From Pseudomonadota bacterium (lineage in GTDB: Bacteria > Pseudomonadota > Alphaproteobacteria > Rhizobiales > Xanthobacteraceae), in assembly GCA_046735815.1 (NCBI GenBank), contig JBKPUA010000119.1, positions 1 to 45,646 on the forward strand: 45,646 nucleotides of DNA, written 5' to 3'. A program made the position numbers and the translations under genes. Shown one piece after another: positions 1 through 45,646 of the stretch. Under the pieces are notes generated by a model. That model searched no databases. It had not been told where the DNA came from and saw only the letters and a list, made by a program, of their open reading frames with translations. Each line of letters opens with the position of its first letter. Position 1 is the first letter of the stretch.

Positions 1-2
1 AC

Positions 3-461
3 GTGGCGCTGGCGCGGCTCATCAAGCGCCGCGGGCACAAGGTCGCGCTACGGTCCGGCGATCGACTGCTGTCGACACGCATGTACACGGGCTGGCAAAC
101 CCTGTGGCCCGGCCTGACCAAGAACCTCGTTGAGATGCTGGACGGACCGGGCGCGGCGCTGGCGACCGCGCTCCTTGCCGTTCCGCTCGCTTGGGCGGTG
201 GTGATCGTGCCGGCCGTCGATGGGGTGGGTTGCCTCGGCACGGGAGACGGCGCGGTTTGTGTCGCGCTGGTGCCGGCGCTCGTCGCCTCCGCCGCCGCTC
301 TTGGGCTGCATCTTGCCGGCGCGATCCACTTTCGCATTCCGGTGTGGTACGGGCTTCTGTTTCCCGTGGGCTACACGGTCGGAGCGCTCATGGTGCTCGA
401 CAGCGTGCGCCGTCGCTGGCGCGGGCGCGTGAGCTGGAAAGGGCGCAGCTATCAGCCATGA
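3..461 (+). CDS. C-terminal part of a polytopic membrane protein, glycosyltransferase family 2-like (5' end lies outside the window)
   Basis: The ORF is open from the window edge to TGA 459-461. The segment RMYTGWQTLWPGLTKNLVE is followed by hydrophobic helices (LLAVPLAWAVVIVPAV, VALVPALVASAAALGLHLAG, WYGLLFPVGYTVGALMVL). The family call comes from memory of GT2-type C-termini only. Confidence 0.4.
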   Translation: MALARLIKRRGHKVALRSGDRLLSTRMYTGWQTLWPGLTKNLVEMLDGPGAALATALLAVPLAWAVVIVPAVDGVGCLGTGDGAVCVALVPALVASAAALGLHLAGAIHFRIPVWYGLLFPVGYTVGALMVLDSVRRRWRGRVSWKGRSYQP

Positions 462-640
462 CCTTCCGGCTGCGCCAACGCCCGGCGGCCCGATCCGACG
501 GCATGGAGCCGCCGTGTCGGCCGCGGTCCCCCGCCGGGCGCATGCCGGTTCCGCTGCCCGGTCGTGGGTAGCCAGCTTCCGTTCGACGGGGCGCAGGCTT
601 AGACTTGCTCAAAAAAGTGCACTGTCGGGAGGACCTCAAG

Positions 641-979
641 ATGACGCGCAGCGCCGCGGTTATCTTGTTTGCGCTCGTGACGTGGCCGCAGGCCGCGTCG
701 GCGCAACAAGCGAACGATACCCTGAACGACACGCAGATCACCGGCCGGCGGGTGTTCGCCCAGTCCTGCGGCATCTGCCACCTGCCGCCCGCGATCAACG
801 CGCGCACCTATGGCCCGCAGCTGTCCAAGGACACCGCCGGCGGCAGCGACGAGATCATCCGCGGCATCATCAGCGAAGGCACGCCGCGCATGCCCGCGTT
901 CAAGCACTACCTCGAGCGCGGCGAGATCGACGCCATCATCGCCTACCTCAAAGCGGTCCCCGCGACCGCCACACGTTGA
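641..979 (+). CDS. monoheme c-type cytochrome (class I), secreted
   Basis: ATG 641 lies 8 nt after GGGAGG (627-632). Signal peptide MTRSAAVILFALVTWPQAASA. One CxxCH motif (SCGICH) and a distal Met segment (GTPRMPAF). Confidence 0.8.
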   Translation: MTRSAAVILFALVTWPQAASAQQANDTLNDTQITGRRVFAQSCGICHLPPAINARTYGPQLSKDTAGGSDEIIRGIISEGTPRMPAFKHYLERGEIDAIIAYLKAVPATATR

Positions 980-996
980 ACGCCAGGAGAAACGCC

Positions 997-2818
997 ATGC
1001 AGAGCTACCAGTGGGGCGTTGTCGCAGTTCTCGCCGCCGGTCTCGCAACCCCGGCGCAGGCCGCCGATCATTTGCTCAAGGGCACCGTCGCCTCGACCGC
1101 CGGCGAGAAGCTCGGCGGAGTGACCGTGTCGGCGAAAGCGCAGGGCAGCACGATCACCACCAGCGTCTATACCGACGAGCAGGGCGGCGCCGCTGCCCGA
1201 AGGTAAGTATAGCGTGTGGGCGCAGGCTCTGAGCTTCGAGCGCGCCAACGGCGAGGTCGATCTCACCGCCGCGCGGCGCGCGGACCTCACGCTCAAGCCG
1301 ATCACCGACGTCGAGCGGCAGGTGCGCCAGCTGCCGGGCGAGGTGCTGATGGCGGCGCTGCCGGAAGCGAACGACGAGGACGCCCGCATCAAGCGCGTAT
1401 TCCGCAACGCCTGCACCGGCTGCCACACCCCGAGCTACGTGTTGCAGTTCCGCTTCGACGAGGACGGCTGGAACAAGATCATCGATCTGATGAAGGTCGT
1501 GCCCAATACCGGCGTCTATCCGGCCAATCCCAAGGCCAACGCCATCATCGAGTTCAATCAGAAGCAGCTCGCGGCCTATCTCGCCCGCGCGCGCGGGCCG
1601 GGCGAGAGCTCGCTCAAGCTCACGCAGCGTCCGCGGCCGGCGGGCGAAGCCGCCCGCGTCGTGTGGAAGCTCTACGATCTTCCCATGGTGCCCGAGGCCG
1701 GCATCGGCACCGCCTACCAGACCAACGACGGCACCGACTGGTCGTGGGGGACGACCTCCAAGCTCGGCCTCATCACCCATGACGGCGGGATGGATTTCGA
1801 CGGCAATCTCTGGTTTACATCGAACAATCCGAATCGCCTCGTCACGGTCGGCCGCGTCGACGGCAAGACCGGCGAGGTGAAGCTGCTCAAGGTCAACCGC
1901 AACGACGGCCTCGCCGCCAATGCTCATGGCCTGGTGCGCGACCAGCAGGGCATCTTCTGGTTCGACGTCAATCCCGGCCGCCGCAGCCTCGGCCGGCTCG
2001 ATCCCAAGGCCGAGAAGATCGACGTCTACATGACGCCGCCCAACATGTCGCCGCTCGGCGGCGCGGTGACGCTTGACGTCGATGGCAAGGGCAAGGTGTG
2101 GGCGTCGGCACCGGACGGCGCCGTGCGCTTCGATCCCGAGACCGAGCGCTTCACCGACTTCAAGTCGCTGTCCTACAAGACCGCCCGCGGCACCGGCATG
2201 ACCTACGGCGCCGCCGGCGATCGCGACGGCAACGGCTGGTGGACGCAGATGGCGTTCGACACCGTCGGCAAGGGCGATGTCGCCAGCGGCAAGACCATCG
2301 AGGTCAAGCTGCCGGTGGTGCAGTCCGAGCTCGAGCGCATCACGCCGGAAGCACGCGCGTTCTACGAGAAGTTCGACGAGCTCTCGTTCAACAGCCCGCT
2401 GCCATGGCAGCAAGGGCCGCGCCGCATGGGCACCGACAAGAATGCCGACGTGCTTTGGGTCGGCAATTCCTGGGGCGGCAGCCTCACCCGCATCGACACC
2501 CGGACGCTGGAGACCACCATCGTCCCGCTGCCGGATCCGATCGCGATGCAGCCCTATCACTTGGTCATCGACAAGGGCCACAACGTGTGGGGCAACCTGT
2601 GGACCAACGACCAGATCCTGAAATACGACCCGAGCGCGGCGAAGTGGACGATCTTCGAGCTGCCGGTGCGCGGGACGGAGATTCGCCACATCTCGCTGGA
2701 TGAGCGCGACGGCGTGACCAAGGTGATCCTGCCGGTCTATCGCACCAACCAGATGGGAGTGATGACCCTGCGCAGCGAGGCCGACCTGGCGGCGCTCAAG
2801 GCGCAGGCGAGCCGGTAA
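997..2818 (+). pseudogene. frameshift-disrupted secreted protein with CarboxypepD_reg-like N-domain, heme-c motif and Vgb/streptogramin-lyase-like beta-propeller
   Basis: ATG 997 follows AGGAGA. The signal peptide and GTVASTAGEKLGGVTVSAKAQGSTITTSVYTDEQG run in frame 1 and stop at TAA 1204-1206. The natural continuation PLPEGKYSVWAQALSFE... is in frame 2, which is open from 1124 and listed in the track as 1214..2818. The downstream part carries CTGCH and repeated blade-like motifs (GNLWFTS, GIFWFDV, GKVWASA, GNGWWTQ, DVLWVGN, HNVWGNL). Confidence 0.6.
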
Positions 2819-2856
2819 ATCTCCGCGCGCCGCTTCGGCCGCGCGCCACGTATGAT

Positions 2857-2892
2857 CAGCGGGCGGGCTCATGCAGCCCGCCCGCTGCTTTT
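2857..2892 (+). terminator. intrinsic terminator after the beta-propeller gene
   Basis: Perfect 13-bp stem CAGCGGGCGGGCT / AGCCCGCCCGCTG with loop CATGC, followed by CTTTT. Confidence 0.6.
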
Positions 2893-3013
2893 GTGCGCGC
2901 CGGAGATGCAAATTGACGCTTGTGCGCAGCCGACAAATTGGGCCACATGACCGCCATTGGGCCGCAGCCCAAAGCGCTGCGGCTCTGCTGCGGCGGGACT
3001 GGAGAGCGAGGAA

Positions 3014-4126
3014 ATGCGACTGGGCTACTTCACCATGCCGGTTCATCCGATGCACCGGAACTGGACCGAGACGCTGAAGGAGGACCGCGAGGCCATCATT
3101 CTCGCCGATGAGCTCGGCTTCTACGACGCCTTCATGGGCGAGCATCTCACCGACGCCTGCGAGACCATCACCAACAGCATGATGTTTCATGCCTCGCTGA
3201 TCCCGGCGACGAAGCGGATCAAGCTCGCGACCGGCACCTCGAATCTCTCGCACATGCATCCGGTGCTAATCGCCGTGCAGGCGGCGATGTTCGATCATCT
3301 GGCGGAGGGCCGCTTCATCCTGGGCGTGAGCCCCGGCGCGCTGACCACCGACGCGGAGGCGCTCGGCATCCTCGATCAGGATCGCAACAAGATGTTCGCG
3401 GAGGCGATCGACGTCATCCTCGCCATCTGGGAGCGCGATCCGCCCTATGACATCGACTTTCCCGGCAACCGCTACAAGGTGTCGACCGGGCGCACCATGA
3501 CGCTCGACCTCGGCGTCGGCATCATGGCCAAGCCCTATCAGAAGCCGCGGCCGGAGATTGTCGGCACGGTGGTGGCGCCGTTCTCGCCCGGCGTCGTGCT
3601 GATGGGCAAGCGCGACTTCCACCCGCTCTCGGCCAATTTCCTGCTCTCCAAGCACCTCAAGTCGCACTGGCAGAACTACTGCAAGGGCAAGTCCGAGGTC
3701 GGCGCGGAGGCGAACGTCGCCGACTGGCGGGTGGCGCGCGCGATCTGCGTGCTCGACGACGACAAGCTCGCGGCGCGCTACGGCCGCCACGACGAGAAAA
3801 GCCCCTATCGTTTCTATTACGAGCAGATGCGCGCCAAGATGAAGCGCGGCAACCGGCTCTACGTGTTCAAGTCGCACAAGGAGCAGCCGGACGAGGAGAT
3901 CACCCACGACTACGTCATGGATCACTGCATGATCCACGGCGGCGTCAACAAGGTGGTCGATGCCATCCTGGCGTTGCGCGAGGAGATCGGAGATTTCGGC
4001 GAATTGGTCTATGCCGGTATGGACTGGGTCGAGCCCGCGCTCAACAAGCGCTCCATGCAATTGATGGCCGAAGAGGTCATGCCGCGCGTGAACGCCGCCA
4101 TCGGCAAATCCGCCGCCGCGGCGTGA
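3014..4126 (+). CDS. LLM-class (luciferase-like) flavin-dependent monooxygenase
   Basis: ATG 3014 follows GGAGAGCGAGGAA. The N-terminus MRLGYFTMPVHP...LGFYDAFMGEHL is typical of the luciferase-like/LimB-like family. The track ORF start at 2957 is an upstream extension. Confidence 0.8.
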   Translation: MRLGYFTMPVHPMHRNWTETLKEDREAIILADELGFYDAFMGEHLTDACETITNSMMFHASLIPATKRIKLATGTSNLSHMHPVLIAVQAAMFDHLAEGRFILGVSPGALTTDAEALGILDQDRNKMFAEAIDVILAIWERDPPYDIDFPGNRYKVSTGRTMTLDLGVGIMAKPYQKPRPEIVGTVVAPFSPGVVLMGKRDFHPLSANFLLSKHLKSHWQNYCKGKSEVGAEANVADWRVARAICVLDDDKLAARYGRHDEKSPYRFYYEQMRAKMKRGNRLYVFKSHKEQPDEEITHDYVMDHCMIHGGVNKVVDAILALREEIGDFGELVYAGMDWVEPALNKRSMQLMAEEVMPRVNAAIGKSAAAA

Positions 4127-4127
4127 C

Positions 4128-5279
4128 CTACAGCGCGCTCTCGCTCGGGAACGTGATCCAGGTCCGCTCCTGCATGCTGCGGTGGCAGGCCTCGGCGAAG
4201 AGGACGTCGCGGATGCCGGCGGCGAAGTCGGAGATCAGGGGCGCGCCGGTCATAACGTGACGTAGAAACTGCTCCCAGCCGACGCGGTAGGGGTTGCAAT
4301 AATTCGCGAGCGGCGGCGCCTGATGCCAGCCGTCGCGATAGTCGGCGGCGATGTCCTTCATGACGCTGAAATGGGCGATGGTCGGGGTCTCTCCCGCCGA
4401 TTGCACGTGACATTGATGCAGGCCCGCCACCGCCGAGCCTTCGGTGCCATCGACCTGCAGCGTGAGTAGATCGTCGCGGCGCACGCGCGTCGCCCATGAA
4501 CTTAGGATTGTGCCGAACGCGCCGTTTTCGAGCTCGACCAGAGTGGAGGCGGAATCTTCGACCGCGACGGCATAGGGCGCGCCTTGTTCGTCGATGCGCT
4601 CGGGCGTGGCGATCCACGCGCTCGAGACGACGCGCACGATGCGCCCGACGATGCGCTCGATGACATAACGCCAGTGCGGATACATATCGAGGATCAGGCC
4701 GCCGCCGCCCGCGCGATAGTTCCAACTCGGGCGCTGGCACGGCCGATCGCTGCCGTCGAACACCCACCAACCGAACTCGAGCCGAAAGCCCACGATGCGC
4801 CCGAGCGCACCGCTGTCGACGAGCGCGGTGAGCTTCTGCAGCCCGGGCAGATGGACTTTGTCCTCGACTGCGCCGTGCTTGAGTCCGCGCATCTGCGCGG
4901 AGCGCAGCAAGGCCAGTCCCTGCGTGGCGGTCGGAGCCACCGGCTTCTCGGAATAGATGTGTTTGCCTGCGGCGAGCGCGCGTTCGAGCACGGCGACGCG
5001 CTGCTGGGTGGCGGCAGCATCGAAGAAGATCGCATAGGCCGGGTCGGCGAGCGCGGCGTCGAGATCGGTGGTCCAATCGGCGATGTTGTGGGCGCGCGCC
5101 ACCGCCGCGAGCCGATCGCGGTCGCGCCCGACCAGCAGCAAGCGGGGAAGCAGGCGGTCGTCGCCGAGCGCAAGGCCGCCCCCGGCGATGATCGGGACGA
5201 GGGCATTGGCAAGATGTTGCGTCGAGCCGATGCGGCCGCTGGCGCCGTTGACAATGATCCCGATCGTTTGGGTCGCCAT
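4128..5279 (-). CDS. Gfo/Idh/MocA family NAD(P)-dependent oxidoreductase
   Basis: The start codon reads CAT on the + strand at 5277-5279. The N-terminal Rossmann segment is MATQTIGIIVNGASGRIGSTQH and EKP is present (HIYSEKPVA). The stop is 1 bp from the stop of the convergent LLM gene. Confidence 0.8.
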   Translation of the reverse strand: MATQTIGIIVNGASGRIGSTQHLANALVPIIAGGGLALGDDRLLPRLLLVGRDRDRLAAVARAHNIADWTTDLDAALADPAYAIFFDAAATQQRVAVLERALAAGKHIYSEKPVAPTATQGLALLRSAQMRGLKHGAVEDKVHLPGLQKLTALVDSGALGRIVGFRLEFGWWVFDGSDRPCQRPSWNYRAGGGGLILDMYPHWRYVIERIVGRIVRVVSSAWIATPERIDEQGAPYAVAVEDSASTLVELENGAFGTILSSWATRVRRDDLLTLQVDGTEGSAVAGLHQCHVQSAGETPTIAHFSVMKDIAADYRDGWHQAPPLANYCNPYRVGWEQFLRHVMTGAPLISDFAAGIRDVLFAEACHRSMQERTWITFPSESAL

Positions 5280-5366
5280 CGTTGATTCCGGGCTGGTACG
5301 GCAGGCGAGGGGAGGCGCGACTATGCTATGCCGATCGCGCCCGTGTCCACGTTCCGGGAGAAACAG

Positions 5367-6215
5367 ATGCCCCGCCACATCGTCTGCCTCACTTTTGATT
5401 TCGACACCCAGTCGGGCTTCATCGCCCGCGGCATGACGACCCCGACGCCGCTGTCACGCGGCGAGTTCGGCCTCGTCGGCGCCGCCCGCATTCTGCGGCT
5501 GCTCAAGTCGTTCGGCATTCGCGCGACCTGGTTTGTTCCGGGCTTCACCATCGAGAGTCATCCCCGCGCCTGCGAGGACGTGGTGGGCGACGGGCACGAG
5601 GTGGCGCACCACAGCTGGGCGCATATCCCGCCGGCGCAGCAGAGCCGCGACGAGGAGGAGGCGGACCTCGTGCGCGCCAATGACGCGATCCTGCGGCTGA
5701 CGGGACGCATGGCGCGCGGCTACCGCTCGCCGTCGTGGGACCTGAGCGAGAGCACCATCGATCTCTTGCTCGCGCATGGATTTCTTTACGACTCGAGCCT
5801 GATGGGCGCCGACTATTGGCCCTACCGCGCACGGCGCGACGACGTGGCCGAGCTCGGCAAGCCTTTCCGCTTCGGCGAGGCGACCACGTTGATCGAGATG
5901 CCGATCAGCTGGTCGCTCGACGACTATCCTCACTTCGAGTTTGTGCGCACACCGACCACGGTGCTGCCCGGCTTGCAGTCGGCGCGCGCGGTGATGGACA
6001 GCTGGCGCGACGAGTTCCGCTATATGCAGCAGACGGTCGAGTGGGGCGTGCTGACCTTGACCATGCACCCGTTCGTGATCGGCCGCGGCTATCGCATGCT
6101 GGCCTTCGAGCAGTTGGTGCAGGACTTGGCCGCGGCCGGCGCGGTGTTCATGACCATGGAGGACGCCGCCGCCGAGGCGCGGGCGAAGCTGTTTGCTGAT
6201 TCATCGAATGCGTAG
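5367..6215 (+). CDS. polysaccharide deacetylase family protein
   Basis: ATG 5367 follows GGGAGA. Motifs seen: CLTFDFD, ATWFVPG, GHEVAHHSWAH (NodB-type His motif) and GYRSPSW. Confidence 0.8.
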   Translation: MPRHIVCLTFDFDTQSGFIARGMTTPTPLSRGEFGLVGAARILRLLKSFGIRATWFVPGFTIESHPRACEDVVGDGHEVAHHSWAHIPPAQQSRDEEEADLVRANDAILRLTGRMARGYRSPSWDLSESTIDLLLAHGFLYDSSLMGADYWPYRARRDDVAELGKPFRFGEATTLIEMPISWSLDDYPHFEFVRTPTTVLPGLQSARAVMDSWRDEFRYMQQTVEWGVLTLTMHPFVIGRGYRMLAFEQLVQDLAAAGAVFMTMEDAAAEARAKLFADSSNA

Positions 6216-6341
6216 GGTGGGCAAAATCGCGTGCCGAGCACGCGCAGCGGCACACAGCACTGCGAGCGATTTTGCCCACGCGTGACTCTCCACAATTGTG
6301 AGAAGAAGAACGGGTGGGCACGCTGCGCGTGCCCACCCTAC
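6212..6341. repeat. composite REP/MITE-like palindromic element (GTAGGGTGGGCA ... TGCCCACCCTAC)
   Basis: Terminal inverted repeats are GTAGGGTGGGCA (6212-) and TGCCCACCCTAC (-6341). An internal perfect 14-bp inverted repeat pairs GTGGGCAAAATCGC (6217-6230) with GCGATTTTGCCCAC (6266-6279). A 12-bp hairpin pairs GGGTGGGCACGC with GCGTGCCCACCC around a 3-nt loop (6312-6338). Confidence 0.6.
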
Positions 6342-6352
6342 AAGTCAACGAG

Positions 6353-7492
6353 CTACACCCCAAACGCCACGTATTCGTTGGTGCAGGGCGGGCCGTTGGC
6401 GACATGCATGGTGCGTGCGTCGAGGTCGATGAGCACCGCACCCGTCGTCATGGTGCGCCGCGCGCTCGGCTGACTCGGATCGGGATGCCGGCAGATGGCG
6501 AACGGCGCGCCCTCATGATCCATGGCCGCCGCGCGCATGTGCTGGAAGGCGAGGGCGCCGCGGTGGGGCGCTAGCAGGGAGCGCATGCGGTCCACGCGTT
6601 GAAGCGTATTGGGCGCGATCTTTTCCAGTAGCGACTCGCCGTGGCCCGCGGTGAGGAAATGATTGGAATGGGTGACGATGCCGTCTTGCGGATGAAGCGC
6701 CGTGACGTGGTCTGGACTCGCCTCGAGATCGACGATCCAGCCGGGGGCCCCGATCACGAGATTGGCCGAGCAGGTGCGCGGCGTGTTGGTGACGGGCCGT
6801 GACGCCTGCTCGAACTCCTCCGCGTCCAGTACCTCGCGGCAGCGCACGTGGAACGGCTTGCGATAGGGATTGCGGCCGTCATGGCTCGAGGCGAGACCGT
6901 TCTCGACCAGGCCGATGCCGCATTCGTTGACGCCCATCTTGCCGCCGGCGATTCCCGCCTCGGTGAGACAGACGAAGCTCGGCTGCCCCTTGCGCCGCGC
7001 GTGCAGCACGAAGGTGCGTCCGTGCACGCCCTCGAGCCAGTCCCAGTTCTGGCCCAACCACGTGTGGCGATCGGCGGTCGCCTCCGGCAGCAGGCCGAAC
7101 GTGGTGCAGCCGTCGGGCCCAACCTCAAGCAGCTGCGCCGTGGCTGCCCCTTCCTTGACCCCCGGCTGCGCTGCCGCGTGCTGTGCCTCTTGCCCAGACA
7201 AGGTGAAGTAAAGCTCATAGCGGGCATTGAGGAGCGCGATGGTCTCCACGCTCTGGCTCGAGCCTTCGGCGATCCCCCGCATCTCCTCGCCATAGGCGGG
7301 ACTGAGCGTCTCAATTGCCTGACGCCACTTCACCGCCTCGGCGAAGGCCTGATCGCGATCGAGGCCGGAGGCTGCGAAGCGCGCGAGATAGGTCGCGACA
7401 TTGTCGGCGATCTCCCGAGCAAACCGCCGGCCATGGGCGAGGCCGCAGGCGTGGGCGTCGCCTTCAGTGGTCAACAGCGGGATGGTGCTCAT
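6353..7492 (-). CDS. C45 family peptidase / acyl-CoA:6-APA acyltransferase-like autoproteolytic hydrolase
   Basis: 379-aa ORF. Contains GPDGCTTFGLL (candidate nucleophile Cys) followed by LGQNWDW. Size and layout fit the C45 family. Confidence 0.7.
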   Translation of the reverse strand: MSTIPLLTTEGDAHACGLAHGRRFAREIADNVATYLARFAASGLDRDQAFAEAVKWRQAIETLSPAYGEEMRGIAEGSSQSVETIALLNARYELYFTLSGQEAQHAAAQPGVKEGAATAQLLEVGPDGCTTFGLLPEATADRHTWLGQNWDWLEGVHGRTFVLHARRKGQPSFVCLTEAGIAGGKMGVNECGIGLVENGLASSHDGRNPYRKPFHVRCREVLDAEEFEQASRPVTNTPRTCSANLVIGAPGWIVDLEASPDHVTALHPQDGIVTHSNHFLTAGHGESLLEKIAPNTLQRVDRMRSLLAPHRGALAFQHMRAAAMDHEGAPFAICRHPDPSQPSARRTMTTGAVLIDLDARTMHVANGPPCTNEYVAFGV

Positions 7493-7538
7493 GGCGGCAA
7501 TTTACATCGGGCCTGCATCCTTGGACAATCGAGCCAAC

Positions 7539-8306
7539 ATGAATGTTCCCTCCCGATGCGCCGCGATGTGGCTGGCGCTCGTCCTGGCCGGCGCGGGAGC
7601 GCAGGCCGACGAGCGGGCGAACTTTGTCGCCGGCGTCAAGCGCGACTGCCCACGCTGCGACCTCGCCGGCCTGAACTTCAAGCGCCGCGATCTTTCCGGC
7701 GCCGATCTCTCCGGCGCCAACCTCAGGGGTGCGAACTTTCATGACGCCAGGCTCGTAGGCGCGCGGCTTGCCGGCGCCGACCTGAGCGGCGCCAATCTCA
7801 ACAAGGCCAATCTCACACGCGCGCAGCTTACCGCCGCCGTGCTGCGTGACGCCATGCTCTATGCGGCCAATCTCGACGGGGCCAATCTCGCCGGCGCCGA
7901 TCTGAGCGATGCGCTGATGGGGGTCGCGCGGCTCACGCGCGCCGACCTCACCAAGGCGGTGCTGCGCAACGTCGATCTGCGCAAGGCCCGCTTGGCGGAC
8001 GCGATCCTCACCGGCGCGGAACTCTCCGCCGCCGCGCTCGACTTTGCCTTCCTGCGCGGCGCGCGGCTCGACGGCGCTGCGCTCAAAGAGGCACGGCTGA
8101 TGGGGGCGGAGCTCATTGACGCGAGCCTCGTCGGTGCCGATCTCACCGATGCGAACGCGCTCGGCGCACAGTTTCGCGGCGCCGATCTCACGCGCGCCGT
8201 GCTTGCCGGAACGAATTTGCGGCGCGCCAATATGTACGAGACAAAGCTCGACGACGCGGTGCTCCGCAACACCGCCATGCCGGATGGCACAATCAGCGGT
8301 CAGTGA
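7539..8306 (+). CDS. secreted pentapeptide-repeat protein
   Basis: ATG 7539 with signal peptide MNVPSRCAAMWLALVLAGAGAQA. About 40 consecutive A(D/N)LxX pentapeptides follow (LSGADLSGANLRGANF...). Confidence 0.85.
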   Translation: MNVPSRCAAMWLALVLAGAGAQADERANFVAGVKRDCPRCDLAGLNFKRRDLSGADLSGANLRGANFHDARLVGARLAGADLSGANLNKANLTRAQLTAAVLRDAMLYAANLDGANLAGADLSDALMGVARLTRADLTKAVLRNVDLRKARLADAILTGAELSAAALDFAFLRGARLDGAALKEARLMGAELIDASLVGADLTDANALGAQFRGADLTRAVLAGTNLRRANMYETKLDDAVLRNTAMPDGTISGQ

Positions 8307-8316
8307 CGGTTCCGCG

Positions 8317-9069
8317 CTACTGGCTCCCCGACACGGACTGCCGGATTTCGATTCGCGCCGAGCTTTCGAACTGGCCCTGGGTCAGCTGTGTCGGGAGCTG
8401 CGGGTTCACGCCGCTCTGCCCCAATTTGCGGAAATAGCTCGCGCGCATGCCGATCCTCAGCCCGCGCGCGGCGTCGACGCGCTCGCACGCCTGCTTGACG
8501 AACAGCGTCCCGACCGCGCTTTCGCCTTCGCCCGCAGGCAGCGCGGTGCAATCACGCGCGGCGTCGATGCCGAAACGTGCGGCCATGGCGGCGCCGAAGA
8601 GATAGGCGTCGGCGCGTCTCCTCAGCTCGGGCTCGATCAGGTCGTTACGGTGCTCGGGGCGGGCATCGGTCACGACGCGAATGCCGCGGAGCACGCCGTG
8701 CTCGTCGAACAGCGCCGATACGATGACGGGGAAACCCGCTTCCGTGGTGCCGGCCCAGCGCGACACTTCCCGCGGCAGATCCTTGGCGCGCGCAATGTAT
8801 TCGTACTCGTCGTCGTATTCGAAATAGACCTCGCGCAGCCCATCGGCTTCCGCCGGGCAGCGCTCGAAGTCGCTCCAGCCGCTCAATGGCTGCCGCGGCG
8901 GGCCGCCGTTCGCGCCGCAGGCGAAGCCGCGGAACTCGGCGGGCGCGGGCTGCGCCGCGATCGGCTCGCCGAGCTTGAGGTCCCAGATGCTTGCGCGTCG
9001 CAGGTCCTGCGCGCCGGTCGCGGGCGCCCAGCAAATCAGGCCGAGCAGGAACGCTGCCGCAAATCGCAT
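8317..9069 (-). CDS. secreted protein of unknown function
   Basis: 250-aa ORF with signal peptide MRFAAAFLLGLICWAPATGAQ. I recognise no motif. The codon pattern is coherent, and the overlapping + strand ORF 8116..9084 looks like a shadow. Confidence 0.55.
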   Translation of the reverse strand: MRFAAAFLLGLICWAPATGAQDLRRASIWDLKLGEPIAAQPAPAEFRGFACGANGGPPRQPLSGWSDFERCPAEADGLREVYFEYDDEYEYIARAKDLPREVSRWAGTTEAGFPVIVSALFDEHGVLRGIRVVTDARPEHRNDLIEPELRRRADAYLFGAAMAARFGIDAARDCTALPAGEGESAVGTLFVKQACERVDAARGLRIGMRASYFRKLGQSGVNPQLPTQLTQGQFESSARIEIRQSVSGSQ

Positions 9070-9170
9070 GACCGCTCATCGTAAAGCTCATGGCGGCGGC
9101 TGCCAATTGTCTCGCGCCAGTCGAGCGACCTGCTACCATTTTTCAAAATGAAGATTCTGGGAGGCGCCGA

Positions 9171-9695
9171 GTGACCATCGTATGGAAACACGGCCTGCGT
9201 GCGCCGGTGGCGGCAAGCGCCGTGCTGGTCGCGGCGCTGGCCGTTGCTCCGCCCGTTTGGGCGCAAACCCCGGACGACATCGCCGCGGGCTTTCGGCTGT
9301 TTCGGCAAAAGGGCAATTGCCAAGCGTGTCACGGCTGGGCTGGCGATGGCCGCAAGCTCGACAGCCAGATGCCCGACGGCGCCAATCTGCGCGCATCGGT
9401 GCTCGACCGCGAGGCGCTGATCCTGCTCATCAAGTGCGGGCGCCCGGGCAGCGGCATGCCGGCGTTCGACAAGTTCGCCTACAGCGACGGGCGCTGCTAC
9501 GGCCTCAAGCAGGCCGACCTGCGCGCGAAGAATTTGCAGATGCCCGATCCGCCGGCGACCTTGCAGCCGCGCGAGATCGAAGCGATCGCGGATTTCATGT
9601 TCGCCAAGGTCATCGGCAAGGGGCCGATGGATCGCGCCAAGTGCATCGACTATTGGGGCTCGGACGGCGAAACCTGCAGCGAATTTGCCAAGTAG
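9171..9695 (+). CDS. monoheme c-type cytochrome, secreted
   Basis: GTG 9171 follows GGGAGG. A signal peptide ends in PPVWAQ. CQACH heme motif, with GSGMPAF as the Met ligand segment. Confidence 0.8.
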   Translation: MTIVWKHGLRAPVAASAVLVAALAVAPPVWAQTPDDIAAGFRLFRQKGNCQACHGWAGDGRKLDSQMPDGANLRASVLDREALILLIKCGRPGSGMPAFDKFAYSDGRCYGLKQADLRAKNLQMPDPPATLQPREIEAIADFMFAKVIGKGPMDRAKCIDYWGSDGETCSEFAK

Positions 9696-9696
9696 A

Positions 9697-9717
9697 GGCG
9701 GAGCCAACGGCTCCGCC
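9697..9717. terminator. hairpin between convergent genes (possible bidirectional terminator)
   Basis: Perfect 9-bp stem GGCGGAGCC-AAC-GGCTCCGCC. There is no clear U-tract. Confidence 0.35.
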
Positions 9718-9743
9718 CTGATGGAGAGCCTTGCTCGCCGAGC

Positions 9744-11507
9744 TCAATTGAGCGCGAATACGAACAGATAGCTCGAGTTCTCCAGCTTATCGAACTTGAC
9801 CGGATGCAGGTGGCGGCCGCTGGTCTGCACCGCGAGATACTGCTTCGGGCCGATGGCGTAGGTCACCGGCGCGCCCTTGAGCGGGGTGCCGACGTTGAAG
9901 CGCCAGAGCTCCTCCAGCGTCTCGTCGTTATAGGCGATGACCCAGCCGTCCTGCAGCGCGGTGAAGACCACGCCGCCGGCCGTCACCAGCGCGCCCGAGC
10001 GGATTTCGATGTCGGTGATGGCCTTGGCCACGACCTTGTGGTTGAGGGTGTCGAAGGCGGTGATCGAACCGTAATAGAGATCGCTGGTGTAAGTCCGCTT
10101 CTCGCTCTTTTCGCGATCCATGCCACCGTCAGGCGACTTATAGGCCACCGCCGCGCCGTTCTGCGTGAAGCAGCCTTCGATGCCGACGCCGTAGGCGATC
10201 TTCTTGACCGGGTTATAGGCCACCGGCTGATGTGCGACGCCGCCATGCCAGGTCGGGCAGGCGCGCTTCATGCCGTCGCCGCGCAGCGCCCGCGCCTCGG
10301 TGACGTATTGCTGCACGTCGAGCTTGGGGTCGTATTCGATCGGCTTGCCGGTCTTGGGATCGAGGCCTTTGGTCCAGTTCAGATCGTTCACGTATTGGCC
10401 GCTCTTGATGAAGCTGCCGTTCGTGCGGTCGAGCGTATAGAAGAAGCCGTTGCGCCCGAAATGTGCCACCGCCTGGCGGTTCTGCCCGTCGATGGTGGTG
10501 TCGTAGAGCAGGTGGATGCCGTTCTCGTCGTAATCCCATGAGTCGTTGGGCGTGTATTGGAAAAACCAAACGAGCTTGCCGGTCTCGATGTCGAGTGCGA
10601 CCGCCGAGTTGGTGTAGAGATTATCGCCCGGCCGTGCCTGCGGGTCGTAGATCGGCACCGGGTTGCCGGTGCCCCAGATCGTGAGCTTCGACGCCGGATC
10701 GTAGGAGCCGGTCTGCCACAGCCCGCCGCCGCCGCTCTTCCAGGCGTTGGTCTTGTCCTTCCAGGTCTCGCTGCCGGGATCGCCCGGCTTCGGCACGACA
10801 TACCAGCGCCAGAGCTCGTTGCCGGTCTTGACGTCGAGCGCGGCGAGCCAGCCGCGCGTGCCGGCGTCGCCCGCGCCATTGGCGACGATCACCTTGCCTT
10901 CGGCGGTGATGGGCGCCGACAGGAACCGCTCCTTGCTGCCGAACTCGTTCGGCTTGGCGATCTGCTTGTCCCAGACGATTTCGCCGGAGTCGCGGTTGAT
11001 CGCGATCACCCGCCCGTCGGGGAGATTGGCGATCACCAGGTCGTCCCACAGCGCGATGCCGCGGGTGCGCGGCACATTGCCTTCGTGCCGCACGCCGGGA
11101 TCGGCGATCCACACGAACTCGCCCTTGTTGGGACTACGCGCGTCGATCTTGTAGACCGTGCCCCAGCCGTCGGTCGTATACATGAATCCGTTGTCGATGA
11201 GCGGATTGACCTCGTTCTCGGGGCCGTTCTGCCCGATGTCCTGCATACCGCCGAGCGCCAGCGCCCACACCATGCGCAGGTCCTTGACGTTGTCGCGATT
11301 GATCTGGGTGAGCTTCGAGTATCGCGTCGAGCCATAGTCGCCGTTCATCATCAGCCAGTTCTGCGGCTCCTTCTGGGCATTGATCAGCCGGTCGCGGTTG
11401 ACCGTCATCTTGTATTCGGCGGCGAACGCGGACGCCGCGATGGCGGCGGCCGAGGCGCCGGTAAGCGCGATGGCGACGATGCTCCTGGGCTTGCGGAAAG
11501 CTCGCAT
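9744..11507 (-). CDS. PQQ-dependent dehydrogenase, methanol/ethanol family (XoxF-like, divergent)
   Basis: 587 aa. The start reads CAT on the + strand at 11505-11507 and follows GGGGAGA on the coding strand. Signal peptide present. Family-typical segments: NWLMMNGDYGSTRYSKLTQINRDNVKDL, GGGLWQTGSYDP, NDSWDYDENG, FGRNGFFYTLDRTNG. Confidence 0.9.
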   Translation of the reverse strand: MRAFRKPRSIVAIALTGASAAAIAASAFAAEYKMTVNRDRLINAQKEPQNWLMMNGDYGSTRYSKLTQINRDNVKDLRMVWALALGGMQDIGQNGPENEVNPLIDNGFMYTTDGWGTVYKIDARSPNKGEFVWIADPGVRHEGNVPRTRGIALWDDLVIANLPDGRVIAINRDSGEIVWDKQIAKPNEFGSKERFLSAPITAEGKVIVANGAGDAGTRGWLAALDVKTGNELWRWYVVPKPGDPGSETWKDKTNAWKSGGGGLWQTGSYDPASKLTIWGTGNPVPIYDPQARPGDNLYTNSAVALDIETGKLVWFFQYTPNDSWDYDENGIHLLYDTTIDGQNRQAVAHFGRNGFFYTLDRTNGSFIKSGQYVNDLNWTKGLDPKTGKPIEYDPKLDVQQYVTEARALRGDGMKRACPTWHGGVAHQPVAYNPVKKIAYGVGIEGCFTQNGAAVAYKSPDGGMDREKSEKRTYTSDLYYGSITAFDTLNHKVVAKAITDIEIRSGALVTAGGVVFTALQDGWVIAYNDETLEELWRFNVGTPLKGAPVTYAIGPKQYLAVQTSGRHLHPVKFDKLENSSYLFVFALN

Positions 11508-11520
11508 GGCGTGGTCTCCC

Positions 11521-11600
11521 CAAAAGTATTGTTATGCTTATGCGCGCCTTTCCATGCTGAAAAAGCGCATGAAATTAAGACTATACGCGCTCCTTTGGGC
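11521..11600. promoter_or_regulatory. AT-rich divergent intergenic region between the PQQ dehydrogenase and ankyrin genes
   Basis: A locally AT-rich stretch (AAAAGTATTGTTATGCTTATGCGCGCC...GAAATTAAGACTATACGC) with a short inverted repeat ATGCGC/GCGCAT. No defined boxes could be assigned. Confidence 0.25.
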
Positions 11601-11682
11601 GAGCAATGCCGTGGCGGTATGGGTGCGCCTGCAAAGGTGGACAGCACGCGAGCCGCATGAAAGTCTGCCGACCGAAAGCGCC

Positions 11683-12621
11683 ATGAACACCAGCCACCGC
11701 TTCGTTCGCTCGGGTTTGCTTCTGCTCGCTTGCGCGCTGGCGCAGGAAGCGTCCGCGGGGCCGGCGCAGCCGGCCGGGCCACCCGCGTGCTCGGAGCTCG
11801 AGCGCAGGCTCGAGCTGGGCGGGCCCGAGGCGACGCCGATGCAATTGAGCTTACTCTTGTTCGCGGCGGCGGATTCGGGCTGCCAGCCGCTGGCGCGGCG
11901 TCTGATCGAGGCCGGCGCGTCGCTCGAGGCGCGCGACCGGCTCGGCGCCATGGCGTTGGCGCGCGCGGCGCGAGCGGGACACGTCGCGCTGGTCGAGCTT
12001 TTTCTCGCTCGGGGCGCCGCCATCGACGCGCGCAATCTCTTCGGCGCGACCGCGCTCTATGGCGCCACCGAGAACGAGCGGCAAGCGACCGTCGCGGCTT
12101 TGCTTGCCAAGAATGCCGACCCGAACCTGCCGGGGCGCTCCGGCGTCACCCCGCTCGCCGCCGCGGCGTATAAGGGCAGCGGCCGTATCGTCGATCTGCT
12201 CATCGCCCGCGGTGCCGCGGTCGACGTGCTCGACAACACCGGCAAGTCGGCGATCGCCTACGCCGCAGCGCGCGGCTTCGCCTTGATCGTGCGCCGCCTG
12301 CTCGATGCCGGTCTCGATCCCAAGCGCGCCTACGGCAACGGCTTGACGGCGCTGATGTGGGCGGCCGGCCACGAGGACGGCGTCGGCGACAGTGCCGCGG
12401 GCGAGGTCATCGAGCTGTTGCTCACGGCCGGCGCGCCCATCGACGCGGTCGACAACCGCGGCCGCACCGCGCTGATGATCGCCGCCGAGCTCGGTTATGC
12501 GGCGATCGTCGACTTGCTCCTGGCCCGCGGCGCCGATCGAGCGATCGCCGATGCGAGCGGTAAGCGTGCCGCCGATCTGGCGACGAGCGAGAGCGTGCGT
12601 GCCAAGCTCCAGGCTAGGTGA
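11683..12621 (+). CDS. secreted ankyrin-repeat protein
   Basis: ATG 11683 with signal peptide MNTSHRFVRSGLLLLACALAQEASA. At least 6 ankyrin-like units are visible (e.g. GATALYGATENERQATVAALLAKNADPN, GVTPLAAAAYKGSGRIVDLLIARGAAVD, GRTALMIAAELGYAAIVDLLLARGAD). Confidence 0.85.
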   Translation: MNTSHRFVRSGLLLLACALAQEASAGPAQPAGPPACSELERRLELGGPEATPMQLSLLLFAAADSGCQPLARRLIEAGASLEARDRLGAMALARAARAGHVALVELFLARGAAIDARNLFGATALYGATENERQATVAALLAKNADPNLPGRSGVTPLAAAAYKGSGRIVDLLIARGAAVDVLDNTGKSAIAYAAARGFALIVRRLLDAGLDPKRAYGNGLTALMWAAGHEDGVGDSAAGEVIELLLTAGAPIDAVDNRGRTALMIAAELGYAAIVDLLLARGADRAIADASGKRAADLATSESVRAKLQAR

Positions 12622-12632
12622 GCGGTGGGCCG

Positions 12633-13247
12633 CTATTGCCCGCCGAGGTATTGCAGCCCGGCCATGTATTGCGCGAGCGCCGCGATATCCTCGTCGGAGA
12701 TCGCCAGCATCAGGTCGGTCATGCCTGGATTGTTGCCGCGAGAGCGCGTGCGGAAGTCGAGCATGGTCTGCTGCATATATTCCTTCGACTGGCCCGCCAG
12801 GCGAGGCTGCGTGCCTTCGCCCTGATAGCTGCCCTGGTGGCAGCCGGTGCATCCGACCGAAGCATTCGTCCGCGTCGCGTGGGCCGCAACATCCGCCGGC
12901 GCTTGCGGTTGCTGCAAATCCGGCCACCGCTTCTGCGAGAAATAGAGCGCCAGCGCCATCATGTCGTCGCGCTCGAGCGTCTGCGCCAGCGGCGTCATGA
13001 TGTCGTTCTTGCGCGCCCCGCTCTTGTAGTCGCGCAGCTCCAGATAGAGATAGCCTTGGTACTGGCCCCAGATCACCGGCGTATTCTTCTGCTGCGGAAT
13101 GCCGTTCTCACCGTGGCAGGCGGCGCAGAGTTGCGCCTTCTCCTCGATGCTCTGGGCGTACGCGGTCGCGGGAAAGGTCACCGTTCCGACCAGAGTCAGC
13201 AGAATCGCAGTCGCGATCGCATGTCCGTCTTGTGCTCGCGTGATCAT
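12633..13247 (-). CDS. diheme c-type cytochrome (c4-like), secreted
   Basis: 204 aa with a signal peptide ending in ATAYAQ. Two CxxCH motifs (CAACH, CTGCH). Confidence 0.85.
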   Translation of the reverse strand: MITRAQDGHAIATAILLTLVGTVTFPATAYAQSIEEKAQLCAACHGENGIPQQKNTPVIWGQYQGYLYLELRDYKSGARKNDIMTPLAQTLERDDMMALALYFSQKRWPDLQQPQAPADVAAHATRTNASVGCTGCHQGSYQGEGTQPRLAGQSKEYMQQTMLDFRTRSRGNNPGMTDLMLAISDEDIAALAQYMAGLQYLGGQ

Positions 13248-13285
13248 GTTTGCTGTTGTGCCGTGGCCGGACGGGGCCGATCAAC

Positions 13286-13314
13286 AAAAAAAGACGGGAC
13301 CCGAGGGTCCTGCC
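13286..13314 (-). terminator. intrinsic terminator downstream of the second PQQ dehydrogenase
   Basis: The minus-strand RNA reads GGCAGGACC-CUCG-GGUCCCGUC followed by U7. This is the A7 run at 13286-13292 on the + strand. Confidence 0.65.
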
Positions 13315-13359
13315 GTTACAACGTTCAGACGACGTCGATGATTGCTCGCTAAATTAGCG

Positions 13360-15078
13360 TCAGTCCAGCGTGAAGGCGATGATGGCGTTGCCGCGCTTGT
13401 AGTCGAGCTGCACGTTGCCGCCGGCGCCCACCACGATGTATTGCTTGCCCCCGACCGTGTAGCTCGAAGGCGGCGCATTGACGCCGGCGCCGGCATTGAA
13501 CGTCCACAACACGTTGCCGTTGCGCGCATCGTAGGCGCGGAAGCGGCCATTGCCTTCGCCGGTAAAGACGAGCCCGCCCGCGGTCGCCAGGATCCCGCCA
13601 ATCATCGGCTGGGGCGTCTTGACCTGCCAGCGGATCTTGCCGGTGTTATAGTCGACGGCGGTGATGTTGCCCGACTGCTCCTCGCTCGGGATCACCTTGA
13701 AGGCGCCGCCGAGCCAGAGCTTGCCGCCCGGATAGGGCGAGCTTTGCACCTGGTAGGTCATGGGCTGGTGGAGATTGATGGCGTAGCTCAGCCCAAGCCG
13801 CGGATTGACGGTCATGGGCGACCATTCCACGCCGCCGTTGGCGCCCGGCAGCATGCGCGCGCCTTCCGCCGTCGGCAGGGTCCACATGTTCTCCTGCGGC
13901 ACCATGGCGTCGGAGAAGCGGATCAGGCTGCAGTCCTTGCGGTCGTGCACGTAGACGTGGCCGGTCTTGCCGGCGTGGATGACACCGGGAATGACCTTGC
14001 CGCCCTTGTCGCGCACGTCGACCAGAACAGGCGGGCTGACCGCGTCGAGATCCCACACGTCGTGGGCGATGTACTGGAAGTGGCAGACGTATTTGCCGGT
14101 GTCGAGGTCGAGCGAGACGAGCGAGTCGGTGTAGAGATTGTCGCCGGGACGCAGCGAGCCATCGAGGTCGGGCGACGGATTGCCGACGACGAAATAGATG
14201 CGGTTGGTGGCGAGATCGACCGCAGGATTCTGCCACACGCCGCCGCCCAGCGTCTTATAGGGATCGCCGGTTTTGGCGAGCTGCTCCTTCTCCGCCTGGA
14301 TGTTGCGCTTCATGTCGCGGCCGGTGGCATCCTTCTCCGCCCATACCCCGACCGAGTTCTCCGGGATGGTGTTGAAGGTCCACAGGAGCTTGCCGTCCTT
14401 GGCGTCGTAGGCTTTGACGAAGCCGCGAATGCCGTATTCGCCGCCGTTGGTGCCGATCAGCACCTTACCCTTGACCACGGTTGGTGCCATGGTCTCACTG
14501 TAGCCGAGCTCGGGATCGGCGATGTCCGATTGCCAAACTTTCTTTCCGGTCTTGGCGTCGAGCGCGACCAGCTTGGCGTCGAGGGTGGCGAGGTAGACCT
14601 TATCCTCGTAGACCGCCACGCCGCGATTGTTCGGGCCGCAGCAATAGACCGTGATCGGCCCGAGCGGCTGCTTGTAGTACCACAGTTGCTCGCCGGTCTG
14701 TGCGTTGAGCGCATAGACCTGGCTGAACGAGGTGGTGACATACATCACGCCGTTGACGACGATCGGCGACGTCTCCATCGATTCCTTGACGTCGGTCTGG
14801 AAGATCCACGCCGGGCGCAGCCGCCGCACGTTGCCGACGTTGATCTGCGCCGCGGGGTGGAAGCGCTTCTGCGTGTAGTCGCCGTTGGTGTGGAGGAAAT
14901 TGGCGCTGTCGTTGGCGGCGCGGTCGAGCATGTCTTGCGTGACGTTGCTCGGCGTTATGCTCGGCGCCGCCGCTGGCCGTGCCGCCTGCTTCACCTCCTG
15001 CGCCGACCCTGCGTGTGTCCACGCCAGCGCGAGGACGAACGCGCCAGCCGTCATCAATGCCGCTCGGATTGGGCTCAT
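13360..15078 (-). CDS. PQQ-dependent alcohol dehydrogenase, methanol/ethanol family (type I-like)
   Basis: The start reads CAT on the + strand at 15076-15078 and follows GGGGGAGG on the coding strand. Signal peptide [26 protein letters not shown]. Vicinal Cys pair ([11 protein letters not shown]). Also [23 protein letters not shown] and [15 protein letters not shown]. Confidence 0.9.
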
Positions 15079-15251
15079 GATGTATCCTCCCCCAGGGTGG
15101 ATCTTCGTGGAGCCATCGTTCCAAACGGAACGGGCAATTCTTCCCACCCTTGTTGCCAAACGTGACCGCCCGTCCGGAGCCTGTCAAGGCGGATCGGGCG
15201 CGCAGATCGCGCCGGCGCGGTGCGGAAAAGCTGCTGGCGTTGACGGCGACA

Positions 15252-15815
15252 TCAACGCGTCGGCAGACGGGATGCCTTTTGCGTCAGGCGTGCAATCTCG
15301 GCGCCGTGGTTGCGAAAATAATGCTTGAACCAGAACGTGAAGGAATCCGGCTCGCGCGCCATGCGCCGTCGGATGTCGTCGAACGACAGGTGCGCCACGT
15401 CAGCGACCTCGCTTGGGTTGGGCTTGGGCTGCGATAGCAGCCGTCCGAAATAGACGTAGACGAACTCGTTCTCGTGCATGCCATTGCCGAGGTCGGCCTG
15501 ATAACGGGCGAAAAACCCGAACGACAAATCGCTGCTTAAGCCGAGCTCCTCGCCGAGTCGGCGGCGTGCCGCCGCGGCGGTGCGCTCTCCGCGCCGCGGA
15601 TGGCCGCAGCAGGAATTCGCCCACAATCCGCCCGAGTGATACTTGGCCGGGCTCCTTTGCTGCAGCACGATCCGCCCGCCCTCATCGACGATGAAGATCG
15701 AAAACGCGCGGTGCAGAAGGCCGGCGCGATGGACGGCGGTCTTGCCGCCGAAGCCGATGGCGCGATTGCGCTCGTCGACGAGGATCAACTGTTCCTCGGA
15801 CATTCTTCGGCTCAT
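15252..15815 (-). CDS. idi: isopentenyl-diphosphate delta-isomerase, type 1 (Nudix)
   Basis: Motifs seen: LHRAFSIFI, WANSCCGHP (catalytic Cys) and HENEFVYVY (catalytic Glu). The start at 15815 overlaps the upstream stop as ATGA. An alternative ATG is at 15803. Confidence 0.9.
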   Translation of the reverse strand: MSRRMSEEQLILVDERNRAIGFGGKTAVHRAGLLHRAFSIFIVDEGGRIVLQQRSPAKYHSGGLWANSCCGHPRRGERTAAAARRRLGEELGLSSDLSFGFFARYQADLGNGMHENEFVYVYFGRLLSQPKPNPSEVADVAHLSFDDIRRRMAREPDSFTFWFKHYFRNHGAEIARLTQKASRLPTR

Positions 15816-17149
15816 GGCTTGTTTATCTGCCGCAGATCCTTCACCCGCACCGCCTTGCCCTGCGAACGCGGTACCTCCCCGGGTGCCTTGAGCACGACCT
15901 CGCAGGTGACGCCGACCATGGACTTGATGTGGGTGCGCAGGTCGGCTGCCATCTTGGCGACGAACAGCTCGTCCCGCGGGGCAGGGGGCAAAAGCTCCAC
16001 CTCGATCGTAATCGCATCCATTGCCCCTTCGCGCGTGAGTACGAGCTGATAGTGCGGCGCGAGTCCGGGAAAGCCCACCAGGAAGGCTTCGACCTGCGAC
16101 GGATAGACGTTGACGCCGCGGATGATCAGCATGTCGTCGCTGCGCCCGGTCACGCGCAGCATGCGTCGGTGGGTGCGCCCGCAGGCGCAGGGCTCATCGA
16201 TCAGCCGCGTGATGTCGCGCGTGCGATAGCGCAACATCGGCAGCGCCTCCTTGGTGAGGGTGGTAAGGACAAGCTCGCCGCTCTCACCCAAGGGCAGGGG
16301 CTCGGTGGTCTCCGGATCGATCACCTCGCAGAGGAAATGATCCTCCCAGATGTGCAGCCCGTGCTGCGCCTCGTAGCATTCGCTGCCGACGCCCGGGCCG
16401 ATGATCTCGGAGAGGCCATAGGTGTCCATGGCCTTGATGCCGAATTTCGCCTCGAGGTCGCGGCGCATGGCCTCGCTCCAGGGCTCGGCCCCGAAGCAGC
16501 CGCTGCGCAGCGGCAGCGCGTGCAGATCGATGCCCATGCCCTCCGCCACTTCGGCGATGTTGAGCGCATAGGACGGCGTCGCGCCCAGGACATTGGCGCC
16601 GAAATCCTTCATCAGCATCACCTGCCGCTCGGTGGCGCCGCCCGAGACCGGCACGGTGGTCAGGCCGAGTCTCTCGGCGCCGTAGTGGAATCCGAGCCCG
16701 CCGGTGAACAGGCCGTAGCCATAGGCATTGTGGAAGATATCGCCCGGGCGCCCGCCCATGCAGGCGATCGAGCGCGCCATCAGGTTCGACCACAGATCGA
16801 GATCGGCGCGGGTGTAGCCGACCACGGTCGGCTTGCCGGTCGTGCCCGACGAGGCGTGCAGCCGCAGCAGATCCTCGCGCGGCACCGCGAACAGGCCGAA
16901 GGGGAAATTGTCGCGCAGGTCGGCTTTGACCATGAACGGCAGGCGCGCGACGTCGGCGAGCGTCTTGATTTGTTCCGGCCGCACCCCCGCAGCATCGAGC
17001 TTCTTGCGGACATGCGGGACCTTGGCGTAGGCGCGGGCGACCATCGCCCGCAGGCGCGCGAGCTGCAGCGCCGCAAGCTCGTCGCGCGCCATGGTCTCGG
17101 CCGCGCGATCGAACATGAAGCTCTCATTCCGGGGAACGGCGCGTGCCAT
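15812..17149 (-). CDS. phenylacetate-CoA ligase family (PaaK-like) aryl/acyl-CoA ligase
   Basis: Motifs seen: SSGTTGKPTVVGYT (AMP-binding), FGLTEIIG-like YGLSEIIGPG, and DMLIIRGVNVYPSQVE. The start at 17149 follows GGGGAA; an alternative ATG at 17116 is possible. Confidence 0.85.
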   Translation of the reverse strand: MARAVPRNESFMFDRAAETMARDELAALQLARLRAMVARAYAKVPHVRKKLDAAGVRPEQIKTLADVARLPFMVKADLRDNFPFGLFAVPREDLLRLHASSGTTGKPTVVGYTRADLDLWSNLMARSIACMGGRPGDIFHNAYGYGLFTGGLGFHYGAERLGLTTVPVSGGATERQVMLMKDFGANVLGATPSYALNIAEVAEGMGIDLHALPLRSGCFGAEPWSEAMRRDLEAKFGIKAMDTYGLSEIIGPGVGSECYEAQHGLHIWEDHFLCEVIDPETTEPLPLGESGELVLTTLTKEALPMLRYRTRDITRLIDEPCACGRTHRRMLRVTGRSDDMLIIRGVNVYPSQVEAFLVGFPGLAPHYQLVLTREGAMDAITIEVELLPPAPRDELFVAKMAADLRTHIKSMVGVTCEVVLKAPGEVPRSQGKAVRVKDLRQINKP

Positions 17150-17567
17150 GGGCTTCCCCTGACAGTGCGGCAAATCGCGCCGCCTTCGCCTTGACCCGCT
17201 CGGACGTCTTGCTCTTGTCGACCACGAAACGGGTATGAGTGCCGGCGCCGACCTTGTCGAGCTGGTCCTTGACCTCAGCTTCAAACGAAATCTTGCGACC
17301 GTCCACGGCGGTAACGCGCACCGCGATCTCGACGGTCATGCCGAGCAGCGTCGGTGCCAGATGCTTGATCGCGACCTCCATGCCGACCGAGTCCTCGCCC
17401 GGATCGGCATGCTCGAGAATGACTTCGCGGCACGTCTGCTCGACGTCGCGGATCATGGAGGGGGTACCGTAGGTGCGCGCCTCCTCGCCCATGAAGCCGA
17501 TGGTGCGCTCGCGGTCGATTTCGATGCGGTTGACCCGGGTGACGCCGGGGCGAAGGCTCGGCTTCAT
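17124..17567 (-). CDS. hotdog-fold thioesterase, FlK/COG5496-like
   Basis: The start reads CAT on the + strand at 17565-17567 and follows GAGGAAGGAA on the coding strand. GEDSVGMEVAIKHLAPTLLGMTVEIAVRVTAVDGRKISFEAEV...GAGTHTRFVV matches the layout of fluoroacetyl-CoA-thioesterase-like proteins, as far as I recall it. Confidence 0.7.
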   Translation of the reverse strand: MKPSLRPGVTRVNRIEIDRERTIGFMGEEARTYGTPSMIRDVEQTCREVILEHADPGEDSVGMEVAIKHLAPTLLGMTVEIAVRVTAVDGRKISFEAEVKDQLDKVGAGTHTRFVVDKSKTSERVKAKAARFAALSGEAHGTRRSPE

Positions 17568-17791
17568 GGTTCCTTCCTCGCGGCGATATAACCGGAAAGC
17601 CTTCGGGATTGAAATCGCTTGTTGGCCTAGGCGCAAGCGGCGACGACCGGATTGATCAGAGACTGGTGACCCTTTGGAACCCTCGATTCTCGCGAACCGC
17701 GCTGGGGATTGGTCCGGAGTAAGCATTGAGGTGAGCAGGCCATGCCACTAGAGTCTACCGTTCCCGATCTCGAACGCGTGTTAAGCTCGCC

Positions 17792-18778
17792 ATGATCGAC
17801 GCCTCTGCGCTCGCGCCTTACGCTCACCACACACTTCCGGACGCCGTGGTTCCGGAGCTTCCCGGCTATTACCGCGGCAAGGTGCGGGAGAACTACGACC
17901 TCCCGAACGGCACGCGCATCCTCATCGCCACCGATCGCATCAGCGCCTTCGACCGCAACCTCGCGGTGATCCCGCTCAAGGGACAGGTGCTTACCCAGAC
18001 CGCCCGTTTCTGGTTCGAGGGGACGCGAGACCTCTGCCCCAATCACGTCATCGAATATCCCGACCCGAATGTGCTGGTGTGCAAGCGCCTCGCCATGATG
18101 CCGGTCGAGATCGTCGTGCGCGATTATCTCGCCGGCACCACCTCCACCTCGATCCTGCAGATGTACAAGCGCGGCGAACGCGAGATGTACGGCCATCGTT
18201 TCAAGGGCGGGCTGCGCGACAACGAGAAGCTGCCGCAGACCATCATCACGCCCACGACCAAAGCGGAGCAGGGCGACCATGATGCGCCGCTCAGCGCGCA
18301 AGAGATCGTGGCCAAAAAGCTGCTGACTGAGCGTCAGTGGCAGGACGTGTCGCAGAAGGCGCTCGCGCTGTTCGCGCGCGGGCGGGAGCGCGCGGCGCGG
18401 CAGGGGCTGATCCTGGTCGACACCAAATACGAGTTCGGCTTCGACGAGCGCGGCGCGATCGTGCTCGCTGACGAGGTGCACACCCCCGACAGCAGCCGCT
18501 ACTGGCTGGCCGCGAGCTATCCCGCGCGCTTTGCCGCCGGCGAGCCACCGCAGACACTGGACAAGGATTTCATCCGCCGCTGGGTGGCGGAGCGCTGCGA
18601 TCCCTACCGCGAGGCGATACCCGAGATCCCGCAGGAGGTGGTCTTGCAGGCCGCGGCCACCTATGTCGACGTGTACGAGAAGCTCACCGGCGAGAAGTTC
18701 GTCCTGCCGGACCTTTCGGTGCCGCCGCTCGCGCGCGTGCGCGCCAGCTTGACGAAATATTTCGGCATGGCCGCGTAG
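17792..18778 (+). CDS. purC: phosphoribosylaminoimidazole-succinocarboxamide synthase (long form)
   Basis: Motifs seen: [31 protein letters not shown] and [12 protein letters not shown]. Confidence 0.9.
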
Positions 18779-18789
18779 CAGCGGCGGTC

Positions 18790-18885
18790 GTAGCACCCAT
18801 AGCCCGGATGGAGCGAAGCGAAATCCGAATCGTACCTCGGGGGAGAACCATCCCGCATTTCGCTTCGCTCATACGGGCTACGAAT
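18790..18885. repeat. REP-like palindromic element (GTAGC..CCCGGATGGAGCGAAGCGAAATCC family)
   Basis: A perfect 14-bp inverted repeat pairs GAGCGAAGCGAAAT (18811-18824) with ATTTCGCTTCGCTC (18857-18870). It is extended by AGCCCG/CGGGCT. Confidence 0.55.
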
Positions 18886-18902
18886 CCAGTTGGAGTACCG
18901 CG

Positions 18903-20318
18903 ATGACCGCCGCCCGCGCCGCCGATGCCGCCGTGGTGGAACGCCTCGCGACCGCGGGGCTTCCCGGCAGCGATATCCGCGAGTGGCTGCAGGCGGAGCC
19001 CGGCGAGACCACCGACTTTCCCGCCGATCGCCGGAAATTCTCGGGCTATTGGCAGAGGTCGACGCGGCTCATTGGACGGCTACCGGCGAAGCCGCGGCGC
19101 AGCGAGCGCGAGCACGCCGCGGCCGATCTCATTGCCGAGCGCGCGCGCGAAGCGCGCGTGCGTTTCCTGCATCGCCACGTCGATGCCGTCTACGACGCGC
19201 TCACCGTGCGGCGCTCGCGCTTCGTGCGGGTCGAGGATCTGGTCATCCGCGCCGCGGGCGTGGCGCCGGGGCTCCTCCCGATCGCGCAGGAAATCGCCGC
19301 CGAGGACGGCACGATCCAGCGCGACAAGAGCGGACTCGAGATCGATCAGGGCCTGTTCCTGGGCGCGGTGCTCGGCAGCGCGCGCTCGGGGAATCATCTC
19401 TGCCATGCCATGCTGCTGCCGCGGCCCGAGGCGCAAGCCTTGCTGCCGCAGCTCGAGCGCGACGGCGTGGTGACGCTCGACGGCGCGTCGGTCCATCGTT
19501 CCGGCAAAGCCGCGGTGGTGACGCAGAACAATCCGCGCTTTCTCAATGCGGAGGACCAGACCTCGCTCGACGGCGCGGAGATTTGCGTCGATCTCGCGCT
19601 GCTCGACCGCGCCAGCGAGATCGCGGTCATGCGCGGCGCCGTGGTCGAGCATCCCAAATATCGCGGGCGGCGGGTGTTCGGCGCCGGCATCAATCTCACT
19701 CACCTCTATCACGGCCGCATCCCGTTCGTCTGGTACCTCCAGCGCGATCTCGGCTACGTCAACAAGATCTATCGCGGGCTTGCTCTTGCAGACGATCCGC
19801 CGCCCGACGAGTTCGGCGGCCGCACCATCGAGAAGCCGTGGATCGCGGCGGTCGAGGCCTTCGCCATCGGCGGCCATTGCCAGCTGCTGCTGGTGATGGA
19901 CTACGTGCTCGCCGAGCGCAGCGCGTTCTTGACTTTGCCAGCACGTAAAGAGGGCATCATTCCCGGCGCCGCCAACATGCGCCTGCCGCGCTTCGTCGGC
20001 GACCGCATCGCGCGCCAGGCGATCCAGTACGAGCGGCGGCTCGAATGCGACAGTCCCGAAGGCAGCATGATCTGCGACGAGCTCGTCGAGCCGGGCGCGA
20101 TGGACGATGCGATCGAACGCGTCGTCAAAGGGTTGACCAATTCCGGCGTGGTGAGCGCGGCCGGAAACCGGCGGGCGTTCCGCGTGACGCAAGAGCCGCT
20201 CGACATGTTCCGCGCCTATTTCGCGGTCTATGCGCGCGAGCAGGCCTATTGCCACTTCAGCCCGGCACTGATCGCCAATCTCGAGCGCTATTGGAACGCG
20301 CAGACTCGCAAGCCGTGA
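18903..20318 (+). CDS. crotonase-superfamily protein, DpgC-like (3,5-dihydroxyphenylacetyl-CoA 1,2-dioxygenase family)
   Basis: 471 aa with ATG 18903 after GGAG. A long helical N-domain precedes a crotonase core (NNPRFLNAED, VFGAGINLTHLYHGRIPFVWYLQRDLGYVNKIYRG, EAFAIGGHCQLLLVMDYVLA). The architecture and the GINLTHLY..WYL.RDLG segment match my recollection of DpgC. Confidence 0.65.
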   Translation: MTAARAADAAVVERLATAGLPGSDIREWLQAEPGETTDFPADRRKFSGYWQRSTRLIGRLPAKPRRSEREHAAADLIAERAREARVRFLHRHVDAVYDALTVRRSRFVRVEDLVIRAAGVAPGLLPIAQEIAAEDGTIQRDKSGLEIDQGLFLGAVLGSARSGNHLCHAMLLPRPEAQALLPQLERDGVVTLDGASVHRSGKAAVVTQNNPRFLNAEDQTSLDGAEICVDLALLDRASEIAVMRGAVVEHPKYRGRRVFGAGINLTHLYHGRIPFVWYLQRDLGYVNKIYRGLALADDPPPDEFGGRTIEKPWIAAVEAFAIGGHCQLLLVMDYVLAERSAFLTLPARKEGIIPGAANMRLPRFVGDRIARQAIQYERRLECDSPEGSMICDELVEPGAMDDAIERVVKGLTNSGVVSAAGNRRAFRVTQEPLDMFRAYFAVYAREQAYCHFSPALIANLERYWNAQTRKP

Positions 20319-20345
20319 CCGCGCGACGCCGGCCGATGCACCGGA

Positions 20346-20822
20346 TTACCGCTTGATCCGGTCAAGATTCCCCGTCATGCGCGCAATGACGCGGTGGAAG
20401 GTTGCGAGCTCGTCGCGGGCAATGCCATGCTCCGCCGCATCGGTGATGCCGCGCGCGAGCGCTAGCAGCTCGGCGCGCAGGCGCTTCGCTTTGGGCTTCA
20501 GCCACACTTGCGCGCGCCGCTTGTCCTCGTCGCTGCGCACGCGGCGGATCAGGCCGGACTTTTCCATGCTGCGCAATGCGATCACCGTAGTCGGCTCCAT
20601 GGTGCCGACGCGCGCCGAGAGCTCGCGCTGCGACAAGCCGTCCTCGCTCCATAGCACGCGCAGGAAGTACCACTGGCCGCGGGCGATGCCGTAAGGCGCG
20701 ATGCGCTTCTCGAGCAGCCGCTGGAACGCCCGATTGGCGTCGCGCACGAGGAAGCCCGAGCTTTGCGCGAGCGGAAACTCGACGTTAGCGGTCGTTCGGC
20801 GCTTGCTGCGGCGCACTGTCAC
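20346..20822 (-). CDS. MarR family transcriptional regulator
   Basis: Winged-helix segment LSQRELSARVGTMEPTTVIALRSMEKSGLIRRVRSDEDKRR. The likely start is GTG 20822, 5 nt after AAGGGGA. The track start at 20846 is a TTG without an RBS. Confidence 0.85.
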   Translation of the reverse strand: MTVRRSKRRTTANVEFPLAQSSGFLVRDANRAFQRLLEKRIAPYGIARGQWYFLRVLWSEDGLSQRELSARVGTMEPTTVIALRSMEKSGLIRRVRSDEDKRRAQVWLKPKAKRLRAELLALARGITDAAEHGIARDELATFHRVIARMTGNLDRIKR

Positions 20823-20858
20823 GCAGATCCCCTTTCCGGAGCGCAACGCTGGCCGGCG

Positions 20859-20887
20859 TTGACAAGATTTCGCTCGCGACCATAATA
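20859..20887 (+). promoter_or_regulatory. sigma70-like promoter candidate for the UbiD operon, in the MarR-UbiD divergent spacer
   Basis: TTGACA (20859-20864), then 17 nt, then ATAATA (20882-20887). The next segment is AT-rich and holds a small palindrome TAGA-AA-TCTA (ACTTAGAAATCTATGTAAT), a possible MarR operator. Confidence 0.35.
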
Positions 20888-21017
20888 CTTAGAAATCTAT
20901 GTAATGGAACCCAGGCACCCCAAACGAACGGCCGCGGCGGCCCGGACCGATTTCAGCTAGTCTCAACAGAAGCGGCGGGCGAAGCGCTCGCCCCGCCGAG
21001 ATGATGGAGCTTCACCG

Positions 21018-22601
21018 ATGCAGAAAGCATTGCGCAAGGAACGGCCCGCGGGCAGCAATGAATATCATGCCGGCGATCTGCGCACCGCCCTCGACTGGCT
21101 GCGCGAGCAGGGCGACCTGATCGAGACCGAGAAGCCGGTCGATCCCGACCTCGAGGTCACCGGCCTGCAGAAGCACATGGATGGCGGCTGCCCGGTGCTG
21201 TTCGACAACGTCAAGGGCAAGCCCAACCACCGCGTGGTGACCAATCTGTTCGGCGACATGAAGGTCATCAACAAGATGTTCGGCTGGAAGGATGACGCGG
21301 AGCGGGTGAAGAAGCTCGCCTATGCGCTCAGCCATCCGCTCAAGCCGGTCGAGATCCCGCAGGACGAGGCGCCCTGCCAGGAGCACGTGATCAAGGCGCC
21401 GAAGGACGTGAACGAATACGTCGTGCCGATCCGGCACACCACCTACGAGCCCGAGCTCACGGTGGGCTCGGCCATCCGCTGCGTCACCGGCCCGGAATTC
21501 GATGGCGGCTCCGACCTCGGCTACAACCGCATGAACTTCCGCTGGGGCAATGTCGGCACCTTCCAGATCTCGCCCGGCTCGCACATGTGGCAGGTGGTCA
21601 ACAAGTACTACAAGTCGAACGAGCCGGTGCCGATCACAATGTGCTTCGGCGTGCCGCCGGCCTGCACCTTGCTCGCGGGCGCCGGCTTCGACTACGCCGT
21701 GCTGCCGATGGGCTGCGACGAAATCGGCATCGCCGGCGCGGTGCAGGGAACGCCGGTCCGCCTGGTGAAGGCGCGCACGGTGAACGCCATGGCGCTGGCG
21801 GACGCGGAATTGGTGCTCGAAGGCTACGTCAATCCGCGCGACCGGCGCTTCGAGACCAAAGAGTCGGAGGACGCCGGCGTCCAGGGCCGCTTCCACTTTC
21901 ATCCGGAATGGGCGGGCTACATGGGCAAGGCCTACAAGGCGCCGACCTTCCATGTCACCGCCGTCACTATGCGCGACCCCAAGACCAAGCCGATCATCTA
22001 CGCGCTTGGCGTCCACATGCTCGACGACCACAACATCGACACCACGGTGCGCGAGGCGGCAATCTACGAGCTCTGCAACCGGCTGCAGCCCGGCATCGTG
22101 CAGAACGTGGTGATTCCCTACTGCATGACCGACTGGGGCGGCTGCATCATCCAGGTCAAAAAGCGCCACCAGCTCGACGAGGGCTGGCAGCGCAACTTCA
22201 TGGCCGCGGCGTTGTCCTGCTCCCAGGGCATGCGGGTCGCCATCGCGGTGAGCGAGGACGTCGATCCCTATTCCATGGACGACGTCATGTGGTGTCTCAC
22301 CACGCGCGTGAACCCTAAGATGGACATCATCAATCCGATCCCGGGCGGGCGCGGTCAGACCTTCATGCCGGCCGAGCGCATGACCGCGGGCGACAAGCAG
22401 TGGACCGCCTCCAACACCCAGTTCGAAGGCGGCATGGGCATCGATGCTACGGTGCCGTTCGGCTACGAGAGTGACTTCCTGCGCCCGGTCTACCCCGTCG
22501 ACCGGGTCAAGCCGGAGGATTTCTTCAGCAAGAAGGACATCGAGAACGCGCGCTCGCGCATGGTCGGCTGGGTGCATTCGCTGTCGCGCAGCGGAAGGTG
22601 A
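21018..22601 (+). CDS. UbiD-family (prFMN-dependent) decarboxylase
   Basis: 527 aa with ATG 21018 after GGAG. The N-terminus DLRTALDWLREQGDLIETEKPVDPDLEVTGLQKHMDGGCPVLFDNVKGKP and the overall length are typical of the UbiD family. Confidence 0.9.
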   Translation: MQKALRKERPAGSNEYHAGDLRTALDWLREQGDLIETEKPVDPDLEVTGLQKHMDGGCPVLFDNVKGKPNHRVVTNLFGDMKVINKMFGWKDDAERVKKLAYALSHPLKPVEIPQDEAPCQEHVIKAPKDVNEYVVPIRHTTYEPELTVGSAIRCVTGPEFDGGSDLGYNRMNFRWGNVGTFQISPGSHMWQVVNKYYKSNEPVPITMCFGVPPACTLLAGAGFDYAVLPMGCDEIGIAGAVQGTPVRLVKARTVNAMALADAELVLEGYVNPRDRRFETKESEDAGVQGRFHFHPEWAGYMGKAYKAPTFHVTAVTMRDPKTKPIIYALGVHMLDDHNIDTTVREAAIYELCNRLQPGIVQNVVIPYCMTDWGGCIIQVKKRHQLDEGWQRNFMAAALSCSQGMRVAIAVSEDVDPYSMDDVMWCLTTRVNPKMDIINPIPGGRGQTFMPAERMTAGDKQWTASNTQFEGGMGIDATVPFGYESDFLRPVYPVDRVKPEDFFSKKDIENARSRMVGWVHSLSRSGR

Positions 22602-22611
22602 GACTCTGTGT

Positions 22612-22698
22612 TTTGTCGTCCCCGCGCAAGCGGGGACCCATATTCCAGAGACTGCAGTGCGCGGCACGATGGGTCCCCGCGTTCGCGGGGACGACACA
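22612..22698. repeat. REP-like element, copy 1 (TGTCGTCCCCGCG...CCATATTCCAGAG...GCACGATGGG...CGCGGGGACGACA)
   Basis: The terminal 13-bp inverted repeat pairs TGTCGTCCCCGCG (22614-22626) with CGCGGGGACGACA (22685-22697). Each arm also forms a local hairpin (CCCCGC-GCAA-GCGGGG; CCCCGCG-TT-CGCGGGG). A second copy lies at 35025-35112. Confidence 0.65.
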
Positions 22699-22734
22699 CA
22701 GGGGTTAGCGGCGCCAGTACCAAAAACGGCTGCG

Positions 22735-23970
22735 ATGCTTCTTTCGGACACCTTAGTCATCGACGCGACCGAGCGGCTGGGCTGGCTCGCCGGTCGCATC
22801 CTCGCCGATCTGGGCGCCGATGTGGTCAAGCTCGAGCGGCCCGGCAGCGACCGCGGCTCTCCCGCATGGCGCGCCTTCAACGTCAACAAGCGCGTGCTCG
22901 AGCTCGATCCGGACAGCGGCGCCGACCGCGCCCGCGTCGCGCAATTGCTCGCGAGCGCCGACATCTGCCTGCTCACGCCGCAGGCCCCGCCGTTCGTTGA
23001 TGGTCTCGATCCGCAGGTGCTGCGGGCAAAACACCCGCGCCTCGTCGTCGTCGCCATCCGGCCGTTCGGCGGCGCCGGGCCGCGCAGCGGCTGGAAGGCG
23101 AGCGACATCGAGTTGATGGCAGCTGGCGGCGCTATGGCGCTCGCGGGCGAGCCCGATGGCATGCCCGTGCGCGTGAGCGAGCCGCAGTCCTACAGTTGGG
23201 CCGGCGCGCAGGCTGCCATCGGCGCGCTCATGGCGCTGTTCAAGCGCGAAGCGAGCGGCCGCGGCGATCTCGTCGATGTCTCCGCTCAGGCCTCGGTGGT
23301 GGCTGCGCTGTCGCACGCGCCGGCCTTCGTCGATCTCGTCGGCATCGAGCCCACGCGCGCCGGCGCCTTCATTACGGGCCGCTCGATCACGGGCGCGCGC
23401 TATCGCGTGTTCTGGTCGTGCCGCGACGGCTACATCAATTTCATCTTCTACGGCGGCGCCGCGGGGCGACGCACCAACGAGCAACTGGTCGCCTGGATGC
23501 GCGAGGCGGGCGCCGACCTTGGCGCGCTCGCCGCCATCGACTGGAAGACCTGGGACGCCACCAAGACCAGTCAGGCCGAGGTCGACGCCATCGAGGCGCC
23601 GGTGATGGCGTTCTTCGCCCGCCTCACCAAGCGCGAGTTCCTGATTGAGGCGCACCGCCGCGAAATGCTCGGCTATCCGGTCGCCACCGTCGCCGATATC
23701 GCGACTGATCCGCAGCTCGAAGCGCGCGGTTTCTTCCAGACCGCGCCCGGCAGCGCCGAGCGCTTCTCCGGCAGCTTCGCGGTGATCGACGGCGAGCGCC
23801 CGCCGTTGCGCCACGCCCCCGCGGCGCCGTTCCCGCGCGAGCCTTCCTCCGTTGCCGCGTCGAACATTGCGGTCGCGCGCGTCGTCCCCACATCCGAGCG
23901 CGCGCCGACCGTGACTGCCGCCACCGCGTTCGCTTCCACGCGCAGGGAGCGGGCAGGGGGCCAGCCGTGA
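22735..23970 (+). CDS. family III (CaiB/BaiF) CoA-transferase, subunit-like paralogue A
   Basis: The N-terminus from ATG 22735 is MLLSDTLVIDATERLGWLAGRILADLGADVVKLERPG. The active-site region is FGGAGPRSGWKASDIELMAAGG, with Asp present. The track start at 22444 merely translates the REP element. Confidence 0.85.
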   Translation: MLLSDTLVIDATERLGWLAGRILADLGADVVKLERPGSDRGSPAWRAFNVNKRVLELDPDSGADRARVAQLLASADICLLTPQAPPFVDGLDPQVLRAKHPRLVVVAIRPFGGAGPRSGWKASDIELMAAGGAMALAGEPDGMPVRVSEPQSYSWAGAQAAIGALMALFKREASGRGDLVDVSAQASVVAALSHAPAFVDLVGIEPTRAGAFITGRSITGARYRVFWSCRDGYINFIFYGGAAGRRTNEQLVAWMREAGADLGALAAIDWKTWDATKTSQAEVDAIEAPVMAFFARLTKREFLIEAHRREMLGYPVATVADIATDPQLEARGFFQTAPGSAERFSGSFAVIDGERPPLRHAPAAPFPREPSSVAASNIAVARVVPTSERAPTVTAATAFASTRRERAGGQP

Positions 23971-25187
23971 CCGCGGTCGCCCAGGCGCTCGCCGGCCTCA
24001 AGGTGCTGGAGTTCGGCGGCTATGCCGCCGGGCCGCATATCGGCAAGATGCTGGGCAATTTCGGCGCCCACACCATCCATGTCGAATCGAAACAGCGTCC
24101 CGACGGCTTCCGCATTCAATATCCACCGTTCAAGGACGATCGTCCCGGCTACAACCGCAGCGGCTGCTTCGCCTTCTTCAACGATTCGAAATACAGCGTC
24201 ACGGTCGATCTCAAGAAGCCCGCGGGCGTAGCGCTCGTGCGCCGCATGGCGCAATGGTGCGATCTCGTCATCGAGAACATGCGCCAGGGCATCATGGAGC
24301 GTTTGGGCCTGGGCTACGCCACGCTCGCCGAGCTCAACCCGCGCCTGGTGATGCTGTCGACCTGCAATATGGGGCAGACCGGGCCGCGCGCCGACCAGCC
24401 GGGATTTGGCTCGCAGCTCACCGCGCTCGCCGGCATGTGCGGCCTGACCGGCGTGCCGGATGGCCCACCCATGCTGCTCTACGGCCCCTATATCGACTAC
24501 ATCGCCTCCTCGCTCGGCGCCTCGGCCGCGCTCGCCGCCGTGATCCGCAGCCGCCGGAGCGGCAAGGGCGCGCTGATCGATCTGGCCCAATACGAGTGCG
24601 GCCTGACCTTCATGGGTGCGGCGCTGCAGGATTATTTCGCCCGTGGCCGCTGCGCCGAGCGCTCCGGCAACGACGATCCAGTCGCGGTGCCGCACGGCGC
24701 CTATCGCTGCGCGGACGGCGAGTGGATCGCGCTCTCGTGCTGGTCGGATGCGGATTTCGCAGCACTGGCGACGGCGATGGGCGAGGCGACGCTTGCGACC
24801 GATCCCCGTTTCGCCTCGGCGGCGGCGCGGCGGGCGAACGTCGAGGCGCTCGACGCCGCCATCACGGCATGGACCGAGCAGCATAACGCCGAGGCCGTGG
24901 CCGAAGCCCTGCAAGCGGCGGACGTTGCCGCCTATCCGGTCGTGACCATGGCGGGCCTGTTCGCGGACCCGCAGCTTGCCGCCCGCCGCCAATTCCGGGT
25001 GCGGCGCCATCCGGAGATGGGCGACCACGCTTATTGCTTCCCCGGCTTCGATCTTGCGGATGCGCCCGGCGATATCGTTGCCCCGGCGCCCTGCGTCGGC
25101 GCCGACAACGATTTCGTGTTCCGCGATCTCATCGGCCTGAGCGCCGCGGAGTACGAGTCCTATCGCCGTCAGGGCGTGTTCGATTGA
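23967..25187 (+). CDS. family III (CaiB/BaiF) CoA-transferase, subunit-like paralogue B
   Basis: GTG 23967 overlaps the upstream stop as GTGA. The N-terminus reads LKVLEFGGYAAGPHIGKMLGNFGAHTIHVE. The active-site region reads GQTGPRADQPGFGSQLTALAG, with Gly where the family Asp is expected. Confidence 0.85.
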   Translation: MTAVAQALAGLKVLEFGGYAAGPHIGKMLGNFGAHTIHVESKQRPDGFRIQYPPFKDDRPGYNRSGCFAFFNDSKYSVTVDLKKPAGVALVRRMAQWCDLVIENMRQGIMERLGLGYATLAELNPRLVMLSTCNMGQTGPRADQPGFGSQLTALAGMCGLTGVPDGPPMLLYGPYIDYIASSLGASAALAAVIRSRRSGKGALIDLAQYECGLTFMGAALQDYFARGRCAERSGNDDPVAVPHGAYRCADGEWIALSCWSDADFAALATAMGEATLATDPRFASAAARRANVEALDAAITAWTEQHNAEAVAEALQAADVAAYPVVTMAGLFADPQLAARRQFRVRRHPEMGDHAYCFPGFDLADAPGDIVAPAPCVGADNDFVFRDLIGLSAAEYESYRRQGVFD

Positions 25188-25294
25188 GGCACAACGGGAC
25201 CGCCACAGGCGGGGATGTGCTTGCAACTGAACGGATTTCGTGCCCTTGCTGTTGACGTAAAGCGGCCGATGGCGGGCCGTGGCGGAGGAACGGA

Positions 25295-25918
25295 ATGCGG
25301 CGTCTCATCATCGGCATGACCGGCTCGACCGGCGCCATCTTCGGCGTGCGGATGCTCGAGGCGCTCAAGGGTACCGACATCGAGAGCCATCTCATCATCA
25401 GCAAGTGGGCGCAGCGCACCCTCGAGCATGAGACCCGCTACACCGTTGAGCAGGTGCGCGGCCTCGCCAGCGTCGTGCACAGCCAGGGCGACATGGGGGC
25501 GTCGCTCTCGTCCGGCTCGTTCAAGACCGAAGGCATGGTGGTGATCCCGTGCTCGGTGCGCACGCTCGCTGGTATCGCCAACGGCTACGGCGAGCACCTC
25601 GTTCACCGCGCCGCCGACGTCGTGCTCAAGGAGCGGCGCAAGCTGGTGCTGGTGGTGCGCGAGACCCCGCTGTCGGAGGTGCACCTCGAGAACATGCTCA
25701 AGCTCGCGCGCATGGGAGTCTCGATCGTGCCGCCGATGCCCGCCTTCTACAACCATCCGCAGACGGTCGACGACATCGTCAACCACATCGTGGCACGCGT
25801 GCTCGATCAATTCGATATTCCCGCACCCTTCGCCAAGCGCTGGGATGGCCACATGCATACCGCCACCAAGATCGCAACGGTCGCGGGCCCAAGTCCCGCG
25901 GCGAAGAGTGGAACCTGA
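25295..25918 (+). CDS. ubiX: UbiX-family flavin prenyltransferase (prFMN synthase)
   Basis: ATG 25295 follows GGAGGAA. Motifs seen: IIGMTGSTGAIFGVRML, MVVIPCSVRTLAGIANG, LVLVVRETPLS and VPPMPAFY. Confidence 0.9.
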   Translation: MRRLIIGMTGSTGAIFGVRMLEALKGTDIESHLIISKWAQRTLEHETRYTVEQVRGLASVVHSQGDMGASLSSGSFKTEGMVVIPCSVRTLAGIANGYGEHLVHRAADVVLKERRKLVLVVRETPLSEVHLENMLKLARMGVSIVPPMPAFYNHPQTVDDIVNHIVARVLDQFDIPAPFAKRWDGHMHTATKIATVAGPSPAAKSGT

Positions 25919-26064
25919 CTGTCGGGAGAATTGTCCTAGGTTCGAAGCTTCAAGACGTGTATAGTAGCGCGATCATCGGCATGCGATGCGTGGCTCGAGA
26001 CGAACCTGGGCGCCGATGACCGAGAGACAGTAGCGCTCCCGCCTGCAGTGACAAGGAGCGCGCC

Positions 26065-26313
26065 ATGTCCAGGCCGCCTGATTCATCCATTGCTTTGAAA
26101 TATCGTCGCGACGCGGCCGCGTGCGAACGGTTCGCGGCGAACGCCAGAACAGCGGCCGATCGAGCGCTTCTGCTGCGCATGCAGCGCTCGTTGCTCGGGC
26201 GTGCCGATCACCAAGACTGGCTCGACGGCCTGCCTCCGGTTCCGCCGGCGCGACCGAACGTGCTTGCCCTGCCGAGGCGTCCAGACCGAGTCGAGTGCCA
26301 CCATCCTCGCTGA
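26065..26313 (+). CDS. small helical hypothetical protein (82 aa)
   Basis: AAGGAG lies 7 nt before ATG 26065. ALKYRRDAAACERFAANARTAADRALLLRMQRSLL resembles the small helical-hairpin proteins common in Bradyrhizobiaceae. Confidence 0.5.
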   Translation: MSRPPDSSIALKYRRDAAACERFAANARTAADRALLLRMQRSLLGRADHQDWLDGLPPVPPARPNVLALPRRPDRVECHHPR

Positions 26314-26367
26314 TTGCAAGTTGATAGTATGCAAGCAACATGGCGGCTTCGAAGGAGCGCGCGGGCG

Positions 26368-26631
26368 ATGGCACTGAGCTTTCCGAATCCAATCCGCTAT
26401 TATGATGCGACACGGCGCGCCGTGCGCTTCTGGGGACATGATAGCGCCATGGAAGCGGCGTTTTTCGTGACCGAAGACGCGTTGAAGCAGGTTCATCCCA
26501 GCATGCGTTTCGACGAGGCCGGGCTGCTCGGTGCGTTCGATGCACACCGCGACTTGATCTATGCAACCGCGGCCAAAGTCTATGCGCGTGGCCGGCGCGG
26601 CTCTTACGATCTCGTCAGCGGCGATTTCTGA
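26368..26631 (+). CDS. DUF1488-like protein
   Basis: ATG 26368. MALSFPNPIRYYDATRRAVRFWGHDSAMEAAFFVTEDALK matches my recollection of DUF1488 proteins. Confidence 0.65.
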   Translation: MALSFPNPIRYYDATRRAVRFWGHDSAMEAAFFVTEDALKQVHPSMRFDEAGLLGAFDAHRDLIYATAAKVYARGRRGSYDLVSGDF

Positions 26632-26744
26632 AGGTGCGACGGCGGCTTTCGGCCGGTCGGGTTTCGGAGCAATACGCGGCGCTGCCTGCGACCCGCTCAC
26701 TTGCCGCTTCGCCGTGTTGCAAGTTCATCCCGGGAGGCTGGTTA

Positions 26745-26906
26745 ATGATCGCGAGCAAAGAGGCCGGGAAGAAGTTGCGATCGAACAGCCGTCGATCATG
26801 GCGTGATCTCGTCTCGGCATGGGTGTGTGCGTTTCGTCCGGGACTCGATACTGCGGCCGCTCGCGGCACCATCGGCGCGAGAAACGATCGGAAGGATACG
26901 AGATGA
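26745..26906 (+). CDS. possible 53-aa basic ORF translationally coupled to the next gene
   Basis: GGGAGG lies 7 nt before ATG 26745. The stop overlaps the next start as ATGA at 26903-26906. The composition is Arg-rich and low-complexity, so coding status is doubtful. Confidence 0.25.
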   Translation: MIASKEAGKKLRSNSRRSWRDLVSAWVCAFRPGLDTAAARGTIGARNDRKDTR

Positions 26907-27160
26907 GCGATGCTCGGTTCGCAGGGGTGTTTGACGCGAACTTGCCCAACTTGGCTTCGCCGGTTCGGATCAGCTCGTTTTTCGACGCCCAGGTGTTTGT
27001 TCGGCGGTGGGCGATCAGAGACAAGGATCCGGCTGTACGCGTTCTCCTTCGCCGAATGGAAAAGGCGAACTCAATGGAAGCGATCACCAGCGCGATTGAG
27101 GAGTTGAAGCGGGAGCTCGCTCGGCGAGGGCTGCTGCCGGAAATCCGAGCGCCGATCTAG
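26903..27160 (+). CDS. small hypothetical protein (85 aa), DUF982-like layout
   Basis: ATG 26903 follows GGAAGGA. SPVRISSFFDAQVFVRRWAIRDKD...AIEELKRELARRGLL loosely recalls DUF982. This assignment is uncertain. Confidence 0.45.
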   Translation: MSDARFAGVFDANLPNLASPVRISSFFDAQVFVRRWAIRDKDPAVRVLLRRMEKANSMEAITSAIEELKRELARRGLLPEIRAPI

Positions 27161-27470
27161 AGCATGATCCCGAAAAGTGGATACCGGTTTTGGAAAAAGA
27201 TCACCAATAGTGCCCCCGAACCCGACGTTCGCACGCATTGTGCTGCAAGAGCGGTCGCTAACTTCGAGTTCAAAAGGGGCACTAGAATCGTAGAGGTGCT
27301 GGTGTCCCTCTGTCGCATCAGCGGTTGCCGCGAGGGTATGCGAACTTCGGAATCGGGACACTAGACGTGATCTCGATGCTCCGCCGGAAAGCGGGGAGTT
27401 GCGGCGGAGCAGTCTTGGATGGGCGGGACCGTCGCTCTCGATGCGGGGCGCCTGCCCCTTGTGGAGGTTC

Positions 27471-29591
<2,121 letters not shown>

Positions 29592-29659
29592 CGAGGCGGC
29601 GAGTTCATCCCGTGCTGTGCGCCGCGATTCTGTCGCGTGCGTCTCGCATCCGACCCACC

Positions 29660-29881
29660 ATTCACTGCAGCTTCGCCAAATCGCACGCCGAGCACGACGC
29701 CATTGTGAGCGCCATTCTGCAGGGCGACGCCGAAACGGCGAGCGAGGTCATGCGCACGCACGTCAACATCGTGCGAGCAGCCTCGCGCGACTACGTGCAC
29801 GAGCTCGGGCTCCTCGCTAGTGTCGGCGCCACCGACGATGTTCGCGGCAAGCACGCTCTGGGCGCTCCCACGCGGGTCTGA
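29660..29881 (+). pseudogene. remnant of the C-terminal FCD domain of a GntR-family regulator
   Basis: HAEHDAIVSAILQGDAETASEVMRTHVNIV is the typical last helix pair of FadR/FCD domains. There is no winged-helix N-domain, and the ORF abuts the rpoD stop codon. Confidence 0.4.
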
Positions 29882-29982
29882 CATGCTACCCGGAGGCGGA
29901 CTTCCTTCTGGAATCCGCTGGCAATTCGCTAGTTCTTTTGCATGATGGGCCGCCCCGCTAGTAGCGGCACGGAGAAACGCCC

Positions 29983-30372
29983 ATGGCCAAATTCACCTAT
30001 GACCACATCCATCTGCGCAGCTCGGACCCAGAGGCGACCGCGCGCTATTACGAGCGCATGTTCGGCGCCGAGGTCATTCGCACCATGCAACAGGGCAAGC
30101 CGCGCATCGATCTCAAGCTCGGCGGGGTGAATATCTTCATTGCCCCGGTCGCGCCCGGGGATGGCGTCAATCCGCCGCCCACCACCCCCTATCAGGGCCT
30201 CGATCACTTCGGCCTGTTGGTGAGCGGCATCGATGCCGTCGTCGCCGAGCTCAAGGCCAAGGGCGCCGAGTTCACCCGCGAGCCCACCACTGTCCGGCCG
30301 GGCGTGCGGGTCGCTTTCCTGCGCGCCCCCGAGGGGGTGTCGATCGAGCTGCTCGACCGCAACGCCACCTGA
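29983..30372 (+). CDS. VOC (glyoxalase/bleomycin resistance/dioxygenase) family protein
   Basis: ATG 29983 follows GGAGAA. Motifs seen: YDHIHLRSSDPEATARYYERMFGA, GLDHFGLLV and GVSIELL. Confidence 0.85.
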   Translation: MAKFTYDHIHLRSSDPEATARYYERMFGAEVIRTMQQGKPRIDLKLGGVNIFIAPVAPGDGVNPPPTTPYQGLDHFGLLVSGIDAVVAELKAKGAEFTREPTTVRPGVRVAFLRAPEGVSIELLDRNAT

Positions 30373-30386
30373 AGGGGGAGGCGGCG

Positions 30387-31565
30387 ATGACGCGACCGTT
30401 CGAAGGCATCCGGGTGATCGACGTCACCCATGTGCTGGCGGGGCCGTTCGCGGCCTACCAATTGGCGGTGCTGGGCGCCGACGTGATCAAGGTCGAGCAT
30501 CCCGACGAGCCCGACCAGAGCCGCAGCTCCGGCACCGACAAGGCGCTAAACCGCCGCAACATGGGCACCGCCTTTCTCACCCAAGCCTCCAACAAACGCT
30601 CGATCGCGCTGGACCTCAAGACCGAGCGCGATCGCGAAATCCTGAAGAAACTCGTCGCCACTGCCGACGTGTTCGTCGAGAACTACCGTCCGGGCGCATT
30701 CGAGGCGCTCGGCTTGGGCTACGAGGCGCTCGCCAAGATCAACCCGCGGCTGATCTACGCCTCGTTCTCGGCCTTCGGCCAGACGGGGCCGCGCGGGCGG
30801 CAAACCGCCTATGATCACGTCATCCAGGCCACCTCCGGCCTGATGGCAATGACGGGCACGAAGGACGTGCATCCCGTGAAGTTCGGCGCACCGGCGGTCG
30901 ATTACGCCACCGGCATGACCGGCGCCTTCGCCTTGGCCTCGGCGCTGTTCCAGCGCGAGCGCACCGGGCGCGGCCAGCGCATCGACATGGCGATGCTCGA
31001 CGTGGCGATGATCCTGATGAGCTCGCATCTCACCGGCTATCTGCGCAACGGGGCGCATCCTAAGCCGCACGGCAATCGCCATCCGCACGCTACCAATGGC
31101 GCGTTCGAGACCAAGGACGGGCTGGTCATGCTGGGCGCCAGCAACCTGCGCCAGCAGCGCCGCCTATGGTTGGCGCTCGGCCGTCCCGACATGGTCAAGC
31201 GCAGCAACGACGAGCGCGACGCGGATCACGACCGCGAGATCGCCGTCCTGTCGGAGATCATGCTCACGCGCACAGCCGACGAATGGGAGAAGTTCCTGCA
31301 GGCGCGCCACGTGCCGGCGGCGCGCGTGCGCACCATGGGCGAGGCGCTCGCCGACCCGCAGCTCGCGACCCGCGGCATCGTTCATCGCCACGACGGCGCC
31401 GCCGGCGTCGAGGGTGGCTTCGGCGTGCCGCTCGCCGCCTTCACCTTCGCCCACGGCGGACCGCGCATCGACCGAGCGCCGCCCGCGCTCGGCCAGCACA
31501 ACGACGAAATTTTTGCCGAGCTCGGCGTGGGCGAAAACGACGCCGTCGCAGCCGCGGCGCGCTAG
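30387..31565 (+). CDS. family III (CaiB/BaiF) CoA-transferase
   Basis: ATG 30387 follows GGGGGAGG. Motifs seen: GIRVIDVTHVLAGPFAAYQLAVLGADVIKVE and GQTGPRGRQTAYDHVIQATSGLMAMTG, with the catalytic Asp present. Confidence 0.9.
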   Translation: MTRPFEGIRVIDVTHVLAGPFAAYQLAVLGADVIKVEHPDEPDQSRSSGTDKALNRRNMGTAFLTQASNKRSIALDLKTERDREILKKLVATADVFVENYRPGAFEALGLGYEALAKINPRLIYASFSAFGQTGPRGRQTAYDHVIQATSGLMAMTGTKDVHPVKFGAPAVDYATGMTGAFALASALFQRERTGRGQRIDMAMLDVAMILMSSHLTGYLRNGAHPKPHGNRHPHATNGAFETKDGLVMLGASNLRQQRRLWLALGRPDMVKRSNDERDADHDREIAVLSEIMLTRTADEWEKFLQARHVPAARVRTMGEALADPQLATRGIVHRHDGAAGVEGGFGVPLAAFTFAHGGPRIDRAPPALGQHNDEIFAELGVGENDAVAAAAR

Positions 31566-32620
31566 TTCCCGACCTTCGGCGGCATCCGCTCCGCGAGCGG
31601 AGGCAGGAATTCCGCGGTATAGACGTTGGCCGGGTCCGGCGTGCTCGGCAAGTCGTAGGCCGCGACGATCGCGTCGATGGTGCGCTTGAGCTTTTCCGGC
31701 GTCACGGTGCTCAGCCCGTTCTTGGCCACGTGCGTCGTGTTTGTGAGGCCGAGCGCGATGTCGAGGCGCACCTTCTCGATGTCGGGCTTCATCATCGGGT
31801 CGCGCGCCTTGAGCACGTCCAGTGCCTGCTGCGGTGCGGCGATTGTGTCCTTCGTTCCCTGATTGAGCGCCTTGACCACGGCGCGCACCGTCTCCGGATT
31901 CTCGGTGGCGAATTTCTTGGTCGTGGTCAGCGCCAGGCCATACATGTCGGCGCCGAAATCGGAATATTTGATCACGTAGAGATCATCGAGGGTGAAGCCG
32001 AGCTCGAGCGCGGCGGGGATGTTCGAATTGGTGAAGCCGCCGGTGCCGTCGACCTCGCCGCGCTTGAGCATCGGGCCGAACAGCTGCGGCTGCACCGCCA
32101 CCCAGTTGACCTTGACGCTCTCGGCCTTGGCCGCTTTCAAGAGGATCGAGATGGTGTCGTGCACCGCGGTACCCGGGCCGCCCGCGATCTTCTTCCCGTC
32201 GAGATCGGCCGGTTTGCGGATGCCGGCGGCCTTGCGCGTGATCACGGCGAGCGGCGTCTCGTCGAAACTCACGTAGACCGCGATCAGCGGCGAGGCGGGG
32301 TTCTGCGCGTTGAAGCGGATCATCGAGGGCAGGTCGACCCAGCCGAAATGATAGGCGCCACCCGCCACGGCGACAGCGACGTTGGTCGCGCCGCGGCCGG
32401 CATCGATGGCATCGACCGTCACGCCCGCGGCTTTGAAATAGCCCTTGTCCTGTGCCACGAAGTAGGGCGCGTGCGTGCCCTGGATGATCCAATCCAGCAT
32501 GATCTTGACGTTCTTGGTTTCCGCTGCGGCCACCGTGGGCGAGAGAGCGACGGCAGCCAACGACCACAAAAGCAGCAGCGCCAGCTTGCCGAAGAACGTC
32601 CCTGCATGAGAGCGCGTCAT
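31562..32620 (-). CDS. ABC transporter periplasmic substrate-binding protein, NMT1/THI5 (NitT/TauT) type
   Basis: The start reads CAT on the + strand at 32618-32620 and follows AAGGGAGA on the coding strand. A signal peptide ends in TVAAAE. VKIMLDWIIQGTHAPYFVAQDKGYFKAAG is typical. Confidence 0.8.
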   Translation of the reverse strand: MTRSHAGTFFGKLALLLLWSLAAVALSPTVAAAETKNVKIMLDWIIQGTHAPYFVAQDKGYFKAAGVTVDAIDAGRGATNVAVAVAGGAYHFGWVDLPSMIRFNAQNPASPLIAVYVSFDETPLAVITRKAAGIRKPADLDGKKIAGGPGTAVHDTISILLKAAKAESVKVNWVAVQPQLFGPMLKRGEVDGTGGFTNSNIPAALELGFTLDDLYVIKYSDFGADMYGLALTTTKKFATENPETVRAVVKALNQGTKDTIAAPQQALDVLKARDPMMKPDIEKVRLDIALGLTNTTHVAKNGLSTVTPEKLKRTIDAIVAAYDLPSTPDPANVYTAEFLPPLAERMPPKVGN

Positions 32621-32783
32621 TGCTCGTCTCCCTTCATCGCAGCGGTCAACATGCTCAGCTCGCATGCGTCCGCCTGTTGAGCTTGGCACCTCAGCGTGGC
32701 AAGTCTCGTGCCACCTTACGCGGCTCTCTCAACCCGCCCGCCCGATTCATCGCGATACGCTCGAACGACACTGGAGACGACCG

Positions 32784-33686
32784 ATGCTGAAACTTCCCGG
32801 CCACCCCCGCTACGACTATTCGCCGATTGTCAAACGGAACGATTACAGCTGGCCCGGCGGCAAGCGGCTCGCGTTCTATGTCGCTCTCAACATTGAGCAT
32901 TTCGCGTTCGGCACGGGCATCGGCATGGACCCGAGCAACCGCAGCGGGCAGCAGACCTCGCGCAACTTCGCCTGGCGCGACTACGGCAACCGCATCGGCA
33001 ATTGGCGCCTGTTCGAAATTCTCGACGAGCTGAAGCTGCCCGCGACCATCCTGCTCAACAGCAGCGTATGCTACCACTATCCCGACATCGTCGAGAAGAT
33101 CAAAGCGCGCGGCGACGACGTGCTCGGGCACGGCCGCACCAACGCCGAGGTGTTGCGCGGCATGTGGGAAGCCGACGAGGCGCGCGCCATCGCGGAATGT
33201 ACGGAGGTGATCGCCAAGCATGTCGGTGTGCGGCCGACGGGCTGGATGGGACCCGGCGCGCTCGAGTCGAATGTCACGCCCGATCTGCTCAAGGAGGCCG
33301 GCTACACCCATCTGCTCGACTGGCCCGTGGACGACCAGCCGATCTGGATGAAGACGCGCGCCGGCCCGCTGCTCTCGGTGCCCTATCCGATGGAATTGAA
33401 CGATGCCGGCACCCTCGTGCATCGCGACCACACCGGCCGCGAGTTCGCCGACATGATCGTCGACCAGTTCGAGGAGATGCTCGAGCAGTCGGAGCGCCAG
33501 CCGCTCGTGTTCGCGCTGTCGCTCCATGGTTTCATTGTCGGCCAGCCGTTCCGGCTGCGCCCGCTGCGGCAGGCGATCAAGCATTGCGTGGGACACAAGC
33601 AGAAGGATCGCGTCTGGTTCACGCGCGCCGGCGAGATCGCGAAATATTGCTTCTCGCTCGCGCCCGGCCTGATCCCGGGCAGCTGA
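32784..33686 (+). CDS. polysaccharide deacetylase family protein (PuuE/allantoinase-like layout)
   Basis: ATG 32784 follows GGAGA. Motifs seen: GGKRLAFYVALNIEHF, RDYGNRIGNWRLFEILDELKLPATILLNS and GDDVLGHG. Confidence 0.75.
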   Translation: MLKLPGHPRYDYSPIVKRNDYSWPGGKRLAFYVALNIEHFAFGTGIGMDPSNRSGQQTSRNFAWRDYGNRIGNWRLFEILDELKLPATILLNSSVCYHYPDIVEKIKARGDDVLGHGRTNAEVLRGMWEADEARAIAECTEVIAKHVGVRPTGWMGPGALESNVTPDLLKEAGYTHLLDWPVDDQPIWMKTRAGPLLSVPYPMELNDAGTLVHRDHTGREFADMIVDQFEEMLEQSERQPLVFALSLHGFIVGQPFRLRPLRQAIKHCVGHKQKDRVWFTRAGEIAKYCFSLAPGLIPGS

Positions 33687-33704
33687 TCGACCGGATGTGG
33701 CCCG

Positions 33705-34538
33705 ATGACCGAAAGCGCTGAGGCACCGGAGCTGGAGCGGCGCAGGGCGTCCGCGCTGCGGCGCAGGACGCTCCGGCGCGTGCTGCCCTGGCTCGTCATC
33801 GTCGGCATGTTCGTGATCTGGGAACTGTTGGTCCGCGTCTTCGACGTCGAGCAGTTCGTGCTGCCGGCGCCGTCGGATATCTTCGCCGCTGGCTGGCGTT
33901 GGCGCTGGCCGATCCTCGACAACTCCTGGCAGACCCTGTGGACGACGGCCATCGGCTTCTTCATCGCCGTCATCATCGGGCTCGTCGGCGGGGTCGCGCT
34001 CGGATCCTCAAGCCTCATCTACGAGAGCTTCTATCCTGCGCTGATCGGCTTCAACTCGATCCCGAAAGTGGCGGTCGTGCCGATCCTGGTGATCTGGTTC
34101 GGCATCGGTACCGTGCCGGCGATCATCACCGCCTTCCTGATTGCCTTCTTCCCGATCCTGGTGAACGTGGCGATCGGCATCGCTACCGTCGAGCCGGAGC
34201 TTCAGGACGTGCTGCGCGCGCTTGGCGCCAGCCACTGGCAGGTGATCCAGAAGGTCGGGCTGCCGCGCTCGATGCCGTATTTCTTCGCCTCCCTCAAGGT
34301 CGCGATCACTTTCGCCTTCGTAGGCACCATCGTGGCGGAGACGGTCGCCGCCAACAAAGGCATCGGCAATTTCATGCTGGTGGCGTCCTCGCGCTTCGAG
34401 GTGCCGCTCGCCTTCGCCGGGCTCTTGGTGACGAGCGTCATGGGCATCGGCATGTACCTCGTCTGCACCATGGTCGAGCGGCGGATGACCGGCTGGGCCA
34501 TGCGCGGCATGGACGGCATGGCGCAAACGCAGATGTGA
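33705..34538 (+). CDS. ABC transporter permease (NitT/TauT family, BPD_transp_1)
   Basis: 277 aa with 6 predicted hydrophobic helices. An EAA-like loop is present (LRALGASHWQVIQKVGLPRSMPYFFASLK). Confidence 0.85.
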   Translation: MTESAEAPELERRRASALRRRTLRRVLPWLVIVGMFVIWELLVRVFDVEQFVLPAPSDIFAAGWRWRWPILDNSWQTLWTTAIGFFIAVIIGLVGGVALGSSSLIYESFYPALIGFNSIPKVAVVPILVIWFGIGTVPAIITAFLIAFFPILVNVAIGIATVEPELQDVLRALGASHWQVIQKVGLPRSMPYFFASLKVAITFAFVGTIVAETVAANKGIGNFMLVASSRFEVPLAFAGLLVTSVMGIGMYLVCTMVERRMTGWAMRGMDGMAQTQM

Positions 34539-34612
34539 CTTGCGTGGGGTTTTGTCGCCGCTACATGGCGGCTACGGTAAGGGCAACGTTGACGGTGGAT
34601 ACGGAGGTATGC

Positions 34613-35014
34613 ATGGCGAGCAAGCAATTCGAGGTCACCCACACCGACGAGGAGTGGCGGCGCATGCTCAGCCCCGAGCAATACGAGGTGCTGCGCGGTC
34701 ACGGCACCGAGGCGCCGGGGAGTTGCGCGCTCAACTACGAGAAGCGCGCGGGGACGTTCTCCTGCGCGGCATGCGGGCAGCCGCTGTTCGTCTCCAAGAG
34801 GAAGTTCGAGAGCGGCACCGGCTGGCCGAGCTTCAACGATCCCATCGACGGCGCGGTCGAGACCTCGCAGGATCGCAGCTACGGCATGGTTCGCACCGAG
34901 GTGCATTGCAGCCGCTGCGGCAGCCATCTCGGCCACGTGTTCGAGGACGGACCGCCCCCCACCCACCTGCGCTATTGCATCAATGGCGTCGCAATGAATT
35001 TCAAGCCGGAGTAA
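34613..35014 (+). CDS. msrB: peptide-methionine (R)-S-oxide reductase
   Basis: ATG 34613 follows GGAGG. Motifs seen: GTFSCAACGQPLF, GWPSF and HCSRCGSHLGHVFEDGP. Confidence 0.95.
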   Translation: MASKQFEVTHTDEEWRRMLSPEQYEVLRGHGTEAPGSCALNYEKRAGTFSCAACGQPLFVSKRKFESGTGWPSFNDPIDGAVETSQDRSYGMVRTEVHCSRCGSHLGHVFEDGPPPTHLRYCINGVAMNFKPE

Positions 35015-35024
35015 AGGCACACTC

Positions 35025-35112
35025 CTGTCGTCCCCGCGCGGGCGGGGATCCATATTCCAGAGGCCGCAATTTGGGCACGATGGGCCCCCGCTTTCGCGGG
35101 GGCGACAACAGG
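35025..35112. repeat. REP-like element, copy 2 of the 22612-22698 family
   Basis: CTGTCGTCCCCGCGCGGGCGGGGATCCATATTCCAGAGGCC...GGCACGATGGGCCCCCGCTTTCGCGGGGGCGACAACAG has the same orientation and architecture as copy 1. Confidence 0.65.
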
Positions 35113-35119
35113 TGTGGCG

Positions 35120-36160
35120 TCAATTCGTGCGCGGCATGGTGTAGGCGGCACGTACCTTGTCCAGCAAAGCGGGCGACAGGTTGCTGACCTCCACCACGAG
35201 CTTCTGCAGCTCCTCGCCCGGCAGCGGCGAGACCGCGACATTGATCCGCTGCGCTTCGCTGAGCAATTCGGGATCCTTCATGGTGGCGTCGAAGGCGCGT
35301 CGCAGCACGGTGACGCGCTCGGCCGGCACGGCGGGCGTGGTGAAGAACGCGGTCCCGATCTCGGTCGCATTCAAGATCGCGCGCAGGATCATGCGCTCCT
35401 CGTCGTTGCGGGCGAGGTCGACGGCGGTGGGAATATCGGGAAGCTCGGGGTGGTGCTTGAGCGCGAACTGCACGAGCACCGTGACGCTTTTGTCCCGGAT
35501 CCAGTCGGGGTGTGCGACCTTGAGTGCGGTCCACGAGGTCGAGTGACCCTCGACCTCGCCGCGCTCGACCGCCAGCATGGCCTCGTTCGAGCCCTTGTAT
35601 CCCATCACCAGCTTGAACTTGGTTCCGAATACGTTGTTCATGACCGTGGGAAAAATCGACACGGTTGAGCCGACGCCGGTGCCCGACAGCGTGGATTCGA
35701 TCTTCTGGGCGTCCGCGAAGGTCTTCACCGGCGACGTCTTCCACATGAACACCATGTTGATCAGAGAATCGAGGCGGCCGACCCAGTTGAGCTCGGCGGT
35801 CTTGAAGCGCACGCCCTGCGTGCCGAGCTTCTCGTCGAGCGGCGTGGTCGGCGCGCCGATGCCGATGACGGTGCCGTCCTTGGGGAGCGTGTTGAAAACT
35901 TGGTTGACCGCCAGGAAGCTGCCGGCGCCGGGCATGTTCTTCGGCACCACCAGCGGCTTGCCGGGAATATGCTGGCCGAGATGGCGCGCGACCAGCCGCC
36001 CGAGCGTATCGTTGCTCCCGCCGGGCGGATAGCCGATCACGAAGTCGATCGTCTTGCCGGCGTAGAACTGTTCGGGCCCTTGCGCCGAGCCCTGGCTGAC
36101 CAAGCCGATGACACCAACCAGAACGGCGGCGGCGAAACTCCCGCATCGACCAAACTGCAC
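35120..36160 (-). CDS. Bug-family (TctC-like) tripartite tricarboxylate transporter substrate-binding protein
   Basis: GTG 36160 follows GGAGAGGAAG, and a signal peptide is present. YAGKTIDFVIGYPPGGSNDTLGRLVARHL is a typical Bug motif. The track start at 36232 translates a REP element. Confidence 0.85.
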   Translation of the reverse strand: MQFGRCGSFAAAVLVGVIGLVSQGSAQGPEQFYAGKTIDFVIGYPPGGSNDTLGRLVARHLGQHIPGKPLVVPKNMPGAGSFLAVNQVFNTLPKDGTVIGIGAPTTPLDEKLGTQGVRFKTAELNWVGRLDSLINMVFMWKTSPVKTFADAQKIESTLSGTGVGSTVSIFPTVMNNVFGTKFKLVMGYKGSNEAMLAVERGEVEGHSTSWTALKVAHPDWIRDKSVTVLVQFALKHHPELPDIPTAVDLARNDEERMILRAILNATEIGTAFFTTPAVPAERVTVLRRAFDATMKDPELLSEAQRINVAVSPLPGEELQKLVVEVSNLSPALLDKVRAAYTMPRTN

Positions 36161-36197
36161 GTCGCTTCCTCTCCGTTGCTTGTTGATTCTGTAGTTT

Positions 36198-36274
36198 TGT
36201 AGGGGCGGATTGGCGCCAGCGTAATCCGCCACGTCGCCGCAGTCGGCGCCTTTTGCCTTCGGCTAACCCGCCTA
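36198..36274. repeat. REP-like element (GTAGGGGCGGATT...AATCCGCC...CCCGCCTAC family)
   Basis: GGCGGATTGGCGCCAGCGTAATCCGCC forms a hairpin. The outer ends GTAGGGGCGG and CCCGCCTAC are imperfectly inverted. The element overlaps the RraA-like stop codon. Confidence 0.5.
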
Positions 36275-37021
36275 CTTTTCCCCATAGGTCGCGCGCGAAA
36301 TGTCCGGCACTGGCAAGCCGTCGTCGATGGCCTTGCAGCGGACCGTCTCAGCCTTCGCCTTCTGCTCGGCGGCGTCGAGCACCTCGAGCACCACGTCGCG
36401 CGGAATGAAGCAGACCCCGGTATCGTCGGCGACCACGAGATCGCCCGCGGCGACGCGCACCTCGCCGATCTGGATCGGACCGTTGATCTCCACGGTCTCG
36501 AGCCGCCACTTGCCGGTGACGGGCGTGATGTCGCTCGCCCAAATCGGATAGCCGAGCGCGCGGGAATGGGCAATGTCGCGCACGCCGCCCTGCACGACCG
36601 CGCCGACCTCGCCTTGGCGTTGGCCAGTCTGGGCCGAGATGCCGCCCATGTTCGAGACGTCGGCGACGCCCTGGATCACCAGCACGTCGCCTTGCTGGGC
36701 GAGGTTGTGCGCTTCGAATTCCGCCATCCGGTTGACGTGCGCGCGCGCGCCGGCGAGCGGATCGATGCGCTGCAGGATATTGCGCACGGTGAGCGCCGGA
36801 CCGGCGATAGTCTTGCCGGCGATGGTGGGCTTGAGTACCGATGCGCCGATCGCGCCATGCGGAATGCCGAGCTCGTCCATGGTGTCCGAGATGATGCCGG
36901 TCGGATCGCCGAGCGCAAGCAGCCGCTCGACCGCGCCCGCAGGCGGGCGGGGCACCGCCATCAACTTAATGTGCTCGGCCGCGATGCGGCCGGTCAGTCG
37001 TTTCTTCTCTGCAACGTTCAT
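36272..37021 (-). CDS. RraA-family protein (RNase E regulator / 4-hydroxy-4-methyl-2-oxoglutarate aldolase-like)
   Basis: The start reads CAT on the + strand at 37019-37021 and follows GGGGAG on the coding strand. Motifs seen: DTMDELG, GDVLVIQG, GGISAQTGQRQGEVGAVVQGGVRD and GDLVVADDTGVCFIP. Confidence 0.85.
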   Translation of the reverse strand: MNVAEKKRLTGRIAAEHIKLMAVPRPPAGAVERLLALGDPTGIISDTMDELGIPHGAIGASVLKPTIAGKTIAGPALTVRNILQRIDPLAGARAHVNRMAEFEAHNLAQQGDVLVIQGVADVSNMGGISAQTGQRQGEVGAVVQGGVRDIAHSRALGYPIWASDITPVTGKWRLETVEINGPIQIGEVRVAAGDLVVADDTGVCFIPRDVVLEVLDAAEQKAKAETVRCKAIDDGLPVPDISRATYGEK

Positions 37022-37090
37022 TGGAGCGCTCCCCGTTGTGCGACGCAGTTCGATCCCACTCTATCGGCTCTCTTAGGGCGAATGAGCGTA

Positions 37091-37152
37091 CCGTAATCCA
37101 CCACGCCACGAAACACGGTCGGCGGATTACAGCGCGCCCAATCCGCCCTACA
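37091..37152. repeat. REP-like element of the same GGCGGATT/AATCCGCCCTAC family, opposite orientation
   Basis: GTAATCCACC...GGCGGATTACAGCGCGCCCAATCCGCCCTACAGG, with the inverted repeat GGCGGATT (37121-37128) / AATCCGCC (37139-37146). Confidence 0.5.
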
Positions 37153-37225
37153 GGCCAACCGTCTTGCCCCGGCAAACGCTGCTCGCTACCGTTGCCGCCC
37201 CTCGGCACAGCAAAGGCCAAACGCC

Positions 37226-37927
37226 ATGATCGATCTCTATGCGCTTACCAGCCCGAACGTGCAGAAAATCTACATCATGCTCGAAGAATGCGGACTGCCG
37301 TACAAGGAGCACTTCGTCGACGTCTGGAAAGGCGAGCAATACAAGCCCGAATTTTCCAAGCTCAACCCCAACAACAAGATTCCGGCGATCGTCGATCACG
37401 ACGGGCCGGGCGGCAGGCCCTACACCGTGATCGAATCCGGCGCGATCCTGCTCTACCTCGCCGAGAAGACCGGCAAGTTTCTGCCCAAGGACACCGCCAA
37501 GAAACACGAGGTGATCCAGTGGCTGATGATCCAGCTCACCGGCGTCGGTCCGATGTTCGGGCAATGGACGCACTTCAAGCTGTTCGCGCCGAAGACCGGC
37601 AATGACTATTCGATGGCCCGCTACACCTCAGAAATCAAGCGGCTCTACGAGGTGCTGGAGAAGCGGCTCGGCGAGGCGCCCTATCTCGGCGGCCAGGACT
37701 ACTCGATCGCCGACATCGCTACCTTTCCGTGGACGCGCAACCACGACGCCCAGGGCGTGAAGTGGGAGGACAATCCCAACCTCGCGCGCTGGTTCAACGC
37801 CATCAGCGAGCGGCCGGCGGTGAAGGCGGCGCTCGCCAAGATCGCCGTCATCAAGTCGAACCGCGAGACCGCGTCAGACGACGACAAGGATCGCTTCTTC
37901 AATCGCGGCCGCTACGCCCGGGCGTGA
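37226..37927 (+). CDS. glutathione S-transferase, Nu-class (YfcG-like)
   Basis: The protein reads almost colinearly with E. coli YfcG as I remember it: MIDLY..., NPNNKIPAIVDH, ESGAILLYLAEKTGKFLP, YSIADIATFPW. Confidence 0.9.
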   Translation: MIDLYALTSPNVQKIYIMLEECGLPYKEHFVDVWKGEQYKPEFSKLNPNNKIPAIVDHDGPGGRPYTVIESGAILLYLAEKTGKFLPKDTAKKHEVIQWLMIQLTGVGPMFGQWTHFKLFAPKTGNDYSMARYTSEIKRLYEVLEKRLGEAPYLGGQDYSIADIATFPWTRNHDAQGVKWEDNPNLARWFNAISERPAVKAALAKIAVIKSNRETASDDDKDRFFNRGRYARA

Positions 37928-37960
37928 TCGCGCGCAGCTAGATCGCGCGGGGAGGGGGCG

Positions 37961-38749
37961 TTGGAGCTTGCAGGCAAAGCCGCCGTCGTCACCGGCGCGA
38001 GCTCGGACGACGGCGTCGGCGCCGAATGCGCAAAGATGCTCGCCTCCCGCGGCTGCCGCGTGGTGGTGAACTACGCCACCAACAAGGCCGGCGCCGAGAA
38101 TGTGGTGGCCGAATGCAAGGCGGCGGGCGCCGAAGCTTTTGCCGTGCAGGGTGACGTGGCACGCGATGACGACTGCCGGCGCCTGGTTGCGGCGGCGGTC
38201 GATGCGTGGGGGCGGCTCGACGTGCTCATCAACAACGCGGCGGTCACCAAGACCATTCCCCATCAGCGCTTCGATCTGCTCGACGCCGACGAGTTCGAGC
38301 GCACCTATGCCGTCAATCTGATCGGCAATTACCAGATGTGCCGGGCCGCCGCGCCGCATCTGAAGGCCACCGGCGACGCCGCGATCGTGAACATCTCGTC
38401 GATCGGCGCCATGCGCGGGGCGGGTAGCTCGATTGCGTACGCCGCCTCCAAGGGCGCCCTCAACACGCTGACTGTGAGCATGGCGCGCGCGCTCGCGCCG
38501 CAAGTGCGGGTCAATGCGCTGTGTCCGGGTGGGCTGCTCGGCAGCTGGACGCGCAAGATCATGACCGCGGAGCAGTACCAGGCGCGCGTCCGTCAGGCCG
38601 AGACCGAATTCCCGCTCAAGCGCGGCATCTGGCCGATCGACGTGGCGCGGGCGGCGGTCTTTCTGGTGGGGGACGCGGTGGTGATGACCGGCGAATGTCT
38701 GCGCATGGACGCCGGCGAGCACCTCGGCGCCAATCTGATACGTGCGTAG
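37961..38749 (+). CDS. SDR family oxidoreductase
   Basis: A TTG start follows GGGGAGGGGG. Motifs seen: GKAAVVTGASSDDGVG, NNAA and the YAASK catalytic motif. Confidence 0.85.
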   Translation: MELAGKAAVVTGASSDDGVGAECAKMLASRGCRVVVNYATNKAGAENVVAECKAAGAEAFAVQGDVARDDDCRRLVAAAVDAWGRLDVLINNAAVTKTIPHQRFDLLDADEFERTYAVNLIGNYQMCRAAAPHLKATGDAAIVNISSIGAMRGAGSSIAYAASKGALNTLTVSMARALAPQVRVNALCPGGLLGSWTRKIMTAEQYQARVRQAETEFPLKRGIWPIDVARAAVFLVGDAVVMTGECLRMDAGEHLGANLIRA

Positions 38750-38756
38750 CCCGGAT

Positions 38757-38790
38757 AGAGCCTAAAGCGCGTGAACGCGCTTTAGGCTCT
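38757..38790. terminator. perfect 15-bp hairpin between convergent genes (REP-type, possible bidirectional terminator)
   Basis: AGAGCCTAAAGCGCG-TGAA-CGCGCTTTAGGCTCT, preceded by GTAGCCCGGAT. No U-tract on either strand. Confidence 0.5.
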
Positions 38791-38804
38791 GCCGGGGCGG
38801 GAAA

Positions 38805-39104
38805 CTAGCACAGTCGCCATTGACCATCGATCCAGCATCGACGCGGCGGAGCGTATGCCGGCGCGGCGTACACTGGCGGCGCTACGTAGACGGGTGCGGC
38901 ATATACGGGCGCGTAGAAGCAGCCGGGATATACGCCCCAACCCCGCCACCCGTACCGCCAGCAAGCGACTCTTTCGACCGGATTCGCCTCCTCGATTGCC
39001 GAATGGATCGTAACGCCCTGGCCGGCGATCAATGCCGCAGCCGGTGTCATGCAGACAGATGCAACCGTCGCGGCAACGGCCAGCGTTGAGGTTACCTTTC
39101 GCAT
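38805..39104 (-). CDS. small secreted Trp/Tyr/Pro/Cys-rich protein (99 aa)
   Basis: The start reads CAT on the + strand at 39102-39104 and follows GGAGGGGAAGAG on the coding strand. Signal peptide MRKVTSTLAVAATVASVCMTPAAA. The mature part reads CWRYGWRGWGVYPGCFYAPVYAAPVYVAPPVYAAPAYAPPRRCWIDGQWRLC. The rest of track ORF 38805..40055 is a shadow of the esterase gene. Confidence 0.55.
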   Translation of the reverse strand: MRKVTSTLAVAATVASVCMTPAAALIAGQGVTIHSAIEEANPVERVACWRYGWRGWGVYPGCFYAPVYAAPVYVAPPVYAAPAYAPPRRCWIDGQWRLC

Positions 39105-39296
39105 ATCAGCTCTTCCCCTCCACACGGCGGATTCACCTGTTGACCTGCGAGTGATACGGGCCGGGCCGCTGGACCCTTCGGGGGTTTTTTGTTCTTGTTC
39201 GACACGCATGTGGACGTGACGCACCCAAATCGGCCGACTCGGAAATGCCAGAGTCGACGGCGATCGATATTGTCGAAATTGACGGAGTAAAGACGG

Positions 39297-40145
39297 ATGC
39301 CAGAATCGCAAGCGATCGAAACCAGGAGCGGCGTTGCCTATGCCAACCACGACGCCGTTTCGCTTCTCGGCGACCTGTATCTGCCCGCCGGCGCCGGACC
39401 GTTCCCGGCGCTGGTCGGCGTGCACGGCGGCGGTTGGCAGGCGGGCGCGCGCAATGCGTTCCAGTTCTGGGGGCCGTATCTTGCCGAACGCGGCTATGCC
39501 CTGTTCGCAATCAGCTATCGGCTGGCGAAAAAAAGGCAGCGGATGTTTCCGCAGGCGGTCAATGACGTGCTCGCGGCGGTGCAGTTCGTGCGCGGCAGCG
39601 CGCGCGAGATCAGGGTCGATCCCGAGCGCATCGCGCTGTTCGGCGCCTCGGCCGGCGCGCACCTCGCTTCGCTCGCCGCGCTCGGCGGAGAAACCTTCAA
39701 GGGCAGCTATCCCAACGACGAATTCGTCGCGGTCAATACCAAGGTGAAGGCGCTGGTCGGCGTCTACGGCGTCTACGACCTGGCGGAGATGTGGCAGCGC
39801 TATCAGCTGCAGAGCCCGCGCGAGAACAATATCGAGAATTTCATGGGCGCCGCGCCGATGGACAACCCGCGGCTCTATTTCGACGCCTCGCCCATCAACT
39901 ACGCGAGCTTCGCCAACAACTATATGGGCGTGTTTCTGGCGGTGGGGACCGAGGACGATCTCGTCGACCGCCGCGCCCAGACCGACGCCTTCCTCATGAA
40001 ATTGAAGCAGGCCAACTTCTTCGTGCGCACCTGCATCGTGCAGGGCGCGCCGCATTATTGGCTCAGCGACCCGATCGAGGAGGTCGGCAGCTATTCCGGC
40101 TTCATGGCGCCCCGGCTTATCCGCTTTTTGAAGGAGCGCTTGTGA
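39297..40145 (+). CDS. alpha/beta hydrolase (esterase/lipase, fold-3 type)
   Basis: An HGGGW oxyanion motif (VGVHGGGWQAG) and a GASAGAHL nucleophile elbow. ATG 39297 follows GGAG. Confidence 0.85.
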   Translation: MPESQAIETRSGVAYANHDAVSLLGDLYLPAGAGPFPALVGVHGGGWQAGARNAFQFWGPYLAERGYALFAISYRLAKKRQRMFPQAVNDVLAAVQFVRGSAREIRVDPERIALFGASAGAHLASLAALGGETFKGSYPNDEFVAVNTKVKALVGVYGVYDLAEMWQRYQLQSPRENNIENFMGAAPMDNPRLYFDASPINYASFANNYMGVFLAVGTEDDLVDRRAQTDAFLMKLKQANFFVRTCIVQGAPHYWLSDPIEEVGSYSGFMAPRLIRFLKERL

Positions 40146-40198
40146 GATTGGACGAAACTGGTCGCCTCTAGGTTGTCAGATCACGGGACGCAACCGGG

Positions 40199-41050
40199 CT
40201 AGCTGGCCGCGCTCTTGTTCAAGAACGCCTCGAGCGCGGCGACCTGTTTCTTGTCGCCTGCGAAGTCGTCGGCGATCTGCTCGTAGAAATGCGCCGCGCC
40301 GAGATAGAGCTCGTGCGCCGCGGGATCCTCGCCGACGAAATCGGCTATCTCGTGCATCTCGGCGATCCAGCGATAGGCCTTCGGCGGCATCAGCTCCAGG
40401 CTGCGCTTGAGCCAGGCCAGCATCTGCGGCTGGCTGCTCGAGAGCTCGGCGAACAACGCATCGGCGGTGCCGCCGCGGTTGGCGGCGAGCAGCATGGCGG
40501 CGCCGAGCGCCTGCGTGCCCTTGGTGATGCCGGCATAGGACATCTTCATCGCCGAGGCCGCGCTCATGGGGCCGTCGAGGAGGCGCACGTCGAGACCGAA
40601 CTCCTTGAGCTTGGCGAAGCGCGGGGCCGCCGGACCGGAGGCATAGAAGCGCGGGCCGGCGTCGTTCGGCTTGGGCGGCGCGCCGATGATGCCGGCGTCC
40701 ACGAAGGGCGAGCCGGTCGGCGCGATCACCGCGGCGATGCGCTCGACCGTCGGCGGGCTGACCGCGTTGCAATCGACGAACACCGGCTTGCTGTTGCTGA
40801 CGGTGAGCGCCGGCGCGAACCGCTGCGCCAGCGTGACCGCGTCGCCCGGCGGCAGGATCGACAGGATGAAATCGGTCGCCGCGATCTCCTCGTCGCCGGC
40901 CGACGTCATGCCGGCGGCCTTGGCGCGCTCGGCCGTTTCAGTGCTGCGCCCCTTGAGCGAGGTCAGCACCTTGAGGCCGTGATCGACGAGCCGCTTGCCG
41001 ACGGCAGCGCCCATCATGCCGGGCGCGATGACGGCGACGACAGGATTCAT
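40199..41050 (-). CDS. NAD(P)-dependent oxidoreductase, 6-phosphogluconate/3-hydroxyisobutyrate dehydrogenase-like (DUF1932-type C-domain)
   Basis: The start reads CAT on the + strand at 41048-41050 and follows GGAGAGAA on the coding strand. The Rossmann segment is VAVIAPGMMGAAVG. The C-terminus contains AMKMSYAGITKG. Confidence 0.8.
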   Translation of the reverse strand: MNPVVAVIAPGMMGAAVGKRLVDHGLKVLTSLKGRSTETAERAKAAGMTSAGDEEIAATDFILSILPPGDAVTLAQRFAPALTVSNSKPVFVDCNAVSPPTVERIAAVIAPTGSPFVDAGIIGAPPKPNDAGPRFYASGPAAPRFAKLKEFGLDVRLLDGPMSAASAMKMSYAGITKGTQALGAAMLLAANRGGTADALFAELSSSQPQMLAWLKRSLELMPPKAYRWIAEMHEIADFVGEDPAAHELYLGAAHFYEQIADDFAGDKKQVAALEAFLNKSAAS

Positions 41051-41233
41051 GGGGTTCTCTCCACTGTGGCCCGGCGATGGACGGAGTCTGCGGATATCTC
41101 TGTTCCTTGGCAAGGCATCCGGGCGGGGGCCTGCCGCGCCGAACGCGCGGGACACGTGCGGCTTGGCAATTGAAACCATTTCGGCTTTGCTCGCGGCCCG
41201 CCCGCGACATGTCATCAATCGTAGGAACGTCCC

Positions 41234-42073
41234 GTGCCCGATGCTTTGTCCGAGATCCGCTACCAAGTCGCACTCGCCAACCGCATGCTGGCGAACGAAG
41301 GCGTGCTCGACGCCTTCGGCCACGTCAGCCTGCGCCATCCCACCGACCCTGGGCGTTACCTGCTCTCGCGCTCGCGCTCGCCGGGATTGATCGAGGCGGC
41401 CGACATCTTGGAATTCTCGCTCGATTCCGATCCGGTCGCGCCGCCGACGGTCAAGCTCTATGCCGAGCGGGTGATCCACGGCTGTATTTATCAGGCGCGG
41501 CCGGACGTGATGGCGGTGTGCCATCACCATGCCCCGGCGGTGATGCCGTTCTGCATCGCGGGCGTGCCGATCGTGCCGGTGTTTCACCTCGGCGCTGCGG
41601 CGGGAGAGACGTTGCCGTTCTGGAACCAGCGCGACGAGTTCGGCGACACCAACCTGCTGGTGGTCAAGCCCGAAGAGGGCCGCTCGCTCGCGCGTGCGCT
41701 CGGGTCGCACGGCGCGGTGCTGATGAATCACCACGGCGCCACCGTGGTCGGGCGCGACCTGCGCGAGCTAGTCTCGCGCGCGATCTTCATGTGCCACAAC
41801 GCCGAGTATCAGCTGCGCGCCCAGCTCTTGGGACGAGTCGCGACGCTCACCCCGGGCGAGACCAGGCTCGCCGGCTCGATCAACGCCATGCCGAACGTGA
41901 CCGACCGGACCTGGGAATACTGGACCTTGCGCCTCGACAAGGCGGGTGGACTGCCGCCACGCGCGGCGGCTAGATCGCGAGCGCGGCCGCGGGCCGCATC
42001 GGCGCGGAGCGCGGCTTCGCGTAGAACCCCGTCGCGAGGTCGCAAGCGCGCGAGCAAAGGGAGGACACGATGA
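41234..42073 (+). CDS. class II aldolase/adducin family protein with a basic C-terminal extension
   Basis: GTG 41234 follows AGGAA. Motifs seen: GVLDAFGHVSLRHP, MAVCHHH and VLMNHHGATVVG. The tail from about 41940 is Arg/Ala/Ser-rich. Confidence 0.8.
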   Translation: MPDALSEIRYQVALANRMLANEGVLDAFGHVSLRHPTDPGRYLLSRSRSPGLIEAADILEFSLDSDPVAPPTVKLYAERVIHGCIYQARPDVMAVCHHHAPAVMPFCIAGVPIVPVFHLGAAAGETLPFWNQRDEFGDTNLLVVKPEEGRSLARALGSHGAVLMNHHGATVVGRDLRELVSRAIFMCHNAEYQLRAQLLGRVATLTPGETRLAGSINAMPNVTDRTWEYWTLRLDKAGGLPPRAAARSRARPRAASARSAASRRTPSRGRKRASKGRTR

Positions 42074-43071
42074 GCCGCAAGCGAGGAACGAGGATGATGG
42101 GGCGCCGCGGTCGCCATACGTTGCTCGCCGTGGCATTGCTGGCGCCGCTCGTCTTCACCGCCGCACCCGCGCGCGCCCAGGATGGGCTCAAGATCGCGAT
42201 CGGCCAGATCAACAACTGGGAAAACCAGGCCCCCACGCTCGGTCAGGACGCCGGCATCTTCAAGAAGCACAACCTCGCGCTTGACGCCGTCGGCACGCAA
42301 GGCGCCGGCGAGACCATGCAGCCCGTGATCGCCGGCAGCGCCGAGCTCGGCGCCGGCGTCGGCGTGGCCGGCGTGATGCGGGCCTTCGCCCGCGGCGCGC
42401 CGGTGCGCATTCTGCTGCCGGCGTTCACCGGCACGGGCGACCTCTATTGGTACGTGAAGGCGGATTCGCCGTTCAAGAGCATCAAGGACGTCACCGCGAG
42501 CAACACCATTGCCTATTCCACCAGCGGCTCGAGCTCGAACAACCTGGTCCTCGCTTTCATCGACGAGCTCGGCCTCAAGGCCAAGCCAACGGCGACCGGC
42601 GGTCCGGCCGGCACCTTGACCCAGGTCATGTCGGGGCAGATCGATATCGGTTGGGCCGCCCCTCCATTCGGCGTGAAAGAGCTCAAGGAGGGAAAGATTC
42701 GCATTCTCATCCGCGGCAGCGACGTGCCGTCGCTGCGCGAGCAGACGGTGCGCACGATCATCGTCAATGCCGATGCGCTCAAGGCCAAGCGCGACGCCAT
42801 CATGCGTTTCGTCGCCGCTTATCGGGAAGCGGTGGATTGGATGTATGCCGATCCCGATGCGATCAAGCGCTACGCGCAGAAGATGAACCTCGACGAGACC
42901 CTGATCGCGGACTCGATCAAGGAATTCCATCCGAAGGACGCCCTGCAGACCGACGCGATGAAGGACCTCGACGGCATCCAGCGCGACGCCGTCAAGCTCA
43001 AGTTCATCGACGCGCCGTTGAGCAAGGAGCAGCTCGCGGAGCTCATCCAGATCCCGCCGCGCACGCGCTAA
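42070..43071 (+). CDS. periplasmic solute-binding protein (NMT1-like ABC type), paralogue 1
   Basis: ATG 42070 follows GGGAGG and overlaps the upstream stop as ATGA. A signal peptide ends in APARAQD. Contains GLKIAIGQINNWENQAPTLGQDAGIFKKH. Confidence 0.75.
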   Translation: MSRKRGTRMMGRRGRHTLLAVALLAPLVFTAAPARAQDGLKIAIGQINNWENQAPTLGQDAGIFKKHNLALDAVGTQGAGETMQPVIAGSAELGAGVGVAGVMRAFARGAPVRILLPAFTGTGDLYWYVKADSPFKSIKDVTASNTIAYSTSGSSSNNLVLAFIDELGLKAKPTATGGPAGTLTQVMSGQIDIGWAAPPFGVKELKEGKIRILIRGSDVPSLREQTVRTIIVNADALKAKRDAIMRFVAAYREAVDWMYADPDAIKRYAQKMNLDETLIADSIKEFHPKDALQTDAMKDLDGIQRDAVKLKFIDAPLSKEQLAELIQIPPRTR

Positions 43072-43116
43072 CGGCTCCGATCGTCGCACCCGGCGGGCAA
43101 GTAGGAGAGGGGGGTC

Positions 43117-44079
43117 ATGCCAAAGCAAGGCTGGCTGTCGGCGCTTGTGCTTGCGGCCGTGACGACGGCCGCGGCGTCGCCGTCGTCGGCGGACGATTCA
43201 TTCAAGGTTGCGATCGGCCAGCTCGAGATCTGGAGCGGGCAGGCGCCGGTCCTCGGACAGAAGGCCGGCATCTTCAAGAAATACGGCATTGCGCTCGAAA
43301 ATTTCGGGACCGCCGGCGCGGGCGAGACCGTGCAGGCGGTGATCTCGGGCAGCGCCGATTTCGGCGTCAACGTGGGCCTCTCCGGCGTGATGCGGGCGTT
43401 TGCGAAGGGCGCGCCCATCCGCGTGTTCGGAGCAAATTTCACCGGAGCGAGCGATATCTTCTTCTATGTGCGCGCGGATTCGCCGATCAAGAGTCTGAAG
43501 GCCACCACCGAGAAGACCACCATCTCGTATTCGACCGGCGGCTCGACCACCCACACCATCGTGCTGGGGCTCGGCAAGGAGCTCGGCATCAAGGCGGTAC
43601 CGACCTCGACCGGCGGAATGCCGGCGACGCTGACGGCGGTGATGTCGGGCCAGATCGATATCGGCTGGGGATCGCCGCCGTTCGGGCTCAAGGAGATCGA
43701 CGAGGGCAAGATCCGCGTCATTGCCAGCGGCAACGACGTGCCCTCGCTGCGCAGCCAGACCATCCGCGTCGAGGTGGTCAACGATCACGTGCTGAAGAAT
43801 CGCAGGGACGCGGTGCTGCGCTTCGTGCGTGCGTTCCGCGACACGCTCGATTGGATGTATGCCGATCCCGCCGCGATCGGAATGTATGCCGAGGCGATCA
43901 AGGCGCCGGTCGCGATCGCCAAGACTGCGGTGGAGCAATTCCAGCCGAAGGAGGCCAAGCAGTTCGACCGCATCCTGGACATCGACGGCATCATGGCCGG
44001 CGCGATCGCCACCAAGTTCCTCGATGCGCCGCTCACCAAGGAGCAGCTGGCGGAATTCATCCAGATTCCGCCGCGGTAG
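43117..44079 (+). CDS. periplasmic solute-binding protein (NMT1-like ABC type), paralogue 2
   Basis: ATG 43117 follows AGGAGAGGGGGG, and a signal peptide is present. The protein is colinear with the previous gene (FKVAIGQLEIWSGQAPVLGQKAGIFKKY ... MSGQIDIGWGSPPFGLKEIDEGKIRV ... EQLAEFIQIPPR). Confidence 0.75.
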   Translation: MPKQGWLSALVLAAVTTAAASPSSADDSFKVAIGQLEIWSGQAPVLGQKAGIFKKYGIALENFGTAGAGETVQAVISGSADFGVNVGLSGVMRAFAKGAPIRVFGANFTGASDIFFYVRADSPIKSLKATTEKTTISYSTGGSTTHTIVLGLGKELGIKAVPTSTGGMPATLTAVMSGQIDIGWGSPPFGLKEIDEGKIRVIASGNDVPSLRSQTIRVEVVNDHVLKNRRDAVLRFVRAFRDTLDWMYADPAAIGMYAEAIKAPVAIAKTAVEQFQPKEAKQFDRILDIDGIMAGAIATKFLDAPLTKEQLAEFIQIPPR

Positions 44080-44111
44080 TTGAGGTCGAACGTCGGGGCG
44101 GTGAGGTGGCT

Positions 44112-44909
44112 CTAACCGCCGCGCCGGCCGCTGAACGCCGGCGGGCGCTTGCCCAGGAATGCGCGCACGCCCTCGGCGTAATCGGGTGTCAGGCTCGCCT
44201 CGTGTTGGGTCTCGCGCTCGAGGTCGAGCTGGGTGTCGAGGTCGTTGTCCCAGGACTCGTCGAGCACGCGCTTGATCAACGCGAGCGCCACCGTCGGCGC
44301 CTCGCTGAAATGGACGCAGAGCTTGTGCGCCTCCGCCATCAGCTCGAGGTCCTCGACCATGCGCCAGATCAGGCCCCAGGCTTCCGCCTTCTCGGCGGAG
44401 AGCGGCGCGGCGGTGAACGCAAGCCCACGGGCGCGGGCGGGACCGATCAGCCGCGGCAGGAACCAGGTGCCGCCGGAATCGGGCACCAAGCCGATCCTGG
44501 CGAACGCCTGGATGAAGGTCGCCGAGCGCGCCGCCAGCACGATGTCGCAGGCGAGCGCGATGTTGGCGCCGGCGCCGGCGGCGACGCCGTTGACGGCGGC
44601 AACGACGGGGAACGGCAACGTGCGCAGCTTGCGCACCAGCGGATTGTAATAGGTCTCGAGCGCGCTCCCGAGCACGCTCACTTGGCCGTCGGCGGACATT
44701 CGCTCGCGCAGGTCCTGCCCCGCGCAGAAGGCGCGGCCGGCGCCGGTCAGCAACAACGCGCGACACTCGCTATCTTCTTCGGCCTCGGCGAGCGCTGATT
44801 TGAGCGCCTGGTGCATGGCCTCGTTGAAAGCATTGAGCTGCTGCGGCCGGTTCAAAGTGATAACGCGGTAGCCAGCCTGGCGCTCGACCCGCACAGGTGC
44901 TTCTGCCAT
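44112..44909 (-). CDS. paaG: enoyl-CoA hydratase/isomerase, PaaG-like (2-(1,2-epoxy-1,2-dihydrophenyl)acetyl-CoA isomerase)
   Basis: The start reads CAT on the + strand at 44907-44909 and follows GAGGAGG on the coding strand. The protein is colinear with E. coli PaaG as remembered: LNRPQQLNAFN, LLLTGAGRAFCAGQDL, YNPLVRKLRTLPFPVVAAVNGVAAGAGANIALACD, LDTQLDLERE and YAEGVRAFLGKRPPAFSG. Confidence 0.75.
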   Translation of the reverse strand: MAEAPVRVERQAGYRVITLNRPQQLNAFNEAMHQALKSALAEAEEDSECRALLLTGAGRAFCAGQDLRERMSADGQVSVLGSALETYYNPLVRKLRTLPFPVVAAVNGVAAGAGANIALACDIVLAARSATFIQAFARIGLVPDSGGTWFLPRLIGPARARGLAFTAAPLSAEKAEAWGLIWRMVEDLELMAEAHKLCVHFSEAPTVALALIKRVLDESWDNDLDTQLDLERETQHEASLTPDYAEGVRAFLGKRPPAFSGRRGG

Positions 44910-45154
44910 GGGCGCCTCCTCGATGAGCTTCGACGGCCGCGATTGCTTCCCATCGTAGCGCGAGCCGCGCGTGAAATCGCGTTCGACCTGGGCCGGCGCA
45001 AGCGCGTCGCATACGAGCCTGGAGCGCGCTGGGAGGCGGCGGCGACCGAGGTTTTTGACCGACCGCGCGCTCATGGCCCATTGCATCTTGGATCGAAGAC
45101 TATAAGAAAATCAGACACACGACGGCCCACCGCCGGATCCTGGGAGGACTGTAA

Positions 45155-45646
45155 ATGAGCCCGAAATCGCCCATCAATCATGCCCGCATCACCCGCCGCA
45201 GCTTCGCTGCCGGCGCCGGTGCCGCCGGCCTGCTCGCCGGCACCGCACCGTTCAATGTCGTGCGCGCGCAGAGCGGGCCGCTCAAGGTCGGCGTCTTGTT
45301 GCCGCGCTCGGGCGCGCAGGCCGGCATCGGCCAGGATTGCCAGCGCGGCGTTGAGATCGCGCCGCCGATCTTCAAGGATCTCGGATTGCCTGAATTGGCG
45401 ATCATGAACGCCGACACCGAGACCAACGTGGAGGTGGCGCGGGCGCGGGCCGAGAAGCTGATCAACGACGGCGCTCAGCTCCTGGTCGGCGCCTTCGATT
45501 CCGGCCAATCGACGGCGATTGCGCAGGTCGCCGAGCAGAAGGGCATTCCCTTCGTCATCAACATCGCCGCGGCACCGCCGATCACCGAGCAGGGCTACAA
45601 GTTCGTGTTCCGCAACTTCCCGACCGCGCCGATGATTCTGAGCGAC
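45155..45646 (+). CDS. LivJ/PBP1-type ABC substrate-binding protein with Tat-like signal (3' end lies outside the window)
   Basis: Not in the ORF track because there is no stop codon. I translated it by hand from ATG 45155, which follows GGGAGGA: MSPKSPINHARITRRSFAAGAGAAGLLAGTAPFNVVRAQSGPLKVGVLLPRSGAQAGIGQDCQRGVEIA...GYKFVFRNFPT. It is open to the window end. Confidence 0.75.
   Translation, partial: MSPKSPINHARITRRSFAAGAGAAGLLAGTAPFNVVRAQSGPLKVGVLLPRSGAQAGIGQDCQRGVEIAPPIFKDLGLPELAIMNADTETNVEVARARAEKLINDGAQLLVGAFDSGQSTAIAQVAEQKGIPFVINIAAAPPITEQGYKFVFRNFPTAPMILSD

Follow-up and report, generated by a model that had tools for sequence, protein, structure and literature searches.

The window, a stretch of 45,646 nucleotides from the MAG of an uncultured soil Xanthobacteraceae bacterium, contains a real and intact copy of the known operon for the conversion of phthalate, which arises from plasticisers as they break down, into benzoyl-CoA. 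We propose that this is an operon under MarR control that probably turns o-phthalate into benzoyl-CoA in two steps. It has long been resident on the chromosomes of uncultured soil Alphaproteobacteria, whereas the operon has been described on the mobile elements of denitrifiers.

Organization of the operon

A MarR gene on the − strand diverges from a UbiD-family gene, two family-III CoA-transferase genes and a ubiX gene on the + strand (Table 1). This set had been recognized in an earlier reading of the DNA made without database searches (the sequence-only reading); all five ORFs are present at the coordinates and strands given there, and their family assignments agree with the Pfam and NCBIfam matches. 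The GTG of the second transferase (23967) overlaps the end of the first (23970) by 4 bp, again as described. An identical UbiD protein is found on 24 contigs, and the six places listed for it (five metagenomes and one MAG) share the gene order, so the arrangement is not an artefact of assembly.

Table 1. Positions in the window of the genes and sequence elements discussed in the text.
Feature	Coordinates	Strand	Basis
Type-1 isopentenyl-diphosphate isomerase (Idi)	15252–15803	−	NCBIfam Idi equivalogs
FlK-type hotdog thioesterase, candidate accessory gene	17124–17567	−	Pfam FlK, 114.4 bits
MarR-family repressor gene, divergent from operon	20346–20822	−	longest ORF extends to TTG 20846
Sigma-70-type promoter, TTGACA, 16-nt spacer, CATAAT	20859–20886	+	11/12 match
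Near-invariant 21-nt element, directly 3′ of the −10 box	20887–20907	+	imperfect palindrome TAGAnnnTCTA
UbiD-family phthaloyl-CoA decarboxylase (PCD) orthologue, 527 aa	21018–22601	+	PDB match, EbN1 identity
REP-like composite palindrome, two 28-nt arms, in the PCD-transferase spacer	22614–22696	+	inverted repeat, 93% complementary
Family-III CoA-transferase subunit 1 (BbsE-like), without catalytic Asp	22735–23970	+	Pfam CoA_transf_3, 165.9 bits
Family-III CoA-transferase subunit 2 (BbsF-like), catalytic, translationally coupled by GTGA	23967–25187	+	Pfam CoA_transf_3, 344.4 bits
UbiX flavin prenyltransferase, prFMN maker for PCD	25295–25918	+	NCBIfam UbiX models

The corresponding set of SPT (PhtSa/PhtSb), PCD (PhtDa) and UbiX (PhtDb) is known from denitrifying Betaproteobacteria, i.e. 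Aromatoleum aromaticum EbN1 (plasmid 2), Thauera chlorobenzoica 3CB-1 and Azoarcus sp. PA01. The window contains orthologues of all four EbN1 proteins, with identities of 72% for the PCD (over all 527 residues, the length being the same in both), 56% and 62% for subunits 1 and 2 against the first and second transferases of the EbN1 phthalate cluster, and 72% for UbiX. Both clusters have the order PCD-transferase-transferase, share the 4-bp overlap and have an idi gene close by. They differ in regulation (MarR, with a conserved operator-like site of its own, in the window; IclR in EbN1) and in the position of ubiX, which is downstream in the window and upstream in EbN1. The window cluster also lacks the TAXI-TRAP or ABC transporter, porin, DMT protein and second UbiD paralogue of EbN1. 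It is chromosomal and free of IS elements, whereas the EbN1 cluster is carried on a conjugative plasmid. Its host is an uncultured alphaproteobacterium from soil, and the genes around it look aerobic.

In the proposed mechanism the two transferase subunits would form a BbsEF-like heteromer, with the catalytic Asp177 on subunit 2, that uses succinyl-CoA as the donor to form a CoA thioester on one carboxyl group of o-phthalate, generating the labile phthaloyl-CoA. The decarboxylase, loaded with prenylated FMN, would strip the free ortho-carboxyl group at once, giving benzoyl-CoA and CO2. The prenylated flavin would be made by UbiX, and the type-1 IPP isomerase encoded nearby probably boosts the supply of its dimethylallyl donor.

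The decarboxylase

The N, rift-related and C domains of the UbiD protein are all matched in Pfam. It scores 911 bits against the solved PCD of Thauera (PDB 8pmk/8oz5/8p02), to which it is ~73% identical, compared to 170 bits against the next UbiD type, AroY. Among 109 members of the clade, 273 columns are conserved to 97% or more, and the protein deviates at none of them; it thus lies inside the PCD clade. Within a library of 50%-identity representatives its full-length matches stand at 55%, next at 40% and thereafter at no more than 37%, which marks the clade as discrete. A GGAG sequence is located 9–12 nt 5′ of the ATG.

It is conceivable in principle that the module is unrelated to phthalate, with UbiD/UbiX acting as a hydroxyarylic-acid (gallate/protocatechuate) or ubiquinone decarboxylase, and the transferases serving an unrelated acid such as benzylsuccinate, oxalate or glutarate. 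Close homologues are indeed publicly named ‘gallate decarboxylase subunit C’ or ‘4-hydroxy-3-polyprenylbenzoate decarboxylase’, and VdcC is the best NCBIfam match. However, the NCBIfam scores are far under the cut-offs (VdcC 192.8 against 650; UbiD 67 against 788), and the transferases score 79–205 bits against cut-offs of 413–750 for all named specificities, yet are 56–62% identical to the EbN1 pair. We regard a function of this kind as extremely improbable. It is effectively refuted by these comparisons and by the difference between the PCD and AroY scores.

The CoA-transferases and UbiX

Both transferases group with the EbN1 phthalate pair. They share only ~25–34% identity with each other, or with a third family-III transferase in the window. 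The best solved relative of each subunit is BbsEF (the benzylsuccinate CoA-transferase, PDB 9fn0). Subunit 1 is best matched by BbsE (9fn0_A), and like BbsE has Tyr in the column of the catalytic Asp. Asp177 of subunit 2 falls in the column of an Asp that is conserved in 4ed9, BbsF, a formyl-CoA transferase and YfdE; in YfdE the catalytic residue is Asp173. The division of Asp and Tyr between subunits is thus that of the BbsEF heteromer, although the similarity to BbsEF (113–183 bits) is far under that to the EbN1 pair, and its substrate and pathway are different.

UbiX exceeds the cut-offs of two NCBIfam UbiX models (261.5 against 188, and 249.2 against 108.9) and matches Pfam Flavoprotein. 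There is a GGAGG sequence 5′ of its ATG.

Taken with the PCD score and the four orthologue-level matches to EbN1, the BbsEF-like Asp/Tyr split supports the earlier assignment as a module of the phthaloyl-CoA decarboxylase type. The sequence-only reading held that the substrate could not be read from the DNA. We disagree; o-phthalate can be predicted with fair confidence. In the characterized system the SPT shows high specificity for o-phthalate, and 3-fluoro-phthaloyl-CoA is accepted by PCD at only 16% (reviews PMC6644310, PMC13040137). At 56–62% identity the transferases in the window could nevertheless have another acceptor or donor specificity.

The spacer between the PCD and transferase genes contains a REP-like palindrome, which is a lineage-specific insertion; the spacer is just 8–15 nt in four related loci, and the palindrome recurs at 35029–35050. 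Its predicted RNA fold has a free energy of −75.3 kcal/mol (z = −6.65) and no T-run; the palindrome is not a terminator. No terminator-like sites were predicted on the + strand between the genes of the operon. With the short spacer of the relatives, this suggests that the four genes are co-transcribed.

The promoter and a candidate operator

The MarR protein matches Pfam PF01047 at 40.6 bits (cut-off 24.6), with both MarR and MarR_2 above cut-off. Public gene calls start it at 20822 (158 aa) rather than at TTG 20846. In ~57 of 80 related loci the PCD gene has a divergent MarR orthologue (63–88% identity) upstream of it.

The intergenic region had been described as AT-rich, with a TTGACA-N17-ATAATA box. 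That site is real, but its spacing and second hexamer are corrected to TTGACA-N16-CATAAT (20859–20864 and 20881–20886). The spacer as a whole is 60.5% GC, while the 52-nt core containing the promoter and operator-like element is 36.5% GC. There is one promoter-like site in 6.1 kb, against 0.8 ± 0.9 expected by chance. We take the promoter to be real not from this count but because both hexamers are kept in ~42 of the 80 related loci while the sequence between them varies.

The 21-nt element ACTTAGAAATCTATGTAATGG that abuts the −10 box is single-copy in the window. Its core CTTAGNNNTCTATGYAAT is present in exactly one copy in 56 of the 80 species loci, always just 5′ of the PCD gene, and was not found in the IclR-controlled cluster of EbN1. 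Taken together, the promoter and the operator-like element recur in 56 of 80 related species. The element is probably the operator of MarR, which would bind there and repress the promoter until released, probably by an aromatic acid or a CoA-ester ligand.

Inheritance and the native substrate

Across 28 species the identity at four-fold degenerate sites falls together for PCD (59–81%) and for purC, the PQQ dehydrogenase and the PaaK-like gene (50–77%). Codon usage in the module is native (GC3 0.82–0.91, like the flanking genes), and no transposase or mobile-element genes were found near it. The parallel divergence of synonymous sites and flanks, with the absence of mobile-element genes, suggests that the module has been vertically inherited over species-level time. 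The chromosomal setting, which the sequence-only reading had considered unexpected, is the one that this module normally has across a large radiation of uncultured Xanthobacteraceae from soil.

A module that has diverged in step with its flanks would be far older than industrial phthalate, and its native substrate therefore need not be o-phthalate. The same chemistry could act on a natural relative, candidates being a phthalate with ring substituents, a hetero-aryl 1,2-dicarboxylate and phthalate released when polycyclic aromatics are degraded; industrial o-phthalate would then be only a fortuitous substrate. The breadth of the PCD clade is consistent with this; its members, from Alphaproteobacteria, Binatia, Vicinamibacteria, Zixibacteria and Burkholderiales MAGs, share at least 72% identity, and the plasmid-borne betaproteobacterial enzymes are nested within it. 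Relatives also carry a binding protein of the tricarboxylate-transporter type (TctC/Bug). In 56 of 81 alphaproteobacterial loci (80 relatives plus the window) an AMP-forming ligase adjoins PCD in place of the transferase pair; it is of dicarboxylate type, its nearest solved relatives being oxalate-CoA and malonyl-CoA ligases. These proteins indicate a dicarboxylate, but not which. On the other hand, the UbiD protein differs from the characterized enzymes at no clade-conserved residue, the substrate range of the characterized transferase and PCD is narrow, and o-phthalate has natural sources, so that great age does not exclude it. On balance a different native substrate seems unlikely, and we favour o-phthalate.

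The same logic of activation followed by decarboxylation by a PCD-clade enzyme is found in the sulfate reducer Desulfosarcina cetonica, which uses an ATP-dependent phthalate-CoA ligase where the window has the transferases; the alphaproteobacterial loci with a ligase beside PCD resemble it in this respect. Syntrophorhabdus aromaticivorans likewise decarboxylates an aryl-dicarboxyl-CoA with a UbiD-type enzyme (isophthalate-CoA ligase and isophthaloyl-CoA decarboxylase), but the decarboxylase of the window belongs to the ortho-phthaloyl clade. The activating enzyme of S. aromaticivorans, the isophthalate-CoA ligase IPCL, is PaaK-like but only 29–44% identical to phenylacetate-CoA ligases (PMC9516798), whereas the PaaK-like gene 4 kb upstream of the module in the window is nearly canonical (620 bits, the PaaK cut-off being 646).

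Fate of benzoyl-CoA and accessory genes

The window contains two PQQ dehydrogenases, c-type cytochromes and a homologue of the O2-dependent DpgC (333 bits to DpgC 2np9; 421 bits in NCBIfam, where the cut-off is 530), and no box, bcr or bad genes, all in agreement with the earlier description. A catalase is also among the aerobic-looking genes. No benzoyl-CoA reductase or oxygenase genes (bcr, box) were found in the 64 kb searched of the 86-kb contig, and there is no orthologue of either phthalate transporter of EbN1 (TAXI-TRAP or ABC system). Both absences were weighed against the phthalate reading, as was the reported O2 sensitivity of PCD in such aerobic-looking surroundings.

Denitrifiers reportedly have an aerobic hybrid phthalate pathway, in which SPT and PCD feed the ‘box’ pathway of benzoyl-CoA oxygenase. 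That pathway offers a precedent for PCD in O2-respiring cells, the physiology suggested by the surroundings of the module, although the 64 kb of contig contains no box genes. A precedent for the aerobic or hybrid route suggested in the sequence-only reading has been published (Ebenau-Jehle et al. 2020, AEM 86:e00498-20, as cited in PMC9516798).

Alternatively, the first two steps could be followed by hydrolysis of benzoyl-CoA to benzoate by the FlK-type thioesterase, with degradation by ordinary oxygenases, i.e. a shunt of activation, transformation and release like that of 4-chlorobenzoate dehalogenation. The thioesterase, whose solved relatives are fluoroacetyl-CoA thioesterases, remains a neighbour of Idi and of the MarR-PCD pair in two subclades whose surroundings otherwise differ, and is a possible accessory gene. 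Eight relatives have a catechol-1,2-dioxygenase-like gene at most a few genes away from the module, and both the lack of box and bcr genes in 64 kb and the genes that point to an aerobic host would fit. But the thioesterase overlaps the end of the near-canonical PaaK gene and may simply belong to phenylacetate metabolism as a PaaI-like partner, hydrolysis would waste the thioester, and the published hybrid route goes through the box pathway; moreover the search for box and bcr genes covered 64 kb of a single 86-kb contig of the genome. We consider such a shunt distinctly improbable, rather more so than a different native substrate.

The Idi protein exceeds the cut-offs of two NCBIfam equivalogs (155.2 against 127, and 116.2 against 105.8) and is 45% identical to the idi product beside the EbN1 phthalate cluster. 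It is likely to supply the prenyl donor for UbiX. We note that its association with the module, which adds to the sequence-only reading, is seen near the PCD gene in 22 of the 81 loci, in three different arrangements.

Identity of the decarboxylase and structure of the module

The UbiD-family protein of the window falls in the clade of phthaloyl-CoA decarboxylase (PCD), the enzyme that converts phthaloyl-CoA into benzoyl-CoA in a reaction dependent on prFMN, K+ and Fe2+. It has the full UbiD architecture, with PF20695, PF01977 and PF20696 (the N, rift-related and C domains) all above cut-off. Residues 19-527 score 911 bits against the solved Thauera enzyme (PDB 8pmk, 8oz5 and 8p02, 'Phthaloyl-CoA decarboxylase'), and the next type, AroY, scores 170 bits; assignment as AroY or gallate decarboxylase was rejected on this difference, and assignment as the ubiquinone UbiD was also rejected. 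Identity is about 73% to the PCD of Thauera chlorobenzoica (trimmed alignment) and 72% to the 527-aa UbiD protein from plasmid 2 of Aromatoleum aromaticum EbN1; the latter two are 95% identical to each other. A neighbour-joining tree rooted on paralogues places the window protein inside the PCD clade, so the acyl-CoA-acting affiliation proposed from the sequence alone is upheld.

The active site was assessed by conservation within the clade, and not by comparison with a published list of residues: among 109 sequences 273 of the 527 columns are at least 97% conserved, and the window protein has the conserved residue at every one. The corresponding residues of paralogous UbiD proteins differ at 190 of the 273, and the clade-specific residues retained include the FHFHPEW motif where the canonical UbiD acid/base loop lies. 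Among 1.84 billion representatives (50%-identity library) the top full-length hit has 55% identity (633 bits), followed by one of 40% (375 bits) and others of at most 37%, a fall indicating that the clade is discrete.

The decarboxylase gene is accompanied by those for MarR, two family-III CoA-transferases and UbiX. The sequence-only reading had taken this set for a phthaloyl-CoA-decarboxylase-type module, and the analysis supports it: the UbiD protein is of the PCD clade, the transferases are of the phthalate type and UbiX is present. All five ORFs were found where it had placed them, and the family of each protein was confirmed with Pfam and NCBIfam profiles. The GTG start of the second transferase does overlap the stop of the first. 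The MarR gene diverges on the minus strand as proposed, but the TTG start at 20846 is not that of the public gene calls. The identical UbiD protein occurs on 24 contigs, and the six places listed, five of them in metagenomes and one in a MAG, agree in gene order, which rules out an assembly artefact. The window lies on contig JBKPNS010000120.1 (MAG GCA_046732755.1). What is known here is the four enzymes, in an order shared with the characterised system, and taken alone the window is an orthologue of that system. What is new is a different regulator, different accessory genes, the host lineage and the genomic setting.

Features of the module and its surroundings
Feature	Position	Strand	Remarks
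Idi, type-1 isopentenyl-diphosphate isomerase ('NUDIX' gene)	15252-15803		NF002995 155.2 (cut-off 127); TIGR02150 116.2 (105.8)
Near-canonical phenylacetate-CoA ligase (PaaK-like)	15812-17149	minus	620 bits; PaaK cut-off 646
FlK-type hotdog thioesterase	17124-17567	minus	next to Idi and MarR-PCD in two subclades
DpgC homologue, full-length	18903-20318	plus	333 bits against DpgC 2np9; 421 bits, cut-off 530
MarR	20346-20846	minus	longest ORF; public gene calls start at 20822 (158 aa)
Promoter-like site	20859-20864, 20881-20886		TTGACA, 16 nt, CATAAT
UbiD/PCD	21018-22601	plus	527 aa; ORF list, Pfam/NCBIfam
REP-like palindrome (GTCCCCGCGnnnGCGGGGAC)	22614-22696; 35029-35050		double copy, operon spacer; single copy, other intergenic region
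Family-III CoA-transferase subunit 1	22735-23970	plus	start set by alignment with EbN1 homologue; longest ORF from 22444
Family-III CoA-transferase subunit 2	23967-25187	plus	GTG start; 4-bp GTGA overlap with subunit 1 stop
UbiX	25295-25918	plus	ORF list, Pfam/NCBIfam
TctC-type gene, sole one in window	35120-36232		10 kb away; weak match
Carboxylesterase, BD-FAE/Abhydrolase_3 type	39297-40145	plus	13 kb downstream of module
Crotonase	44112-44909	minus	ECH Pfam domains only; adjoins branched-chain-type ABC transporter

A REP-like double palindrome with a very stable fold (-75 kcal/mol, z = -6.65) lies in the 133 nt that separate the PCD gene from that of the first transferase. It lacks a T-run, and in four relatives this spacer is just 8-15 nt long; the element is therefore a lineage-specific insertion within the operon and not a terminator. 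Relatives have other palindromes or none at this spot.

The CoA-transferase pair and UbiX

Both transferases, placed directly after PCD, contain PF02515. The EbN1 plasmid set comprises UbiX, PCD and CoA-transferases of 395 and 406 aa whose genes overlap by 4 bp, and the window proteins match this pair one for one with 56% and 62% identity. Identities are only 25-34% when the subunits are cross-compared or set against a third family-III transferase of the window (30387-31565), so that the pair groups with the phthalate transferases as anticipated. All named NCBIfam transferase specificities score far below cut-off for these two proteins.

In subunit 2 it is Asp177 that falls in the column of the Asp conserved in 4ed9, BbsF, a formyl-CoA transferase and YfdE (in YfdE, Asp173 is the catalytic residue). 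Subunit 1 has Tyr in the catalytic-Asp column, like BbsE, its best solved match. From these residues the pair looks like a heteromer of the BbsEF (benzylsuccinate CoA-transferase) type with one catalytic subunit, and the phthalate CoA-transferase has reportedly been described in the same terms. Identification as the benzylsuccinate system itself was rejected. UbiX scores above both of its cut-offs (NF004685, 261.5 against 188; TIGR00421, 249.2 against 108.9) and is 72% identical to UbiX of EbN1.

An operator-like site upstream of the PCD gene

A TTGACA-N17-ATAATA box in an AT-rich spacer had been proposed between the MarR and PCD genes. TTGACA is present, but is better read as followed by 16 nt and CATAAT, and AT-richness is confined to a 52-nt core (36.5% GC), the spacer as a whole having 60.5% GC. 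One promoter-like site in 6 kb is the chance expectation, so the count alone is not significant; it is conservation in relatives that makes the site credible. The ORFs of the related loci were called by third-position GC and clustered by blastp; about 57 of the 80 have a divergent MarR gene ahead of that for PCD. In relatives anchored on the promoter the hexamers are conserved and the spacer between them is variable, and a near-invariant ACTTAGAAATCTATGYAATGG follows immediately. In 56 of the 80 species loci the core CTTAGNNNTCTATGYAAT is present exactly once, each time a short way before the PCD gene; it is absent from the EbN1 loci. Judged by this conservation, ACTTAGAAATCTATGYAATGG/CTTAGNNNTCTATGYAAT is a strong phylogenetic footprint of a candidate operator overlapping the transcription start, to which MarR would bind. 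Searched against solved structures, MarR matches generic MarR proteins only, which do not indicate a ligand. The conserved site is a candidate sensor element for phthalate-type compounds.

Distribution and the two versions of the module

Scanning a single genome for each species gave 537 stretches with matches to PCD-derived peptides that also passed tblastn. The best 80 of these are 85-95% identical and come almost entirely from uncultured Xanthobacteraceae or Alphaproteobacteria MAGs of soil surveys. A wider protein search returned more than 1,161 clusters at E <= 1e-100, and homologues at least 74% identical are present in MAGs labelled Binatia, Vicinamibacteria, Zixibacteria, Burkholderiales and others. 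Looking up the PCD cluster for cultured hosts yielded MAG names only, e.g. Defluviicoccus. The literature found to mention phthaloyl-CoA does not cover Alphaproteobacteria.

Members of the clade appear in public sources as gallate decarboxylase subunit C, UbiD family decarboxylase or 4-hydroxy-3-polyprenylbenzoate decarboxylase. None of the PCD-clade homologues carries PCD as its name (the homologues of the window protein, P0001-P0166, are all named otherwise), and NCBIfam has no PCD model. Public annotation thus misnames these proteins as gallate or ubiquinone decarboxylases, and, being systematic, this would keep the pathway out of sight when metagenomes are surveyed.

The transferase pair is found in 15 of the 81 loci (the window and 14 of its 80 relatives, three of those being cut by contig ends), so that the window has a minority, 'denitrifier-like' architecture. 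In 56 of the 81 its place is taken by an AMP-forming ligase of ~517 aa, encoded directly behind PCD on the other strand (L012, L014, L017, L018, L020, L024, L026, L027, L029-L032 and L035-L086; e.g. L036:12358-13911, minus). The nearest solved relatives of this ligase are oxalate-CoA ligase and malonyl-CoA synthetase, i.e. dicarboxylate activators. The ligase version is present in all subclades of the PCD tree, while the transferase version is limited to the subclade with the DpgC-like gene, and is interleaved there with the ligase version. ATP-dependent activation has been reported in sulfate reducers (PMC13040137), to which the alphaproteobacterial ligase version is a parallel. The natural swap of transferase and ligase offers a ready comparison for the capture of labile phthaloyl-CoA.

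We note that locus L013 (CAWHBF010000001.1), labelled 'uncultured Acidobacteriota bacterium', has the order from PQQ dehydrogenase to UbiX seen in the Xanthobacteraceae loci, with proteins 80-92% identical to theirs. This contig is probably mis-binned or mislabelled.

Age and mobility

The composition and GC3 values of the module match its surroundings, and no transposase or integrase was found among the annotated genes in 64 kb of the contig. Between the window and 28 other species the identity of the PCD gene at four-fold degenerate sites is 59-81%, and it varies in parallel with the values for purC, the PQQ dehydrogenase and the PaaK-like gene (50-77%). This parallel divergence is the pattern expected of vertical descent with the chromosome, and not of recent transfer. 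By contrast, the phthaloyl-CoA route has been framed as a recently evolved xenobiotic pathway, described in a few denitrifiers, sulfate reducers and sediment Gammaproteobacteria and often with transposases adjacent (PMC8269228, PMC9516798, PMC13040137). The PCDs of Thauera and EbN1 group with a Burkholderiales MAG inside a large environmental clade (neighbour-joining, rooted on paralogues). A simple distance tree of this kind does not settle the direction of transfer.

In many uncultured soil Alphaproteobacteria the phthaloyl-CoA enzymes are stably encoded on the chromosome and have diverged in step with housekeeping genes, and the capacity of soil for phthalate removal via benzoyl-CoA may much exceed estimates from surveys of known degraders. 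For specialists the value lies in the family-wide context, that is the wide soil distribution, vertical inheritance, MarR operator-like site, interchangeable activators and misannotation. We tentatively raise a broader possibility, in which our confidence is low: rather than a recent invention against man-made plasticisers, the PCD module might be an ancient trait that uncultured soil bacteria, a very large group, carry on the chromosome and pass on vertically, with a MarR regulon of its own and activators that can replace each other (transferase pair or dicarboxylate ligase). The plasmid and transposon clusters of denitrifiers might then have been recruited from this reservoir. In these aerobes the module may act as an activate-decarboxylate-release shunt, a conserved thioesterase freeing benzoate for ordinary oxygenase pathways.

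Substrate, uptake and the fate of benzoyl-CoA

In the proposed pathway the transferase heteromer would convert o-phthalate and succinyl-CoA into phthaloyl-CoA, which PCD would immediately decarboxylate to benzoyl-CoA. UbiX, aided by the isomerase Idi, would supply prFMN, and MarR would gate the promoter. The substrate is probably o-phthalate, given identities of 56-73% to the characterised proteins and the conservation of all clade-invariant residues. The characterised transferase is highly specific for o-phthalate, and PCD takes 3-fluoro-phthaloyl-CoA at only 16%, in a reaction that is irreversible (PMC6644310, PMC13040137). A natural analogue of o-phthalate, undergoing the same chemistry, is an unlikely native substrate; the question of which natural compound selected for PCD is now testable.

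The accessory genes of EbN1 (TAXI-TRAP, ABC transporter, IclR, porin, DMT) have no orthologues in the window or the 80 related loci. In 33 relatives, though not in the window, a periplasmic binding protein of the TctC/Bug family is encoded directly beside MarR-PCD (among L035-L086; e.g. L044:6566-7558 and L071:11547-12605, both minus), and may take part in the uptake of an aromatic dicarboxylate. The binding protein between DpgC and MarR in relatives is just 24% identical to its EbN1 counterpart.

Genes for benzoyl-CoA reductase (bcr/bad/bam), boxABC or benzoate dioxygenase were not found in positions 1-63,639 of the 86,243-nt contig, extending the absence of reductase and box genes that the sequence-only reading had reported for the window. 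The PQQ dehydrogenases (two), c-type cytochromes and O2-dependent DpgC homologue on which it had also remarked, together with a catalase, give the neighbourhood an aerobic look. For denitrifiers, a hybrid route via box, reportedly described by Ebenau-Jehle et al. in 2020, provides a precedent. Release of benzoate from benzoyl-CoA by a thioesterase is less likely; a gene of this kind, the FlK-type thioesterase, stays beside Idi and MarR-PCD in two subclades whose other neighbours differ.

Neighbouring genes

Idi may supply the prenyl donor for UbiX. Its gene lies near that for PCD in 22 of the 81 loci (the 80 relatives and the window), in three different arrangements, and idi is likewise beside the phthalate cluster in EbN1, where the protein is 45% identical to that of the window. 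The PaaK-like ligase, FlK thioesterase and DpgC homologue flank purC, and this set is kept in the 20-26 closest relatives. One could speculate that together they take arylacetyl-CoA to arylglyoxylate with O2. The PaaK-like ligase was rejected as an isophthalate-type activator, being too near canonical PaaK.

In relatives a glyoxalase-fold gene comes directly after UbiX, together with a third family-III CoA-transferase. The window has about 4 kb (25919-29982) between these and UbiX, occupied by a DUF1488 gene, an ORF of 85 aa, rpoD (the housekeeping sigma factor) and a fragment with an FCD domain. Within 10 kb of the module, rpoD is absent from all 80 species representatives.

To the eye the crotonase resembles PaaG; no other paa genes were found within 10 kb to its right. 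The carboxylesterase could in principle hydrolyse aromatic esters.

A second UbiD paralogue of ~509 aa, absent from the window, is encoded just upstream of UbiX in 26 relatives (L007, L012, L021, L033, L039, L054 and others; e.g. L054:13323-14852, plus). It is ~26% identical to PCD, and 64% identical to the product of the third UbiD gene in the EbN1 phthalate region (L087:13889-15403).
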